From contig JAZRXB010000247.1 of assembly GCA_045600005.1 (NCBI GenBank), positions 51,070 to 115,069 on the forward strand: DNA of 64,000 nt, in the 5' to 3' direction. Below the pieces are notes generated by a model. The model was not told the origin of the DNA. It did not search any database and worked only from the letters and a program-made list of their open reading frames with translations. Positions 1 to 64,000 of the stretch are shown in pieces (positions within the stretch are counted from its first letter, which is position 1; each line of letters starts with the position of its first letter). The translations under genes and the position numbers were made by a program. Origin of the DNA: Eubacteriales bacterium (GTDB lineage Bacteria > Bacillota > Clostridia > Oscillospirales > CAG-272).

Positions 1-835
1 TATGCAGCTTCCGTTCGGTCAGCAGGCTGACCAGCGCGTTTTCCAGCGAACCGGCGTCCACGCCGTAGATGTACGCGCCGACCTCGGCCGCACGGATCTT
101 TTCGATCATTTTGTCACAGAGTTCAGCGCATTCGGCTTCATTTTTCCCGCTTGCCGTGACGCGCAGCAGGACCTCTCCGTCCTTGGCGTAGGGCGCGAGC
201 GTGGGATTCGTCGAGCCGGTCATCAGATCGCGCAGCGTATCCTCGACCTTCGATTCGCCCATGCCGAAGATGTTGACGTTTTTCGAGAACAGGATGTGAT
301 CCGAGAAGCCGCGCAGATAAGGCTCGACCTCTTCTGAGAACATCGGCTCGCATTCTCTGGGCGGACCGGGCAGCAGGATGATGATCTTGCCCTTTTCCTC
401 ATCTTCAATGGCAAGTCCCGGCGCGGTGCCGTAGTTGTTTTTGAAGACGACGGCGCCTTCGGGCATCAGCGCCTGCTTTTTGTTGTTTTCGGTGATGGGA
501 TGACCGTAGCGGTTCATCCGCGCCATCATGCGGGCAAGGCTTTCCTCGTGCATATAGAGCTTCCGCCCCATCAGCCGGGCGGCGGTCTCCTTGGTCAGAT
601 CATCGTAGGTCGGACCGAGACCGCCGGTCAGGATGACGAGATCGGAGCGTTCCAGTGAGAGGGTCAGCGCGTATTCCAGCCTTGCGGGATTGTCGCCGAC
701 GACGCCCTGATAATACTGATTGATGCCGAGCGCGGCAAGCCGGCGCGAGATGAACGCCGCGTCCGTGTTGACGATATCGCCGAGCAGAAGCTCCGTTCCG
801 ACGCAGAGGATCTCGGCGCTGTTGATTTTAATCAT
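1..835 (-). CDS. cinA: CinA-family competence/damage-inducible protein (MoCF-biosynthesis-like N-domain); the 3' end runs off the window
   Basis: Absent from the ORF track because it has no stop inside the window. My own minus-strand translation from the ATG (complement of 833-835) gives MIKINSAEILCVGTELLLGDIVNTDAAFISRRLAALGINQYYQGVVGDNPARL...LTGGLGPTYDDLTKE...ILLPGPPRECEPMF, the typical CinA N-terminal signature. Confidence 0.75.
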   Translation of the reverse strand, partial: MIKINSAEILCVGTELLLGDIVNTDAAFISRRLAALGINQYYQGVVGDNPARLEYALTLSLERSDLVILTGGLGPTYDDLTKETAARLMGRKLYMHEESLARMMARMNRYGHPITENNKKQALMPEGAVVFKNNYGTAPGLAIEDEEKGKIIILLPGPPRECEPMFSEEVEPYLRGFSDHILFSKNVNIFGMGESKVEDTLRDLMTGSTNPTLAPYAKDGEVLLRVTASGKNEAECAELCDKMIEKIRAAEVGAYIYGVDAGSLENALVSLLTERKLH

Positions 836-892
836 GACGTAACACACCCGAAAGCAGAGCTTTCATGACCGGTGACGGGGCGGAGTGTCTGT

Positions 893-2140
893 TCAGCCCT
901 CGTACAGCGGATATTTCTTGCAGATCTCGGTGACGGCTGCGCGGATCTTGTCGGCGGAGCTTTCAAAATCGGTCGCGGTGAGATAAATGAGGTGAGCGAG
1001 CGTCTTCATGTCTTCCTCAACGAGACCGCGGGAGGTGACGGCGGGCGTGCCGATGCGGACACCGGAGGTGATGAAGGGCGACTGCGGGTCGTTCGGGATG
1101 GCGTTCTTGTTGACGGTGATATAAACCTCGTCAAGCTGCTTTTCGAGCTGCTTGCCGGTGATGCCGAGATTTCTCAGATCGAGCAGCATCAGATGGTTGT
1201 CCGTACCGCCGGTCAGGAGATCGAAGCCCTCTGCCGTCAGAGAATCGGCGAGGACCTTCGCGTTCTTCACGATCTGCTGCTGGTAGGTCTTGAATTCGGG
1301 CTTCAGCGCTTCGCCGAAGCAGACCGCCTTGGCTGCGATGACGTGCATCAGAGGACCTCCCTGCGTGCCCGGGAAGACCGCCTTGTTGATCGCCTTGCCC
1401 AGCTCTTCACGGCAGAGGATCATGCCGCCGCGCGGACCGCGAAGCGTTTTGTGCGTGGTGGTGGTCACGACGTCGGCATACGGAACGGGGCTCGGATGAA
1501 GTCCTGCCGCGACCAGACCTGCGATGTGCGCCATGTCGACCATCAGATATGCGCCGACGCTCTTGGCGATTTCGGACAGGCGTGCGAAGTCGATGATGCG
1601 GGGATATGCGGATGCGCCCGCGACGATCAGCTTCGGATGATTTTCCCTTGCGAGGGCTTCGACCTTGTCGTAGTCGATCCGGCTGGTCTCATCGTCAACG
1701 CCGTAGGGGATGAAGTTGTACAGCATACCGGAGATGTTGACAGGGCTGCCATGGGTCAGATGACCGCCGTGAGCGAGGTTCATGCCCATCACGGTGTCGC
1801 CGGGCTTCAGAAGTGCGAGATAGACGGCGGTATTCGCCTGCGCGCCGGAATGGGGCTGAACGTTGACGAATTCGGCGCCGAACAGCTTTTTCGCGCGCTC
1901 GATCGCCAGATTTTCGGCGATATCGACGCACTCGCATCCGCCGTAATACCGTTTGCCGGAATAGCCCTCGGCATATTTGTTGGTAAGAACGGTACCCATT
2001 GCCGCCATGACGGCCGGGGACACGACGTTTTCCGAAGCGATCAGCTCAAGACCTCTCTGCTGACGGGCGTACTCCTTTTCGACGGCCTCGCCCAGCTCGG
2101 GATCGAAGCTCTTGATGAATTCGATATTTTCTCTGACCAT
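893..2140 (-). CDS. glyA: serine hydroxymethyltransferase
   Basis: Full-length SHMT motifs: [23 protein letters not shown], and the PLP-lysine block [21 protein letters not shown] lies 5 nt before the ATG at 2140; the ORF-track ATG at 2152 overlaps that SD. Confidence 0.95.
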
Positions 2141-2417
2141 GATAACCTCCAAATAATTTCAGATATGGATTCGGTGACCAGCGCCGCTCTGCTGTGGGAC
2201 CGCGTCGCGGCGATGTTTCCGGATTAAAAATATAATCAGAATAATTATATATGATTCTGTTTGAAAATACAATATGTATTTTGTAAATATTCTGTCCGCA
2301 TCAGACGGGTTTTTCCGTCGCAGCGGTGGTCTGAACGGAAAAAAGGACAGTCCGGGCTGTTAAATTTGTCGAAACTGTAAAATTTCATTTTAGTTGTCGA
2401 AAAGTCCTCATATGCTA

Positions 2418-2447
2418 TTGACAAAAGGCACAAATCTGTGGTAGAAT
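2418..2447 (+). promoter_or_regulatory. sigma-A-type promoter, TTGACA-18-TGgTAGAAT
   Basis: TTGACA at 2418-2423 and an extended -10 TGgTAGAAT ending at 2447. It faces the MinD-like gene and leaves a leader of about 165 nt. Confidence 0.55.
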
Positions 2448-2655
2448 ATTATTGATACGTTGGCAAAACTGTTAATCATACTAAATTTGCAGGTTATCTG
2501 ACTGAAAAAATGGGAAAATTCACATCAGTCTATATGTATGACCCTGTTTCCCGCCGGTTTTCCTGCATCCGAAGGCTCCCTTTTCTTCGCCGGAACGGAG
2601 CTGTGAGGAGGTTGTTGAAACGAAAACAATCCTGATCACTTCATGCAAGGGCGGC

Positions 2656-3414
2656 GTGGGCAAATCGACGGCGGCGGTCAATCTGGCGTACTCGCTGGCG
2701 AAAAACGGCAGCCGGGTGCTTCTTGCCGACTGCGATTTCGATATGAGATGCCTTGATCTTCTGCTCGGCGCCGAAGACCGCGTTCTGTATGATCTGCTTG
2801 ACGCGGCAAAGGGGCGCGTGAGCGTGGAAAAGGCGATGCTCCGCGACGAGCGTTCGGAGAATCTGTATTTTCTGGCGGCGCCTTCCGCCGACGGAAGGTC
2901 GCTCACAGGCGGAGAGCTTGCCCGCGTGTTTGAAGAAGCGCGGCAGGCGGAACCGTTCGATTTCATTCTGCTTGACACGCCCGGCTCGCTCGGCGCACCC
3001 GCGCTGCTGGAGGCGGGGATCGCGGATGAGGCGATGATCGTCGCCTCCCATCATCCGGCAAGCATCCGCGCCGCGTGTCAGACCGGCGAGATGCTCGAAG
3101 AGGCCGCGGTCCCCGAGCTGCGTCTCCTTATCAATCAGTTTGATCTGGAGGGCGCGGCGTCCGGCAGACGTCCCGGCGTCAACGAGATCATCGACCGCTC
3201 CTATATCCGGCTCTGCGGCATCGTGCCGTATGACAGCGCTCTCATGCTGGCGTCCGAAAACGGAAAGCTCGCCTTTGAGCTGAAGCATTCGCCCGCCGCT
3301 GCCGCATTTGACAATATCGCGCGCCGTCTGAACGGTCAGAACGTGCCGCTGTTCGACGGCTTTACCGGCTGGCGGACAAAACGCCTGATCCGGCGGCTTC
3401 TCGAAGCGGACTGA
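2656..3414 (+). CDS. MinD/ParA-family P-loop ATPase. The ORF-track start falls inside the Walker A motif, so the true start is probably TTG 2615 in another frame (see finding).
   Basis: The deviant Walker A KGGVGKST straddles 2647-2670. Also present: DCDFDMRCLDL, LLDTPG, and a basic amphipathic C-terminus (KRLIRRLLEAD) like the MinD membrane-targeting helix. Confidence 0.8.
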   Translation: MGKSTAAVNLAYSLAKNGSRVLLADCDFDMRCLDLLLGAEDRVLYDLLDAAKGRVSVEKAMLRDERSENLYFLAAPSADGRSLTGGELARVFEEARQAEPFDFILLDTPGSLGAPALLEAGIADEAMIVASHHPASIRAACQTGEMLEEAAVPELRLLINQFDLEGAASGRRPGVNEIIDRSYIRLCGIVPYDSALMLASENGKLAFELKHSPAAAAFDNIARRLNGQNVPLFDGFTGWRTKRLIRRLLEAD

Positions 3415-3468
3415 CCGCTTCGCACCGCTCCTTCACTTCTGGGAAATAAACGAAAGGATTGATTATAA

Positions 3469-3894
3469 ATGGAAATCGCTATTATCGCGGACGATAAGAA
3501 GAAAGAGCTTATGACGCAGTTCTGCATTGCGTACTGCGGCATCCTCTGCAAGCACAACCTCTGTGCGACCGGGATCACGGGAAAGTATATTTCCGAAGCG
3601 ACCGGACTGAAGATCGAACGGCTGCTTTCCGGCACGCATGGCGGCACACAGCAGATCACCTCGCGCGTGGCCTACAATGAAATCGACCTTCTCATCTATT
3701 TCCGCGACACATCGAAGGAGCCGGTGTACAGCGCGGAGGAGCATGACCTGCTGCGGATGTGCGACATCTATAATGTTCCGGTCGCTACGAACATTGCGAC
3801 GGCGGAAGTGCTGGTCTGCGCGCTTGAAAACGGCGGACTCGACTGGCGCGAGATCGTCAATCCGAAATCCGATTATAACCGCAAGAGCAAATAA
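3469..3894 (+). CDS. mgsA: methylglyoxal synthase
   Basis: IAIIADDKKKELM, ATGITGKYI, LSGTHGGTQQI and DLLIYFRD match MGS-family blocks (IAHDxKK, ATGTTG, GPxGGDQQ). Confidence 0.85.
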   Translation: MEIAIIADDKKKELMTQFCIAYCGILCKHNLCATGITGKYISEATGLKIERLLSGTHGGTQQITSRVAYNEIDLLIYFRDTSKEPVYSAEEHDLLRMCDIYNVPVATNIATAEVLVCALENGGLDWREIVNPKSDYNRKSK

Positions 3895-3900
3895 AATGAA

Positions 3901-3942
3901 AAGTGAAGTGAAGGGGATATGAACCTTCACTTCACTTTTTTG
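3901..3942 (+). terminator. rho-independent terminator of mgsA
   Basis: A 14-bp stem (AAGTGAAGTGAAGG / CCTTCACTTCACTT) followed by TTTTTT. Confidence 0.8.
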
Positions 3943-4047
3943 ATGAAGTTTATGAACCGCATTATGAAGTGAAATATGAAGCGGAGGACTGACTGCCGCT
4001 TCATACTTTCCCGCTGTCCATATTCCTGACGGAACAGGCGGGGAGAG

Positions 4048-4100
4048 AGTCCCTCAAAGACAGTTTTCGGAAATCAGACTGTCTTTGAGGGACTTTTTTA
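4048..4100. terminator. 17-bp perfect hairpin with a T-tract only on the plus strand; it abuts the stop codon of the minus-strand gene 4098-5519
   Basis: AGTCCCTCAAAGACAGT (4048-4064) pairs with ACTGTCTTTGAGGGACT (4078-4094), then TTTTTTA. On the minus strand an A-run precedes it and no U-run follows. Confidence 0.6.
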
Positions 4101-5519
4101 TTCTTTGATCAGAGAATCGCAGATCGCTTCTGCGGCGAGCTTGCCCGCGCCCATCGCGGAAATGACGGTTGCCGCGCCGGTCACGGCGTCGCCTCCGGCA
4201 TATACGCCCGCTCTGGTGGTCGCGCCGGTGGTTTCCTCCACGATGATGCCGCCGTGACGGTTGACCTCAAGTCCCGCGGTCGTCGACTTGATCAGCGGAT
4301 TCGGGGACGTGCCGATCGCCATGACCACCGTGTCGATGTCCAGCACATATTCGCTGCCCTCGACCGGAACGGGACGGCGGCGTCCGCGCTCGTCCGGCTC
4401 GCCCAGCTCCATGCGGATGCAGCGTATGCCCGTGACGCAGCCGTTTTTCGGATCGCGGCGGTCGTCGGGATTACGCCAGCCGAGGATCTCGACCGGATTG
4501 TTTAACAGAAGGAATTCGATCCCCTCTTCCATCGCGTGTTCGACCTCTTCACGGCGCGCCGGAAGCTCCTCCATCGAACGGCGGTAGATGATGAAGACCT
4601 TTTCTGCGCCCAGACGAAGCGCGGTGCGCGCCGCGTCCATGGCAACGTTGCCGCCTCCGACGACCGCGACTCTGCCGCCTTTGGAGATCGGCGTGACCGG
4701 ATCGTCCCGGTACGCCTTCATCAGATTGCTTCTGGTCAAGAACTCGTTTGCGGAATAGACGCCCTTGAGACTTTCACCCGGGATGTTCATGAAATTAGGA
4801 AGTCCTGCGCCGCTTCCGATGAAGACCGCTTCATATCCCATTTCAAACAGCTCGTCGACCGTCAGCGTTTTGCCGATGACCATGTTGGTCTCCACATCGA
4901 CGCCCATCGCTTTCAGATTGTCGACTTCCTTCTTGACGATGCTCTTGGGCAGACGGAATTCCGGGATGCCGTATACCAGCACGCCGCCCGCCGTGTGAAG
5001 CGCTTCAAAAACCGTGACCTTGAAGCCCTTCTTCGCAAGGTCGCCAGCACAGGTCAGACCGGAAGGACCGGAGCCGACGACGGCGACCCTGTGACCGTTC
5101 GGTTCGGGAACGGCGGGCGCTTCGGTCTGATGCTCGTTGTGCCAGTCGGCGACGAAGCGTTCCAGCCGGCCGATGCCGACCGGCTCGCCCTTGATGCCGC
5201 GCACGCATTTCGATTCGCACTGCGTTTCCTGCGGGCAGACCCGTCCGCAGACCGCCGGAAGCGAGGAGGTCCTGCTGATGATCTGATAAGCGCCCTCGAA
5301 ATCGCCCTCACGGATCTTTTCGATGAACGCGGGAATGTGGATATTGACCGGACAGCCCGATACGCAGGGCATATTTTTGCAGTTCAGACATCTTGCCGCT
5401 TCGTCGAGCGCGGCGGCTTCCTCATATCCCCTTGCCACTTCCTCGAAGTTGTGCGCACGGACGGCGGGGTCCTGCGTCGGCATGGGGTTCTTTTTGAGTG
5501 ACATATTCGGCTTTGCCAT
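4098..5519 (-). CDS. NADPH-dependent glutamate-synthase small-subunit-like oxidoreductase (GltD/NfnB/SudA family) with an N-terminal 2x[4Fe-4S]-type Cys region
   Basis: CLNCKNMPCVSGCP and CGRVCPQETQCESKC Cys clusters. Two Rossmann GxGxxG motifs (VAVVGSGPSGL and VAVVGGGNVAMD). C-terminal GGDAVTGAATV. No partner subunit gene is adjacent. Confidence 0.8.
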   Translation of the reverse strand: MAKPNMSLKKNPMPTQDPAVRAHNFEEVARGYEEAAALDEAARCLNCKNMPCVSGCPVNIHIPAFIEKIREGDFEGAYQIISRTSSLPAVCGRVCPQETQCESKCVRGIKGEPVGIGRLERFVADWHNEHQTEAPAVPEPNGHRVAVVGSGPSGLTCAGDLAKKGFKVTVFEALHTAGGVLVYGIPEFRLPKSIVKKEVDNLKAMGVDVETNMVIGKTLTVDELFEMGYEAVFIGSGAGLPNFMNIPGESLKGVYSANEFLTRSNLMKAYRDDPVTPISKGGRVAVVGGGNVAMDAARTALRLGAEKVFIIYRRSMEELPARREEVEHAMEEGIEFLLLNNPVEILGWRNPDDRRDPKNGCVTGIRCIRMELGEPDERGRRRPVPVEGSEYVLDIDTVVMAIGTSPNPLIKSTTAGLEVNRHGGIIVEETTGATTRAGVYAGGDAVTGAATVISAMGAGKLAAEAICDSLIKE

Positions 5520-5553
5520 GTTCTTGTCTTCTCCTTATGTTATCTCGTTTTAG

Positions 5554-5718
5554 CCGATTGTAAAACTGCGTTTTACAATCGGAACTCACGCTTATCGCCG
5601 CCGACAAAATTTGTTTTGTCGGCTCTCCTCATATCGGCGCGAGGGCTCGCCCCGGCTCGCCTTAGAGGAGTTTTTATGTCGGCAAAGCCGACATAAAAAC
5701 GGATTTTATTATAACGTT
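5554..5718 (-). repeat. composite multi-hairpin intergenic repeat, copy A (reverse complement of copy B at 40432-40620)
   Basis: By-eye alignment to rc(40432-40620) gives roughly 90 percent identity with one indel of about 23 nt. Hairpins: 5554-5582 (CGATTGTAAAAC-TGC-GTTTTACAATCG), 5600-5623 (10 bp) and 5670-5700 (14 bp perfect). Confidence 0.85.
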
Positions 5719-5778
5719 TGTCATCGCAAAGCATTAAACGATCGGCTAAGATTATATAATGAAGGAGACAATATAATA

Positions 5779-6987
5779 ATGAAGGTTCTTGTTGTAAACG
5801 CGGGAAGCTCGTCGCTGAAATATCAGCTTTTCGACCTGACGGACGGCTCCCTCATCGCAAAGGGAATCTGCGAGCGCATCGGCATCGACGGCCGGCTGAC
5901 CCACAAAATGCCGGGACGTGACGATTATAAAGCCGAGGTCCTGATGAATAACCACACTGACGCGGTAAAAGCCGTGATCGGTGCGCTGACCTCGCCCGAG
6001 ATCGGCTGCCTTTCCCGTATGGATGAGATCGAAGCGGTCGGTCATCGTGTCGTGCACGGCGGACCGTACTTCTACGAGTCGGTCCTTGTGACGGACGAGG
6101 TCGTTGAAACGCTGAAAAAATGCTACGATTTCGCGCCGCTTCACACCGGACCGCACCTGATGGGCATCGAGGGCTGCTCCGCCGCCATGCCGGGTACGCC
6201 GCAGGTGCTGGTTTTCGACACCGCGTTCCATCAGACCATGCCCGACTATGCCCGTACCTACGCGATCTCGCGTGAGCTTGCCGAAAAGTACGCCATCCGC
6301 CGCTACGGTGCGCACGGTACGTCACATCGCTTTGTCGCGGGCGAAATGTGCCGGATCTTGGGGCGCACCGAGGGAACGAAGATCGTCACCTGCCATCTCG
6401 GCAGCGGCTCGTCGATCTCTGCGGTGAAGGACGGAAAGGTACTCGATACGTCGATGGGCTTCACGCCGCTCGACGGGCTGGAAATGGGGACCCGCTGCGG
6501 TTCGATCGACCCGGCGATCGTTCCGTTCATCATGGAACGGGAGGGCTATTCACCCGCGCAGATGAGCGAATATCTGAACCGCGACTGCGGTCTTATGGGC
6601 GTGTCGGGACTGTCCTCCGACTGCCGCGACCTCGGTGAAGCCGTGCTGGCAGGCAATGAGAGGGCAAAGCTCGCCGTGAACATCCTGACCTATCAGATCA
6701 GAAAGTATATCGGCGCGTATGCCGCCGCGATGAACGGATTGGATGCGCTCGTCTTCACCGCCGGCATCGGCGAAAACCGGAACGAGATCCGCGCCGCCGC
6801 CTGTGACGGACTCGGTTTCCTCGGCATCCGCCTCGACCCGGAGATCAACGCGAAGACCCGTCTGCAATCGAATATCGTGAAGATCTCGGCAGAGGATTCC
6901 CGCGTGCCGGTCTATGTCATCCCCACTAATGAAGAGCTGGTCATCGCGCGCGACACCGAACGCATCGTGCGCGGTCTTTCCCGGTAA
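5779..6987 (+). CDS. ackA: acetate kinase
   Basis: MKVLVVNAGSSSLKYQLF at the N-terminus, then VGHRVVHGG, FDTAFHQTMP, RRYGAHGTSH and the C-terminal IPTNEELVIARD. GAAGGAG SD at 5761-5767. The ORF-track start 5611 adds repeat-derived sequence. Confidence 0.95.
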   Translation: MKVLVVNAGSSSLKYQLFDLTDGSLIAKGICERIGIDGRLTHKMPGRDDYKAEVLMNNHTDAVKAVIGALTSPEIGCLSRMDEIEAVGHRVVHGGPYFYESVLVTDEVVETLKKCYDFAPLHTGPHLMGIEGCSAAMPGTPQVLVFDTAFHQTMPDYARTYAISRELAEKYAIRRYGAHGTSHRFVAGEMCRILGRTEGTKIVTCHLGSGSSISAVKDGKVLDTSMGFTPLDGLEMGTRCGSIDPAIVPFIMEREGYSPAQMSEYLNRDCGLMGVSGLSSDCRDLGEAVLAGNERAKLAVNILTYQIRKYIGAYAAAMNGLDALVFTAGIGENRNEIRAAACDGLGFLGIRLDPEINAKTRLQSNIVKISAEDSRVPVYVIPTNEELVIARDTERIVRGLSR

Positions 6988-7034
6988 AAATGTGTCGGGC
7001 GGATATTTTCGCCCCTGAAAGGAATGGTTATATC

Positions 7035-8309
7035 ATGAAAAACTGTTTTGTTCCGGCAGATATTCTGCTTCCCGCTTTCGCTCAGGACGCCGAAAGGATG
7101 AACAAATGGGCGTGCATCGCCTGCGACCAGTACACCTCCGAACCGTCGTACTGGCAGAAAGCCGCTGCGCTGGTCGGGGACGAGCCGTCCGCGCTGAATC
7201 TCGTTCTGCCGGAGCTGTGGCTCGGCGAAGCGGATGCGCGCATCGGTGCGATCAACCGGAAGATGGACGAGTACCTCGAAACCGGCGTGTTCGTTTCGCA
7301 TCCGTCGTCGATGATCTATCTTGAACGCCGCCTGAAAAGCGGAAAGGTGCGCCGCGGACTGATCGGCGCGGTCGATCTTGACTGTTACGATTATACGAAG
7401 GGCGCGGACTCCCTCATCCGTGCGACGGAGGGAACGGTGCTGGAGCGCATTCCTCCGCGTGTGAAGATCCGCGAAGGCGCGGCGGTCGAACTGCCGCACA
7501 TCATGATCCTCATCGACGACGCGGAACGCACGGTCATCGAACCGCTGATCCCGACTGCCGGTTCGATGGAAACCGCGTATGATTTCGACCTGATGCTGAA
7601 CGGCGGCCACGTCACCGGACGTTTCGTTCCCGAAGACGGTCAGAAGAAGATCGCCGCCGCGCTCGAAAAGCTCTGCGAACTGGACGCATATAATGCACGT
7701 TACGATCTGCACGAAACGTCGCCGATGCTCTTTGCGATGGGAGACGGCAACCATTCGCTCGCTTCGGCAAAGGCGCACTGGGAAAATGTGAAAAAGACGC
7801 TTCCGGCAGAACAGCTTGCGGACCATCCCGCCCGCTATGCGCTCTGCGAGATCGTCAACATTCACGACGAAGCGCTCGAATTCGAGCCGATCTACCGTGT
7901 GCTGTTCGGCGTAAAGCCGGACGAGCTGGTGAACGAGCTGACCGCTTACGCCGCGTCTCTGCCGGAAAGCGGGAACGACGCGCAGACCGTGACCTGCGTC
8001 ACAAAGGGATTCACGAAGGACGTGACCTTTGAAAATCCGACGGCGTTCCTGCCGGTCGGGACCTTACAGACCTTCCTTGACGGTTATCTGAAACGGAATC
8101 CCGGCGTGAAGATCGACTATATCCACGGCGTCGATTCGACGAAGGCGCTGGCGGACCGTCCCGAAGCGGTCGGATTCCTGTTCCGCGGCATGGAGAAGGG
8201 CGACCTTTTCAAAACGGTGATCTGCGACGGCGCGCTTCCGCGCAAGACCTTCTCGATGGGCGAAGCGGACGACAAGCGCTTCTATCTGGAAGCGAGAAAG
8301 ATCCGCTGA
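7035..8309 (+). CDS. DUF1015-family protein
   Basis: The size and the blocks RGLIGAVDL, IRATEGTVLERIPPRVKIR and LFAMGDGNHS resemble the DUF1015 family as I remember it. SD GAAAGGA precedes the ATG at 7035. Confidence 0.55.
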   Translation: MKNCFVPADILLPAFAQDAERMNKWACIACDQYTSEPSYWQKAAALVGDEPSALNLVLPELWLGEADARIGAINRKMDEYLETGVFVSHPSSMIYLERRLKSGKVRRGLIGAVDLDCYDYTKGADSLIRATEGTVLERIPPRVKIREGAAVELPHIMILIDDAERTVIEPLIPTAGSMETAYDFDLMLNGGHVTGRFVPEDGQKKIAAALEKLCELDAYNARYDLHETSPMLFAMGDGNHSLASAKAHWENVKKTLPAEQLADHPARYALCEIVNIHDEALEFEPIYRVLFGVKPDELVNELTAYAASLPESGNDAQTVTCVTKGFTKDVTFENPTAFLPVGTLQTFLDGYLKRNPGVKIDYIHGVDSTKALADRPEAVGFLFRGMEKGDLFKTVICDGALPRKTFSMGEADDKRFYLEARKIR

Positions 8310-8357
8310 AACGTCTTGATCATGCCGTATATAATAATGTAGAAAAGAGGACAAATC

Positions 8358-9791
8358 ATGCTGTCTGCATTCACTCCTTTCCGATTTGAAACCGCATCGC
8401 CCGAATCGGTCGGCATCAGCAGAGCTTCCATCGCCGCGTTCGAGGAAGAAATCCGCTCCCAGAACATCGGGCATCAGGGCTATATGCTTTACCGTCACGG
8501 CAAGCTCGCCGCTTCCTCTCTCGCCGAGCCTTACCGTCCGACCGATAAGCGGCACGTCTACTCGGTCAGCAAGAGCTGGACCAGCACTGCCGTCGGCATC
8601 GCGGTCGATGAAGGACTTCTCTCCGTCGAAGATCATCTGGTCGACTTCTTCCCGGACCTGACGCCCGAAAACGCGCCGGAAAATCTCCGCAAAATGAAGC
8701 TCCGCCACGTGCTTTCGATGAACACCGGTCATCAGACCGACACGCTCGGCAGAGTCGCTTCGCGCGAGCCGGGCTGGGCGAAGCGTTTCCTGTCGCTCGA
8801 CGTGGAAAACGAGCCCGGCACGCATTTCGCGTACAATTCCACCGCGACCTATATGCTGTCCGCCGTCCTCACCCGCGTCACCGGGCAGAGAATGGTCGAC
8901 TACCTGAAGCCGAGACTGTTCAATCCGCTGGGCATTGAAAACGTCTGGTGGGAGGAATCGCCCGAAGGCGTCAGCGACGCCGGATGGGGCATCCATGTTT
9001 CGGCGGAGGATATGTTAAAGCTCGGCGTTCTTTATCTGCACAAGGGAATGTGGGAAGGGAAGCGCATCCTGTCCGAAAAATGGGTCGAGGACGCAAGCTC
9101 CTTTGTGTCGGACAACGGCGCGAACCACGATTCCGACTGGCAGGTCGGCTACGGCTATAAGTTCTGGCGCTGCCGCCACAACTGCTACCGCGCGGACGGC
9201 GCATATGGTCAGTTCATCGTCATTTCGCCCGAAAAGGATATGGCCGCGGTCATTCTCTCCGAAGACAACCGTTTGCAGGGCATCCTCGATGTGTTCTGGG
9301 ATACGATCTTCGCGTCCCTGTCCGACGAGGCGCTGCCCGAATCCGACGGCTCGGAGGACATCGCGGTCCGTCCGTATCAGACGCTGCCCGACGGGGACGA
9401 AGCGTTTGAAGACGTTTCCTTCACTGCGGAGGACAACCCGGAGCAGATCGCCGGGCTGACGCTCCGTCATGCCGGGGACGCGCTCGCGCTGACGCTGACC
9501 GGAAAGCTCGAACATTCCATCGAGCTGATCTGCACGCGCGGACGCTGGGAATACAATCGCTTCTCGCACTGTCCGATCACGCCGACCGCTTTCCTTGCGA
9601 ACACCGCCATCGGCGTTCCCGCCGAGATCGCGGCTTCCTACGGCGTGAAGGACGGTCATCTGACCGCGGCGCTCCAGTTCGTCACCACGCCGCACGGCAT
9701 GACGCTCGATATCGACTTCGCTGCAAAGACGCTGACCGTTTCGCGCACCATCTCGCGCGGGCAAGCGGACCCGGTGATCAGACTGAGCTGA
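8358..9791 (+). CDS. serine hydrolase, beta-lactamase/transpeptidase-like (class C / esterase type)
   Basis: SxxK motif in HVYSVSKSWTSTA near the N-terminus, and a YNS (YxN-like) motif. No signal peptide. Confidence 0.7.
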   Translation: MLSAFTPFRFETASPESVGISRASIAAFEEEIRSQNIGHQGYMLYRHGKLAASSLAEPYRPTDKRHVYSVSKSWTSTAVGIAVDEGLLSVEDHLVDFFPDLTPENAPENLRKMKLRHVLSMNTGHQTDTLGRVASREPGWAKRFLSLDVENEPGTHFAYNSTATYMLSAVLTRVTGQRMVDYLKPRLFNPLGIENVWWEESPEGVSDAGWGIHVSAEDMLKLGVLYLHKGMWEGKRILSEKWVEDASSFVSDNGANHDSDWQVGYGYKFWRCRHNCYRADGAYGQFIVISPEKDMAAVILSEDNRLQGILDVFWDTIFASLSDEALPESDGSEDIAVRPYQTLPDGDEAFEDVSFTAEDNPEQIAGLTLRHAGDALALTLTGKLEHSIELICTRGRWEYNRFSHCPITPTAFLANTAIGVPAEIAASYGVKDGHLTAALQFVTTPHGMTLDIDFAAKTLTVSRTISRGQADPVIRLS

Positions 9792-9896
9792 TCGTCTGAA
9801 ATAATCTCGTCATAATATATAAAACAATTATGCGATTATGGACGACTTGCACAATTGTACTTTAATTCGTGCGAACAGCTCCGTGAAGTGCGTCAC

Positions 9897-9925
9897 TTGA
9901 CAAAACGCTCCGGATGGTGTATCAT
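9897..9925 (+). promoter_or_regulatory. sigma-A-type promoter, TTGACA-17-TATCAT with a TG extension
   Basis: TTGACA at 9897-9902, a 17-nt spacer ending in GTG, and TATCAT at 9920-9925. Confidence 0.55.
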
Positions 9926-9985
9926 ATTATCGCAAGAACAAAAAGAAGCAAAGAAGAACATGATACCAAAGGAGTGTATTGAAGA

Positions 9986-10213
9986 ATGAAAAACGCAACA
10001 ATCAAACTGAACACCATCGAAGACGTCCGCAGCTTCGTCAACATCGTTTCCAAGTACGACATGGAGATCGACCTCGTGTCCGGACGGTATATCGTCGACG
10101 CCAAGTCCATCATGGGCATCTTTTCCCTCGACCTGTTAAAGCCGATCGAACTCACCGCGCACGCGGATGATACCGACGCGCTGTTCGCCGAGCTGAAGCC
10201 CTACATGATCTGA
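9986..10213 (+). CDS. HPr-like small protein lacking the His15 phosphorylation site
   Basis: VDAKSIMGIFSL aligns with the HPr Ser46 block (KSIMGVMSL). The position of GIHARPA is occupied by IEDVRSF, so there is no His. Confidence 0.5.
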   Translation: MKNATIKLNTIEDVRSFVNIVSKYDMEIDLVSGRYIVDAKSIMGIFSLDLLKPIELTAHADDTDALFAELKPYMI

Positions 10214-10336
10214 ACCGCATAAAATGTGCCGCCCTCCTCGCCGGAGGGCGGCTTTTTTGCGCTTGGAGGTTCTGTATGGGGCGGGACGCGCATATGCTGG
10301 GAACGAAATCTGAACGAACGGAGGGCTTGTATAATA

Positions 10337-11488
10337 ATGAAGAAAAAGCTGCTGGCGGCGGTACTTGCGGCGGCGGTGTTCGGTTCCCTGCCGGGGTTCC
10401 GGGTGAAGGCTGCCGGGTACGACGCGAGATCGGTCCTTCTGATGGAAGCGGGGACGGGACGGGTGCTTTATGAGGAGAACGCGGACGAGGCGCTTCCGCC
10501 CGCGTCGGTGACGAAGATCATGACGCTTCTGCTCGTCATGGAAGCGGTCGACGACGGACGGCTCGACTGGGACGAGACGGTCTGCACGTCGGAATATGCC
10601 GCGTCGATGGGCGGCTCGCAGGTCTTTCTGAAACCGGGCGAGGAAATGCCGGTCTCGGAGATGGTCAAATGCGTCGTCGTCGCCAGCGCGAACGACGCGG
10701 CGGTCGCGCTCGCCGAAAAGGTCGCCGGGAGCGAGGAAGCGTTCGTCGCGAAGATGAACGAGCGCGCCGCGTCGCTCGGGATGAATAACACCGTCTTCAA
10801 AAACACCAACGGTCTGGACGACGCGCCGGAGGACGCCGGTCACGTGACCTCCGCGCGGGATATCGCGCTCATGTCACGGGAACTGATCGTGAAGCATCCG
10901 AAGATCCTCGAGCTGTCGTCCATCTGGATGGACACTATCCGGGACGGCGCGTTCGGGCTGACCAATACGAACCGGCTCGTGCGCTTCTACCGCGGCGCGA
11001 ACGGACTTAAGACCGGCTCGACGGCGAAAGCGGGGTTCTGCATCAGCGCGACTGCCGAACGCGGCGGAATGCAGCTCATCGCGGTGGTCATGGGCGCGCC
11101 CTCGCGCGACTCTCGCAACGATACCGCGAAAAAGCTGCTCGACTACGGCTTCGCAAACTGGGAATGCGCGCGCCTGACGCCCGAAATCCCGCCCGCCGTC
11201 CGGGTGCTGGGCGGCGTCGCGCCGGAGGCCGCGCTCACGGCGGAGGAAACGACGGTGCTTCTGCCGCGCGGGAAGACGGGCGCGTTAAAGGCGGAAATCT
11301 CGCTTCCGGAAAAAATTTCCGCGCCCGCCGCGGCGGGTCAGACGCTCGGACGCGCGGATTATTACCTTGACGGAGAGAAGATCGCGTCGATCCCGCTGAC
11401 GCTTGCCGAAAATGTGGAAAAAGTCAGCTTTTTCGGACTTTTTTCGCGCTTTCTCGGCAGGATGACCCTTTCGGAAATGAAATATTAA
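10337..11488 (+). CDS. D-alanyl-D-alanine carboxypeptidase (S11, PBP5-like) with a signal peptide
   Basis: MKKKLLAAVLAAAVFGSLPG signal. SVTKIMT (SxxK), SANDAA (SxN) and KTGST (KTG) motifs. The ORF-track start 10226 is upstream of the signal peptide. Confidence 0.85.
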   Translation: MKKKLLAAVLAAAVFGSLPGFRVKAAGYDARSVLLMEAGTGRVLYEENADEALPPASVTKIMTLLLVMEAVDDGRLDWDETVCTSEYAASMGGSQVFLKPGEEMPVSEMVKCVVVASANDAAVALAEKVAGSEEAFVAKMNERAASLGMNNTVFKNTNGLDDAPEDAGHVTSARDIALMSRELIVKHPKILELSSIWMDTIRDGAFGLTNTNRLVRFYRGANGLKTGSTAKAGFCISATAERGGMQLIAVVMGAPSRDSRNDTAKKLLDYGFANWECARLTPEIPPAVRVLGGVAPEAALTAEETTVLLPRGKTGALKAEISLPEKISAPAAAGQTLGRADYYLDGEKIASIPLTLAENVEKVSFFGLFSRFLGRMTLSEMKY

Positions 11489-11532
11489 ATGGGGTATAAA
11501 ATTACAAATACCTTACAAAGCGTTCCAACCTC

Positions 11533-11561
11533 TTGCAAAAAATCTGGGATTGTAGTATGAT
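11533..11561 (+). promoter_or_regulatory. sigma-A-type promoter, TTGCAA-17-TATGAT, upstream of the S-layer gene
   Basis: TTGCAA at 11533-11538 and TATGAT at 11556-11561. This leaves a leader of about 130 nt before the AAGGAGA SD and the ATG at 11700. Confidence 0.5.
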
Positions 11562-11699
11562 ATGTACAGGGAAAATTCCGAAGGATTCCTGTATGACCGT
11601 AAACCGGTACATTCCCGTGAGACCGGATGAGCCGACGGACGGAAAACAGGCGGACGAGGAGGATTCCCTGAAAAAAATCTAATAAGGAGAAAACACCAC

Positions 11700-14600
11700 A
11701 TGAAGAAGTTTCTTGCTTTAGTGCTTGCTATGCTCATGGTAGTAAGCGCTGCAGCGACGGTTTCTGCATTTGACGATGTTGACGCTGGCAACATTTATTA
11801 TGAAGCGATCAACAACCTCGTCACTTACAAGATCGTCAAGGGTAAGGACGCTGACGGTAAGATTTTCGATCCCGACGGCGACGTTACCAGACTCCAGCTC
11901 GCGATCATGATGTCCCGCGCTCTGACTGCTGAGGTTGAATCCGACGCTCTCTGGCAGAACGGCATCACCATTTTCCCGGACGTTGACGAATACAAGGGCG
12001 CGATCGAATTCGCATCCACCGAAGGTATCATCACCGGTTATCCGGACGGCAATTTCCTCCCGAACGCAGGCGTGTCCTACATCGAAGCTCTGACCATGGC
12101 TACCCGTGCTCTCGGCTACGACGACGGCAAGCTCGCATACCCGATGGGTTACTACACCAAGGCTAAGGCCCTCGGTCTCACCAAGGACGTTCAGGTTTAC
12201 GACCTTGACCAGGCACTTACCAGAGCTGAAACCGCTCAGATCATCTTCAACATGATCAGAATCGTTCCGGCTGACGGCGGCATGACCATCGAAGCTGCAA
12301 ACTTCGGCGTTGCTACCACCGAAAACACCACCACCTTCGTTATCACCGCTACCCCGAAGCAGGCTTATGCTGAAGGCTACAACGCTAACGAAGCAGGTTA
12401 CGTAGGTCTCCAGCTCCTCGAGAACGGCGTTCCGACGGGCGACATCGCTTACTACAACGCAGCAGCTCTCGGCATCACCGGCAACGTTGAGAACTACCTC
12501 AGCTACACCGTTGACCTCGTAAACTACAACGCAAAGACCGGCGCATTCACCTCCGCTGAAATCGGCGAAGCTGCAGACGTCGTTTACTCCACCGCTGTTA
12601 CCGCTGCTGACACCAAGTTCACGGTTGCCGGCAAGGCATACTATCCGGTAGAGAACATCACCGGCGCAGCTCTTAAGAACGAGATCGTCGTCATCAACGG
12701 CGGCGCTACCGCTACCAAGGCTAAGATGCCCCTGTTCGACAAGGATGGCAACATCGTTGATATCGAAGGCGTAGTCAAGGCTCGTTTCGCATACACCACT
12801 GCATCCGGCGCTAAGTACTATGCTGACGTCCTGAACAAGGAAGTTATCACTGAGGCCGCTGCAATCGAACTCTTCGGCGTTTACACCACCGACGGCGCAT
12901 ACACCAAGTACGCTACCATGACCGCTGCTGACATCAAGGCTTCCCAGAACTATCAGCTGAAGCTCTTCGACGACAACGGCGACGGCAAGTACGACCGCGC
13001 GATCTACACTCCTGTTTACATGTCCGTTTACACCGCTAAGGACAGCGACGGTTACGACACCGTTATCAAGAACCTTACCGGCAACAAGGTTAAGGACGCT
13101 GACATCACCTATACTGATGCTTCCGTCAAGACCAAGGGCACCATCTTCGTATACACCTGGAACGAACAGGCTAAGATCGTCGACGTTATCGACGTTCTCG
13201 AGCTCCAGGATGGCACGATCGACAAGATCGACACCACCAAGTATGTAAAGGGCAACACCAACAACGCTGACAAGAGCACCATCAAGATCACCATTGACGG
13301 TACTGCTTACAACGTAGCAAAGATCAACGACCAGAAGGTCGGCGCGAAGATCCTCACCAACGGCGCTCCTGGCTCCATCGCCAAGATCGTTTCCGACGCT
13401 AAGCTCGACTACTTCGATCACGACGCATTCATCGCAACCGCTAAGGTTGGCGCTCTCGTTAAGTTCTACGAATTCAACGGCTACATCATCTATGCTGAAA
13501 CCTACAGCCTGGAAGACAAGTTCGATATCGTTGTTCTCGACGAGTACACCTCCTACGACTCTGCTGCAGTTTACGCTGACCTCTACAAGAAGGGCGTAGT
13601 TGCAGAAGACGTTGAAGTTTCCAAGTTCGACGGCAAGGTCCTCGCAGACCTCTCCATCTTCAAGTATGCTGATTTCCTGAACACCATCACCAGCCAGAAG
13701 CCCGGCACCATCTACAAGGCAGTTGCTCTTGGCGATGGCACCACTGAACTCGGCGCTTCCCTGAAGCGTTATGATGCCAACTCCATCAAGTCCTTCAAGC
13801 TCCTTGATTCCGGTCTCTATGATGTAGATTTCTTAGACGGCATCTCTGACAACACGAACAAGGCACTTAGAATCCGCACCAACGCTTCCACCGTATTCTA
13901 CTTCATCGACGAAACCTATGGTAAGGAAAGTGTCGTTGCATACGTTGGCGCACCTGAAAAGGGCTCCATCATCAATGCAGACCAGATCCTTGTTGATAAG
14001 CTCGGCTACGGCTCCGGCAGCAACAACGGCGTTGCTTCCATCGTTATCGTTTACAACGCAACCAAGATCACTGGCTTCGGTCTCTCCGAGATCGCTACTG
14101 TCAGCGCATTCGTTAACTCCAGCCTGAACCCGACTGACAAGATCGTTGTCAACTCCGCAAAGGCATTCGGTCTCCCGAGCAACTACACCGGCAACTACTA
14201 CTACTACTCCAACGTAGCAGTTAACCTTGAAACCGGCGCAGTTCTCAGCCTCTACTCCTGCGAAAAGCTCGAAGCTGGTCACATCTACGAAGTCGACAAG
14301 AACAATGTTGTCCTCTATGACGATGTTGCTGAAGCTCTCGTAGAAACTCCTTCGGTTGATCTCGCAGTTTTCACCACCGCTGCCGACATGATCGACTTTG
14401 ACGACCAGTACATCACCTCCTCCGCTCTGGGCATTGCCCTCGCTGACAAGGTTACTACTGTCAAGGCTACCAAGGCTGACTCCATCGCAATCAAGACCTC
14501 CAAGACTGACGTTCTCAACATCCTCAAGGATGCTGCATACGTTGGCGGCGAGCTCGTAATGCTTGCTGACGGTCTCGATGATGGCGTTCTCGTCATTGTC

Positions 14601-15035
14601 TGCGCTAAGAAGGCAACCCTGCCGCCGCCTCCTCCTCCTGCAGGTCAGGCTACGCTCTCCATCGTCAACGCTATTTACAACAATGGCTCTGACATGGCAG
14701 CTAACTTCGACGGCAAGACCATCACCATGCTGAGCGACGTTGCATACGTTGCAGAAGCTACCAACGTTACCGGCACGAAGGTTGACTTCGGCGCAGCTAA
14801 CTACGGTATCTCTTCCATCGCACAGCTCGATGCTGACGGTTACTCTTGGAACGCTTACACTGTTCCCTGCAACCTGACTGCTACGATCAATGCTAACAAC
14901 AACCTCGACGTTGTTGTTGCAAAGGATGCAGCATATCCGGGCGCTGAAACGGCTCTTGACGCTGGCGTTTACGAAGTTGTTATCGACAACGACGTTACCG
15001 CTGACCTCATCACCATCTACATTATTGTAAAATAA
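11700..15035 (+). CDS. SLH-domain cell-surface protein, probable S-layer protein
   Basis: Signal peptide MKKFLALVLAMLMVVSAAATVSA. N-terminal SLH repeats (FDDVDAGNIYYEAINNLVTYKIVKG..., FPDVDEYKGAIEFASTEGIITGYPDGNFLP). Acidic, Thr/Ala/Val-rich and Cys-poor body with a PPPPPPAG linker near 14620-14640. Codon usage is visibly different from its neighbours. Confidence 0.8.
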   Translation: MKKFLALVLAMLMVVSAAATVSAFDDVDAGNIYYEAINNLVTYKIVKGKDADGKIFDPDGDVTRLQLAIMMSRALTAEVESDALWQNGITIFPDVDEYKGAIEFASTEGIITGYPDGNFLPNAGVSYIEALTMATRALGYDDGKLAYPMGYYTKAKALGLTKDVQVYDLDQALTRAETAQIIFNMIRIVPADGGMTIEAANFGVATTENTTTFVITATPKQAYAEGYNANEAGYVGLQLLENGVPTGDIAYYNAAALGITGNVENYLSYTVDLVNYNAKTGAFTSAEIGEAADVVYSTAVTAADTKFTVAGKAYYPVENITGAALKNEIVVINGGATATKAKMPLFDKDGNIVDIEGVVKARFAYTTASGAKYYADVLNKEVITEAAAIELFGVYTTDGAYTKYATMTAADIKASQNYQLKLFDDNGDGKYDRAIYTPVYMSVYTAKDSDGYDTVIKNLTGNKVKDADITYTDASVKTKGTIFVYTWNEQAKIVDVIDVLELQDGTIDKIDTTKYVKGNTNNADKSTIKITIDGTAYNVAKINDQKVGAKILTNGAPGSIAKIVSDAKLDYFDHDAFIATAKVGALVKFYEFNGYIIYAETYSLEDKFDIVVLDEYTSYDSAAVYADLYKKGVVAEDVEVSKFDGKVLADLSIFKYADFLNTITSQKPGTIYKAVALGDGTTELGASLKRYDANSIKSFKLLDSGLYDVDFLDGISDNTNKALRIRTNASTVFYFIDETYGKESVVAYVGAPEKGSIINADQILVDKLGYGSGSNNGVASIVIVYNATKITGFGLSEIATVSAFVNSSLNPTDKIVVNSAKAFGLPSNYTGNYYYYSNVAVNLETGAVLSLYSCEKLEAGHIYEVDKNNVVLYDDVAEALVETPSVDLAVFTTAADMIDFDDQYITSSALGIALADKVTTVKATKADSIAIKTSKTDVLNILKDAAYVGGELVMLADGLDDGVLVIVCAKKATLPPPPPPAGQATLSIVNAIYNNGSDMAANFDGKTITMLSDVAYVAEATNVTGTKVDFGAANYGISSIAQLDADGYSWNAYTVPCNLTATINANNNLDVVVAKDAAYPGAETALDAGVYEVVIDNDVTADLITIYIIVK

Positions 15036-15055
15036 TCGCAGATAAGTGCCAAAAA

Positions 15056-15087
15056 GGAGGCTCCCCGAAAGGGGAGTCCCCTTTTTT
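15056..15087 (+). terminator. rho-independent terminator of the S-layer gene
   Basis: GGAGGCTCCCC-GAAA-GGGGAGTCCCC followed by TTTTTT. Confidence 0.85.
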
Positions 15088-15092
15088 CATAT

Positions 15093-15215
15093 GAAGTTCA
15101 GATAAACTGAACTTATAAAGTTCAGAATAACTGAACATTATTCGGTTCGGAAATTCTGAACTATATACAGTTCAGAATAAACCGAACTTCAAATAGTTCA
15201 GAAAAACTGAACTCA
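15093..15215. repeat. five tandem units (24-26 bp period), each carrying the palindrome GTTCAG-N5/6-CTGAAC
   Basis: GTTCAG or GTTCGG starts at 15096, 15120, 15145, 15170 and 15196. The partner CTGAAC or CCGAAC starts at 15107, 15131, 15156, 15182 and 15207. Confidence 0.9.
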
Positions 15216-15221
15216 GCGCCG

Positions 15222-15253
15222 AAAAACGATCCCGCCGGGCGGCGGGATCGTTT
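15222..15253 (-). terminator. rho-independent terminator of hom (T-rich on both sides)
   Basis: AAACGATCCCGCC-GGGC-GGCGGGATCGTTT. The minus-strand reading is followed by TTTTT. Confidence 0.8.
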
Positions 15254-15259
15254 CTGCTT

Positions 15260-16450
15260 TCAGAGGATGCGGAGCGTCTGGACCGGTTTGAGCCCCTTTT
15301 CGTCCAGCGCTTTGTTAAGCGCGTTCCGCGTCATCGGAGCCGTTGTGAAGACGCTCTTTCCGTCGAGCGTCTTTTCCGCGAAGGCGGGGATCTCCGCGCC
15401 GTCGGGCAGGCGAACGTACCAGCAGGACGGAGACTCGGAGGCGGGAAGGATCTTCTCCTTCGCCAGCCGCTTCCAGATGTGTACGCTGTGCTGAGGATGC
15501 GTCAGGAAGGACGCAATGTCGATGATATCGGAGACGACAGCGCTTGCGGTCGGGAGCTTGCCCGCGCCGCGTCCGTAGAACATCACGTCGCCGATGGCGT
15601 TGCCGTTGACCAGAATGCCGTTGTACACGCCGGAAATGTTCGACAGAGGGTTGTCATAGGGGACCAGCATCGGCGCTGCCATCGCCGAGACCGTGCCGCC
15701 GCAGCGGACCGCGCGTCCGATCAGCTTGACCGCCGCGCCGAGCTTCCCGGCGTTCTCCACGTCTTCGAGCGTGACGCCGCGGATCCCTTCGGTCTCGATG
15801 CAGTCCGGCGGGACCAGCTCGCCGAACGCGGTTGCGGACAGGATGGAGATCTTGCGGCAGGTATCGATACCGTCCACGTCGGCGGAAGGATCGCGCTCGG
15901 CGTAGCCCTTCTGCTGCGCCTCGGCAAGCGCGGTGTCGAAATCCTTGCCCGCGGAGATCATCCGGGTCAGGATATAGTTTGTCGTGCCGTTGAGGATGCC
16001 GTCGACCTCGGTGATATCGTTGGCGGTCAGGCAGCTGCCGATCGGATGAATGACCGGGATGCCGCCGCCGACGCTGGCTTCAAAGAGATAGCGGACGTTA
16101 TTTTCCGCCGCGAGGGAGAGAAGCTCCGGACCGAAGTTCGCTACGACCTCCTTGTTCGAGGTGACGACGCTTTTCCCTGCTTTCAGAGCCGCCGCGGAGA
16201 AATCAAAGGCGGGATGGGAGCCGCCCATCAGCTCCGCGCAGATCTTCACCTCCGGGTCGTTCAGGATGACGTTGATGTCGTGAACGATCCTGTCCGCGAA
16301 GGGACTGTCGGGGAATTCGCGCAGGTCAAGAATGTATTTGATGCCGATCTCCTCACCGACGCGCTGCGCGATGAGCTTGGCATTCTGTGTCAGGACCTCA
16401 GCCGTGCCGCTGCCGACGACGCCGAAGCCGAAAATTGCGATCTGAATCAT
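15260..16450 (-). CDS. hom: homoserine dehydrogenase
   Basis: N-terminal IAIFGFGVVGSG Rossmann motif, then the NKEVVA, FEASVGGGIPVI and GILNGTTNYIL blocks, and a C-terminal ACT-like part. Confidence 0.9.
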   Translation of the reverse strand: MIQIAIFGFGVVGSGTAEVLTQNAKLIAQRVGEEIGIKYILDLREFPDSPFADRIVHDINVILNDPEVKICAELMGGSHPAFDFSAAALKAGKSVVTSNKEVVANFGPELLSLAAENNVRYLFEASVGGGIPVIHPIGSCLTANDITEVDGILNGTTNYILTRMISAGKDFDTALAEAQQKGYAERDPSADVDGIDTCRKISILSATAFGELVPPDCIETEGIRGVTLEDVENAGKLGAAVKLIGRAVRCGGTVSAMAAPMLVPYDNPLSNISGVYNGILVNGNAIGDVMFYGRGAGKLPTASAVVSDIIDIASFLTHPQHSVHIWKRLAKEKILPASESPSCWYVRLPDGAEIPAFAEKTLDGKSVFTTAPMTRNALNKALDEKGLKPVQTLRIL

Positions 16451-16500
16451 GTTGGACCTTCCTTTATCTGTTGTCAGACTGATGCTGGCAGATTACATCT

Positions 16501-16529
16501 ATTGTATCACATTTAACGCGGTAATGCAA
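16501..16529 (-). promoter_or_regulatory. sigma-A-type promoter of hom, TTGCAT-17-TACAAT (minus strand)
   Basis: The reverse complement of 16501-16529 reads TTGCAT-TACCGCGTTAAATGTGA-TACAAT. Confidence 0.55.
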
Positions 16530-16570
16530 TAACATTTTTCATAAAACCCGAAATTTCGTCAGGTTGGATA

Positions 16571-16660
16571 GGGATACGCTGAACAAATCGGGATTTGGGC
16601 GAAAAAATACCGGAATGTACGGGATTTTTTCGCCGAGCTCTGCCTTATTCAGCGTTTCCC
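16571..16660. repeat. nested inverted repeat: a 16-bp outer stem (2 mismatches) enclosing an 11-bp perfect GGCGAAAAAAT / ATTTTTTCGCC stem
   Basis: Outer arms at 16571-16586 and 16645-16660; inner arms at 16598-16608 and 16624-16634. It lies 30 nt downstream of the ALDH stop on the minus strand. Confidence 0.7.
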
Positions 16661-16689
16661 TGAAAAAGCCATGAAATCAGAGACCGGCG

Positions 16690-18114
16690 TCAGATAAAAT
16701 AACGCATCAGAAGGCGCGGCAGCGAGCAGTCATCCGTGAACGGCGGGTAGCGCAGCGGATTCCAGTCGATCAGTGTGGACGAGAACAGCAGAGATTCCTC
16801 CGCGCTGAACGTATCGAACCCGGCTTTGCCGTGATAGCGTCCCATGCCGCTGTCGGCGATCCCGCCGAAGGGCAGATGAGGGTTCGCCATCTGCACGAGC
16901 GTGTCGTTGACGCATCCGCAGCCGAAGTCAAGGCTGTCGATGATGAGCTTTTTCGTGTCCCGGCTCGACGTATAAAGGTAGAGCGCGAGCGGCTTCGGAC
17001 GCTTGCGGATGGAATTGATGACGATGTTGATGTCGCTGTACTCGAAGACCGGCAGGATCGGACCGAAGATCTCTTCGCTGAGCAGCTTGCTGTCGCGGTT
17101 GATATGATCCATCAGCGTCAGCGAAATGCGCCCGGTCTCCTCGTTCACGTCGCCGCCCATCAGGATCCTGCCGTCTTTCAGATAGGCTTTCAGACGCTCG
17201 AAGTGCAGGCGGTTGATGATTTTCGGATAGTATTTGTTTTCGCAGGCGGCAAGCGTACAGAATTTGTCGTGATATTCCTTCATGTACTTCACCAGCTCGT
17301 CCTTGACGCTGCTTTCAACGTAAAGATAGTCCGGCGCCGAGTAGGTCTGCCCGGCGTTGATGAGCTTCGACGTGACGATGCGCCGCGCGGCGAGCCGCAG
17401 ATCGGCGGTCCGGTCGACGATGACGGGACTCTTTCCGCCCAGCTCCAGCACGACCGGCGTGAGCTGCGTGGCGGCGGCTTTGGCGATGAGCTTGGCGACG
17501 GCGGTGCCGCCGGTGTAGAAGACCAGCCCGAACTGCTCGCGGCGGATGGCTTTGATCGCCTCAAAGCTGTCGATATAGGCGGCGATGTACTCGCGGTCGA
17601 AATATTTGTCGATCAGGTCGCACATCAGGCGGCTGGTGTGGCGCGAATGCTCGGACAATTTGAGGATCGTGCAGTTTCCCGCCGCGATGGACGAGATCAG
17701 CGGCATCATGGACAGGTGGAAGGGATAGTTCCACGGCGAAAAGATCATGACGACGCCGAGCGGACGGCGGTATTTTTTGCTGGACGCCGGCCAGAAGAAA
17801 TAGGGCGTGGCGGTCGTGGACGGCGCGGTCCAGACCTTGAGATAGCGGAGCGTGTGATGGATCTCCTGTTCGACCAGTCCGATTTCGGTGATGTAGCTCT
17901 CGCTGTGGGATTTTCCGAGATCGGCGCGCAGCGCGTCCATGAGAAGCCCCTCGTTGTCGCGGATCATATTCCGCAGATTGACCAGAAGCTGACGTCGGAA
18001 CGCGACGCTGCGGGTCTTGCCGGTTGCAAAGAATTCCTTCTGTGCTTCGATGATGTCGTAGAGATCGGCGGAAATGCCGTTGATCTCCTGCCGTTCGTTA
18101 TTCGGTGCGTTCAT
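16690..18114 (-). CDS. aldehyde dehydrogenase family protein (ALDH3-like) with Tyr in place of the catalytic Cys
   Basis: FSPWNYPF, ELGGKSP and EEIFGPILP are present, but the nucleophile block reads NAGQTYSAPDY. GGAGG lies 6 nt before the ATG at 18114. Confidence 0.85.
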   Translation of the reverse strand: MNAPNNERQEINGISADLYDIIEAQKEFFATGKTRSVAFRRQLLVNLRNMIRDNEGLLMDALRADLGKSHSESYITEIGLVEQEIHHTLRYLKVWTAPSTTATPYFFWPASSKKYRRPLGVVMIFSPWNYPFHLSMMPLISSIAAGNCTILKLSEHSRHTSRLMCDLIDKYFDREYIAAYIDSFEAIKAIRREQFGLVFYTGGTAVAKLIAKAAATQLTPVVLELGGKSPVIVDRTADLRLAARRIVTSKLINAGQTYSAPDYLYVESSVKDELVKYMKEYHDKFCTLAACENKYYPKIINRLHFERLKAYLKDGRILMGGDVNEETGRISLTLMDHINRDSKLLSEEIFGPILPVFEYSDINIVINSIRKRPKPLALYLYTSSRDTKKLIIDSLDFGCGCVNDTLVQMANPHLPFGGIADSGMGRYHGKAGFDTFSAEESLLFSSTLIDWNPLRYPPFTDDCSLPRLLMRYFI

Positions 18115-18201
18115 GGCGGACCTCCGGAACATGGTTTAGTATTCTTACTGATATTATACACCAATTTTATGAAAAAAGCTACCCATCAGAGGATTTTTCA
18201 C

Positions 18202-18232
18202 AAAAAAATCCCCCGAAACGGGATTCGGGGGA
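18202..18232 (-). terminator. rho-independent terminator after the SDR gene
   Basis: The minus strand reads TCCCCCGAA-TCCCGT-TTCGGGGGA followed by TTTTTTT. Confidence 0.8.
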
Positions 18233-18247
18233 CAGAGTGCGGTCAGG

Positions 18248-19009
18248 TCAGAAGCCGTAGCGCTCGCGTTTGTCGCTCATCAGCGAAGCGCCGCCGTCCA
18301 TGACGATCTCCGCGCCGGTGATCGAAGCCGCGGCGGGGGAATCGAGGAACAGAACGGTCTGCCCGATCTCCTCCGGTCTGCACCAGCGGCACAGCGGGAT
18401 TTTGTAATAGGTGTCCTCCGGTCTGCCGAGACGTGCGCTGCCGGTGTCGGTCCAGCCGGGCGAGATCGTGTTGACGCGGATACGGTACTTCGCAAGCTCG
18501 ATCGCCGCGTGGGAGGCAAGGTGGATCAGCCCTGCCTTGACCGAAGCGTAAGCCGCCGCGTTCGGCGTGTTCATGTGCGCGTTGTTCGAAGCGATGACGA
18601 CGACCGACCCGCCGCCGGTCCGCGCCATCCACTTTCCGGCCCGCTGAAGGCAGAGATAGGAGCCTTTCAGGTCGATCTTGCAGAGAAGATCGAGATCCTC
18701 CTCCGGCAGATCGAGGATCGCGCCGGTTTTCGTCACGCCCGCGTTGTTGACATAGAGGTCGAGCCGTTCAAAGGCGCTTTCGGAAAAGTCAAAGAGCGAA
18801 TCGACGCCGGTCTTTTCGGAGAGATCAGCCTGAAAGAGAACGGCGCGGGCACCGCGCTTTTCGGCTTCGGCGGCGGTCTCGCGGGCGGAGGCTTCGCTGC
18901 TGTTGTAATGAAGGATCAGGTCGTAGCCGTTTGCGGCGAGTTCGAGCGCGATGCCGCGTCCGATGCCCATTCCGGCTCCGGTGACAAGGGCGGTTTTTCG
19001 ATTGTTCAT
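18248..19009 (-). CDS. SDR-family oxidoreductase (classical short-chain dehydrogenase)
   Basis: TGAGMGIGRG cofactor motif, NNAG, and a YASVKAG (YxxxK) catalytic motif. Start taken at MNNRKTALVTG. Confidence 0.85.
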   Translation of the reverse strand: MNNRKTALVTGAGMGIGRGIALELAANGYDLILHYNSSEASARETAAEAEKRGARAVLFQADLSEKTGVDSLFDFSESAFERLDLYVNNAGVTKTGAILDLPEEDLDLLCKIDLKGSYLCLQRAGKWMARTGGGSVVVIASNNAHMNTPNAAAYASVKAGLIHLASHAAIELAKYRIRVNTISPGWTDTGSARLGRPEDTYYKIPLCRWCRPEEIGQTVLFLDSPAAASITGAEIVMDGGASLMSDKRERYGF

Positions 19010-19133
19010 ATCGGTTTCATTCCTTTTTCGGAGATGTGCTGACAAGATCGGGTTTTCGACGAAAAATGCCGGAACAGGGGGCAGCACTTATTATGAATGC
19101 CGTTCGCGCACGGACACTTTCAGCGGATCCTGT

Positions 19134-20180
19134 TCACTTTTTCCTGCGTCCGTCCGGCTGCGGATATTCCGCCGCCGAATCGCGGATACAGAGCTCGGAT
19201 CTCATGACGATCTTGATGTTCTGGATGGAGGGAGAGTTCATCAGGTAATGGATCGCGTTGGCGGCCTGCACGCCCATTTCACGCGCGGGGATCCGGATGG
19301 TAGTCAGCGCCGGATTCATGCAGGAGGCAAGCTCGGTGTCGCCGAAGCCGACGATCGACAAATCGCGCGGCAGACGCCAGCCGAGGTGAAAGAGCGCTTT
19401 TGACAGTCCGAGCGCCAGCACGTCGGAGGTCGTGAAAACGGCGGTCGGACGCGCGGATGCGTCCATCCCGGCGAAGATTCCGGCGGCTTCCCGTCCGAAG
19501 TCCTCGCTGTACGCTCCCGACAGGATGAATTCCGGGCGGACGGTCAGCCGGTGCTTTTTCATCGCGCTGAGAAAGCCCTCCAGCCGGAGCTGGGAGTTGC
19601 GCATGGACGGGTCGCCGTTGACGATGCCGATCGCGGTATGACCGAGCCGAATCAGATACTCGGTCGCGCGCAGCGCGGCGCCGTAGTCGTCGATGTTGAC
19701 ATAGCTGACGCGCTTGTCGTTCAGGCGGCGGTTGACCGCCATGACCGGGACGCTGCTTTTTTCGGCAAGGAGCTTCGGAATGACGACGTCCTCCTGCTCG
19801 CGCCGCGTCCGGATGAACAGAAAGGCGTCGGCACGGGAGGCGAGCAGCGCGCGGGAACCTTCCTCGGCGTCGCCCAGCATATAGAGCGTGTTGCCGACGC
19901 CCAGCTCGGTCAGGCGGGCGGTCAGTCCGCCGAGAATGGTGTAGACAGTGGGATGCGCGAAGACGCTGCGGTCGGTCGTGTCGGACAGAACGATACAGAC
20001 GTTTCTGACCGGCTGAACGGCGGGAGCGCGTCGGCGGCGGACATAGCCCGTTTCCTTCATGACGGAAAGAACGTGCTCACGGGTGGATTCGTCTACATTG
20101 GGCGCGTCGTTGAGGACACGGGAGACCGTGCTGATCGAGACGCCCGCCAGCCGGGCGAGGTCGCGGACGGTGACGCTCAT
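19134..20180 (-). CDS. LacI-family transcriptional regulator
   Basis: N-terminal HTH VTVRDLARLAGVSISTVSRVLN followed by a periplasmic-binding-protein-like sugar domain. Its start overlaps the upstream stop (ATGA). Confidence 0.9.
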   Translation of the reverse strand: MSVTVRDLARLAGVSISTVSRVLNDAPNVDESTREHVLSVMKETGYVRRRRAPAVQPVRNVCIVLSDTTDRSVFAHPTVYTILGGLTARLTELGVGNTLYMLGDAEEGSRALLASRADAFLFIRTRREQEDVVIPKLLAEKSSVPVMAVNRRLNDKRVSYVNIDDYGAALRATEYLIRLGHTAIGIVNGDPSMRNSQLRLEGFLSAMKKHRLTVRPEFILSGAYSEDFGREAAGIFAGMDASARPTAVFTTSDVLALGLSKALFHLGWRLPRDLSIVGFGDTELASCMNPALTTIRIPAREMGVQAANAIHYLMNSPSIQNIKIVMRSELCIRDSAAEYPQPDGRRKK

Positions 20181-21088
20181 TCTGCGAAATACTGCGAGAT
20201 CATCTCGTAGTATTCATCGAACAGCGCGTCGAAATACCGGTCGGAGCTGAACGACGGCACGCGGCAGAAGCCGCTTTCGATCAGTCCGCGGCGTTTGAGG
20301 ATCTGTTTTTCAAAATAAATGATCATTTCGACGTTCTGACGGATGTGGTTGAGTATTTCGAGCAGAGCCGCGTGCAGACGCTTGGCCTCCGCACGGTCGC
20401 CCGCCATGTAGGCGTTATAGGCTTTGAGATAGACGTCGTACATCGAACAGCCGGGCATGAGACCGACCGCGCCCCGGTCGAACGCTTCGATCATCTGATA
20501 ACCGGCGTTGCCGACGAAGATCTTCAGATTTTTGTTTTCCCCTGCGAGCATGGTGCTGACGTATTTGCCGGAGGGCTTGCACTCGATTTTGTAGTAAACC
20601 GCGTTGGGCGCTTCGGCGGACAGACGCTCAAACACCGACGGAGCGATGGCGACGCCGGTCTGTTCGGGCGCGTACTGGATCATGACCGGGATATCGACCG
20701 CCCGGCAGACGCGGAGCATATGCTGATACAGCTCCTCGCCCGCCGGCTTTAAGAAGAACGGCGGGAGAAGCATCAGGCAGTCCGCGCCGATGGCTTCCAG
20801 CTTTTTGGCGTATTCGACGGCGACTTCGGTGGAATGCTTCGTGACCGACATGATGGAGGGCGTACCGAGCCGGCGGCATTCGTCTGCGGTCAGACGCGCC
20901 ATTCTGTCCTGCTCTTCATCGGTGAGCTTGTAGTATTCGCCCGCGATGCCGAACAGGGTCAGCGCGTGGCAGCCGCCTGCGGAGAGCGCGACGATGAGAT
21001 TTTTCAGACTGTCGTAATCGACCGCGCCGCCGTCCGTGAAGGGGGTGGCGATGATCGGGCAGATTCCTTTGAGATTCGGGTCTTTCAT
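20177..21088 (-). CDS. DHDPS/NAL-family lyase (2-keto-3-deoxy-sugar-acid aldolase or dehydratase type)
   Basis: CPIIATPFTDGGAVDYDSL, LFGIAGEYYKLTDEE and YYKIECKPSG (candidate Schiff-base Lys). AAGGAGA SD. Confidence 0.8.
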   Translation of the reverse strand: MKDPNLKGICPIIATPFTDGGAVDYDSLKNLIVALSAGGCHALTLFGIAGEYYKLTDEEQDRMARLTADECRRLGTPSIMSVTKHSTEVAVEYAKKLEAIGADCLMLLPPFFLKPAGEELYQHMLRVCRAVDIPVMIQYAPEQTGVAIAPSVFERLSAEAPNAVYYKIECKPSGKYVSTMLAGENKNLKIFVGNAGYQMIEAFDRGAVGLMPGCSMYDVYLKAYNAYMAGDRAEAKRLHAALLEILNHIRQNVEMIIYFEKQILKRRGLIESGFCRVPSFSSDRYFDALFDEYYEMISQYFAE

Positions 21089-21192
21089 GGTTTTTCTCCT
21101 TGAAGCGTGATTTTACAGTTTCATTATACCAGCCGGGAAACAAAAATGCAATACTTTCTTCTGTTTCATCTTGTTTCATTGCGGGCGGAGAC

Positions 21193-21221
21193 TTGACAAG
21201 CGGCGCGATCTGTGATAAGCT
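21193..21221 (+). promoter_or_regulatory. candidate promoter TTGACA-17-TAAGCT (TG-extended) for the IlvD/Edd gene
   Basis: TTGACA at 21193-21198; TGaTAAGCT ends at 21221. The -10 is weak. Confidence 0.4.
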
Positions 21222-21254
21222 GAAAACAGAACATTCGGACTGTTATGGAGAGAG

Positions 21255-21274
21255 ATTGAAAACAGGTTTTCAAT
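21255..21274. promoter_or_regulatory. LacI-type operator candidate, perfect palindrome ATTGAAAAC-AG-GTTTTCAAT
   Basis: 9-bp perfect arms. The core TGAAAACAGGTTTTCA fits the LacI/CcpA operator pattern TGnAAnCGnTTnCA. The half-site TGAAAACAG recurs at 21221-21229, directly after the -10. Confidence 0.6.
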
Positions 21275-21344
21275 CCTCGTATTGCGGCTTTCACTGCCGG
21301 AACGGCGGCGAGAACCTCAAATCCGATGAAAGGTGGTCATAAGC

Positions 21345-23048
21345 ATGAAAAACAATACTTCCCCCGAATGGAAAAAACGCGGCGACCGCACCGGTCTTCT
21401 CCGCAACGCGCTGTTGAAATCCATGGGCTATACCGATAAGGATATCGAAAAACCGATCATCGGCATCATCAACACGTGGGCGGAGACCAATCCGGGTCAC
21501 TTCCATTTCCGTCAGCTCTCCGAAGCGGTCAAGCGCGGCGTGTGGGCGGCGGGCGGTTTCCCGCTGGAGGTCAACACGATGTCGATCTGCGAGGTCTTCT
21601 TCGACCTGTCCAGCCTGATCTACCGCAATCTGCTGTCCGAAACGACGGAGGAGCTGATCGCGCGGCATCCCTTCGACGGCGTGGTGCTGATCGGCGGCTG
21701 CGACAAGAACGTTCCCGCGCAGCTGATGGCGGCGGTATCCGCGAACAAGCCGACGATCTTCCTGCCCGGCGGCGCGATGCTGCCCGGCAGCTATAAGGGA
21801 CAGCAGCTCGTCTGCGGGACCGACAGCTTCTATCTATACAACCGCTACACCTCCGGCGAGATCACGCTGGACGAAATGACGAAATACGAGGGCTGCCTGT
21901 ACGGAAGCGCGGGAGCCTGCCCGATCATGGGGACCGCGAATACCGCGCAGACCGTGGCGGAAGCGCTCGGCATCGCGCTGCCGAACTCCGCGTCCTGCCT
22001 CGGCGTGTCCGCGGAAAAGCTGCGCGTCTCGGAGGAGACCGGACGCGCTGTCGTGGAGCTGGTCGAAAAGAATATCTGCTGCCGTGATATCATCACCCGC
22101 CGTTCGATCGAAAACGCGATCACCGTTCTGATGGCGGTCGGCGGTTCGACGAATCTGATCATTCACCTGACCGCGATCGCACGGCGCGCGGGGATCGAGC
22201 TGAAGCTGTCGGATTTCGCCGAGATCAGCGACCGCACGCCGGTGCTGGTCAACGTCAAGCCGCACGGGACCGAAGCGGTCGGGACCGGGTTCCACAACGC
22301 GGGCGGCGTGTTCTCGCTGATGAAGGAGCTGGAGGGGATGCTTCACACCGACTGCCTGACGGTCAGCGGAAAAACGGTCGGCGAAAATCTCGCTGACGCG
22401 GATCTTCCCTATGATACGAACATCATCCGTCCGCTCGACCATCCGCTCGAAGAAAAAGGCGGCATCGCCGTACTGTACGGCAACCTTGCGCCCGGCGGCG
22501 CGGTCATCAAGCGGAGCGCGGCAAGTCTATCGCTTCTCAGCCACCGCGGACCCGCGAAGGTGTTCGACGATCTTGCCGCCTGCCAGCGGTATCTGCTCGA
22601 CGAGGACAGCGATATGGACGAAAACACGGTCGTCGTGCTGCGCGGCTACGGACCGGTCGGCGCGCCGGGTATGCCGGAAAGCGGCAATTCCATGCCTCTG
22701 CCGCCCAAGCTCAGACGGCGCGGCGTGAACGATTTCGTGCGCATCACCGATTCGCGGATGTCGGGCGGCTGCTTCGGCACGCAGGTGCTTCATCTGACGC
22801 CCGAAAGCGCGGTCGGCGGACCGCTCGCGGCGGTGCGGGACGGCGATATCATCCATCTGGATGTGGACAGGGGACTCATCGAGGTCGAGCTGTCCGACGA
22901 CGAGATAAAGGAACGCTTAAAGGATTTCAAGCCGCAGAACCATCCTGAGATCAGACGCGGCTTTGTGCGCAATTTCATCGACCATGTGACACAGGCGGAC
23001 GAGGGCTGCGATATGACCTATTTGCAGTATCAGGGCGGGGAAGACTGA
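21345..23048 (+). CDS. IlvD/Edd-family dehydratase (sugar-acid dehydratase type)
   Basis: KPIIGIINTW, DGVVLIGGCDKNVPAQLMA, CPIMGTANT and ITDSRMSGG blocks. SD AAAGGTGG precedes the ATG at 21345. Confidence 0.9.
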   Translation: MKNNTSPEWKKRGDRTGLLRNALLKSMGYTDKDIEKPIIGIINTWAETNPGHFHFRQLSEAVKRGVWAAGGFPLEVNTMSICEVFFDLSSLIYRNLLSETTEELIARHPFDGVVLIGGCDKNVPAQLMAAVSANKPTIFLPGGAMLPGSYKGQQLVCGTDSFYLYNRYTSGEITLDEMTKYEGCLYGSAGACPIMGTANTAQTVAEALGIALPNSASCLGVSAEKLRVSEETGRAVVELVEKNICCRDIITRRSIENAITVLMAVGGSTNLIIHLTAIARRAGIELKLSDFAEISDRTPVLVNVKPHGTEAVGTGFHNAGGVFSLMKELEGMLHTDCLTVSGKTVGENLADADLPYDTNIIRPLDHPLEEKGGIAVLYGNLAPGGAVIKRSAASLSLLSHRGPAKVFDDLAACQRYLLDEDSDMDENTVVVLRGYGPVGAPGMPESGNSMPLPPKLRRRGVNDFVRITDSRMSGGCFGTQVLHLTPESAVGGPLAAVRDGDIIHLDVDRGLIEVELSDDEIKERLKDFKPQNHPEIRRGFVRNFIDHVTQADEGCDMTYLQYQGGED

Positions 23049-23078
23049 AAACGCGGATTCAGAGAAAGGCTGTTTGAT

Positions 23079-24911
23079 ATGAAAGATTATCGTTTTAACG
23101 TAAAAGACGACGGCGGTCTCGAAATTCTGGCGGACGGAAAGCCGCTGTTCGGAACGGATCCGGCGGGCGAAATCCTTCCGTCTTCCGTGATCAGAGACGG
23201 AAACACGGCGGAGCTGACCTTTGACGCACAGGAAAACTGCCCGGCGCTTACGGTCAGGATCCGGCAGAACGGGCAGGCGCTTCACGTCCTTCTGTCCGGC
23301 GAGGGAGATTTCGCGGGCGATTTCCGCTATCCGCTCCCGTTCGCGTCAAAGCCGGGCGACACGCTGCTGTACCCGTACTACGAGGGCTTCGCTTTCAAAG
23401 CGGAGGACGGGTCGTTCTGCCTGTCGGACCGGATGAATCTGTCGGGCGCGATCCTCTGCATGGCGTTCTGGGGCATCCTGCGGGAAGGGAACTGGCTGCT
23501 CTGCGCCGTTATCACCAATCTGGACGCACAGCTCGTCACGACCAGTGAAAACGGTCTGACCACCTCCCGCGTCGTATGGATCCCCGAAAAGGGGAAGTGG
23601 GGCTACACGCGCGAGATCCGGTATCTGGTCGGAGAGGGCGGCATTACGGAGCTTTGCATGGCGTACCGCGCCATCGCCGACGAGAAAGGGCTGCGCATCC
23701 CCTTCACGGCAAAGGAAGACAAGCTCCCCGCGCTGAACCGGCTGATCGGCGCGGCGGACGTCTGGCTGTGGAACGACGACGCGATGGACAAGCTCTATTC
23801 GGAGAACGCGGTCTATCATGTGCCGTCTGCCGAACAGCTGGCGCGCCGCGTGCAGATCGCCGAGGACATGAAGAAAAACGGCATGGACAACGTGCTGTGG
23901 AGCATTTTCGATGAGAACATCGACCTTGAAACGGTCGAAAGGGTGAAATCGCTCGGCTACATCACGACCGTTTACGATGTTTACACCGACGTCATCCCGA
24001 AGCCGATCGAGCACCTGATCCCCGATACGCGGCGCGAGCGCTGCAAACAGCGCATCGACTGGTGGCCGGACGGCATTCAGGTGCAGAAAAACGGCGAGCT
24101 CATGCCGGCATGGCAGCTCAAGGGCAAGGACGGCGTGTTCCGTCATCAGAACAAGATGTGCGACGCCGCGGCGGTCGACTGCGCGTCGAAATTCGTGCCG
24201 GAGCAGACGAAGAAATATAAGCTGGACGGCCGTTTCATCGACGTGACCTACGGCGGCTTCGGGGAATGTTACAGCAAGGTGCATCCGATGACCCGGCGGG
24301 ATTCCCTGCATTACAAGCGCGAGCTGTTCCGTATGCTCGGAGAACTGGGACTGTTCCGCGGAACGGAGGTCGGCTGCGAGGACGGCGCGCCCGACTTTGA
24401 GTACAACGAGGGTCTGCTCAGCGCCGCCAGATTCCGCCAGGCGGACGCGGGACGGCGCATGACGCATCTGTACGAAGGAGACCAGATCCGCCCGGAGATC
24501 CGGGGAATGATGCTGAATCCGCGCGTGCGCGTGCCGTTATGGGAGCTGGTCTACCACGGCTGCGTGCAGTCCTACTGGTATTGGGGCGATTCGGCGAACT
24601 GTATGCCGGAGCTGACGGCGCTGCGCGACCTGTTCTGCCGGCTGTGGGGACTGCCGGAGCTGTATTCCTTCCGCGCGGCGGACTGGGAAAAGCTGAAACC
24701 GCTGATCCTCGATTCCTATCGGCGCACGACGCCGCTCGCGGTCCGCGTGGGACGCGCGTCGCTCGACCGGTTTGAAATTCTGGATGAGGAAGGGCTTGTT
24801 CAGCGCACGACCTTCTCAGACGGCACGGTCGTGACGGCGAACTTTTCTGAAGACGATTTTAATTCTGACGGCAGGGTGATCCCCGCCGGAGAAGCGGTCG
24901 TTTTTGACTGA
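23079..24911 (+). CDS. uncharacterised 610-aa cytoplasmic protein, glycoside-hydrolase-like (name uncertain)
   Basis: A long ORF following ilvD/edd by 30 nt. No signal peptide. Trp/Asp-rich blocks (AADVWLWNDD, RFIDVTYGG, GTEVGCEDGAPDFEYNEG) reminiscent of TIM-barrel GH active-site strands. Assigned by resemblance only. Confidence 0.35.
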   Translation: MKDYRFNVKDDGGLEILADGKPLFGTDPAGEILPSSVIRDGNTAELTFDAQENCPALTVRIRQNGQALHVLLSGEGDFAGDFRYPLPFASKPGDTLLYPYYEGFAFKAEDGSFCLSDRMNLSGAILCMAFWGILREGNWLLCAVITNLDAQLVTTSENGLTTSRVVWIPEKGKWGYTREIRYLVGEGGITELCMAYRAIADEKGLRIPFTAKEDKLPALNRLIGAADVWLWNDDAMDKLYSENAVYHVPSAEQLARRVQIAEDMKKNGMDNVLWSIFDENIDLETVERVKSLGYITTVYDVYTDVIPKPIEHLIPDTRRERCKQRIDWWPDGIQVQKNGELMPAWQLKGKDGVFRHQNKMCDAAAVDCASKFVPEQTKKYKLDGRFIDVTYGGFGECYSKVHPMTRRDSLHYKRELFRMLGELGLFRGTEVGCEDGAPDFEYNEGLLSAARFRQADAGRRMTHLYEGDQIRPEIRGMMLNPRVRVPLWELVYHGCVQSYWYWGDSANCMPELTALRDLFCRLWGLPELYSFRAADWEKLKPLILDSYRRTTPLAVRVGRASLDRFEILDEEGLVQRTTFSDGTVVTANFSEDDFNSDGRVIPAGEAVVFD

Positions 24912-24931
24912 CGGCAGGGCGGAATCCGCCG

Positions 24932-24976
24932 ACAGGCGCGTTTTTTCGAGCGAAAAACGCGCCTGTTCCGCTTTTG
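24932..24976 (+). terminator. rho-independent terminator
   Basis: A 14-bp stem ACAGGCGCGTTTTT / AAAAACGCGCCTGT followed by TCCGCTTTT. Confidence 0.75.
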
Positions 24977-25093
24977 ACCGGGACACGCCGGAAAAGACCG
25001 AAAATCTGTCCGATCATGACGGAATTGGGCGTAAAATGCTGGCAAGACCATAATTCAACAAAAATCCGAAGGAATAATCGGTGAAAATTACTA

Positions 25094-25122
25094 TTGACTT
25101 TCGGTACGGCTTGCTATATAAT
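25094..25122 (+). promoter_or_regulatory. sigma-A-type promoter of nrdD, TTGACT-17-TATAAT
   Basis: TTGACT at 25094-25099 and TATAAT at 25117-25122. Confidence 0.65.
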
Positions 25123-25143
25123 ATTTACTGCGCTGGTCGATAG

Positions 25144-25191
25144 ATACTGTATATAGTGGCACATGCTCAGACTCACCACAATATATTGTGG
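25144..25191. promoter_or_regulatory. two NrdR boxes
   Basis: ATACTGTATATAGTGG (25144-25159) and CCACAATATATTGTGG (25176-25191). Both fit the 16-bp NrdR palindrome (acaCwAtATaTwGtgt). Their centres are 32 bp apart, just downstream of the -10. Confidence 0.75.
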
Positions 25192-25285
25192 ATTCGGACC
25201 TGCCGCGATTTTTTATGCCCTTCATAATGATATTGACAGATCAAAGACAGAACCGACGAAAGAGGAGACGGAGGACCGACGGTAT

Positions 25286-27628
25286 ATGATTACCAAGATA
25301 GTCAAAAGAGACGGACGGGAAGTCCCGTTTAATATAGAGAAGATCGCCAACGCCATTTTCAAGGCGGCTCAGGCTGTCGGCGGGCGCGATTACAGCATCG
25401 CGCTTGATCTGGCGTGCCAGGTCGCCAATGAGCTGGAAAAGGAGATCGGCGAAAACGGAAAGCCTACCGTGGAGCAGATCCAGGATATGGTCGAAAAGGT
25501 GCTTGTCACCAACGGTCATGCCCGCACCGCAAAGGAATACATCCTGTACCGTGCCGAACGCACCCGCGTCCGCGACATGAACTCGCGTTTAATGAAAACC
25601 TACGAGGACCTGACCTTCAAGTCCGCGAAGGATTCCAACATCAAGCGTGAAAACGCCAACATCAACGGCGACACCGCGATGGGTACGATGCTCAAGTACG
25701 GCTCCGAAGGCGCGAAGCAGTTCTATGAGATGTACGTCCTCGACCCGATGCACGCCAAGGCGCACCATGACGGCGACATCCACATTCACGACCTTGACTT
25801 CCTGACGCTGACCACCACCTGCTGCCAGATCGACATTCTCAGGCTGTTTGAAGGCGGCTTCTCCACCGGACACGGCTTCCTTCGCACGCCGAACGACATC
25901 GCAAGCTATTCGGCGCTCGCCTGCATCGCCATCCAGTCGAACCAGAACGATCAGCACGGCGGACAGAGCATCCCGAACTTCGAGTACGGCATGGCGCCCG
26001 GCGTCAAGAAGACCTATAAAAAGAACTACCGTAAGAATCTCGCCAAGGCGATCGACCTTCTGTGCGGCGACGCCGACGCGGAAAAGACCGTGACCGGACT
26101 GCTCGAAGCGGTCGAAAAAGAAACCGGCATGATCCCGACCCTCGCCGAGAACATTACGTTTGACGAAGCCGTCATCGAAAAGCTCACCGCAGCCTACGGC
26201 GCGGAAAAAGCCGCAAAATTCAGCGCATTCGCCCGCAGATACGCAGTCTCCGAGACCGAGCGCGCCACCTATCAGGCGATGGAAGCGCTGGTCCACAACC
26301 TGAACACCATGCACTCCCGCGCGGGTGCGCAGATCCCGTTCAGCTCGCTGAACTACGGCATGGACACCTCTCCCGAAGGACGTCTGGTCATGAAGAGCAT
26401 TCTGCTTGCGACCGACGCCGGACTCGGCAACGGCGAAACGCCGATCTTCCCGATCCAGATCTTCAAGGTCAAGGAAGGCGTCAACTACAATCCCGGCGAC
26501 CCGAACTACGACCTGTTCAAGCTGGCGTGCCGCGTTTCCGCCAAGCGTCTGTTCCCGAACTTCTCGTTCATCGACGCGCCGTACAACCTCCGTTATTACA
26601 AGGAAGGTCATCCCGAGACCGAAGTCGCGTACATGGGCTGCCGTACCCGCGTGATCGCCAACAACTACGACCCCGCCCGCGAGACGGTTTACGGACGCGG
26701 AAACCTCAGCTTCACGTCGATCAACCTGCCGCGCCTCGGCATCAACGCGAAGGGCAGCGTCGACGTCTTCTTCGAGAGCCTTGACCGCGAGATCGCTCTC
26801 GTCATCGATCAGCTGCTCGACCGCTTCAAGATCCAGAGCGAAAAGACCGTGCGCAACTACCCGTTCCTGATGGGTCAGGGCGTATGGCTCGATTCCGAAA
26901 AGCTCGGCATCGACGACAAGGTGGGCGAGGTGCTCAAGCATGGTACGCTGACCGTCGGCTTTATCGGTCTGGCTGAGTGCCTGAAAGCGCTCATCGGCAA
27001 GCATCACGGCGAATCCGAAGAAGCACAGCAGCTCGGTCTTGAGATCGTCGGCTTCATACGCAGACGCACCGACGAGGCAAGCAAGAAGTACGGTCTGAAC
27101 TTCTCGGTCATCGGCACCCCTGCCGAGGGTCTGTCCGGACGTTTCGTCCGCATCGACAAGAAAAAGTTCGGCGAGCTTCCGGGCATCACCGACCGCGAAT
27201 ATTACACGAACTCCTTCCATATCCCGGTTTACTATGAGATCTCCGCAGCAGACAAGATCCGTCTGGAAGCGCCTTACCACGAGCTGACCAACGGCGGTCA
27301 CATCACCTACGTCGAGCTGGACGGCGATCCGCTTGAAAATCTGGACGCATTTGAATCGGTCATCCGCTGCATGAAGGAAGCGGGCGTCGGCTACGGTTCG
27401 ATCAACCATCCGGTCGACCGCGACCCGGTCTGCGGCTTCACCGGCATCATCGGAAACGAATGCCCCTGCTGCCACCGCACCGAAGCGGACGGAAAGGGCA
27501 AGTTTGAGCGCATCCGCCGCATCACCGGTTATCTGGTCGGCACGCTCGACAGCTTCAACGACGCAAAGCGCGCCGAGGTCGAAGACCGCGTGAAGCATTC
27601 GGTCAGAACGCAGCTTGATGAGCTTTAA
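25286..27628 (+). CDS. nrdD: anaerobic ribonucleoside-triphosphate reductase (class III)
   Basis: N-terminal ATP-cone (ITKIVKRDGREVPFNIEKI), a C-terminal Zn ribbon (CGFTGIIGNECPCC) and the glycyl-radical motif RRITGYLVG. Confidence 0.95.
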   Translation: MITKIVKRDGREVPFNIEKIANAIFKAAQAVGGRDYSIALDLACQVANELEKEIGENGKPTVEQIQDMVEKVLVTNGHARTAKEYILYRAERTRVRDMNSRLMKTYEDLTFKSAKDSNIKRENANINGDTAMGTMLKYGSEGAKQFYEMYVLDPMHAKAHHDGDIHIHDLDFLTLTTTCCQIDILRLFEGGFSTGHGFLRTPNDIASYSALACIAIQSNQNDQHGGQSIPNFEYGMAPGVKKTYKKNYRKNLAKAIDLLCGDADAEKTVTGLLEAVEKETGMIPTLAENITFDEAVIEKLTAAYGAEKAAKFSAFARRYAVSETERATYQAMEALVHNLNTMHSRAGAQIPFSSLNYGMDTSPEGRLVMKSILLATDAGLGNGETPIFPIQIFKVKEGVNYNPGDPNYDLFKLACRVSAKRLFPNFSFIDAPYNLRYYKEGHPETEVAYMGCRTRVIANNYDPARETVYGRGNLSFTSINLPRLGINAKGSVDVFFESLDREIALVIDQLLDRFKIQSEKTVRNYPFLMGQGVWLDSEKLGIDDKVGEVLKHGTLTVGFIGLAECLKALIGKHHGESEEAQQLGLEIVGFIRRRTDEASKKYGLNFSVIGTPAEGLSGRFVRIDKKKFGELPGITDREYYTNSFHIPVYYEISAADKIRLEAPYHELTNGGHITYVELDGDPLENLDAFESVIRCMKEAGVGYGSINHPVDRDPVCGFTGIIGNECPCCHRTEADGKGKFERIRRITGYLVGTLDSFNDAKRAEVEDRVKHSVRTQLDEL

Positions 27629-27641
27629 TGAAAAGCACCGC

Positions 27642-27673
27642 GGCGCGGGACGAAAGTCCCGCGCCGTTTTCTT
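27642..27673 (+). terminator. rho-independent terminator of nrdD
   Basis: GGCGCGGGAC-GAAA-GTCCCGCGCC followed by GTTTTCTT. Confidence 0.8.
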
Positions 27674-27706
27674 CTGTCCGGAAAAGTCGGAGGACTCGCA
27701 TATGAC

Positions 27707-27756
27707 GCATCTCGCAGGATGAATCCACAGAGCTGTGGATTCATCCTGCGAGATGC
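27707..27756. repeat. 23-bp perfect inverted repeat (hairpin or cruciform)
   Basis: GCATCTCGCAGGATGAATCCACA-GAGC-TGTGGATTCATCCTGCGAGATGC. No T-tract follows. It lies between the nrdD terminator and the fucosidase promoter. Confidence 0.9.
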
Positions 27757-27835
27757 CGGAAAGTCGTCTGTGAAGCCTGACGACGGTGAAAAACAGGAAA
27801 AACTCGGTAAAAAAGCGGAAAAGCGCCGAACGCTC

Positions 27836-27864
27836 TTGCAAAACAGCGGAAAATATGATATACT
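27836..27864 (+). promoter_or_regulatory. sigma-A-type promoter, TTGCAA-17-TATACT
   Basis: TTGCAA at 27836-27841 and TATACT at 27859-27864, upstream of the GH29 gene. Confidence 0.55.
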
Positions 27865-27929
27865 GACGGCAGGATCCGGCAATGCAGGACTGTGCCGGCA
27901 GACTGATACGGAAAGGCAGACGCTTGATC

Positions 27930-29228
27930 ATGTTTTACGAAAACAACTGGGAATCGCTGAACAGCCGCCCCGTTCCGGCGTGGTTCGGAGAGGCGAAATT
28001 CGGCATCTTCATCCATTGGGGAATCTATTCGGTCCCGGCTTTTACGAAGCGGGGACGCTATGCGGAATGGTACGGCAGACATCTGGAGGATCCGGCGTCG
28101 GAGGACCGCGCGTTCCATGACCGTGTGTACGGTCCGAAAACGGCGTATGCGGATCTGGTGCGGGATTTCAGAGCCGAGCTGTTCGACGCGGACGAGTGGG
28201 CGGAGCTGTTCCGTGACAGCGGCGCGAAGTATATGAACCTCGTGTCGAAGCATCACGACGGGTTCTGTATGTATCAGACGGATCTCATGCCCTACTGGAA
28301 TTCGGTGGACGTCGGACCGCACCGCGATTTTGCCGCGGAGCTGAAAGCCGCCTGCGAAAAGACCGATGTGCGCTTCGGCGTGTATCATTCGGTCTATGAG
28401 TGGTGGAATCCGATCTACCGCCGCGACCCGGAGGAGTACGCATTGAAGCACCTGATCCCGATGCTGAAAGAGCTGGTCGAGCGGTATCAGCCGAACACGC
28501 TGTTCACCGACGGCGAATGGGATCAGCCAAGCTCCGTGTGGCATTCGACCGAATTCCTGCAATGGCTTTACAACGAATCGTCCGTGCGCGATTTCATCGT
28601 TCCGAACGACCGCTGGGGCAAGGAGACACGCGGCGCGCTGGGCGGAAACTTCACGACCGAATACGGAAACATCGGCAATGGGCGGACGCTGGCGGACGTT
28701 CCCGATCACCGTCCGTTTGAGGAATGCCGCGGCATCGGACGTTCCTTCGGCTTCAACCGCGCGGAAAAGGCTGAGGATTATGAGAGCGTCGGCAGTCTTC
28801 TGAAACTGCTCTGCTCGCTGGTGTCAAAGGGCGGCAATCTGCTGTTGAACATCGGACCTGCGGCAGACGGCACGATCCCCGTGGTCATGCAGGAGCGGCT
28901 GCTCGGCATGGGACAGTGGCTGAAAGTGAACGGCGAAGCGATCTACGGCTCGGAGGTTTACACCCGTGAGGATACCGGAGACGTTTACTATACCCGTCAG
29001 CGCGGCTCGGACGGGAAGGATACGATCTATGCCATCACGTCGGAATATCCGGCGGGACGGCACAGCTTCCCCGCCATCCCGTACAGCGAGGGGAAAAAGG
29101 TATCCCTGCTCGGCTGCGGCGCGCCGGTGAAGGTCTGGAACGACAACGGAGCGCTCGGCGTGGAGGCGCCGTTCGTGATCCCATCGGAGCTTGGCTGCAC
29201 CGACCTTTACACGTTCCGAGTGGAATGA
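27930..29228 (+). CDS. alpha-L-fucosidase, GH29
   Basis: AKFGIFIHWGIYSVPA and KYMNLVSKHHDGFCMY are the GH29 N-terminal signatures. No signal peptide. Confidence 0.9.
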   Translation: MFYENNWESLNSRPVPAWFGEAKFGIFIHWGIYSVPAFTKRGRYAEWYGRHLEDPASEDRAFHDRVYGPKTAYADLVRDFRAELFDADEWAELFRDSGAKYMNLVSKHHDGFCMYQTDLMPYWNSVDVGPHRDFAAELKAACEKTDVRFGVYHSVYEWWNPIYRRDPEEYALKHLIPMLKELVERYQPNTLFTDGEWDQPSSVWHSTEFLQWLYNESSVRDFIVPNDRWGKETRGALGGNFTTEYGNIGNGRTLADVPDHRPFEECRGIGRSFGFNRAEKAEDYESVGSLLKLLCSLVSKGGNLLLNIGPAADGTIPVVMQERLLGMGQWLKVNGEAIYGSEVYTREDTGDVYYTRQRGSDGKDTIYAITSEYPAGRHSFPAIPYSEGKKVSLLGCGAPVKVWNDNGALGVEAPFVIPSELGCTDLYTFRVE

Positions 29229-29298
29229 ACTTCGCATTGCATGAAGAAAACAGGACCCGCTTTGCTGAAAGCGGGAAGCATATTGGGGAGGAACACCG

Positions 29299-30795
29299 AT
29301 GAATATTCGCATTGACGCAGAAAAAGCGGTCAGACCGCTTCATAATTTCTGGAACCACATCCATTTTCATCCGACCGACGCGATCGAGGACGACTGGGGA
29401 CGCCGGATCCTCGATCAGGTCGCAGCCGATCACGCCGCGATCACCGTTCGGATGTACACCATGATGGAGGATATCGTCTCGATGGACGCGGACGGTCGGC
29501 TCCATTATGATTTCACGCTCAACGACACCCGCATCGACTATATGCTCGAAAAGGGCTTCCGTCTGCTGCTGTCCTACAACTTCATTCCGCCCTGCATCGC
29601 AGCGAAGGACGATGAGGTCAGCGTCGTCGCCAAGAACGGGACCCGCTATAAGGGCAAGTTCATCGTCACCGCGCCGCCGAAGGACTATAAGCTGTGGGAA
29701 GAGATCTGCTATCAGTATACGAAGCACATCGTGGAGCGCTACGGGCTTGACGAGGTGAAGAACTGGTTCCTCGGCTGCTTCAACGAGCCGGACTGCACGA
29801 GCTTCTGGATGAAGGACGAGAAAAATCTCGAAGTCCGCGCCGCCGAATACTGTAAGCTGTACGACGCCTTTGAAGCGGGTCTTCGCCGCGTGGACACGGG
29901 GCTGTGCATCGGCGGACCGGTCGTTTCGGGCAATATGCCGTTCCTTGAACTGTTCTTGAAGCATACCAGCGAGACCGGAAAACAGCTCTCGTTCCTGTCG
30001 TTCCACACCTACGGCACGAATCCGTTCAGGATCAACAGCGGCGAGAAGCCGATCTGCGTGCAGAACACCGTCCCGATCGTCGAGGAAACGCGCAGACTGG
30101 CGGTGAAGTACGGCTATGAGGACACGCCGCTGGTCATCGACGAGTGGGGCGCTTCGTCGCACGGCTTCTACAACATCGAGGAATGCCCGGTCTTCCTGTT
30201 CCGCGAGAACGAGATCTACTCGGCTTATTACGCAAAGCTCATCGCAAAGTATGTCGAGATGGATCTGCCGATCGACCGCATGATGATCTGTCTGTCCGGT
30301 CAGCACGAGATGAAGGTGGACTTCTCCGGCTTCCGCAACTTCTTCACGCTGAATTTCTACCGCAAGCCGATCTACAATGCGTACTGTCTCGGCGCGAAGC
30401 TCGGCGATACGCTTCTGCCGGCGGAGGGAAAGACCGGCGAGGAGCTTTCGATCCTGCCGACCCGTTCGGCGGACGGACGGATCAGCGTGATGCTCGCCTA
30501 TGCGTCGGAGCATTTCGACGAAGCGCTCGCGGACCTCGACGTTTCGCTGGAGATCGCCGGTCTGAACGGGACCTATCGGAAGGTCGTTTCGGTCATTGAC
30601 AGGACCCGTTCCAACGCGATCGACCGTTATTACGAGCTTGGTTCTCCCGACACGCCGAACGAAGAACAGATCGCGCAGATCCGCCGCGCCGGCGAGATCG
30701 TCAGCGAGGAGAGCGTCTGTCGCGCAGGCGAGAAGCTGAACGTCACGATGACGAACAACGGGACGGTTCTGGTCGAGCTGATCCCGGTCGCGTAA
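29299..30795 (+). CDS. clan GH-A glycoside hydrolase, GH39-like
   Basis: LGCFNEPD (acid/base Glu of the NEP motif) and LVIDEWGAS (nucleophile Glu). The size and layout look like GH39. No signal peptide. Confidence 0.55.
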   Translation: MNIRIDAEKAVRPLHNFWNHIHFHPTDAIEDDWGRRILDQVAADHAAITVRMYTMMEDIVSMDADGRLHYDFTLNDTRIDYMLEKGFRLLLSYNFIPPCIAAKDDEVSVVAKNGTRYKGKFIVTAPPKDYKLWEEICYQYTKHIVERYGLDEVKNWFLGCFNEPDCTSFWMKDEKNLEVRAAEYCKLYDAFEAGLRRVDTGLCIGGPVVSGNMPFLELFLKHTSETGKQLSFLSFHTYGTNPFRINSGEKPICVQNTVPIVEETRRLAVKYGYEDTPLVIDEWGASSHGFYNIEECPVFLFRENEIYSAYYAKLIAKYVEMDLPIDRMMICLSGQHEMKVDFSGFRNFFTLNFYRKPIYNAYCLGAKLGDTLLPAEGKTGEELSILPTRSADGRISVMLAYASEHFDEALADLDVSLEIAGLNGTYRKVVSVIDRTRSNAIDRYYELGSPDTPNEEQIAQIRRAGEIVSEESVCRAGEKLNVTMTNNGTVLVELIPVA

Positions 30796-30811
30796 GGCTT
30801 TTCAAACGAAG

Positions 30812-30897
30812 TCCCCTGCCGCGCAGGATATCCCCGTCGGGCAGAGTTCCCGGCGGGGATATCCTGCGCTGCGTGGGATTTCCCGCGCGGCAGGGGA
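30812..30897 (+). other. GC-rich three-way structured element: a 9-bp outer stem enclosing a 21-bp hairpin and a 7-bp hairpin
   Basis: The large hairpin at 30821-30869 has 16 perfect bp plus 5 more (one is T.G). The second hairpin is at 30871-30888. The outer stem pairs 30812-30820 with 30889-30897. The T.G positions pair only in the plus-strand RNA. Confidence 0.7.
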
Positions 30898-30945
30898 AAT
30901 GCACGGAAAACAGAACGGTTTTTTCAGGATTTTTCCGAAAAGCTC

Positions 30946-30974
30946 TTGCATTTTTTTCGCGGATATGCTATACT
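30946..30974 (+). promoter_or_regulatory. sigma-A-type promoter, TTGCAT-17-TATACT, driving the pheS T-box leader
   Basis: TTGCAT at 30946-30951 and TATACT at 30969-30974. Confidence 0.6.
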
Positions 30975-31285
30975 GAATAAAGAATGTGATGATGGAGTCT
31001 GCCTGCCGACAGAACGGAAACCAGAGAGAGCCGACGCACCCCGTGTGCGGCTGAGAGCGGCTTTTCCGCGGCTCGGAGAGGGCGTTTCGCTCCGGAACAG
31101 CGACGGTGAACAGGAACGACCGGTTCGGTAGCCGCCGACGCCCGACCTGCGTTAAAGGGTCGCCGAGTGTATTGCTCAGGCGAATGCAGCTTGTGCGATA
31201 AATTAAGGTGGTACCGCGCAGCGGGTCATGAAAATGACGTCGTTTCGTCCTTAATCCGAGGGATGGAACGGCTTTTTATTTTGCG
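30975..31285 (+). promoter_or_regulatory. T-box leader (tRNA-sensing riboswitch), presumably Phe-specific
   Basis: AGAGAG at about 31023. The T-box sequence AATTAAGGTGGTACCGCG is at 31201-31218. The terminator stem CGTTTCGTCC / GGATGGAACG (2 G.U pairs) is followed by GCTTTTTATTTT at 31271-31282. A UUC at 31124-31126 is the candidate specifier (tentative). Confidence 0.8.
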
Positions 31286-31326
31286 GTCAAACACGATGCG
31301 ATCAAACACGAAAGGACAGAATAGAC

Positions 31327-32340
31327 ATGAAAGAAAAACTCGAACAGATCCGTGTCTCGGCGTGTGCCGAGCTTGAAAAGACGGATGCCGATCTTGAAGC
31401 GATCCGGATCCGCTTTCTCGGCAAAAAAGGAGAGCTGACCGCCGTCCTGCGCGGCATGGGACAGCTTTCCGCCGAGGAGCGTCCGGTGATCGGTCAGCTC
31501 GCCAACGAGGTCCGCGCCTTCATCGAAAACGCCATCGCCGAAAAAGCGGAGGAAGCGAAGAAGAACGCGCTCGCCAATAAGCTGAGGGAAGAACGTCTCG
31601 ACGTCACCATGCCCGGCAAGGCTCCCGCACTGGGCAAGCGTCATCCGCTCGCACAGGTCCAGAAGGAGATGGAGGACATCTTCGTCGGCATGGGCTTCGG
31701 CATCGTCGACGGTCCCGAAGTGGAGTATGATTACTACAACTTCCAGGCGCTGAACATCCCCGAAAACCATCCGGCGCGCGACACGCAGGACACCTTCTAT
31801 ATCACCGAAAACATTCTGCTCCGCTCGCAGACCTCGCCGGTGCAGGTCCGCACGATGGAAAAGCAGAAGCCTCCGATCCGCATCATCTCGCCCGGCCGTG
31901 TCTACCGTTCCGACGCGGTGGACGCTTCCCATTCGCCGCTGTTCCATCAGCACGAAGGTCTGGTCGTGGACAAGGGCATCACGATGGGCGACCTGAAAGG
32001 CACGCTTGAGACCTTTGCCAAGACGATGTTCGGCGAAGCGACCCGGATCCGGTTCCGTCCGCACCACTTCCCGTTCACCGAGCCGTCCGCCGAAGTTGAC
32101 GTTTCCTGCTTCGTCTGCGGCGGCAAGGGCTGCAGACTCTGCAAGGGAGAGGGCTGGATCGAGATCCTCGGCGCGGGCATGGTCCATCCGAACGTGCTTC
32201 GCGGCTGCGGCATCGACCCGGACGTTTACAGCGGCTTCGCTTTCGGCATGGGCATCGAGCGCGTCACGATGATCAGGTACGGCATCGACGATATGCGCTA
32301 TCTGTACGAAAACGACGTCCGTTTCCTCGATCAGTTCTGA
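31327..32340 (+). CDS. pheS: phenylalanine--tRNA ligase alpha subunit
   Basis: [30 protein letters not shown] and [16 protein letters not shown] are class II motifs characteristic of PheS. Confidence 0.97.
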
Positions 32341-32366
32341 TTCCCGTTCCGAAAGGAGAAAACGCC

Positions 32367-33608
32367 ATGCAGGATTGGTTCACGAAGGAGCATTTCGGAC
32401 TTTTCATCCACTGGGGCATTTATTCGCAGCTCGGACACGGCGAATGGGCGCGGTTCGGCGACGACCGGTACATTGACCCGGGCGAGTTCGATCCGAAGCG
32501 CTTTGACCCGGATGAATGGGCGGCGCTCGCGTGGGACGCGGGAATGCGCTACGTCGTTTTCACGACCAAGCATCACGACGGCTTCTGCATGTTCGACAGT
32601 CACTACACCGATTACAAGGTGACGAACACTCCGTTCGGGAAGGACGCGGCCCGCATGGTCGTCGAAGCGTTCCGAAAACGCGGCTTCCGCATCGGTCTGT
32701 ATCACAGCATCATCGACTGGCATCATCCGCATTACCGTCCCGACCGCAATCATCCCGCCGGAAGAAACGGCGAGACCGATTTCCCCGGCGTGAAGGACGA
32801 GCTTTACCGCGAATACCTGTACAACTCGGTCGAACAGCTCATGACCGAATACGGGAAGATCGACATTCTGTTCTGGGACTACTGCACGCAGTGGAAAACG
32901 CCGGAATATTTCGACCCCGAACGGCTTTTTGCCATGATCCGCCGTCATCAGCCTGACATTCTCATCAACGACCGCATGACCTTCGACCGCAACACGGATT
33001 TCCGCTGGACGGGCGATTACCGAACGCCCGAATGCGCCGTTCCGAACAGCCCGCCGTCCCGATACTGGGAAACCTGCGTCAGCGCGACGGCAAGCTGGGG
33101 TTATACCGTCAGCGATACGACGCGCAAGGACGTGCTCGGTTTCACCGCCGGACTGATGGCGTGCATCGCCAAAGGCGGCAATCTGCTGGTCAACTGCGCG
33201 CCTGACGGAGACGGCGTGCTGATCCCGAACAGCGCCGCGCTGCTTAAAGACCTCGCCGCATGGCACCGCGTCAACGGCGAAGCGATCCACGGCACGCACA
33301 AAGCCGAGGTCGAAGCGCCGTTCATGCACTGCATGACCCAGCGCGGAAAGTATCTGTATCTCTATATCCCCTTCGAGCCGATGGGACACATCCTGCTGCC
33401 CGGACTGCGCGGACGCTGCGAAAAAGCGATCCTGCTGCGGACGGGCGAGGAATGCCGGATGCGTCACTGGGGTCTGGAGGATTCACCGCCGGACGAATAC
33501 CGTCTGACGCCGGGAGCCGGGCAGTTAAAGCCGGGCGACGTCGTGCGCATCGAGCTGTGCGACGCTCCCGCCGTCGACGATGAGCTTTCGACCGGAGAAA
33601 TGAAATAA
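32367..33608 (+). CDS. alpha-L-fucosidase, GH29 (second, divergent copy)
   Basis: EHFGLFIHWGIYSQLG and RYVVFTTKHHDGFCMFDS. It starts 26 nt after the pheS stop. Confidence 0.88.
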   Translation: MQDWFTKEHFGLFIHWGIYSQLGHGEWARFGDDRYIDPGEFDPKRFDPDEWAALAWDAGMRYVVFTTKHHDGFCMFDSHYTDYKVTNTPFGKDAARMVVEAFRKRGFRIGLYHSIIDWHHPHYRPDRNHPAGRNGETDFPGVKDELYREYLYNSVEQLMTEYGKIDILFWDYCTQWKTPEYFDPERLFAMIRRHQPDILINDRMTFDRNTDFRWTGDYRTPECAVPNSPPSRYWETCVSATASWGYTVSDTTRKDVLGFTAGLMACIAKGGNLLVNCAPDGDGVLIPNSAALLKDLAAWHRVNGEAIHGTHKAEVEAPFMHCMTQRGKYLYLYIPFEPMGHILLPGLRGRCEKAILLRTGEECRMRHWGLEDSPPDEYRLTPGAGQLKPGDVVRIELCDAPAVDDELSTGEMK

Positions 33609-33697
33609 AAAACCGGCGAGGACCGGACGTCTCATGCCGAAAGGCATAGAAAGGATGCAGCCGCCGCAGGATTCTGCGGGACTGCGGGGATTCAGCC

Positions 33698-34258
33698 ATG
33701 TTTGTTATCGGAATTGCGGGCGGTACCTGCTCCGGCAAGACCACCCTTACGAACAGCCTTGAGGAAGCCTTCACTGCCGACGGTCTGAAAGTGACCGCCA
33801 TCCATATGGACAAATTCTTCAAGAAGCCGACGCCCAACACCATCGCGCCGATCACCGGGATCGAGTATCCCGAACACAATCATCCGGATTCCTTTAAGCT
33901 GGATGAGTTCTACGCCGCCATCGATGAGGCGAAGGCTTCGGACGCGGACGTGGTGATCGTGGAAGGTCTGCTCGTTCTGTACCTCGAACGGGTGCGCAGC
34001 GCGCTCGACTTAAAGCTGTTTGTCGACCTTCTGAGCGACGAGCGCATCGTGCGCCGGATCAAGCGCTTCATGCGCGACCGCGGGCAGACGCTCGACGAGG
34101 TTGCCGTCCGCTACCTCGACACCGTTCGCTACCGCCACAACGAATTCGTCGAGCCGTCCCGCTGGCACGCCGATCTGGTCATCAACGGTTCGGCTGACCT
34201 TGCGCGTTCGACGAAGCTGATCGGACGCATCGTCAAAGCGGAGCTGGCCGGAAAATGA
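33698..34258 (+). CDS. uridine-kinase/PRK-family P-loop kinase
   Basis: VIGIAGGTCSGKTT Walker A, VIVEGLL, and the DERIVRRIKRFMRDRG block, like Udk. Confidence 0.65.
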   Translation: MFVIGIAGGTCSGKTTLTNSLEEAFTADGLKVTAIHMDKFFKKPTPNTIAPITGIEYPEHNHPDSFKLDEFYAAIDEAKASDADVVIVEGLLVLYLERVRSALDLKLFVDLLSDERIVRRIKRFMRDRGQTLDEVAVRYLDTVRYRHNEFVEPSRWHADLVINGSADLARSTKLIGRIVKAELAGK

Positions 34259-35034
34259 GCTTGAAAATCCACATCTTCGGCAGCGATTCCGGCACCGAGC
34301 CGATGCCGGGACGCCACCACACCTCGTGGGCGCTCGAATACAGCGACCGGCTGTATTGGTTCGACGCAGGCGAGACCTGCTCCTATACCGCGCATCTGAT
34401 GGGGCTTGACCTGTTAAAGATCCGCACGGTCTGCATTTCCCATCCCCATATCGATCATGTCGGCGGGCTTGCCAACCTGTTCTCGGTCATACGCAAGCTG
34501 ACGTGGGTGAAGAAATGTCTTCCCGAAAACGAGATCGGGGTGTTTGTCCCGGAGCTTTCGCTCTGGAACGCCGTTCTGACCATTCTGTGCGGTTCGGACG
34601 GCAGTCTTGACCGCAGCTTTGCCACCCGTGCGAGCGAGATCGAACGCGACGGCGTGATCTTTGACGGGGACGGCGTGACCATCGAGACGCTGCATAACCT
34701 GCATCTCGGCGTGACCGACCCGTGGCGTTCGTACAGCTTCCGCATCCGCGCGGACGGGAAGACCATCGTCTTTACCGGCGACATCAAAAGCTCCGAGGAC
34801 GTCGACCGCTTCCTGCGGGAAGGCTGCGACCTGCTTCTGACCGAGACCGGTCATCACGCGCCCGACGCCATGCCGCGTTATATCAGAGAACACGGTTATC
34901 TGGTCGGTCAGATCGCCTATGTGCATCACGGACGGAAGATCTTAAATGAGCCGGCGGAATCCGAAAGACTGATCCGGGAAGCGTGGGACAGACCGTTTGA
35001 AATCTGCCATGACGCGCAGACGATCGAATTATAA
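34255..35034 (+). CDS. MBL-fold metallo-hydrolase
   Basis: ISHPHIDHVGG (HxHxDH), plus later His and Asp ligands (TETGHH). Its start overlaps the upstream stop (ATGA). Confidence 0.8.
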   Translation: MSLKIHIFGSDSGTEPMPGRHHTSWALEYSDRLYWFDAGETCSYTAHLMGLDLLKIRTVCISHPHIDHVGGLANLFSVIRKLTWVKKCLPENEIGVFVPELSLWNAVLTILCGSDGSLDRSFATRASEIERDGVIFDGDGVTIETLHNLHLGVTDPWRSYSFRIRADGKTIVFTGDIKSSEDVDRFLREGCDLLLTETGHHAPDAMPRYIREHGYLVGQIAYVHHGRKILNEPAESERLIREAWDRPFEICHDAQTIEL

Positions 35035-35067
35035 CGATACCAAAGCAAATGGAAAGGAAGTAACTCC

Positions 35068-37464
35068 ATGAATTTATCGCTTGAATGGGCTAACGATTTC
35101 GTCGATCTCGGCGGAATCACGGCAAAAGAATACTGCGACCGTATGACCGCGACCGGTTCCAAGGTCGAAGGCTTTGAAATCCTCGGCGAGGACATTGAAA
35201 ACGTCATCGTCGGCAGGGTCCTGTCTCTGGAACGTCACCCCGATTCCGACCATCTCTGGGTCTGTCAGATCGACTTCGGCGAGGAAACCCCGACGCAGAT
35301 CGTGACCGGCGCACAGAATCTGTTCGTCGGCGCGCTCGTCCCGGCAGCAAAGGCTCCGGCGAAGCTTCCCGGCGGCGTGACCATCAAGGCGGGCAAGCTG
35401 CGCGGCGTTCCGTCCAACGGCATGATGTGCTCCATCGGCGAGCTGAATCTGACCACGCACGATATGCCGGGCGCGTGCGAGGACGGCATCTTCATTCTGA
35501 ACGATTTCAACTGCAAGCCGGGCGACGACATCCGCGACGTGCTGAAGCTCTCCGACACCGTCGTTGAGTTCGAGATCACCTCCAACCGTCCGGACTGCCT
35601 GTCGGTCATCGGTCTGGCGCGCGAGTCCGCCGTTTCGTTCGAGAAGAAGTTCACGCTTCCGAAGCCGGTCGTCACCTTTGCGAAGGACGGCGATAAGATC
35701 GAAAACTATCTTTCGGTCGACGTGGCTGCCGACGCGAAGCTCTGCCCGCGCTATACCGCCCGCGTGGTCAAGAACGTGAAGATCGGTCCGTCTCCGCTCT
35801 GGATGAGGATGCGTCTGCGCGCGTCCGGCGTCCGTCCGATCAACAACATCGTCGATATCACGAACTATGTCATGCTCGAATACGGTCAGCCGATGCACGC
35901 CTTTGACTACGCCTGCCTCGACGGAAGCAAAATCATCGTCCGCCTTGCCGAAAACGGCGAGACCTTCAAGTCGCTGGACGACACCGATCACGTCCTGAAG
36001 GACACCAACCTTGTTATTGCCGACGAAAAGAAGGCGGTCGCTCTGGCAGGCGTCATGGGCGGCGCGAACAGCGAGATCAAGGACGGCACGACGACGGTCG
36101 TCTTCGAGAGCGCCAACTTCCTCGGCAGCTCGGTCCGCGTTACCGCCAAGAGCCAGGGTATGCGCACCGAAAGCTCGGGACGCTTCGAGAAGGGGCTTGA
36201 CCCCGAAAACACGATGCCGGCAGTCGACCGCGCGTGCGAGCTGGTCACGCTGCTCAGCGCGGGCGAAGTGGTCGAAGGCACGATCGACGTCTACAAGGGC
36301 AGAGAAGAGCCCTATAAGATGAAGCTCGAAGCCGACCGCATCAACGCCTTCCTCGGTCTGAACGTCAGCGCGGACTACATGAAGGAAGTCCTGAAAAAGC
36401 TCGAATTCGAGATCGACGGCGACACGCTGACCGTTCCGTCCTTCCGCGCGGACTGCCGCTGCATGAACGATATCGCGGAGGAGATCCTGCGCATTTACGG
36501 CTACAACACCATCGAAGCGACGAAATTCGTCACGCCGATCACCTCCGGCAGCCGCACGCCGGTCCAGAAGTTTGAGCTTCTCTGCGCCGAAACGCTCTGC
36601 GCGATGGGACTTTACGAGTGCGAGACCTTCTCGTTCATCAGCCCGAAATACTACGACCGGATCGGTCTTGCCGAAGACGACCCGCGCCGCAAATCCATCG
36701 TCATCTCCAACCCGCTCGGCGAGGATACCAGCGTCATGCGCACGACCGCCATTCCGTCGATGCTCGAGGTCCTGGCGCGCAACAACAACTATCACGCCGA
36801 AAAGACCGCTCTGTTCGAGCTGGCGAAGGTCTATCTGCCCGACAGCGACCCGGACAAGCTCCCGGACGAGCGCCGTCAGATCGTCATCGGCTTCTTCCGC
36901 GGCGGCGATTTCTATACGCTCAAGGGAATTTGCGATCAGCTGCTCGGCAAAGCGGGCGTGACGGTGAATTATGTCGCCGAATCGAACGACCCGACCTTCC
37001 ATCCCGGACGCTGTGCAAAGCTCGTCTGCGAAGACGGCACGGTCATCGGAACGATCGGTCAGATCCATCCGAACGTAGCGGCGAACTATGCCATCGAGGA
37101 AGCGGTCTATGTCGCCAACCTCGATTTCGAGGATCTGTTCGCAAAGGCTGACCTTACCAAGCACTTCACGGCTCTGCCGAAGTTCCCGGCGATCACGCGC
37201 GATTTCGCATTCGTCTGCGACGACGCGCTGGAGGTCGGCGCGATCGAAGCCGTCATGAAGAAAGCGGGCGGCAAGACGGTCGAAGCAGTCAAGCTGTTCG
37301 ACGTGTACCGCGGCAAGCAGCTCGGCGAGGGCAAGAAGAGCGTCGCGTTCAACGTCATGCTCCGCGCCGCCGATCACACGCTGACCGACGAGGAAGCGGA
37401 CAAGGCAACGAAGAAGATCCTCACCCTGCTCGACCGCGAGCTGGGCATCACGCTGCGCGCGTAA
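35068..37464 (+). CDS. pheT: phenylalanine--tRNA ligase beta subunit
   Basis: N-terminal tRNA-binding domain (VVGRVLSLERHPDSDHLWVCQIDFG), B3/4 and B5 regions, and a C-terminal FDX-ACB domain (FDVYRGKQLGEGKKSVAF). Confidence 0.97.
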   Translation: MNLSLEWANDFVDLGGITAKEYCDRMTATGSKVEGFEILGEDIENVIVGRVLSLERHPDSDHLWVCQIDFGEETPTQIVTGAQNLFVGALVPAAKAPAKLPGGVTIKAGKLRGVPSNGMMCSIGELNLTTHDMPGACEDGIFILNDFNCKPGDDIRDVLKLSDTVVEFEITSNRPDCLSVIGLARESAVSFEKKFTLPKPVVTFAKDGDKIENYLSVDVAADAKLCPRYTARVVKNVKIGPSPLWMRMRLRASGVRPINNIVDITNYVMLEYGQPMHAFDYACLDGSKIIVRLAENGETFKSLDDTDHVLKDTNLVIADEKKAVALAGVMGGANSEIKDGTTTVVFESANFLGSSVRVTAKSQGMRTESSGRFEKGLDPENTMPAVDRACELVTLLSAGEVVEGTIDVYKGREEPYKMKLEADRINAFLGLNVSADYMKEVLKKLEFEIDGDTLTVPSFRADCRCMNDIAEEILRIYGYNTIEATKFVTPITSGSRTPVQKFELLCAETLCAMGLYECETFSFISPKYYDRIGLAEDDPRRKSIVISNPLGEDTSVMRTTAIPSMLEVLARNNNYHAEKTALFELAKVYLPDSDPDKLPDERRQIVIGFFRGGDFYTLKGICDQLLGKAGVTVNYVAESNDPTFHPGRCAKLVCEDGTVIGTIGQIHPNVAANYAIEEAVYVANLDFEDLFAKADLTKHFTALPKFPAITRDFAFVCDDALEVGAIEAVMKKAGGKTVEAVKLFDVYRGKQLGEGKKSVAFNVMLRAADHTLTDEEADKATKKILTLLDRELGITLRA

Positions 37465-37471
37465 AACAATA

Positions 37472-37511
37472 CAGAAATCTGCCGTCCGGTCTGTCCGGCG
37501 GCAGATTTCTG
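37472..37511 (+). terminator. 13-bp hairpin after pheT (no clear U-tract)
   Basis: CAGAAATCTGCCG ... CGGCAGATTTCTG. Confidence 0.45.
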
Positions 37512-37530
37512 CACCTGAGTATCAATTTCA

Positions 37531-37567
37531 ATAGTCGATTGTAAAACTTCGTTTTACAATCGACTAT
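37531..37567. repeat. solo copy of the CGATTGTAAAAC-N3-GTTTTACAATCG palindrome (arms extended to 17 bp)
   Basis: ATAGTCGATTGTAAAAC-TTC-GTTTTACAATCGACTAT. The core ends 31 nt before the ATG at 37594. Confidence 0.9.
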
Positions 37568-37593
37568 GTTACAGGATATAAGGAGGATCGGCT

Positions 37594-38490
37594 ATGTACT
37601 ATACCAATCCCGATCTTGGCTGCTTTGCCAAGGACCCCGCCGTCGTGGAGTTCGGCGGAGCGTGGTATCTGTATCATTCTGTCGTGGTCGAAAAAAAGCT
37701 GGGCGTCGGCATCAGCCGCTCGGCGGACGGAGATCGCTTCGAGCGCATCGCGGTACTGCCGTTTGAGCAGGACTGCGAGCAGACCGGCGTCGGCGCACCC
37801 GGCGCGATCGTTCTGAACGGAAGGGTCCACCTGTTCTATCAGACTTACGGGACCGGAAAGCTCGACGCGATCTGCCACGCGGTGTCGGATGACGGCGTGC
37901 ATTTTGTCAAGGATGCCTCGAACCCGATCTTTGCGCCGCGTGAGCCGTGGGCGGAAATGCCGGAATGGTCGTGCGGACGCGCGATCGATGCGGACGTCTG
38001 TGTGTTCGGCGACCGGCTCATCCTGTATTTTGCGACCCGTGACAAGGCGTTCGAGCGTCAGATCGTCGGCGCGGCATGGGCGCCGGTCGACAGCGACTTT
38101 TCGCGCGGGAGCTGGACGCTTTACCCGAAGCTCGTGCTGGAACCGATGCTCGACTGGGAGATCACCTGCATCGAAGCGCCTGCCGCACTGGTCCGCGACG
38201 GGAAAGTCTGGCTGTTCTATGCCGGAGCGTACAACTGCGCGCCGCAGCAGATCGGCTGCGCGGTGTCGGAGGACGGCTTCGCCTTCTGCCGCCTGTTCGT
38301 TGAAAAGCCGCTGCTCGCAAACGGCGCGCCCGGCACATGGAACGAGAGCGAGTCGGGGCATCCGTACATTTATCAGGCGGACGACGGCAGGATCTGGCTC
38401 TATCATCAGGGCTCGAACGACAAAGGCAGGACGTGGTATCTGTCCCGCCGCGAGATCGTATTTGAAAACGGTCTTCCAACCATTCGGTGA
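37594..38490 (+). CDS. five-bladed beta-propeller glycoside hydrolase, GH43-like
   Basis: CFAKDPAVVEFGGAWYLY (base Asp), RAIDADVCVF (middle Asp) and ITCIEAPAALVRDGKVWLFY (acid Glu), in the order typical of GH43-superfamily enzymes. Confidence 0.5.
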   Translation: MYYTNPDLGCFAKDPAVVEFGGAWYLYHSVVVEKKLGVGISRSADGDRFERIAVLPFEQDCEQTGVGAPGAIVLNGRVHLFYQTYGTGKLDAICHAVSDDGVHFVKDASNPIFAPREPWAEMPEWSCGRAIDADVCVFGDRLILYFATRDKAFERQIVGAAWAPVDSDFSRGSWTLYPKLVLEPMLDWEITCIEAPAALVRDGKVWLFYAGAYNCAPQQIGCAVSEDGFAFCRLFVEKPLLANGAPGTWNESESGHPYIYQADDGRIWLYHQGSNDKGRTWYLSRREIVFENGLPTIR

Positions 38491-38531
38491 AATCTGATTG
38501 CACGTTCGATAAAATTAGTTTCACGGCGAAT

Positions 38532-38574
38532 AAAAAACATGCCGGAAGCAGCTGCTGCTTCCGGCATGTTTTAT
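38532..38574. terminator. bidirectional terminator between convergent genes
   Basis: A stem of about 18 bp, AAAACATGCCGGAAGCAG / CTGCTTCCGGCATGTTTT, with an A-run before it and a T-run after it. Confidence 0.8.
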
Positions 38575-38588
38575 CGCGGAGCTCCGCG

Positions 38589-39218
38589 TTATCTGACCAG
38601 TCTGAATTCGCCGAACATTTCGGGACGGTGGAAATCGGGTGCGGGCGTGTCGATGGGCGCCCACGAGCTGTACGGTTCGACCGCATGGTCGCCGCCGCAC
38701 TTATAGATGTTTCCCTTGAAAACGGTTTCGGGCGTGATCCTGTCCAGTCCAAACAGGCGGAGCAGTACGGCTTCCGGAACGAACTCGAACAGCTCCCATG
38801 TTTCGGCGGTTTTTTTCACCGTGACCGGGAACGGCTCGACGCCGAGATCGACGATCGAAACGCGCCCGTTCCGCTCAACGCCGAAGCCGATGAGCGTGGT
38901 CGGGTCGGAGTTGCATTCGATGTTGACGTAGCCGTTGTCCGGCTTGCCGGGCGCGTGCATGGTGAAGAAAAATTCCATACAGCTGTCAAGATAGACCGGC
39001 TCGTTGTGCTTGTGGTAACGGGAGACGGGGTCTGCTTCGGCGCAGAACAGGTGGATGTACAGTCCGGCTTTTTTGTTTTTTGTGTCGGCATAGACGATCT
39101 GCGCATAGGTTTCCGGTTTGTAGTCGGTCCCCCAGAGATGGTTTTCGAGACGCGCTTTTCCGACGGCGCTCCAGTCGCCCGGAACGTCGGCGGCGATCAT
39201 GACCTGATAGCTTTTCAT
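38589..39218 (-). CDS. carbohydrate-binding family 9-like (DOMON-like) protein, name uncertain
   Basis: About 209 aa. The C-terminal WAPIDTPAPDFHRPEMFGEF resembles the CBM9-like family motif as I recall it. Start taken at MKSYQVMI. Confidence 0.35.
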   Translation of the reverse strand: MKSYQVMIAADVPGDWSAVGKARLENHLWGTDYKPETYAQIVYADTKNKKAGLYIHLFCAEADPVSRYHKHNEPVYLDSCMEFFFTMHAPGKPDNGYVNIECNSDPTTLIGFGVERNGRVSIVDLGVEPFPVTVKKTAETWELFEFVPEAVLLRLFGLDRITPETVFKGNIYKCGGDHAVEPYSSWAPIDTPAPDFHRPEMFGEFRLVR

Positions 39219-39348
39219 GACGTGATTCCTCCGTGTTTTTCGACAGCCGGTCGGATTGACAGCCGACCGTTTTTTTCTATTATACAACATTTCCGTGCCG
39301 GATGCAACCGGACGGAGAAAATTCGTCAGATTTTTTTCCGAAAAGGTG

Positions 39349-39377
39349 TTTACAAATCGGGCGGGATGTAATATAAT
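39349..39377 (+). promoter_or_regulatory. sigma-A-type promoter, TTTACA-17-TATAAT, driving the cysE T-box leader
   Basis: TTTACA at 39349-39354 and TATAAT at 39372-39377. Confidence 0.6.
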
Positions 39378-39379
39378 AG

Positions 39380-39672
39380 TAGAGGATAGCAGAAAGGCTG
39401 TGAGCGGAAGGATACCGCGCAGACCGGTTACAGAGAATCGCGCCCCGGAAACGGGTGGTGAAAGCGCGCCGAGAGGTACGGTAAGAAGTGCGTCCGTGAG
39501 CCGTTCCGGTGAAGGTCAGTAGCCGGTTCCGTGCGCTTCACGTTACAGGAGCGGGAGATATCCGTCCTGCCGTTTTACGGCGGCGAAGGTCTCCGATGAG
39601 AACCAAAATAAAGTGGAACCGCGTCTCTGCCGCCTTTATGGATCCTTGCGATCGGGGGCGTTTTTTGTTTTA
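39380..39672 (+). promoter_or_regulatory. T-box leader, Cys-specific
   Basis: AGAGA at about 39432, distal GGTGGTGAAAG, and the specifier context GAAG-UGC-G with UGC at 39489-39491. The T-box sequence AAATAAAGTGGAACCGCG is at about 39606-39623. The element ends in GGGGGCGTTTTTTGTTTT. Confidence 0.8.
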
Positions 39673-39684
39673 CAGGAGGTTTTG

Positions 39685-40413
39685 ATGGGACGAAACGTCA
39701 TGGACGATCTCGAAAAACTGAAAAAGGGCGCCGTGCGCGCGAAAAACGAGATCGTCAACGATATTAAGGTCATCCGGGAACGCGACCCGGCAGCGACCAG
39801 CGACATTGAGGTGGCGCTGCTCTATTCGGGCTTTCACGCCCTGCTCGCCTATCGTGTGTCGCACAAATTCTACGAAAAGCAGCATTATTTCACCGCCCGC
39901 ATGATCAGTCAGGGCGCGCGCTTTCTGACCGGCATCGAGATCCATCCCGGCGCGAAGATCGGAAAAGGGCTGTTCATCGACCACGGCAGCGGCGTCGTCA
40001 TCGGCGAAACGGCGGAGATCGGCGACAACTGTACCCTGTATCAGGGCGTGACCCTCGGCGGTACGGGAAAGCACGTCGGCAAGCGTCACCCCACGCTGGG
40101 CGACAACGTGATGGTCGGTTCGGGCGCGAAGGTTCTCGGACCCTTCCGCGTCGGCGACAACACGAAGATCGCGGCGGGCGCGGTCGTTCTCGCCGAGATC
40201 CCGGACAACTGCACGGCGGTCGGCATCCCGGCCAGAGTCGTGAAGCGCAACAATCAGAAGATCGAAAACGACCTCGATCAGGTCCACATTCCCGACCCGG
40301 TCGCGCAGGAGCTCTGCCGCATGAGCGCCCGCATCGACGAGCTGGAAGCCCGGCTGAAAATCGCCGAGGAAGCAAAAGATCGATCGGATACGAATCAAAA
40401 CAGCCGTTTGTAA
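39685..40413 (+). CDS. cysE: serine O-acetyltransferase
   Basis: ERDPAATSDIEVALLYSGFHALLAYRVSH N-domain and hexapeptide repeats (IHPGAKIGKGLFIDHGSGVVIGETAEIGDNCTLYQGVTLGG). AGGAGG SD at 39674-39679. Confidence 0.9.
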   Translation: MGRNVMDDLEKLKKGAVRAKNEIVNDIKVIRERDPAATSDIEVALLYSGFHALLAYRVSHKFYEKQHYFTARMISQGARFLTGIEIHPGAKIGKGLFIDHGSGVVIGETAEIGDNCTLYQGVTLGGTGKHVGKRHPTLGDNVMVGSGAKVLGPFRVGDNTKIAAGAVVLAEIPDNCTAVGIPARVVKRNNQKIENDLDQVHIPDPVAQELCRMSARIDELEARLKIAEEAKDRSDTNQNSRL

Positions 40414-40431
40414 AAATGGTTTAAGATGATG

Positions 40432-40620
40432 AACGTTATAATAAAATCCGTTTTTATGTCGGCTTTGCCGACATAAAAACCCCTCTAAGGCGAGCAAAGC
40501 GAGCCCTCGCGCCGATATGGGGAGAGCCGACAAAACAAAGTTTTGTCGGCGGGCAAAAACGTAGTTTTTGTCTGCGGCGATAAGCGCGAGTACCGATTGT
40601 AAAACGAAGTTTTACAATCG
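40432..40620 (+). repeat. composite multi-hairpin intergenic repeat, copy B (between cysE and cysS)
   Basis: Hairpins at 40450-40480 (14 bp perfect), 40526-40550 (10 bp), 40549-40575 (12 bp with 2 G.U; this module is absent from copy A) and 40594-40620 (CGATTGTAAAAC-GAA-GTTTTACAATCG). Confidence 0.85.
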
Positions 40621-40653
40621 ATTAATACGAATCAAACGGAAGGAGAATGATCC

Positions 40654-42048
40654 ATGAGACTTTACAACACACTGACAAGACAGAAGGACGAATTCATCCC
40701 GCTCGACGGGAAGAACGTCAAAATGTACGCCTGCGGTCCGACCGTGTACAATTTCTTCCACATCGGAAACGCGCGCTGCTTCACGGTGTTCGATATGCTC
40801 AGACGCTATCTCGAATACCGCGGCTACAACGTCACCTTCGTCCAGAACTTCACCGACGTGGACGATAAGATGATCAAGCGCGCCAACGAAGAGGGAACGA
40901 CGGTCAGGGAAGTCGCCGAGCGGTATATCGGCGAATACTTCACCGACGCGAAGGGACTCGGCATCCGTCCCGCGACCGTTCATCCCCGTGCGACCGAAAA
41001 CATTGACGAGATCATCCGCATCGTTTCGACGCTGATCGAAAAGGGTCACGCCTACGAAGCGAACGGCGACGTCTATTTCCGCACGCTTTCGTTCAAGGAA
41101 TACGGCAAGCTGTCGCATATGCCCATCGACGAGCTGGAAAAGGGCGCGCGCATCGACGTCACCGAGCAGAAGGAGGACGCGCTTGACTTCGCTCTCTGGA
41201 AAGCCGCCAAGCCGGGCGAGCCGTCGTGGGACAGCCCGTGGGGCAAGGGACGTCCGGGCTGGCACATCGAATGCTCCGCGATGGTGCTGCGCTATCTCGG
41301 CGAATCCATCGACATCCACTGCGGTGGTCAGGACCTGACCTTCCCGCATCATGAAAACGAAGTCGCGCAGTCCGAGTGCTGCACCGGCAAGCCCTTCGCA
41401 CGCTTCTGGCTGCACAACGGCTACATCAACGTCAACAACACGAAGATGTCCAAATCGCTCGGCAACTTCTTCACGGTCCGCGACGTGGCCGCCAAGTACG
41501 GTTATCCGGCGATCCGCTTCTTCATCCTCAGCGCGCATTACAGAAGCCCGATCAACTTCTCCGCAGAGATCATCGAGCAGTCGAAGAACGCGCTCGAACG
41601 CATCGCCAACTGCATGAACAATCTGAAGTTCTACCTGAAGACCGCGCCCGAAGGCGGTCTGACCGACGAGGTGAAGGCTGCCGTCGACGGACGGAAGAAC
41701 GCCTTTATCGAAGCGATGGACGACGATTTCAACACCGCCGACGGCATCGCGGCGATCTTCGATCTGGTGCGCGACGCGAACGAGCTGATGGCGAAGGGCG
41801 CGAACCGTGCCGACGCCGCTTACGCCGAAGCGCTTCTCACCGAGCTCTGCACGCTGATGGGCTTTGCGAAGGAGGAAAGCAGCGACGACGCTTTCATCGC
41901 CGAGATCGAAGCCGCCATTGCCGAGCGCATGGCTGCGAAGAAGGCAAAGGATTACAAAAAAGCCGACCAGATCCGCGCAGATCTGCTTGCCAAGGGCGTC
42001 ATTCTCGAAGATACGCCGAAAGGCACAAAATACCGCATCGAAAAATAA
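40654..42048 (+). CDS. cysS: cysteine--tRNA ligase
   Basis: MYACGPTVYNFFHIGNARCF (HIGH) and KMSKSLGN (KMSKS). Confidence 0.97.
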   Translation: MRLYNTLTRQKDEFIPLDGKNVKMYACGPTVYNFFHIGNARCFTVFDMLRRYLEYRGYNVTFVQNFTDVDDKMIKRANEEGTTVREVAERYIGEYFTDAKGLGIRPATVHPRATENIDEIIRIVSTLIEKGHAYEANGDVYFRTLSFKEYGKLSHMPIDELEKGARIDVTEQKEDALDFALWKAAKPGEPSWDSPWGKGRPGWHIECSAMVLRYLGESIDIHCGGQDLTFPHHENEVAQSECCTGKPFARFWLHNGYINVNNTKMSKSLGNFFTVRDVAAKYGYPAIRFFILSAHYRSPINFSAEIIEQSKNALERIANCMNNLKFYLKTAPEGGLTDEVKAAVDGRKNAFIEAMDDDFNTADGIAAIFDLVRDANELMAKGANRADAAYAEALLTELCTLMGFAKEESSDDAFIAEIEAAIAERMAAKKAKDYKKADQIRADLLAKGVILEDTPKGTKYRIEK

Positions 42049-42167
42049 AAAAATCCGTACAGTTTGACTATTGAATTTTTATTCATTCTGGTATAATATA
42101 TATACAGGGCAAATTGTCGGACATTACAATCAGATTACCGCCAATACACAAAAAAAGGAGAACTGTC

Positions 42168-43001
42168 ATGAAGAAAATTCTTTCGCTTATCTTAGCGGTT
42201 TCCATGCTCGCTCTCGCGCTCGCATCCTGCGGCGGCAGCGGCAAGGTCAAAGTCATCGAGGTCGAGCTGACCCAGGAACAGTACGCATTCGGCGTTGACA
42301 AGGCACAGCCTGAGCTGCTTGACAAGGTCAACAGCATCATCAAGGAGATCAAGAGCAACGGCAAGTTTGACGAGATCTGCAACAAGTACTTCGGCGACGG
42401 CACGCCCACGCCGGTCCCGTCCGCAAAGCTCGACACCTCCAAGGATCAGTTCATCGTTGCGACCAACGCAGCATTCGAGCCGTTTGAATATATGGACGGC
42501 GAAAACTACCTCGGCATCGATATGGAGATCGCAAAGCTCATCGCCGACGAGCTCGGTCAGGAGCTGGTCATCAGCAACATGGATTTCGACGCCGTCTGCC
42601 TCTCCGTCGGTCAGCATAAGTGCGACATCGCCATGGCCGGTCTGACCATCAAGCCCGACCGCGAAGAATATGTCGCTTTCTCCGATTCCTATTACAACGC
42701 AGCACAGAAGATCATCGTCAAGGCTGACGACACCGCTTTTGACGCCTGCAAGACCGCTGAAGACGTAGAAGCAGTTCTCGCTTCCTTCGATGCGACTACC
42801 ACCATTGGCGTACAGAACGGCACGACCGGACAGTTCTATGTTGAGGGCGACGAGAGCTGGGGCTTCGCCGGCTTTGCAACCTCGATGAAGGGCTACAAGA
42901 ACGGTTCGCTGGCTGTTCAGGACCTTCTCAACGGCAACATTCAGTATGTCATCATCGACTCCGCTCCGGCAGCCTGCATCGCAAAGGCGTACAACGGCTG
43001 A
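42168..43001 (+). CDS. amino-acid ABC transporter substrate-binding lipoprotein
   Basis: Lipobox LALASCGG, and type-3 SBP blocks (FEPFEYMDGENYLGIDMEIAKLIADELG and DIAMAGLTIKPDR). Confidence 0.85.
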   Translation: MKKILSLILAVSMLALALASCGGSGKVKVIEVELTQEQYAFGVDKAQPELLDKVNSIIKEIKSNGKFDEICNKYFGDGTPTPVPSAKLDTSKDQFIVATNAAFEPFEYMDGENYLGIDMEIAKLIADELGQELVISNMDFDAVCLSVGQHKCDIAMAGLTIKPDREEYVAFSDSYYNAAQKIIVKADDTAFDACKTAEDVEAVLASFDATTTIGVQNGTTGQFYVEGDESWGFAGFATSMKGYKNGSLAVQDLLNGNIQYVIIDSAPAACIAKAYNG

Positions 43002-43103
43002 GTCGGGTTCCCTTGTCCTGAATCGATAAACACAAAAGCTGCTCTTCCGTCTCAAAGACGGGAGAGCGGCGCATTTTAATCAAAACGGGGAGTACGCAAA
43101 CTC

Positions 43104-43835
43104 ATGATGAACGCAGTTCCTGCCCTTCTGTTCGGAGGACGGAAGGTTGAAAAATTCCTTGACGTTCTGCTCAACAAGGGCGGCTATGTCAAGGTGCTGG
43201 AAGGTCTGCGCAATACGCTGATCATTGCGATATCAGGTCTTCTGATCGGCATCGTGATCGGTACGCTGATCGCAACGATCCGTGTTGTACCGAAATATCA
43301 GGTCCTTCCGCGCATTCTGAACGGGATCTGCACCGTTTATGTCGGCTTCTTCCGAGGAACGCCGATGGTGGTGCAGCTGCTGGTGTTTTATTATGTCCTG
43401 TTTCCGCTGATCGGAGTGAACATTACCGCCGTCAACGTCTCGATCCTCGTCTTCGGTCTGAACAGCGGCGCTTACATATCGGAAATGATGCGCGCCGGCA
43501 TCGAATCGGTCGACAGCGGACAGATGGAAGCGGGACGCGCGGTCGGTCTGTCGTTCCCTACGACCATGATGAAAATCGTGATCCCGCAGGCGATCAAGAA
43601 CATTCTGCCCACGCTCGGCAACGAATTTATCGCGCTGATCAAGGAGACCTCTGTCGTGTCTTTCGTCGGAGCGGCTGACCTTTATGTCGCTTTCAATATG
43701 ATCGGTACGAATTCCTATGAGTTCATGGTGCCGTATCTGGTCATGGCGATCATTTACATTATCATGATCGTCATCATCGCCGCAGGCATCAAGCTGATGG
43801 AGAGGGGGCTGAAGCGCAGTGACAGACGCCACTAA
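43104..43835 (+). CDS. amino-acid ABC transporter permease (His/Glu/Gln/Arg type)
   Basis: [15 protein letters not shown] and the EAA-loop region [28 protein letters not shown]. Confidence 0.85.
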
Positions 43836-44694
43836 TATGAAAAAAGACGGCGAGCGGGAGGTCCTGATCGACGTCATTGATCTTCAAAAGAATTTCGGCG
43901 AGCTGAAGGTCCTGCGCGGCATCACCACGACCATCCGCAAGGGAGATATCGTCTGCGTCATCGGTCCGTCCGGCAGCGGCAAGAGTACGTTCCTCCGCTG
44001 TCTCAACTGCATGGAAGACCCGTCCGGCGGAAAGATCATGTTCCACGACGTCAATATCGCCGATATGAAGGTCGATATCAACGTCCATCGCCGCAAGATG
44101 GGCATGGTGTTCCAGCAGTTCAATCTTTTCAACAACAAAACGGTCGTTCAGAATATCATGCTTGCGCCGGTACACGTCGGCGTGTCCGATCTGAACCGGG
44201 CGAAGCGGCATAATTTCTTCCTTCCGCTGACGAATCTGTTCTGCGGAAAGGATAACAAGAAAGAAAAGCTGCCCATCACGACGACCAAACAGGAGATCAA
44301 GGCGCAGGCAATGGAAAACGCGCTCCGTCTGCTCCGCCGCATCGGGCTGGAGGACAAGGCGAACGTGTATCCGTCCACGCTGTCCGGCGGTCAGAAGCAG
44401 CGTGTGGCGATCGTCCGCGCGCTGGCGATGAATCCCGAAGTGATCCTGTTCGACGAGCCGACGAGCGCGCTGGGCCCCGAAATGGTCGGCGAGGTGCTCG
44501 GTCTGATGAAAGAGCTGGCAAGGGAAGGCATGACGATGGTCGTCGTCACACATGAAATGGGCTTCGCACGCGAGGTCGGTACCCGCGTTCTGTTCATCGA
44601 CCGGGGTGTGATCCTCGAAGAAAATACGCCGAAGGAATTCTTTGCGAATCCGCAGAACGAGCGGACGATCGAATTCCTGTCCAAGGTGCTGTAA
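43819..44694 (+). CDS. amino-acid ABC transporter ATP-binding protein, with an insertion of about 30 aa and an atypical D-loop
   Basis: GPSGSGKST Walker A, LSGGQKQR signature and [11 protein letters not shown] Walker B/D-loop. GTG 43819 sits 9 nt after a GAGGGGG SD. Confidence 0.88.
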
Positions 44695-44699
44695 AGCGC

Positions 44700-44742
44700 A
44701 GACCGGCGCGCCGTCAGGCGGCGCGCCGGTCTTTTCTGCTTT
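44700..44742 (+). terminator. rho-independent terminator of the ABC operon
   Basis: A 13-bp GC-rich stem AGACCGGCGCGCC / GGCGCGCCGGTCT followed by TTTCTGCTTT. Confidence 0.8.
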
Positions 44743-44792
44743 GACAGACCGTATAAATATTCATAAACTCTGCATGAGAAAGGATGATGGGA

Positions 44793-45935
44793 ATGCGTGA
44801 ACTTGACGCGGAAGGACTGGCGCAGAGACTTGAGACCCGCATGGCGGACGATCTGGCGGGCGGAAGAGTCGGCGGCGCGGTCCTTTGTGTGATGCAGCAC
44901 GGGAAGACCGTCTATCGGAACTGCTTCGGCGTGTCGTCGCCGGGCGGAGAACCGCTTCGGGAGGATGCGATGTTCCGCATGGCTTCCATGACCAAGCCGA
45001 TCACTGCGGCGGCGGCGTTGATCCAGATGGAACGCGGGAAATTTTCGCTCGACGACAAGGTGAGCGATTATCTGCCCGCGTTTGCCGAAATGGAGATCGG
45101 GAAACGGGTGGACGGAAAGCTCGTTCGGACCGGAAAAGCGGAGGATCCGATGCGGATCCTTCATCTGCTGACCCACACGAGCGGACTGGGCAGCGGCGAT
45201 ACCGCCGGACTGGCGGGCAGTTTCTCTCCTGAACAGCGCCGGACGCTCGCCGGAACGGTGGACGGCTGGTCGGGAACGCCGCTTGCGTTCGAGCCGTTTT
45301 CGACGAAAGCATACAGCGGGACGGCGGCGTTCGACGTGCTGGCGCGCATCATCGAGCTGACTTCGGACAGACCGTTTGACGAATTCCTGAAAACCGAGCT
45401 GTTCGACCCGCTTGGCATGGAGAATACGACCTTCGCGCCGGATGAGGCACAATGGAAGCGCATGATCGTCATGCACGATCTGAAAGACGGAAAGCCGGTC
45501 GCGGCGGATTCGCCGAAGCCGGGCTTCGTCTTCGCCGATTTCCCGGTGACGGAGACCTGCGGCGGCGCGGGTCTGGCGTCCGATCTGCATGATTATTCAT
45601 TATTTGCGGAAATGCTGCGCCGCGGCGGGCAGGTCGGGAACCGTTCGCTGATCGGCGCGGAATGGATCCGGACGATGCGGACGAATCGGCTGCCCGCGCA
45701 TATTCCGTCGTCTCCCGAAGCGTGGGGGCTCGGCGTGCGGGTCATCACGTCGGAGCGGTACGGACGGCTGCCGGTCGGCTCGTTCGGCTGGAGCGGAGCG
45801 TATGGGACGCATTTCTTCGTCGACCCTGCCGACGACGTGACGGCGGTCTATCTGAAAAATTCGCTGTTTGACGGCGGCTCGGGCGCGAAAACGTCGGCGC
45901 GCTTCGAGGAGGATCTCGAAGCGTCCTATCGCTGA
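44793..45935 (+). CDS. serine hydrolase, beta-lactamase-family
   Basis: FRMASMTKPITAAAAL (SxxK), and YSG... and WSGAYGT blocks. The ORF opens at 44784; the ATG at 44793 has the best spacing to the GAGAAAGGA SD. Confidence 0.7.
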   Translation: MRELDAEGLAQRLETRMADDLAGGRVGGAVLCVMQHGKTVYRNCFGVSSPGGEPLREDAMFRMASMTKPITAAAALIQMERGKFSLDDKVSDYLPAFAEMEIGKRVDGKLVRTGKAEDPMRILHLLTHTSGLGSGDTAGLAGSFSPEQRRTLAGTVDGWSGTPLAFEPFSTKAYSGTAAFDVLARIIELTSDRPFDEFLKTELFDPLGMENTTFAPDEAQWKRMIVMHDLKDGKPVAADSPKPGFVFADFPVTETCGGAGLASDLHDYSLFAEMLRRGGQVGNRSLIGAEWIRTMRTNRLPAHIPSSPEAWGLGVRVITSERYGRLPVGSFGWSGAYGTHFFVDPADDVTAVYLKNSLFDGGSGAKTSARFEEDLEASYR

Positions 45936-45988
45936 GCAGACGAAAAGCCCCGTCCGCGCAGAGCGCAGACGGGGTATACGCACGGGAT

Positions 45989-47668
45989 CTATTTGATTTC
46001 AAAGGTTTCCTTTTTGTAGTCGACCGTGACGGAGGTGCCGTTGGAATAGGTGGTGCGGAATACGCCGGGCGCGATCTCCTCGTGGTCGTCCATGAACGAG
46101 AAGCGGACGTCGGACAGCGACTCATAGTCGTCGCTCATCACTCTGATCTTTTCGGCGCTGTCGCGGAGCTGTTCGTCCGTGTCGCAGAGGAAGTCCTCTC
46201 GGCCCATCCAGTTGTTGTTCGATGCGAAGTTTGCGTAGTAACAGATCAGCGGACGGCCGCCGTACTCGAAATATTTCAGGCGGTTTTTCACACTCTTTGC
46301 CGTGTAGTTGAGCGTGAAGGTCGAGCTGTTGTACAGGATAATGCCGTGGTAGATCAGTTCCCAGAACGGCACGACCGCGTCGCAGAGCGGGATGGTGTCT
46401 TCGCTGCCGATCTTGAACGAGATGTACATACAGTAATCGAGGTCGGACGCGGCGAAGTCGAAGCCGGACTCGGACGAGAAGCCGCCGAAGGTCTTTCTGG
46501 CGAGCTTCATGGTCTTGCGGTACCATTCGCCCGATTCGGCGCGGTTCAGCGGATGCTTCGGGTCGTAGCATTTCAGAAGCGGCAGGATCGTGATGACGTC
46601 AATGTAGTGAATGCCCTCGAACCCGAGCGCGGCGAGCTTCGGCTGATTGACCGTCTCAAAGCGTTCGTACTGTCTCTGCGGACAGATCTTGTGCGGACGT
46701 CCGCCCGACCAGCAGTAGGGACGAAGATGCAGTCCGCCGTCCTTGTTTTTGAGCAGGTATTCCTCGTCGAAGCAGTCGGCGATGGTGTAAGCGCCGGTCG
46801 CGTCGTCGTGGCAGACGATGCCGTAGCCGTCTTCCTTGACATGGGAGATCAGCGCGCGCAGACGTTCCTCACCGCCCAGTCTCGGATCCGGCGGGAAGAT
46901 CTGCGGGAAGCGTCCGTCGTGTCCGCCGTAGTTCCAGCCGACCAGACAGAATTCCGCGCCGGGAATGCCCTGACGTCTGAATTCATCGGCGATATCGCCC
47001 ACGCGGTCAAAGGTGCAGGCGACGTGCATGGGCGGTTCGGTTTCGGGCGTCTGGTACTCAACCGGGCTCGGCGCGGGTTTCCAGCCCTGACGGACGCGGA
47101 CAGCGATCGAATCGGCGCTCTTTTTCAGGCGCGGGTCGGCGGCTGTGCGCTCGGCGAGCGGGACGCATCCGCCGCGCGTCAGCTGGAAAGCGCGGTAGCA
47201 GCGCGCCATGGCGGGATAGCCGCCGTCCTCAAGCCCGTGCAGCTCGACGCGGATGTCCTCATACGCGGCGTCGCCGTCGAGCATGAAGCGCGGGAAGCAG
47301 GAGTAAACGCCATCCTTTACAGAGATGATGGTGACGTGATCGGGACGCATCCCGGTGACGATGGCAAGCGTTCCGGCTTTGCCGGTGTTCATGCCGTAGC
47401 AGCCGATGAACGGCGTACCGCGGTCGACCACGGCGTCCTCACGCTGGGTGAAACGGGTCAGCACCGTGCCGGTCGTGCCGCCGCCGGTTAAGAACCAGCC
47501 CTCGTCTCCTGCCTTCGCAGTGAAACAGTCGTACAGGAAATCGACATAACGGATGCCCTCGCCCAGCTCTTCCTTTTTCAGATAAGCGGTGAGAACGCCG
47601 TTCTCCGCCGCAGTACAGACGTCGAGCGTTTTGGTCTGTCCGTTTTCAAATATCAGTGTTGCTTTCAA
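45989..47668 (-). CDS. uncharacterised 559-aa cytoplasmic protein, glycoside-hydrolase-like (name uncertain)
   Basis: TTG start 7 nt after GGAGGA. Blocks VGWNYGGHDGRFPQIFPPD, GFEGIHYIDVIT and FSSESGFDFAASDLDY suggest a TIM-barrel sugar enzyme. No signal peptide. Confidence 0.35.
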   Translation of the reverse strand: MKATLIFENGQTKTLDVCTAAENGVLTAYLKKEELGEGIRYVDFLYDCFTAKAGDEGWFLTGGGTTGTVLTRFTQREDAVVDRGTPFIGCYGMNTGKAGTLAIVTGMRPDHVTIISVKDGVYSCFPRFMLDGDAAYEDIRVELHGLEDGGYPAMARCYRAFQLTRGGCVPLAERTAADPRLKKSADSIAVRVRQGWKPAPSPVEYQTPETEPPMHVACTFDRVGDIADEFRRQGIPGAEFCLVGWNYGGHDGRFPQIFPPDPRLGGEERLRALISHVKEDGYGIVCHDDATGAYTIADCFDEEYLLKNKDGGLHLRPYCWSGGRPHKICPQRQYERFETVNQPKLAALGFEGIHYIDVITILPLLKCYDPKHPLNRAESGEWYRKTMKLARKTFGGFSSESGFDFAASDLDYCMYISFKIGSEDTIPLCDAVVPFWELIYHGIILYNSSTFTLNYTAKSVKNRLKYFEYGGRPLICYYANFASNNNWMGREDFLCDTDEQLRDSAEKIRVMSDDYESLSDVRFSFMDDHEEIAPGVFRTTYSNGTSVTVDYKKETFEIK

Positions 47669-47813
47669 GGTGATGTCCTCCCAGAACAGAAATCAATCAA
47701 TATAACATATATATCTATATCATAACAGGTTCGGCGCAAAAAATCAATAGCAAATCTGAACGAAGATTTGTCAAAAACAAAGAAATTGTCCCATAAAGGG
47801 GGAAGGAGAAAAT

Positions 47814-48026
47814 ATGCTGCATATCGGTGGAAAGTACCGCCATTTCAAGGGCGGTCTGTATGAGGTGGTCGGCGTGGCGAAGGACAGCGAGACGCTCGAG
47901 GAAATGGTGGTCTACCGCGCGCTGTACGGCGAGGGAGGTCTGTGGGTCAGACCGCTCGCCATGTTCTGCGAAACGGTCGAGCGGGACGGAAAGGTCATGC
48001 CGCGCTTTGCGTATATCGATGAATGA
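47814..48026 (+). CDS. DUF1653-family small protein
   Basis: GKYRHFKGGLYEVVGVAKDSETLEEMVVYRALYGEGGLWVRPLAMF matches my memory of the DUF1653 core. Strong GGAAGGAG SD. Confidence 0.55.
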   Translation: MLHIGGKYRHFKGGLYEVVGVAKDSETLEEMVVYRALYGEGGLWVRPLAMFCETVERDGKVMPRFAYIDE

Positions 48027-48029
48027 GAG

Positions 48030-48066
48030 ATCGGGAGCTTCCGTGCGGAAGCTCCCGATTTCTATT
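48030..48066. terminator. bidirectional terminator between convergent genes
   Basis: A 13-bp stem ATCGGGAGCTTCC-GTGC-GGAAGCTCCCGAT followed by TTCTATT. Confidence 0.75.
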
Positions 48067-48070
48067 GCCC

Positions 48071-48106
48071 GCAATATCATATTATGATATCATTTAACGA
48101 TATATT
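48071..48106 (+). repeat. left copy of a direct repeat of about 35 bp bracketing the CocE/NonD gene
   Basis: The core ATGATATCATTTAACGATATA (48084-48104) matches ATGATATCGTATAACGATATA (49736-49756) at 19 of 21 positions, with further similarity about 13 nt upstream. It contains three (G/A)ATAT(C/A) cores spaced 13 nt apart. Confidence 0.85.
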
Positions 48107-49706
48107 CGGATGCTTCGCACGGAACGCGGAGCGAGGAGGCGTCGAGAAGGATCGTGTTGCGCGCGGTCTTCGCGGTCGTCTGCTCGGAGAACAGCCCGCG
48201 GTTGTTCGTGTGGGGAACGTACAGACCATATGCCGAGGACGACACGTCGATGCGCAACCGTTCGCCCTTTTTCACCAGAAAAGCGTGTTCGTCGAAACGG
48301 AAGGTCAGCTCGACCTCGCTGCCGGGAACATAGGCTTTGTCGAAGTTCGAGATCTGCTGAATGTCGTCGCGCAGACCGAGCGCGCCTTCCTCCTTCACAA
48401 GGCTGACGCGCAGGTAGAAGCAGGTGTCCTCGCAGTCCGAGCGGACGCGGAGAGAGGCGGTCATACGCCCTTTGACAAAGACGTCCTTTTCAAACGGCTC
48501 GCTGAAAAACGAGCGGATATCGTACCGGGAATCCGGTCTGTCCTGCCATGCCGTACCGCCGAAGTTGCAGGAAAGACCGCCCTTGAACGATGCGGGCGCG
48601 TAGGGATTGTAGGTGTATGTGACCTCTCCCGTTCCGAACGGTACGACGCGCGTTTCCTCTCCGTCGGCAAAATCCTCCGTCCGCCAGCCGGGCGCGGGCT
48701 GACCGTCCGTGCGGTCGAACAGGCGGTAATACGTGACCCTGCCGGGCGCGAAGGGGAAATCCCCGTTTCTGCCGGCGGCTTTTTCACGGATCGCGTCGAA
48801 CCAGCGTCTCGCGTAGTTCGGGAACGCTTCGCTCATCACGCCGTTTTCAAAGACGACCGGCTGACCGTCCGGTCTGCCCGAATGCTGATAGGGATGGACC
48901 GCCAGCGCACAGTGTGCGCGGGTCTTGGGGTCCATGCTGTTCCACATATCGAAAACGCCGCCGGTATAAATGTCGTAAAAGCCGGTGGTCAGCAGGATCG
49001 GGCATTTCGCGCTTTTCACCGCGTTGTGCGCTTCCGCGCCGCCGAAATGGGTCGTCCAGAAGGGATCGTCCCGGTCAGGATGGCGGAAGGTTTCGTCAAG
49101 ATCGGGCGAAGGCTCGCCGAAGACCGTCTCCGAAAAGCCGGAGAGCGGCAGCATCCGGAACGTATCGGCCGCACAGGCTTTCTGCGGCATGGTCTTTTTC
49201 TTGTACATCCCGACGTACCAGTTCCCGTGCAGAGCCGATTTGAAGAAACCGTTTCGATAAACGACATTGTACCGCTCGCAGTCCTGAACGTCGAACACCG
49301 CGCCCTTGATATCGTCCGCGAACGGCGCGGCGACGTAGAAGACGGATGACGTATAGCTTCCGCCGTTCAGGTACAGCTCACCGCCGTAAAAGGGCTGGCG
49401 GCGGATCCAGTCGAACAGGGCGAGCGTATCCTCGCGCTCATTGATGTAGGGAATGCAGTCGCCCGTGCTGTGCCCGCGTCCGCGGCAGTGCTGACTGACG
49501 ACGGCATAGCCGTGATCGTTCCATCCTCTCGCGCCGTTCAGCGCGTCTGAGAGAAGCTCCCGGTCGGTCTTGGCTTCGGCGGCGTCCACATAAGGGCTTC
49601 GGAAGACGACGACCGGAAAGGAACCGTTTCCTTCCGGAAGGGAGACGGTCGTGAACAGCTCCGCGCCGTCCACGCTGACATATGCGGTAAAACCGGTCTG
49701 GCTCAT
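48090..49706 (-). CDS. CocE/NonD-family (S15 X-Pro dipeptidyl-peptidase-like) alpha/beta hydrolase
   Basis: FPVVVFRSPY, GYAVVSQHCRGRGHSTG and LNGGSYTS (nucleophile elbow), plus a large C-terminal beta-sandwich part. Confidence 0.7.
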   Translation of the reverse strand: MSQTGFTAYVSVDGAELFTTVSLPEGNGSFPVVVFRSPYVDAAEAKTDRELLSDALNGARGWNDHGYAVVSQHCRGRGHSTGDCIPYINEREDTLALFDWIRRQPFYGGELYLNGGSYTSSVFYVAAPFADDIKGAVFDVQDCERYNVVYRNGFFKSALHGNWYVGMYKKKTMPQKACAADTFRMLPLSGFSETVFGEPSPDLDETFRHPDRDDPFWTTHFGGAEAHNAVKSAKCPILLTTGFYDIYTGGVFDMWNSMDPKTRAHCALAVHPYQHSGRPDGQPVVFENGVMSEAFPNYARRWFDAIREKAAGRNGDFPFAPGRVTYYRLFDRTDGQPAPGWRTEDFADGEETRVVPFGTGEVTYTYNPYAPASFKGGLSCNFGGTAWQDRPDSRYDIRSFFSEPFEKDVFVKGRMTASLRVRSDCEDTCFYLRVSLVKEEGALGLRDDIQQISNFDKAYVPGSEVELTFRFDEHAFLVKKGERLRIDVSSSAYGLYVPHTNNRGLFSEQTTAKTARNTILLDASSLRVPCEASEYIVK

Positions 49707-49722
49707 GACAATACCTCACCTT

Positions 49723-49758
49723 TCGATATCGAATCATGATATCGTATAACGATATACT
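49723..49758 (+). repeat. right copy of the direct repeat bracketing the CocE/NonD gene
   Basis: See 48071-48106. It lies 17-50 nt upstream of the CocE start on the minus strand. Confidence 0.85.
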
Positions 49759-49802
49759 GATCATAAAGCGCCGTCCCGCATCGCGGAACGGCGCTGCCGT
49801 AT

Positions 49803-52064
49803 TCAGAAGCTCTTTCTGACGACAAGCTCATCGCCCGCTTCGATCGCGAGGATGGGAAGCTCCTCGCTCACGCCGAGCGCGGGAAGCGTCAGATATTCGA
49901 TCCCGCCGAACTTGCGTCTCGCGCCGACCGCGTCCGAGCCGCCCTGAAGCACCATCCGGACCTTGCCGCTCTGACGAAGCACGCGGCGGACGTCGACGGC
50001 GTTGGAGATCTCGTTGTTGTCCAGCCGTCTGTGGCAGAGGATGACCGCCGATTCGGCGACCGAAAGCTGCGCTTCGAGCCATTCCAGCTCCTGCGGCGGG
50101 AAATAGGCGTCGTTCGGGTCGGGGTCGACGCTCGAATAAGGCGTGCCGTCGCTGTAAAAGTTGGCGTCGAGCGTGATCAGGACGTGTTTGCCGACCTCGA
50201 TGCAGCGGCAGACGCCTCCCAGTGCGAACGCATCGCGCGGCAGAGCGAAGGCGTCCTCCTCGCCGATAACGTGATAGACGCGCTGACCGACGTAAACACG
50301 TCCGGCGTCGATGATTTCCTGCGCCGCCTTGAGCGTAGCGCGGTCGGTCTTTTCGTCGCCTGCGCGCTCGATCAGATTGCCGAGCGAAACGACGATATCG
50401 CAGTCCTGCATTTTTTCAAACAGCGCGCGCAGCTTTTCCGCCGTGCAGACGCCGGTATCCGGCGAATCGGCATCCGCCGAACCGGTGTCCGCGCGGAAGC
50501 GCGCGTCGGTGAACACGCCGATGACGAAGGGACGGTCTTCCTCCAGACGGCGCATCGCCATATAAACGCCCGCGTTGGTCACGGCGTCGGAGAGGGCGCG
50601 GTGCGCGTCGAGATGCGGGATGCCGAGCTTGTCGGCGATGAAGCCGAGCCCGAGACGCTGCCAGTCGTAGCGCTTGCCGACCCTGACGGCATAGCGGTAG
50701 GTGTCAAAGCAGGTCAAGACCAGCGGCTCGCCGACCCGTCCGGCGGCGCGGTAGAGATAACGCAGGTCGGAGTCGAAAATGCCGTGTCCGACCAGCGGCA
50801 TATTGCCCATGTACTTCATGAAGCGCGCCATGACGTCCTTCACCGGCGGCTTGGCAGCGACCATCGCGTCGGTGATGCCGTTGAGCTTCACGACGCGCGG
50901 GTCGATCCGGCGGCCGGGATTGCACAGCTCGGAGAAGGTGCTGACGATTTTTCCGTGCTCAACACGGACGGCGGACAGCTCGGTGATCTCGGAGGGCTTG
51001 TCGCCGCTCGCTTCGCCGAAGGAGCCGGTCATTTCGGCGTCCATCGCAAGGAAGGAATCGAAGGTCGGCGCGGTCAGCTCGTCGGGCTCGGGCGGCATTC
51101 CGTCTTCGAGGATATCGGTCGGGATGCGCGCGAGACGGAGATATTCTTTCAGTCTTGCCATTTCATGGCGTGTGCCGACGACACGGAAGACCTTGTATCC
51201 GGCGAGCATTCCCCGGTCGGTGCGGATGAAATCGTTTTTCGGCAGAGCCGACAGCTTTTCGGTCAGGTGCTTGTGCGCGATCACGGCGTCAAGGTCGAGC
51301 GTTTTCAGATAGATGGCCTTGAGCGACGCGACCTGCGAGCCGCCGGTCCGGTTGATGATCTGGAAATCCTCCGCCGTTTTGCGGAGCTTCTTCAACAGCT
51401 CGGCGCGCCACTTTGCGGTGGGACAGCTGTCGTCAAGCCATTCTTTTTCAATAAAGCCGGGAGTATTCAGCAGAAGCTCCGAGACGGCTTCGACCGTTCC
51501 GCCGATGGTCCCGACCTTGACCCGGAAATAATCGCAGACCGCGAGATAGCGGCGGCTCTCCCGGTCGATGGGGTCGGGCGCTTCGGGGACGGGGAGGATC
51601 GGCGTGTTGTCGTCGCCGTCGTCCTCCTCTTCGTCCGGGTCGGGGGACGGAGCTCTGCCGCGCCGGTTCTGCGGCTTGGCTTCGACCGGCTCGGCGGGCT
51701 TTTTCCGTCTGCCTCCGGCGGAAGCGTTCGCGGCGGTCAGCGGCTCCTCGATGAGAGCCAGCAGTCCGGCGAACTGGGATTCGGCGGGTTCTTTTCCCCT
51801 GCCGAGATTCTTGCGCATTTCGGCGCGCTTTTTCAGAATATAATCGTTGATGCTGTTGATCTTCTGACAGTTCCGCTTCGACAGTCCGCTTTCCGCGCCC
51901 TGAAAGGGTGCGAGCAGCGCGGACAGCTCCGCCGTTCTGCCGTCATAGTCCTCGATCACGGCGCCGTCCGGCGTATCCGAGACGGTCAGTGTGAATTCAT
52001 CTAACATGAGTGCGGCTTCTCCTACAACATAATTGCCGGCGTTTTCCGGCAGAAAACAATACAT
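49803..52064 (-). CDS. multidomain protein: unknown N-region, acidic/basic low-complexity linker, DEDDh 3'-5' exonuclease domain, and a degenerate calcineurin-like phosphoesterase-like C-domain
   Basis: Exo I FLAMDAEMTG, Exo II VGHGIFDSDLRYL and Exo III HRALSDAVTNA. The C-terminal VIGVFTDARF...GNLIE...LDANF follows the order of metallophosphatase motifs, but the metal-binding His residues are substituted. An alternative SD-supported start is the ATG at 52007. Confidence 0.6.
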   Translation of the reverse strand: MYCFLPENAGNYVVGEAALMLDEFTLTVSDTPDGAVIEDYDGRTAELSALLAPFQGAESGLSKRNCQKINSINDYILKKRAEMRKNLGRGKEPAESQFAGLLALIEEPLTAANASAGGRRKKPAEPVEAKPQNRRGRAPSPDPDEEEDDGDDNTPILPVPEAPDPIDRESRRYLAVCDYFRVKVGTIGGTVEAVSELLLNTPGFIEKEWLDDSCPTAKWRAELLKKLRKTAEDFQIINRTGGSQVASLKAIYLKTLDLDAVIAHKHLTEKLSALPKNDFIRTDRGMLAGYKVFRVVGTRHEMARLKEYLRLARIPTDILEDGMPPEPDELTAPTFDSFLAMDAEMTGSFGEASGDKPSEITELSAVRVEHGKIVSTFSELCNPGRRIDPRVVKLNGITDAMVAAKPPVKDVMARFMKYMGNMPLVGHGIFDSDLRYLYRAAGRVGEPLVLTCFDTYRYAVRVGKRYDWQRLGLGFIADKLGIPHLDAHRALSDAVTNAGVYMAMRRLEEDRPFVIGVFTDARFRADTGSADADSPDTGVCTAEKLRALFEKMQDCDIVVSLGNLIERAGDEKTDRATLKAAQEIIDAGRVYVGQRVYHVIGEEDAFALPRDAFALGGVCRCIEVGKHVLITLDANFYSDGTPYSSVDPDPNDAYFPPQELEWLEAQLSVAESAVILCHRRLDNNEISNAVDVRRVLRQSGKVRMVLQGGSDAVGARRKFGGIEYLTLPALGVSEELPILAIEAGDELVVRKSF

Positions 52065-52180
52065 AATACTATTCTATCATTATTTCATCAATAAGTCAAT
52101 CCGAAACTTGTAAAATAAGCGCCGAAAATGACGGAATTTGTCGGACAGTCCGCACAGAAGGGAACAAAGAACGCTGAAAG

Positions 52181-52222
52181 AATAAAACAAAGCCGGATGG
52201 GCGGCATCCGACTTTGCTTTTT
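52181..52222 (-). terminator. terminator after the GH39-like gene 52254-53594
   Basis: The minus strand reads CAAAGTCGGATG-CCGCC-CATCCGGCTTTG (1 mismatch) followed by TTTTATT. Confidence 0.65.
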
Positions 52223-52253
52223 CAGAATGATTCCGGCTTTTCTACGGTAAGGA

Positions 52254-53594
52254 TCAGAACCGCAGCTCGGCGAACGAACCGGCGGGAAGCGTCAGCTTTC
52301 CGTCACGGACATTCAGACCGGTCGGCGAGAAGGTATAAATGCTGTCAAGAAGGATGACCTCCGCGCGGTCCGCGTCCGCACCGGTCACGTCAAGCGTCAG
52401 CTCGGCGGGCGAACCGGACGGATTCGAGACGAGCAGCAGCTTTCTGCCGTCTCCGACCGCGCCGCCGACGTAAACGCCTTCGCCGCCGCAGTCCGTTTCG
52501 ATCTCGTTTTCCAGCCGGTAAAGGTGGTCGAACGCGAGGAACGCGAAATAGGTCGGCAGCGGTCTCAGCCCTTCGCCGTCGAACATTCCGGCGTAGTCGC
52601 TCGGAACGACGCGCGCGTCGTAGAAGGTCATGAGCGACGTGCGGGTCTTCTGCATCGTCAGCATCATGGCGAGATTCTTCGCGGCGGCAAGCGGCGTGCG
52701 GCGCTTTTCAAAGCCGATGGCGCAGTTCCATTCGTCCAGAATGTCCTCGACCTCGCCGAAGCCGTACTTTTCCAGTACGCGGCGGCAGTAGGCGGCGCGC
52801 TCAGCCGTTTCGTCGGGCTGACCGTAGCTGTGCCACGAGAAGAAATCGAGCGGACCCTTATGCTCGTCGGACGAGATGTAGGCGAGAAAATCGTGGAAAA
52901 AGTCGATCCAGTGCTGAGCGTGCGTCTCGTAGGGAAGCGTGCGGATGCCGGTGAGGTCCTTGTCCTGCTCCCATGCGTAGAAGCCGCAGGCGGCATAGCC
53001 TCCGACCTTGATCGTGTCGCCGAAGCAGTTCTTCAAATGGTTCGCCGTGACCTCGTACAGACGGAAATATTCCTCCTGTGTGCCGAGGAAGCACGCGCCG
53101 CCGTGAAGCGTTTTCTCGCCCTCCGGCTCGTTCCAGATCTCCCAGTACCGGATGCCCATATGATAACCGTCCGCCCAGCCCTCGTTGTAGTGCCGGACGA
53201 TATGCTCGCAGATCCGCGCCCATTTCCCGGGATCGGCGGGCGGGTAAATGCGGTAGGCCTTCATGCGGTAATTGTTCTCGATCGTCTCGCCAAACCGGAA
53301 AAACGGCTCGACGCCCTGCGCCGTCAGCGAGGTCAGAAGCCAGTCGGTGAAGGTGAAATCGTAAGACGCGGGATCGTTTTCGTCTGCGTCAAAGTCGCGG
53401 AAGATGTTGTGGATATCGGCGAACCGTGCGCCGCCGTAGGCGCCGCCCACATCGTGCGTGCGGGAATAGGGAATGCCCGCTTCGCCGAGGTAATGGAACA
53501 TACCGTTGTCATTTCCGCGTAAGGGCGCCTGACCGACGCCGTGGAGCGGTCTGATCTTTCCCGTGATATGCGTGAAATCCGCGCGGATGAGCAT
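52254..53594 (-). CDS. clan GH-A glycoside hydrolase, GH39-like (second)
   Basis: YWEIWNEPE (acid/base) and EDILDEWNCA (nucleophile). GGGAGG SD. No signal peptide. Confidence 0.5.
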   Translation of the reverse strand: MLIRADFTHITGKIRPLHGVGQAPLRGNDNGMFHYLGEAGIPYSRTHDVGGAYGGARFADIHNIFRDFDADENDPASYDFTFTDWLLTSLTAQGVEPFFRFGETIENNYRMKAYRIYPPADPGKWARICEHIVRHYNEGWADGYHMGIRYWEIWNEPEGEKTLHGGACFLGTQEEYFRLYEVTANHLKNCFGDTIKVGGYAACGFYAWEQDKDLTGIRTLPYETHAQHWIDFFHDFLAYISSDEHKGPLDFFSWHSYGQPDETAERAAYCRRVLEKYGFGEVEDILDEWNCAIGFEKRRTPLAAAKNLAMMLTMQKTRTSLMTFYDARVVPSDYAGMFDGEGLRPLPTYFAFLAFDHLYRLENEIETDCGGEGVYVGGAVGDGRKLLLVSNPSGSPAELTLDVTGADADRAEVILLDSIYTFSPTGLNVRDGKLTLPAGSFAELRF

Positions 53595-53663
53595 GGATCA
53601 TCCTCCCTTTGATAAAAGCGCAGACGGGGGACGTATCCCCCGCCTGCGGTCTGAATGAATCGA

Positions 53664-55430
53664 TCAGTCGTAAAGCGGACCGTAAGCTGCGCAGGCGCGG
53701 TAATCGGCGTCCTCGAGATTGGCAGTGCCGAAAGCGGACCATGCGTGCGGACGGTAGACCTTGCACGGGCAGACGTTGTGCATCGAGATCGGGATGCGGA
53801 GCATCGAAGCCAGCGTGATGATGTCGGCACCGACGTGACCGTAGGTGAACGCGCCGTGGTTTGCGCCCCAGTTTGCCATGACGCTGTACACATCCTTGAA
53901 CGCGCCTTCGCCGGTGAGCGTGGGTGCGAACCAGATGGACGGCCAGGTCGGGTCGGTGCGGTCAAGCAGCGTGTGCGTGACTTCATCGGGAAGCTCGACG
54001 GTGTAGCCCTCGGCGATCTGGATGACCGGACCGAGCTTGTCGACGAGATTGACGCGGACCATCGTGACCGGCATTTCGCCCTTGCTGATATACTGGCTGG
54101 AGAATCCGCCGCCGCGGAAGTAGAGCTTGTTTGCGGGAGCCCACTTCGTTTCGGCGAGCATCGCGTTCATGTCCTCGTCGGTGACGTCCCACCACTTCTT
54201 CATGATCGACCTGCCGTCGGCGTCCTTCGACGCACCGTTGCCGTCGAGCGCGGAAGCGCCGGAGTTCAGCAGATGGATGAACCCGCCGGCAGCCTTGCCG
54301 GAGACTTCATAGCCGGCGACGCGTTTCACGGCGTCGGGACTCCAGTAGGTGCGCACGTCGGAGAAGACCGACGCCTGATTCGTGACGAGGTTCAGAAGCA
54401 GCATGGCGAGACCGTTCAGCGTGTCGTTTTCGGTAGCGAGGATGAACGGAGCGCGCTTGCCGTTCCAGTCGAAGCTCGTGTTGAGGATGGCTTCGGTGAA
54501 GTCGGCGTTCGGCTTGTAGTCGGTCCACTGACGCTGACCCTGAAAGCCGCCGAAGATCGCGTTGCGTCCGCAGGATTCCTCGACCCAGCCCATTTCGGCG
54601 AGCTTTTCGTTGCCGAGCATGATATCGCGGACGATCAGGGTCATCTTGGCGACGAACTCCCATTCCTTTTCATCCTGTTCGGGCGTGTTGACCAGCTCGC
54701 CCGCGTTGCACTCGCGTCCCTTTTCGCAGTTCTTCTTGATCCACGCGAGTTCCTTCTCGTATTCGTCGTGATCGTAGATGCCGAGGTCGATGCGGCGGAG
54801 GATCTCCACCATGTCGACCCACTCAGCGCGCACGCCGAGGTACTTCTGCATGAAATTACCGTCAAGGAACGAGCCGCCGATACCCATGGCGACCGAACCG
54901 AGCGCACAGTATGCCTTGTCGCGCATCATGCCGACCGCGATGGCGCAGCGTGCGAAGCGGAGGAGCTTTTCGGAAACGTCGTCCGGGATGGAGTGGTCGT
55001 CCATGTCCTGTACGTCGTGACCGTAGATGGCGAACGCCGGGAGACCTCTCTGCGCGTGAGCCGCCATGGCTGCCGCGAGATAGACCGCGCCGGGACGCTC
55101 GGTGCCGTTGAAGCCCCAGACCGCCTTGACGGTCAGAGGATCGAGGTCCATCGTTTCGCTGCCGTAGCACCAGCAGGGCGTGACGGACAGCGTGCCGACA
55201 ACATTGAAATTTTTGAATTTTTCGGCGCACATACCGGCTTCCCTGCCGCCGCCGATGGTGGTGTCCGCGATGACGCATTCGACCGGAGTGCCGTCCGGAT
55301 AGAAGCAGTTCTTTTCGATCAGTTCCTTAGCGGCGAGCGCCATGCCCATGGTCTGGTCTTCGAGACCTTCGCGGATGCCCTTGCGTCTGCCGTCGATGAT
55401 GGGACGGATGCCGATTACAGGTTTGCTCAT
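53664..55430 (-). CDS. fucI: L-fucose isomerase
   Basis: About 588 aa. MSKPVIGIRPIIDGRRKGIREGLEDQTM, SVTPCWCYGSETMD and the C-terminal GANHGAFTYGHVGADIITLASMLRIP are typical FucI blocks. GGAGA SD 7 nt before the ATG at 55430. Confidence 0.9.
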   Translation of the reverse strand: MSKPVIGIRPIIDGRRKGIREGLEDQTMGMALAAKELIEKNCFYPDGTPVECVIADTTIGGGREAGMCAEKFKNFNVVGTLSVTPCWCYGSETMDLDPLTVKAVWGFNGTERPGAVYLAAAMAAHAQRGLPAFAIYGHDVQDMDDHSIPDDVSEKLLRFARCAIAVGMMRDKAYCALGSVAMGIGGSFLDGNFMQKYLGVRAEWVDMVEILRRIDLGIYDHDEYEKELAWIKKNCEKGRECNAGELVNTPEQDEKEWEFVAKMTLIVRDIMLGNEKLAEMGWVEESCGRNAIFGGFQGQRQWTDYKPNADFTEAILNTSFDWNGKRAPFILATENDTLNGLAMLLLNLVTNQASVFSDVRTYWSPDAVKRVAGYEVSGKAAGGFIHLLNSGASALDGNGASKDADGRSIMKKWWDVTDEDMNAMLAETKWAPANKLYFRGGGFSSQYISKGEMPVTMVRVNLVDKLGPVIQIAEGYTVELPDEVTHTLLDRTDPTWPSIWFAPTLTGEGAFKDVYSVMANWGANHGAFTYGHVGADIITLASMLRIPISMHNVCPCKVYRPHAWSAFGTANLEDADYRACAAYGPLYD

Positions 55431-55519
55431 GATCATTTCTCCAATCTGATTTTTCAAAATGAGGAATTTCGTTTTCCGAACCGCCGTCCGGAAAAAATGA
55501 TAACGCCTTATACGGTTAT

Positions 55520-55548
55520 AGTATAGCATGAGGTTTGCATATGGTCAA
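55520..55548 (-). promoter_or_regulatory. sigma-A-type promoter of fucI, TTGACC-17-TATACT (minus strand)
   Basis: The reverse complement of 55520-55548 reads TTGACC-ATATGCAAACCTCATGC-TATACT. Confidence 0.55.
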
Positions 55549-55581
55549 TGAAATTTTCCGGTAAATATATGAATTTTCCGG
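55549..55581. promoter_or_regulatory. two direct repeats TGAA(A)TTTTCCGG, 21 nt apart, in the fucI/SBP divergent control region
   Basis: Copies at 55549-55561 and 55570-55581. The first abuts the fucI -35; the second lies 23 nt upstream of the SBP1 -35. Confidence 0.5.
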
Positions 55582-55604
55582 CAGAATGAATATAAAAATT
55601 CAGC

Positions 55605-55633
55605 TTGACAAACGAAAAAAAGAATGTTATACT
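55605..55633 (+). promoter_or_regulatory. sigma-A-type promoter, TTGACA-17-TATACT (SBP1)
   Basis: TTGACA at 55605-55610 and TATACT at 55628-55633, followed by AATGTACAG at 55637-55645. Confidence 0.65.
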
Positions 55634-55779
55634 GTGAATGTACAGGAAAAACCTCTCCGGGATATGCTGATCAGACCGGGCTTCCGGCGGAAAAAATCCT
55701 GTCATTGATTGGATTTTTTCAAAGCGGTCTTATTTGGCGTTCCCTGACCGGCTGAATATTCACAAAAGGAGAACTGATC

Positions 55780-57234
55780 ATGGCAAACAGCAAAATGCGC
55801 GTTTCCACCCTGCTTCTGGCTGCTCTGACGGCTGCGCAGACGCTCGCATCCTGCGGCGGCTCCGGCGGCACGACCGACACCCAGACGCCCGTTACCGGCG
55901 CGCCCGAAGAAAACAAACCCGTTTACTTCACCGACGCTCTCGGCGATATCAGCTTTGAGGGCGAGACCTTCACGCTCTATCGCGGCTGCCCGGTCGGCTA
56001 CTATATCATGGAGGAGGAGACCGGCGATATTCTGGACGACTCCATCTTCCTTCGCAACCGTCTCGTGGAGGAACGTCTCGGCATCACCCTCGACTACGTT
56101 GAATGCGCATTCAAGAGCGACGGCGGCAGTCAGGCGGAAGCGACCTCGACGATTCAGAGCTTCATCATGGCGGGCGACGACACCAACGATATTTATATCC
56201 ACGTTCAGCATACCGGTATGCCGGGTCTGATCGCGCAGGGCTGCTTCGTCAACTGGCGCACGGTCCCGAACCTCGATCTGACGCAGGACTACTGGTACCA
56301 GAGATGCCTTGACGATATCAACTATTACGACAAGGTGTTCGCCATGACCGGCGCGTACAACCTGACCTCTCTGAACGGCGCGAACTGCCTGTACTTCAAT
56401 AAGAACATCTGCGACGATCTCAAGATGGACTATCCTTACCAGATGGTTCTGGACGGCAAGTGGGTGTACGATAAATTCTACGACATGAGCAAGGCTGCCA
56501 CCATCGACGTCAACGGCGACGGCAAGATCGACGTGGACAACGACCAGATCGGCTACTACGGCTGGGGCTACGAACAGTATCCCGGCTTCTTCATGGGCAT
56601 GGGCGGCGACGTCGTTCTCAAGAAGGCGGACGGTTCTCCCGAGCTGAACATCAACAACGACCGCACGGTCGAGCTGATCGAGAAAATGAACAGGTTCTTC
56701 GCGCTGGAAGGCTCGAAGGTCGAATGGACCACCTACGGCATCATTCAGCCGAAGTTTGAAGCGGGCGAGGTCCTGTTCTATCACACCGGTCTGAATGCCG
56801 CTACCGGTCTGCGCGACATGGAAGACGACTTCGGCTTCATCCCGTATCCGAAGCTAAACGAGGCGCAGGACGGCTACCGCTGCCGCGTTCAGAACACGAC
56901 CTGCTTAACCTATATCCCTGTCACCAACAATCACCTTGACTTCACGGGCGCAGTCCTTGAAGTCCTCGCATCCTGCTCGTTCAATACTGTCGTTCCGGCA
57001 TTCTTCGATACGGTTCTTACCGTCAAGTCTTCCCGTGACACCGAGTCCGAGCAGATGATCCCGGTCATCCGCGACGCCTGCGCGTTCAACGACGAAGCCG
57101 CTACCGGCTTCTCGGTCAGAAACGCAGTCGACTCCGGCGGACTTGCCTCCTACTGGGCAGGCGTCGAAGCGACCGTTAAGGACGCCGTTCAGAAGAACAT
57201 CATCGACGTTTACGGTCCGGATTCCAAATTCTGA
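55780..57234 (+). CDS. extracellular solute-binding lipoprotein (large sugar-type ABC SBP), paralog 1
   Basis: Lipobox TLASCGGSG and the typical IMAGDDTNDIY block. An EF-hand/dockerin-like loop DVNGDGKIDVDND. No permease or ATPase gene nearby. Confidence 0.7.
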   Translation: MANSKMRVSTLLLAALTAAQTLASCGGSGGTTDTQTPVTGAPEENKPVYFTDALGDISFEGETFTLYRGCPVGYYIMEEETGDILDDSIFLRNRLVEERLGITLDYVECAFKSDGGSQAEATSTIQSFIMAGDDTNDIYIHVQHTGMPGLIAQGCFVNWRTVPNLDLTQDYWYQRCLDDINYYDKVFAMTGAYNLTSLNGANCLYFNKNICDDLKMDYPYQMVLDGKWVYDKFYDMSKAATIDVNGDGKIDVDNDQIGYYGWGYEQYPGFFMGMGGDVVLKKADGSPELNINNDRTVELIEKMNRFFALEGSKVEWTTYGIIQPKFEAGEVLFYHTGLNAATGLRDMEDDFGFIPYPKLNEAQDGYRCRVQNTTCLTYIPVTNNHLDFTGAVLEVLASCSFNTVVPAFFDTVLTVKSSRDTESEQMIPVIRDACAFNDEAATGFSVRNAVDSGGLASYWAGVEATVKDAVQKNIIDVYGPDSKF

Positions 57235-57263
57235 TTTTCACAATTCAAAGGTCCGATCGGACG

Positions 57264-57297
57264 AACCGGCTGCCGCAGGTATGGCAGCCGGTTTTCC
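57264..57297 (+). terminator. rho-independent terminator after SBP1
   Basis: AACCGGCTGCC-GCAGGTAT-GGCAGCCGGTT followed by TTCC. Confidence 0.7.
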
Positions 57298-57448
57298 GTC
57301 ATATGATATATTATGTTATGAAGAAAAACATCCGTGAGGACCTGCCGTTTCGGTTCCGGATGCGGCGCGGTCTGCGGTCTGAAACCTGTTTTATCGGAAT
57401 TTTGGGATTTTTCGGCGGAAAATCTATCAAAAAATGCAAAAACTGTGC

Positions 57449-57477
57449 TTGACAAATGCCTGAAAGGATGATATACT
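57449..57477 (+). promoter_or_regulatory. sigma-A-type promoter, TTGACA-17-TATACT (SBP2)
   Basis: TTGACA at 57449-57454 and TATACT at 57472-57477. Confidence 0.65.
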
Positions 57478-57559
57478 ATCCTTGTGTAAAGAGATTTGTG
57501 CTTCACACAGATTTCCGGTTTTCGCAAATACGAAAATAATTCAGAAAGGAAAGTTAATC

Positions 57560-59014
57560 ATGGCAAACAGCAAAATGCGCGTTTCCACGCTGCTTCTGGC
57601 TGCTCTGATGGCAGCGCAGACGCTCGCATCCTGCGGCGGCTCCGGCAGCACGACTGACACTCAGGCTCCTGTGACCAATGCACCCGAAGAAGACAAGCCT
57701 GTCTACTTCACCGACAGTCTCGGCGACATCCGTTTTGACGGCGAGACCTTCACACTCTACCGCGGCTATCCGACCGGCTCCTATATCATGGAAGAAGAAA
57801 CCGGCGATATCCTCGACGACTCCATCTTCCTGCGCAACCGTCTCGTTGAAGAGCGTCTTGGCATCACCCTCGACTACGTTGAGTGCAACTTCAAGACCGA
57901 CGGTTCCAGCCAGTCTGAAGCAACCTCCACGATCTCGAGCTTCATCATGGCAGGCGACGACACCAACGACGTTTATGTCCACGTTCAGCACACCGGTATG
58001 CCGGGTCTGATCGCACAGGGCTGCTTCGTCAACTGGCGCACGGTTCCGAACCTCGACCTGTCTCAGGATTACTGGTATCAGAGATGCCTTGACGACATCA
58101 ACTACTACGACAAGGTATTCGCCATGACCGGCGCTTACAACCTGTCCTCCCTGACCGGCGCAAACTGCCTGTACTTCAACAAGAACATCTGCGACGACCT
58201 CAAGATGGACTATCCTTATCAGGATGTTCTGGACGGCAAGTGGATCTATGACAAGTTCTATGACATGACCAAGGCTGCTACCATCGACGTCAACGGCGAC
58301 GGCAAGATCGACGTTGACAACGACCAGCTCGGTTACTTCGGCTGGGGCTACGAACAGTATCCCGGCTTCTTCATGGGCATGGGCGGCGACTCCGTTCTGA
58401 AGAAGGCTGACGGTTCTCCCGAACTGAACATCAACAACGACCGCACCATCGAGCTTGTCGAAAAGATGAACAAGTTCTTCCAGCTGGAAGGCTCGAAGGT
58501 CGAATGGACCACCTACGGCATCATTCAGCCGAAGTTCTCGGCAGGTGAGTGCCTGTTCTACCACACCGGTCTGTCCGCTGCTACCAGTCTGCGCGACATG
58601 GAAGACGACTTCGGCTTCATTCCGTATCCGAAGCTCAACGAGGCTCAGGAAGGCTATCGCTGCCGTGTTCAGAACACGACCTGCTTAACCTATATCCCGG
58701 TCACCAACAATCACCTTGACTTCACGGGCGCTGTCCTTGAAGTCCTCGCATCCTGCTCGTACAACACTGTCGTTCCGGCATTCTTCGATACCGTTCTTAC
58801 CGTCAAGTCTTCCCGTGATACCGAGTCCGAGCTGATGGTTCCGGTCATCCGCGAAGCCTGCGCATTCAATGACGAAGCGATCAGCGGCTTTGCCATCAGA
58901 AACGCTGTCGACTCCGGCGGACTTGCTTCCTACTGGGCAGGTGTTGAAAACACCGTTAAGGATTCCCTCCAGAAGAACATCATCGACGTTTACGGTCCGG
59001 ATTCCAAGCTCTGA
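57560..59014 (+). CDS. extracellular solute-binding lipoprotein, paralog 2 (tandem duplicate of 55780-57234)
   Basis: Same length class and collinear sequence: identical MANSKMRVSTLLLAAL...TLASCGGSG, with most blocks conserved to the C-terminal IIDVYGPDSK. Confidence 0.7.
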   Translation: MANSKMRVSTLLLAALMAAQTLASCGGSGSTTDTQAPVTNAPEEDKPVYFTDSLGDIRFDGETFTLYRGYPTGSYIMEEETGDILDDSIFLRNRLVEERLGITLDYVECNFKTDGSSQSEATSTISSFIMAGDDTNDVYVHVQHTGMPGLIAQGCFVNWRTVPNLDLSQDYWYQRCLDDINYYDKVFAMTGAYNLSSLTGANCLYFNKNICDDLKMDYPYQDVLDGKWIYDKFYDMTKAATIDVNGDGKIDVDNDQLGYFGWGYEQYPGFFMGMGGDSVLKKADGSPELNINNDRTIELVEKMNKFFQLEGSKVEWTTYGIIQPKFSAGECLFYHTGLSAATSLRDMEDDFGFIPYPKLNEAQEGYRCRVQNTTCLTYIPVTNNHLDFTGAVLEVLASCSYNTVVPAFFDTVLTVKSSRDTESELMVPVIREACAFNDEAISGFAIRNAVDSGGLASYWAGVENTVKDSLQKNIIDVYGPDSKL

Positions 59015-59043
59015 TTTCCTTCGGTTCTGAACAAATCCGAATA

Positions 59044-59081
59044 AAAAACGGGCTGACGCAGCTGCGGCAGTCGGTTTTTTT
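59044..59081 (+). terminator. terminator after SBP2
   Basis: An A-run, an imperfect 11-bp stem (2 mismatches), then TTTTTTT at 59075-59081. Confidence 0.55.
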
Positions 59082-59144
59082 GCGCGATGGACGCACTTAC
59101 AGCCTGCATACATGAGAATAGGACGACAATTTACGAAAAAAACA

Positions 59145-59172
59145 TTGACATTATCAAAATAACTGCTATAAT
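59145..59172 (+). promoter_or_regulatory. sigma-A-type promoter, TTGACA-16-TATAAT (GRE operon)
   Basis: TTGACA at 59145-59150 and TATAAT at 59167-59172, followed by AATGTACAT at 59175-59183. Confidence 0.6.
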
Positions 59173-59226
59173 ATAATGTACATAGTCCTGCCGTCCGAGA
59201 CGGCGGAAGCAGAAAGGAAAACTGCC

Positions 59227-61197
59227 ATGTCAGAAATTCTTCTCAATTACATTCTGGAAAAGAAGCATCACGCTTTCCGTACCGACTATACCGAAAATCT
59301 TTCCGCCCTGTACAGCGCACAGGGACTCTCTCCCGAAGAGCGCATGGCGGACCGCTTCGAGCGCCTGACGAAGGCGCAGGTCCCGCACATCCTGCCCGAC
59401 GAACAGATCGTCTTCGTCCGCACGACGAAGCAGACCCCCGACTGCTTTACCGAGGATGAGTGGAAAAAGATCAAGTCCGAGCATTTTATCCACGAGCTTG
59501 GCTACAACTCCAACCTTTCCCCCGACTTCGAGCGTGTGATCGCGTCGGGTCTTCTCGCCTGCCGCGAGACTGCCGACGAGTACGGCAGGCGCGCCATCGA
59601 CAACCTGATCGCGCTGGCCGACCGCTACAAGGCGGAGGCTGAGCGTGTCGGACGCACCGACGTCGCGGACGTTCTGACCCGTGTGCCGCGCTATGCGCCG
59701 ACCTCCTTCCGCGAAGCGCTCCAGTTCTTCCGCATCCTCCACTTCGCGCTCTGGCTCGAAGGCAACTACCACAACACCTGCGGCCGGTTCGACAAGTATA
59801 TGTACCCCTACTTCAAGGCCGACATGGACAAGGGCGTGCTGAACGAGGAATCCGCGCTCGCGCTCATCGAGGACTTCTTCCTCTCCTTCAACAAGGACAG
59901 CGACCTGTACGTCGGCGTTCAGCAGGGCGACAACGGTCAGTCGATGGTCCTCGGCGGCATCGACGAAAACGGGAACGACTGCTTCACCGAGCTGTCGAAG
60001 CTCTGCCTCGTAGCCAGCCGCAACCTCAAGATGATCGACCCGAAGATCAACCTCCGCGTCTCGAAGAAAACTCCGATCGAACAGTATCTGCTCGGCACCG
60101 AGCTGACCCGCGCCGGTCTGGGCTTCCCGCAGTATTCCAACGACGACGTGGTCATCCCCGCGCTGATCGCAAAGGGCTACGCGCCGGAGGACGCGCCGAA
60201 CTACGTGCTCGCGGCGTGCTGGGAGTTCATCATTCCGAAGTGCGGCGGCGACGTCGCCAACATCGGTGCCATGTCCTATCCGAAGGCGGTCGACACCGTG
60301 CTGCACGGAAAGTTCGTCGACTGCAGGACCTTCGATGAGGTGATGGAAGCGGTCAACGCCGAGATCGTCTCGATGTGCGATAAGATCACGGCGAACGTCC
60401 GGAATCTCTGGTTCGTTCCCTCGCCCTTCATGAACGTTATGATGGACGACATCAAATACCGCAACTTCGGCGTACACGGCACGGGCATCTCCACCGCCGC
60501 CGACTCGCTCGCCGCGATCAAGAAATACGTCTTTGACGAAAAGCTCGTCAGCGCGAAGGAAATGCTCGACGCGGTGAACGACAATTTCGAGCATACGCCC
60601 GATCTGCTCAACCGTCTGAGAAACGAAGCGCCCAAGATGGGCAACAACGACGATTACGTCGACGGGATCTCGGTCGCTCTGCTCGATATGTTCGGCAAGG
60701 CGCTCGAAGGCAGAAAGAACTGCTGCGGCGGCATCTGGCGCGCCGGCACCGGCTCCGCAATGTACTATCTGTGGCACGCAAATGAGCTGGGCGCATCTCC
60801 CGACGGCAGACGCTGCGGCGAAGCCTTCGGCACGAACTTCTCGGTCAGCCTGTTCGCAAAGATCGCCGGACCGGTCTCGGTCATCAAGTCCTTCACCAAG
60901 CAGCATTTTGCGAACGCCATCAACGGCGGTCCTCTGACGCTCGAATTCCACAACAGCGTCTTCAAGGGCGAGGATTCGATCGCGAAGGTCGCAGGGCTCG
61001 TCAAATACTATATCGACAACGGCGGACATCAGCTCCAGCTCAACGCCGTCAACCTTGAGACCATGAAGGACGCGCAGCTGCATCCCGAAAACCACACCCG
61101 CCTTGTCGTGAGGATCTGGGGCTGGTCGGCTTACTTTGTCGAGCTTGACAAGGAATTCCAGGATCACGTCATCGCGCGTCAGGAATATTCCATCTGA
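59227..61197 (+). CDS. glycyl radical enzyme, PFL2/eliminase-like, unusually short (656 aa)
   Basis: C-terminal glycyl motif LVVRIWGWSAYFVELDKEFQDHVIARQEY. The Cys loop LAACWEF aligns with GCVEP. DGRRCGEAFG and FDKYMYPYF family blocks are present. SD GAAAGGA precedes the ATG at 59227. Confidence 0.88.
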   Translation: MSEILLNYILEKKHHAFRTDYTENLSALYSAQGLSPEERMADRFERLTKAQVPHILPDEQIVFVRTTKQTPDCFTEDEWKKIKSEHFIHELGYNSNLSPDFERVIASGLLACRETADEYGRRAIDNLIALADRYKAEAERVGRTDVADVLTRVPRYAPTSFREALQFFRILHFALWLEGNYHNTCGRFDKYMYPYFKADMDKGVLNEESALALIEDFFLSFNKDSDLYVGVQQGDNGQSMVLGGIDENGNDCFTELSKLCLVASRNLKMIDPKINLRVSKKTPIEQYLLGTELTRAGLGFPQYSNDDVVIPALIAKGYAPEDAPNYVLAACWEFIIPKCGGDVANIGAMSYPKAVDTVLHGKFVDCRTFDEVMEAVNAEIVSMCDKITANVRNLWFVPSPFMNVMMDDIKYRNFGVHGTGISTAADSLAAIKKYVFDEKLVSAKEMLDAVNDNFEHTPDLLNRLRNEAPKMGNNDDYVDGISVALLDMFGKALEGRKNCCGGIWRAGTGSAMYYLWHANELGASPDGRRCGEAFGTNFSVSLFAKIAGPVSVIKSFTKQHFANAINGGPLTLEFHNSVFKGEDSIAKVAGLVKYYIDNGGHQLQLNAVNLETMKDAQLHPENHTRLVVRIWGWSAYFVELDKEFQDHVIARQEYSI

Positions 61198-61202
61198 CCG
61201 CC

Positions 61203-62018
61203 ATGACCGGAACGGTATTCGACATCAAGGAGTTTTCGGTGCATGACGGGCCCGGCGCACGGACGACCGTGTTCGTCAAGGGCTGCCCGCTTTCCTGCAA
61301 ATGGTGTCACAATCCGGAAGGGCTTTCCCCGAAGCCCGAGCTGATGGTCAAAACCGCCCGCTGCCGTCACTGCGGGCGGTGCATGAAGCCCTGTGATCAT
61401 CCCGAATGCCAGTCGTTCGGACGCTGCCTGCACGCCTGCCCGGACGGGCTGATCTCGGTGGCGGGGAAGCTCTGGGAGACCGGAGACCTCGCGGCGTATT
61501 TATTGAAAAACGCCGATTTCATGAACGCCTGCGGCGGCGGCGTGACGATCTCCGGCGGCGAGCCGACCATGCAGGCGGAATTCGTCGCGGAGCTTCTCGA
61601 TAAGCTGTCCTCCGTCCACCGCGCGGTACAGACCTGCGGCTATACGACCGGCGAACGCTTCATGAGCATCGTCGACCGGGTGGAGCTGGTCATGATGGAC
61701 ATCAAGCTCGCCGACCCGGCGGAGCATAAAAGGTGGTGCGGCGTGGACAACGCTCCCATCCTTGAAAATTTCAGACGTCTGAAAGCAAGCGGCAGAGAGC
61801 ATATCATCCGCGTCCCGCTGATCCCCGATATCACCGACACGCGCGAAAATCTCGCCGCCGTCTCGAAGATCGTCGGAAACAGCCGGGTCGAGCTGCTGCC
61901 CTACAACAATCTCGCGGGCGCGAAATACGCGAGCGTCGGCAGAGTCTATACGCTGCCCGACGCGAAGAACCGCGAGATCGACCTCTCGCTGTTTGAAAAC
62001 GCCGCGCTGCGCGCGTGA
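61203..62018 (+). CDS. glycyl-radical enzyme activating protein (radical SAM)
   Basis: FSVHDGPGARTTVFVKGCPLSCKWCHNPE (CX3CX2C), a ferredoxin-like Cys-rich insert (CRHCGRCMKPC...CLHACP) and GGVTISGGEP. It starts 5 nt after the GRE stop. Confidence 0.9.
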   Translation: MTGTVFDIKEFSVHDGPGARTTVFVKGCPLSCKWCHNPEGLSPKPELMVKTARCRHCGRCMKPCDHPECQSFGRCLHACPDGLISVAGKLWETGDLAAYLLKNADFMNACGGGVTISGGEPTMQAEFVAELLDKLSSVHRAVQTCGYTTGERFMSIVDRVELVMMDIKLADPAEHKRWCGVDNAPILENFRRLKASGREHIIRVPLIPDITDTRENLAAVSKIVGNSRVELLPYNNLAGAKYASVGRVYTLPDAKNREIDLSLFENAALRA

Positions 62019-62076
62019 ACGTTATTGTGTGCTGTCACAAATGATAAACCGTTTCTGTGAAGGAAAGGAACACGAC

Positions 62077-64000
62077 ATGGATTTCATGAAAAAGATCAGA
62101 CCGTGGTTTATGCTGGCGGACGACGCGGCCAAGCACCGCTTCGAGTCCTCGTTCGGCGGGAACCGGTTTGAAAGCCACCTTGCAAACGCTTCCCTGACGG
62201 TCGACACGACCGAATACGACGGTCTGTACGCCGTCAGCGTCTCCGCTTCGGTGAAGGGAAGATTCGCAATCGACACGGCGATCGGGATCGAGCTTCCGCT
62301 CGAAGACGTGACCGGCTGCATGGCGGACTATCAGAGCTGTATGCACTGGTGCAAGCCCGCGTTCTCTGCCGATCCGGCGAAGATCCCGGCGCGCACACAG
62401 GCGCTTCTGTATCAGAAGAAGGACGGACGCTACGGCTTTATCCTGCCCGTGGTCGGCGAGCTTTACAAGGCTCTGCTTCGCGGCGGCGACTATGCGCCCG
62501 AGCTTATCCTGTTCTCGAACGTTTCGACGCTTTCCGAATGTAAGACGCTCGCCTTCGTCTGCGGCGAAAGCGGCGAGCCGTATCGTTTAATGAACGACTG
62601 CGCGCGCCTTGCCATGAAGCTCCTTGACAACGGCGCATCCGTCCGCGAAGAACGCCGCTATCCCGAAATTCTCGAATATCTCGGCTGGTGCTCGTGGGAC
62701 GCGCTCGAGATCCGCGTCAGTACGGCGGGACTTCTCGAAAAGTGCGAGGAGATCAAGGCGAAAAACATTCCCTTCAAGTGGGCGATCATCGACGATATGT
62801 GGGCGGAATGCGACAGGCTGCGCGAGATCCCGGACGACCTCAACCGCGCGACCGGTATGTTCGGCGTCATGCACTCGTCGAAGATCCGCAGCTTTGAAGC
62901 CGACCCGAAGCGCTTCCCCGGCGGTCTGAAGGACTGCCTTGACAAGATGAAGGCATACGGTCTGAAGATCGGAATGTGGCATCCGACCACCGGATACTGG
63001 GCAGGCGTCGACCCCGAATCCGAGCTTGCCGAAAAGTACCGCGATCTGCTGATCGAAACGCCGAACGGCAGACTCATGCCCTCACCCGAAAAGGACAAGG
63101 CGTTCCTCTTTTACAGCGCGTTCCACGATTTCTTAAAATCCTGCGGGACCGACTTCGTGAAGATCGACAATCAGGGCTATCTGCTCGAAAACTACAAGGA
63201 CGTCGTTCCGCTCGGTAAGGCAGCGCGGAACATCCAACGCGCGATCTGCTCGTCCGTGGGCGCTCATTTTGACAACGATATCATCAACTGCATGGGCATG
63301 GCGAGCGAGAATATGTTCAACCGCACGTCCGGCGCGGTCTCCCGCTGCTCCGGCGACTTCCAGCCCGAAAACCGCGAGTGGTTCATCCGCCACATCCTCG
63401 CCTGTTCGTATAACTCCCTGATTCAGGGAATGTTCTACTGGAGCGACTGGGATATGTGGTGGTCGGACGACGAGCAGGCGAAGAAGAACAGCGTTCTGCG
63501 CGCCATTTCCGGCGGACCGATCTACGTCAGCGACAAGATCGGCAGAAGCCGTCCCGAGATCTTCGCGCCGCTCTGCTGGTCCGACGGACGCATCCTGCGC
63601 TGCAAGGACCCGGCTGTCCCGACGAAGGACTGCCTCGTCGAAGACCCCGAGACCTCGAAGAAGGTCTTCAAGGTCTTCAACACCTACGAAAACGGCGGCG
63701 TGATCGCGGCGTTCAACCTCGACAAGGCGGAGAACACGCCGGTCAGCGGCACGATCGGCGCGTCCGACCTCGGCGCGGAGTATGACGAATACGTCGTTTA
63801 CGAGCATTTCTCCGGCAAAGCGGTCGTTCTGAAGAAGGGCGAAGTCCTGTCGCTGACGCTCGAAAACCACGACGATTTCCGTCTCTACACCATCGTTCCG
63901 GTGACGGACGGCATTGCGATGCTCGGCATGATCGACAAATTCAACTCCCCGATGGGCGTCACGGCGCAGTTCGACAACGTGTGGTCGCTTTACGAGGGCG
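62077..64000 (+). CDS. GH36 raffinose-synthase/Sip1-family alpha-galactosidase-like protein; the 3' end runs off the window
   Basis: Absent from the ORF track (no stop in the window). My own translation from the ATG at 62077 gives MDFMKKIRPWFML...YLGWCSWDALE...TDFVKIDNQG...RCSGDFQP...YWSDWDMWWS, which are the family hallmark blocks. Confidence 0.8.
   Translation, partial: MDFMKKIRPWFMLADDAAKHRFESSFGGNRFESHLANASLTVDTTEYDGLYAVSVSASVKGRFAIDTAIGIELPLEDVTGCMADYQSCMHWCKPAFSADPAKIPARTQALLYQKKDGRYGFILPVVGELYKALLRGGDYAPELILFSNVSTLSECKTLAFVCGESGEPYRLMNDCARLAMKLLDNGASVREERRYPEILEYLGWCSWDALEIRVSTAGLLEKCEEIKAKNIPFKWAIIDDMWAECDRLREIPDDLNRATGMFGVMHSSKIRSFEADPKRFPGGLKDCLDKMKAYGLKIGMWHPTTGYWAGVDPESELAEKYRDLLIETPNGRLMPSPEKDKAFLFYSAFHDFLKSCGTDFVKIDNQGYLLENYKDVVPLGKAARNIQRAICSSVGAHFDNDIINCMGMASENMFNRTSGAVSRCSGDFQPENREWFIRHILACSYNSLIQGMFYWSDWDMWWSDDEQAKKNSVLRAISGGPIYVSDKIGRSRPEIFAPLCWSDGRILRCKDPAVPTKDCLVEDPETSKKVFKVFNTYENGGVIAAFNLDKAENTPVSGTIGASDLGAEYDEYVVYEHFSGKAVVLKKGEVLSLTLENHDDFRLYTIVPVTDGIAMLGMIDKFNSPMGVTAQFDNVWSLYEG

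Follow-up and report, generated by a model that had tools for sequence, protein, structure and literature searches.

A probable new clade of compact glycyl radical enzymes in glycan-utilisation loci of Clostridia, with candidate C–O-cleaving activity on a free sugar

We describe a compact glycyl radical enzyme (GRE) encoded, together with its activase and a GH36-type glycosidase, in a 64,000-nt stretch of clostridial DNA (the window; Table 1), and we conclude that it very probably represents a distinct and uncharacterised GRE clade. With moderate confidence, we favour the reading that the enzyme performs CXE-type radical C–O cleavage and that its substrate is a sugar in free, unphosphorylated form, for which L-arabinose and D-galactose are the probable candidates, as suggested by its sequence and gene neighbourhood. 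Within this reading, CXE-type C–O cleavage of a carbohydrate-derived substrate is quite likely, the assignment of that substrate as a free aldose of the L-arabinose or D-galactose type is tentative, and the proposal that the clade contains the first GRE to dehydrate or ring-open a free aldose lacking phosphate (L-arabinose and/or D-galactose) by radical chemistry is more doubtful still. GREs carry out chemically hard anaerobic reactions that are tied to host health, including the production of TMA, H2S and p-cresol, and the field itself states that whole GRE clades are without assigned functions.

The open reading frame of the GRE spans positions 59176–61197 of the forward strand and cannot extend further upstream because of an in-frame TGA at 59146–59148, which rules out a real start far upstream. 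Translation from the ATG at 59227, which is preceded by an AAAGGA Shine-Dalgarno sequence, gives the length anticipated in the preliminary description, in agreement with the closest homologues (120 clusters, 67–100% identity), all of which are 654–662 aa long. Pfam detects both a PFL-like domain (PF02901, 7e-82) and a Gly_radical domain (PF01228, 1.7e-17), and the motifs VRIWGWSAYFVELDKEFQDHVIAR and LAACWEFIIPKCGG were both found. HMMER alignment places C331 and E333 opposite C433 and E435 of glycerol dehydratase (PDB 1r8w), and G632, opposite G763 of the same enzyme, lies in a loop of the RVxG[FYW]S type. Both G632 and C331 are invariant in the family, as is the entire C331-W332-E333 triplet, which conforms to the CXE motif defined for GRE 1,2-eliminases and isomerases (PMC13450708). 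An AF2 model of high confidence (pLDDT 92.2, pTM 0.92) matched 1r8w in Foldseek with a TMq of 0.88; with the barrel, the Gly domain, the radical loop, the catalytic Cys and an activase all present, the protein belongs to the PFL-like division of the GRE superfamily.

Table 1 Features of the GRE operon and its surroundings in the window.
Feature	Position	Strand	Basis
Terminator hairpin and U-run 3' of the second solute-binding protein gene (SBP2)	59043..59082	+	Sets the GRE operon apart from the solute-binding protein genes
GRE-operon promoter, sigma-70-like	59145..59172	+	TTGACA, TATAAT, 16-nt spacer, extended TG; matches 12/12
GC-rich hairpin in the 5'UTR, immediately 5' of the Shine-Dalgarno sequence	59188..59206	+	-16.6 kcal/mol, z -2.26
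Compact GRE, 656 aa, PFL-like and Gly_radical domains	59227..61197	+	ORF, Pfam, homologue lengths
Asn96 codon, column of the glycerol dehydratase general-acid His164	59512..59514	+	MSA; Asn in 309/310 family sequences
Cys loop A329-A-C331-W-E333-F-I-I-P337 (thiyl Cys, CXE Glu)	60211..60237	+	Opposite G-C433-V-E435-P of 1r8w
Gly loop R629-I-W-G632-W-S634, predicted glycyl radical site	61111..61128	+	Opposite RVAGYS of canonical GREs
GRE-activating radical SAM enzyme, 271 aa	61203..62018	+	TIGR02494, 266 bits vs cut-off 174
CX3CX2C (C28, C32, C35), SAM-binding [4Fe-4S] cluster	61284..61307	+	Aligned with E. coli PflC and YbiY
Ferredoxin-like 7-Cys insert (C54, C57, C60, C64, C69, C75, C79-P)	61362..61442	+	Alignment
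GH36-type glycosidase (Raffinose_syn/alkaline alpha-galactosidase-like), operon gene 3	62077..64000	+	PF05691, 7.7e-66

The preliminary description had recognised an unusually short, eliminase-like CXE enzyme with an altered Cys loop, and this is borne out by the combination of ACWEF and RIWGWS loops in a protein that aligns as ~110–190 aa shorter than glycerol dehydratase and other 1,2-eliminases. Its view that the missing part is N-terminal had to be abandoned: the alignment rules out a truncation, since the first N-terminal helix is kept and the ~110–150 missing residues are accounted for by internal deletions, which follow residues 69, 73, 82, 119, 142, 361, 389 and 409 and lie mostly in the N-terminal third.

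In NCBIfam, the protein falls far below the cut-off of every GRE model. The expectation that ACWEF-loop proteins of ~650 aa would form a subfamily of their own was upheld, as dozens of 50%-identity clusters (640–709 aa) carry ACWEF together with RVWGWS, and the clade occurs in at least 596 GTDB species and on 522 metagenome stretches. We define this clade by a length of 640–710 aa, the loops A-A-C-W-E-F (Cys) and R-[VI]-W-G-W-S (Gly), Asn where glycerol dehydratase has His164, and the motifs QQGDNGQS and NGGPLTxE; the window GRE has all of these features, which are near-invariant in 310 members. Among the characterised GREs, all covered in a review of June 2026 (PMC13450708), nothing resembles it, and a literature search combining GRE with carbohydrate, galactosidase, arabinofuranosidase, fucose isomerase, anhydroglucitol, YbiW or PflD did not find the family. 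Its hosts are Clostridia from human, mouse, ruminant and bioreactor sources. Two cultured hosts of the clade are known, Ructibacterium gallinarum DSM 107454 and Bacterium 1xD8-48, and the GRE and activase genes make up a two-gene unit of 2.8 kb.

Conservation at the active site was assessed across 310 sequences of roughly 35–100% identity. Near-invariant positions comprise N96, H182, D224, Y228, Q232, D235, N236, G237 and Q238 in the first half of the protein, the segment A329-F334, and D342, N345, H417, R505, G507, G509, Y514, N566-E573, W631, G632 and W633 thereafter, and this shared signature suggests that the query clade and its sister clade probably perform the same chemistry. The residues that line the pocket of glycerol dehydratase are replaced: Asn96 stands in place of the general-acid His164, a residue that E. 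coli PflD and YbiW also have as His, while Tyr339 and Tyr640 have become Gly237 and Gly509, both invariant in the family, and the segment carrying Asp447 is deleted or changed. Since Asn takes the place of the general acid, a simple dehydration of the glycerol dehydratase kind would need another proton donor. Judged from alignments, two of which disagree around residues 180–186, the pocket has many conserved polar residues and no basic cluster, and appears to be remodelled and apparently enlarged.

The GRE and its activase almost certainly form a genuine operon, and together with the GH36-type gene they constitute a single transcription unit with its own promoter. The activase starts 5 nt past the GRE stop codon, as previously described, and its identity is confirmed by its TIGR02494 score, by the Pfam domains Fer4_12 and Radical_SAM, and by the CX3CX2C motif and ferredoxin-like insert; this Cys-rich insert is kept in the query clade and missing from some sister-clade activases. 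No hairpin or terminator was detected in the interval between the activase and the GH36-type gene (62019–62076, z +0.18), in line with the proposed co-transcription of all three genes in a glycan-utilisation setting. The -10 box (59167–59172) implies a transcription start at ~59179, so that transcription begins 3' of an alternative ATG at 59176. Hairpins in the 5'UTR were also seen at the equivalent position in two homologous loci. Both fucI and the two solute-binding protein genes are present in the window as described. The solute-binding protein genes are transcribed separately, from their own promoters and to their own terminators. We reject fucI as a functional partner of the GRE: it lies nearby in only 3–5 loci, all from close relatives, on variable strands and with other units in between, and no sister-clade locus has it near the GRE. 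The sequence AATGTACA, which had hinted at co-regulation, occurs in the window only at 55637 and 59175; two or more matches arose in 8 of 100 shuffles, marginally above chance, and close homologues do not have the sequence in their upstream regions; we do not uphold it as an operator.

Gene neighbourhoods were surveyed at 168 loci, 88 from the query clade and 80 from the sister clade. An activase gene adjoins the GRE gene at 75–81 of the query-clade and 70 of the sister-clade loci. The GH36-like partner recurs as had been supposed, with Raffinose_syn-type genes at 19–20 of the 88 query-clade loci, abutting the activase in at least 10; GH36 melibiases (7), AraC-type (26) and LacI-type (9) regulators, GH127, GH51 and GH4 alpha-galactosidase were also recurrent. 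In the window, the GH36-type gene extends beyond the end of the sequence, and a homologue of it matches Arabidopsis RS6 (PDB 7exf, 3e-56); a GH39-like gene gives a weak match (4.6e-13). Sister-clade loci feature sugar-porter MFS transporters (29 of 80) and galactose-1-epimerase (mutarotase; ~17); GH127, GH51 and Raffinose_syn occur there again, as does an ABC transporter of the CUT2 monosaccharide type. Among these glycosidases, GH127 and GH51 are L-arabinofuranosidases, and GH36 and GH4 are alpha-galactosidases; the largest share reached by any one glycosidase family is about a quarter of loci. Pfam censuses revealed no recurrent PTS or kinase genes near the family, and the surveyed loci show no consistent linkage to a kinase, an aldolase or any other evident enzyme for processing the product. 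The reported lack of microcompartment shell, aldehyde dehydrogenase and phosphotransacylase genes was confirmed by the Pfam censuses and by a search with a BMC-H sequence, which had no homologue in the window or in 169 loci. A first impression that DUF4867 is a known sulfoquinovose isomerase was dropped, since the paper in question leaves its function unassigned.

By homology, the activase would place a radical on Gly632 using SAM and its [4Fe-4S] cluster, and this radical would move to Cys331 during turnover. As the CXE motif suggests, the Cys331 thiyl radical would take a hydrogen off one of the substrate's carbinol carbons, Glu333 would remove the proton from the hydroxyl on that carbon to give a ketyl radical, an oxygen leaving group on the adjacent carbon would be expelled, and the product radical would recover its hydrogen from Cys331. 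GRE 1,2-eliminases follow this course, as do the sugar isomerases YbiW and PflD. The pocket changes and the neighbouring genes point to a neutral, unphosphorylated sugar, which glycosidases encoded nearby may set free or which may enter the cell as a monosaccharide. The likeliest candidates are L-arabinose and D-galactose or compounds closely derived from them, with redox-neutral dehydration or ring-opening isomerisation as the expected outcome. In the more doubtful proposal of a first GRE acting on a free aldose, a mutarotase would supply the sugar as a defined anomer. That L-arabinose and galactose are already served by ordinary non-radical pathways counts against an obvious selective advantage of such a GRE.

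A diol or polyol had previously been suggested as the substrate, and a compact dehydratase of glycerol, 1,2-propanediol or a similar small aglycone freed by a glycosidase would suit both the retained CXE motif and the identity of the closest solved structures, glycerol dehydratase 1r8w and propanediol dehydratase. An Fe-alcohol dehydrogenase also lies near the GRE at two loci, and GH36-type enzymes could yield glycerol from galactosylglycerol. We nevertheless consider this improbable, given the substituted pocket, the score of 281 bits against a cut-off of 678 for TIGR01774 (PFL2/glycerol dehydratase), the lack of BMC shell genes and of recurrent aldehyde or alcohol dehydrogenases at the surveyed loci, and the pairing of the sister-clade enzyme with sugar-porter and mutarotase genes, which together with the remodelled pocket points to a whole monosaccharide. 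The chance is similarly small that the substrate is a glycoside, disaccharide or anhydro-sugar, with radical beta-elimination of the aglycone or ring oxygen occurring upstream of, or in parallel to, the glycosidase. YbiW and PflD do cleave the ring C–O bond of anhydro-hexitol phosphates through the same CXE chemistry, and the query clade is closely tied to intracellular GH36 and GH4 enzymes and to oligosaccharide-type solute-binding proteins; however, the mutarotase and monosaccharide transporters of the sister clade imply a free anomeric centre, and the varied partners (GH36, GH4, GH127, GH51, GH123 and GH42) are better explained by a common product.

Dehydration of a hydroxyproline-type substrate, derived from plant extensin or arabinogalactan-protein glycopeptides, is very unlikely. 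HypD (NF043068) is the top NCBIfam match of the GRE, but its 284 bits, against a cut-off of 1100, barely differ from the other eliminase scores, and neither proC/P5C reductase nor amino-acid transporters recur near the family, whereas sugar porter and mutarotase genes do. GH127 (HypBA1) acts on beta-L-arabinofuranosyl-hydroxyproline, which counts in favour of this substrate, as does an S15 X-Pro dipeptidyl peptidase in the window (48090–49706). Public records name the source proteins pyruvate formate-lyase, in keeping with the PFL-like Pfam domain, but we reject this annotation with near certainty: the A-C-W-E loop is without the adjacent Cys-Cys pair, TIGR01255 (pyruvate formate-lyase) gives 71.9 bits against a cut-off of 994, and pyruvate formate-lyase 1h16 is matched at only 4e-18, compared with 2e-73 for glycerol dehydratase.

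The active site of the clade is sharply defined, strongly conserved and unlike that of any characterised GRE, and genetic linkage connects the clade with the degradation of plant glycans from the diet. If the substrate is indeed a free sugar, carbohydrate metabolism would gain a new reaction class and fibre fermentation a new route, providing hundreds of gut and rumen Clostridia with a novel anaerobic entry for arabinogalactan, pectin or extensin sugars; should the substrate be another, the clade remains a compact, well-defined target.

Compared with known systems, the window GRE is closest in sequence to the glycerol dehydratase of Clostridium butyricum (1r8w), at about 23–25% identity, and shares its ten-stranded barrel with glycerol dehydratase, propanediol dehydratase, CutC and HypD (TMq 0.85–0.89). 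The CXE triplet on the Cys loop, the C-terminal Gly loop and a TIGR02494-type activase with a Cys-rich insert are further likenesses to GRE 1,2-eliminases. These enzymes, however, have GCVEP and RVAGYS in place of ACWEF and RIWGWS, and the position of Asn96 is occupied by His164 in glycerol dehydratase and by Asp216 in CutC; the GRE also lies in a glycan locus, unlike propanediol dehydratase and CutC with their shell, aldehyde dehydrogenase and phosphotransacylase genes.

The only characterised GREs that act on carbohydrates are YbiW and PflD, which convert 1,5-anhydroglucitol-6-P and 1,5-anhydromannitol-6-P to 1-deoxyfructose-6-P, with the CXE motif breaking a sugar C–O bond following hydrogen abstraction at the carbinol carbon (PMC13450708). 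Their fold is similar (TMq 0.83–0.88), but they are 765–810 aa long and carry GC(V/I)E, RVAGYS and the His, all of which the window GRE lacks. Their substrates are phosphorylated anhydro-sugars, and their loci contain PTS components, a sugar phosphatase and an aldolase, in contrast to the ABC solute-binding proteins or MFS sugar porters, mutarotase and glycosidases of the present family. A bifidobacterial system for arabinogalactan-protein combines GH39, an SBP/ABC transporter and intracellular GH36 to yield monosaccharides from Gal-alpha-1,3-Ara or Arap-beta-1,3-Ara (PMC10688797), and the window resembles it, with a GH39-like gene and a cytoplasmic GH36-type enzyme alongside solute-binding proteins of the sugar type; the bifidobacterial clusters, however, are without a GRE, the GH36-type enzyme of the window belongs to the Raffinose_syn branch, and the GH39 match in the window is weak. 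A wider, uncharacterised clade of short GREs, only 33–39% identical to the window GRE, has longer proteins of about 680–745 aa. Its Gly loop is RVWGFS, in which Phe replaces the Trp that follows the Gly, and its Cys loop is CWE[P/I/T], with G-C or A-C before W-E. Like the window GRE, it has a Trp ahead of the radical Gly, the C-W-E triplet and Asn in the position of His164, and several deletions are common to both.

The glycyl radical enzyme (GRE) of the window belongs to a large, sharply defined, uncharacterised compact CXE-type clade that is tied to the use of plant-glycan sugars. Searched exhaustively with HMMER, 1.84 billion representative proteins yielded dozens of 50%-identity clusters of 640–709 aa that carry both AACWEF and RVWGWS and align from query residue ~5 to the end at identities down to ~34%, bearing out the suggestion that ACWEF-loop proteins of ~650 aa form a cluster of their own. 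Next in rank came a wider short-GRE group (680–745 aa, RVWGFS and CWE[P/I/T]), and canonical 780–810-aa PFL2-type enzymes (GCVE, RVAGYS) appeared only at ~270 bits and 33% identity. A pattern scan recovered at least 596 stretches with the family pattern from GTDB species representatives, including Acutalibacteraceae, Oscillospiraceae, Acetatifactor and Faecalimonas; two cultured carriers are Ructibacterium gallinarum DSM 107454 and 1xD8-48, an isolate from mouse. A scan with the sister subclade, 44–48% identical to the query and with an unchanged active-site signature (80 loci), gave at least 522 stretches in metagenomes of gut, rumen, termite, bioreactor and sediment origin. A June 2026 superfamily review lists every characterised PFL-like GRE (PMC13450708), and none of these resembles the compact ACWEF family. 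At one locus (L057; 7495–9795, 9953–11992), a 766-aa GRE of canonical length, with GCQE as Cys loop and RIGGFS as Gly loop, and its own activase lie directly upstream of a compact GRE, activase and GH36-like gene.

Pfam assigned PFL-like (7e-82) and Gly_radical (1.7e-17) domains to the window GRE, and HMMER aligned its residues 90–654 with residues 187–785 of GD, the B12-independent glycerol dehydratase from Clostridium butyricum (PDB 1r8w). This alignment placed C331/E333 on GD C433/E435 and RIWG632WS on RVAG763YS, confirming an altered Cys loop in which the Cys and the +2 Glu are retained. An AlphaFold2 model from 26 clade members (pLDDT 92.2, pTM 0.92) matched GD, CutC, propanediol dehydratase, HypD and PflD with TMq values of 0.85–0.89. 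All factual elements of the preliminary description held except the nature of the shortening: the 656-aa length stood, and the part thought to be missing from the N-terminus proved to be a set of internal deletions. Alignment of the family with E. coli PflD, YbiW and canonical representatives shows that the first N-terminal helix is kept and that the 107–143 missing residues are lost after query residues 69 (5 residues), 73 (21), 82 (~32), 119 (12–20), 142 (11), 361 (13–17), 389 (5) and 409 (12), with the biggest block in the helical region ahead of barrel strand 1. N-terminal helices form the conserved GRE dimer interface (PMC13450708), and we infer that the oligomeric state of the compact enzyme may differ from the canonical one.

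The CXE pair is intact in a markedly changed setting. Ala, Trp and Phe replace the Gly, Val and Pro flanking the Cys, and Trp and Trp replace the Ala and Tyr of the Gly loop; the general acid His164 of GD (also His in PflD and YbiW) is Asn96, Tyr339 is Gly237 (within QQGDNGQS), Tyr640 is Gly509 (within R505-x-G-x-G509), the Asp447 segment is deleted, and the canonical NGTLxNxK loop reads NGGPLTxE. An alignment of 310 members shows full or near invariance at N96, H182, R187, D189, D224, Y228, Q232, D235, N236, G237, Q238, A329-A-C-W-E-F334, P337, D342, N345, H417, R505, G507, G509, Y514, N566-G-G-P-x-T-x-E573, Q604, N606 and R629-x-W-G-W-S634. The pocket is remodelled and probably larger, polar and aromatic-lined, a description that rests on alignments rather than coordinates; the two alignments differ in register around residues 180–186. 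IslA and HpsG hold their sulfonate by a cluster of basic residues (PMC13450708), whereas the aligned window pocket has no comparable cluster. Fold, cofactor logic and activase are standard and already known. What sets the family apart is its architecture, its two catalytic loops, the missing general acid and the free-sugar context.

Features of the GRE locus and its surroundings in the window
Feature	Position	Strand	Details
GRE promoter, sigma-70-like	59145–59172	+	TTGACA, 16-nt spacer, TATAAT, with TG; 12/12 matches
GRE ORF	59176–61197	+	Open frame
5′UTR hairpin	59188–59206	+	GC-rich, 8 bp, in short 5′UTR; −16.6 kcal/mol, z −2.3
GRE start ATG	59227	+	AAAGGA Shine–Dalgarno upstream; 656-aa product (CDS 59227–61197)
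GRE activase	61203–62018	+	TIGR02494, 266 bits versus cut-off 174; 5 nt after GRE stop
GH36-type Raffinose_syn gene	starts 62077	+	Pfam match 7.7e-66
SBP1, lipoprotein-type sugar solute-binding gene	55780–57234		90% protein, 89% DNA identity with SBP2
SBP2, lipoprotein-type sugar solute-binding gene	57557–59014		90% protein, 89% DNA identity with SBP1
fucI ORF	53664–55529	−	621 aa; fucI models match only from residue 34–36 on
GH39-like gene	52254–53594	−	
GH43-like gene	37594–38490	+	
CBM9 gene	38589–39290	−	
DUF5696 gene	45989–47668	−	
S15 X-Pro dipeptidyl-peptidase gene	48090–49706	−	

The operon is genuine, intact and well-expressed-looking. An in-frame TGA at 59146–59148 prevents upstream extension of the GRE frame, leaving no start beyond 59176; the promoter position places the predicted transcription start 3′ of the ATG there, and homologue lengths of 654–662 aa (120 clusters, 67–100% identity) match the 656-aa form described originally. 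One NCBI record (P0001) calls a 673-aa form. The 5′UTR hairpin, directly 5′ of the Shine–Dalgarno sequence, could be an mRNA stabiliser or regulatory element; two homologous loci (L009, L011) have GC hairpins of different sequence at the equivalent place. The genome is 58% GC with GC3 near 0.8, and antisense shadow ORFs of up to 645–780 aa lie opposite most real genes, for example 59230–61167(−); these are artefacts, high in GC1 and in Arg content.

The activase, whose reported position just behind the GRE was verified, carries a compact ferredoxin-like insert with 7 Cys in addition to its CX3CX2C motif (C28, C32 and C35). The join to the GH36-type gene is free of terminator-like structure across the 58-nt spacer (folding z +0.18). 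SBP1 and SBP2 each have their own terminator hairpin and their own promoter (55605 and 57449; strong and sigma-70-like), so the transcription unit comprises the GRE, activase and GH36-like genes. Among homologous activases, some keep the 7-Cys insert, while three encoded upstream of the GRE (L126, L152 and L161; sister subclade, MFS and mutarotase context) have no Cys-rich insert at all, with 4–5 Cys within their first 110 aa; auxiliary-cluster content therefore varies inside one GRE clade.

To examine gene context, ORFs were called at 88 query-clade loci and clustered, representatives were annotated, and Pfam censuses were run. The activase is the sole near-universal neighbour. GH36 Raffinose_syn genes occur at 19–20 of the 88 loci, adjoining the activase in at least 10, and GH36 melibiase at 7, together with GH4 alpha-galactosidase (L001–L003), GH127 (3–4 loci), GH51 (4), GH123, GH42, GH78, GH28 and GDSL esterases. 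AraC-type regulators (26/88, mostly divergent and upstream) outnumber LacI-type ones (9/88). A DUF4867 cupin is present at 5–6 loci, at times between GRE and activase (beside or between them at L037, 11999–12649, L074, L049, L054 and two sister-clade loci). SftX/SqvB of sulfoquinovose pathways belong to the DUF4867 family, which has a proposed tie to ketose metabolism, and the cupin may serve the GRE pathway as an accessory enzyme. An iron-containing alcohol dehydrogenase lies near the GRE in Ructibacterium gallinarum (L051, 6730–7905) and on a metagenome contig (L090, 2–1123); this neighbour is rare, though it would be consistent with a product that is an aldehyde or a ketone. In the 80 sister loci, where the activase is often upstream of the GRE, a sugar-porter MFS gene follows the GRE at 29 (TIGR00879, 321 bits versus 238; closest model XylE) and a galactose-1-epimerase-family mutarotase is found at ~17 (NF008277, 302 bits versus 240), alongside a CUT2 monosaccharide ABC system with an ATPase closest to AraG, GH127, two GH51 arabinofuranosidases, LacI, Raffinose_syn, DUF4867 and two class II aldolases. 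Arabinofuranosidases release L-arabinose and GH36 enzymes D-galactose, making a free arabino- or galacto-configured pentose or hexose the common denominator of the neighbours, and the adjacent mutarotase and monosaccharide porters speak for a substrate whose anomeric centre is free.

Against this free-sugar reading, we weighed the original proposal of a compact diol or polyol dehydratase, which the intact CXE pair would accommodate and which we consider unlikely: the GD pocket residues are lost, the context is one of sugar-porter and mutarotase genes, and microcompartment and aldehyde-handling genes are absent. As first reported, no shell genes accompany the GRE, a PduA query finding no homologue in the window or in any of 169 loci. 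Action on a glycoside or anhydro-sugar, to which the neighbouring glycosidase genes could also be related, is doubtful beside the mutarotase and monosaccharide porters. The window GRE falls far under all NCBIfam cut-offs (TIGR01774, 281 versus 678); a hydroxyproline dehydratase variant is very improbable (HypD, 284 versus 1100), and pyruvate formate-lyase, the only name that public records give the family, is hardly credible (72 versus 994).

For a free sugar, CXE mechanisms (PMC13450708) served as the template for the proposed steps. By homology, the activase makes the Gly632 radical, which is relayed to Cys331. From the retained CXE pair, the Cys331 thiyl radical would take hydrogen off a carbinol carbon, Glu333 would remove the proton from the hydroxyl of that carbinol, the ketyl radical would expel an oxygen leaving group from its beta position, and Cys331-SH would give the hydrogen back. 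On an aldopyranose, H1 abstraction with loss of the C2 hydroxyl could yield a 2-deoxy-aldonolactone and H2 abstraction with loss of the C3 hydroxyl a 3-deoxy-2-ulose, whereas H2 abstraction with C1–O5 cleavage, a course analogous to that of YbiW and PflD, could give a ketose. With His164 replaced by Asn96, candidates for leaving-group protonation would be D224, D235, H182, Y228 and E573. Whole GRE clades still lack an assigned function (PMC13450708), as expected; the compact clade is abundant and comes with a precise, directly testable hypothesis.

In the window itself, fucI is bona fide (994 bits versus 775) and on the strand opposite to the GRE, with a true start probably ~33 codons inside its ORF; homologues at L005 and L006 are 588–589 aa. 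The suggested fucose link was not supported, as fucI occurs at only 3–5 of the 88 query-clade loci, all close relatives. The motif AATGTACA, earlier taken as a hint of co-regulation, does lie 3–4 nt 3′ of the −10 boxes of both the SBP1 and GRE promoters (55637 and 59175, its only copies in the window); co-regulation was not established, with at least two copies in 8 of 100 shuffles and none in the SBP2 promoter or upstream of the GRE at L005, L006, L008 and L011. No ABC permease genes adjoin SBP1 and SBP2 within the window, and the GH39-like, GH43-like, CBM9, DUF5696 and S15 genes are dispersed, interspersed with housekeeping genes that include pheT, cysS and those of an amino-acid ABC system. 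The set of GH39, SBP and GH36 genes resembles the bifidobacterial system for side-chain disaccharides of arabinogalactan proteins, in which GH36 enzymes release galactose or L-Arap, together with L-arabinose, from Gal-alpha-1,3-Ara or Arap-beta-1,3-Ara (PMC10688797).
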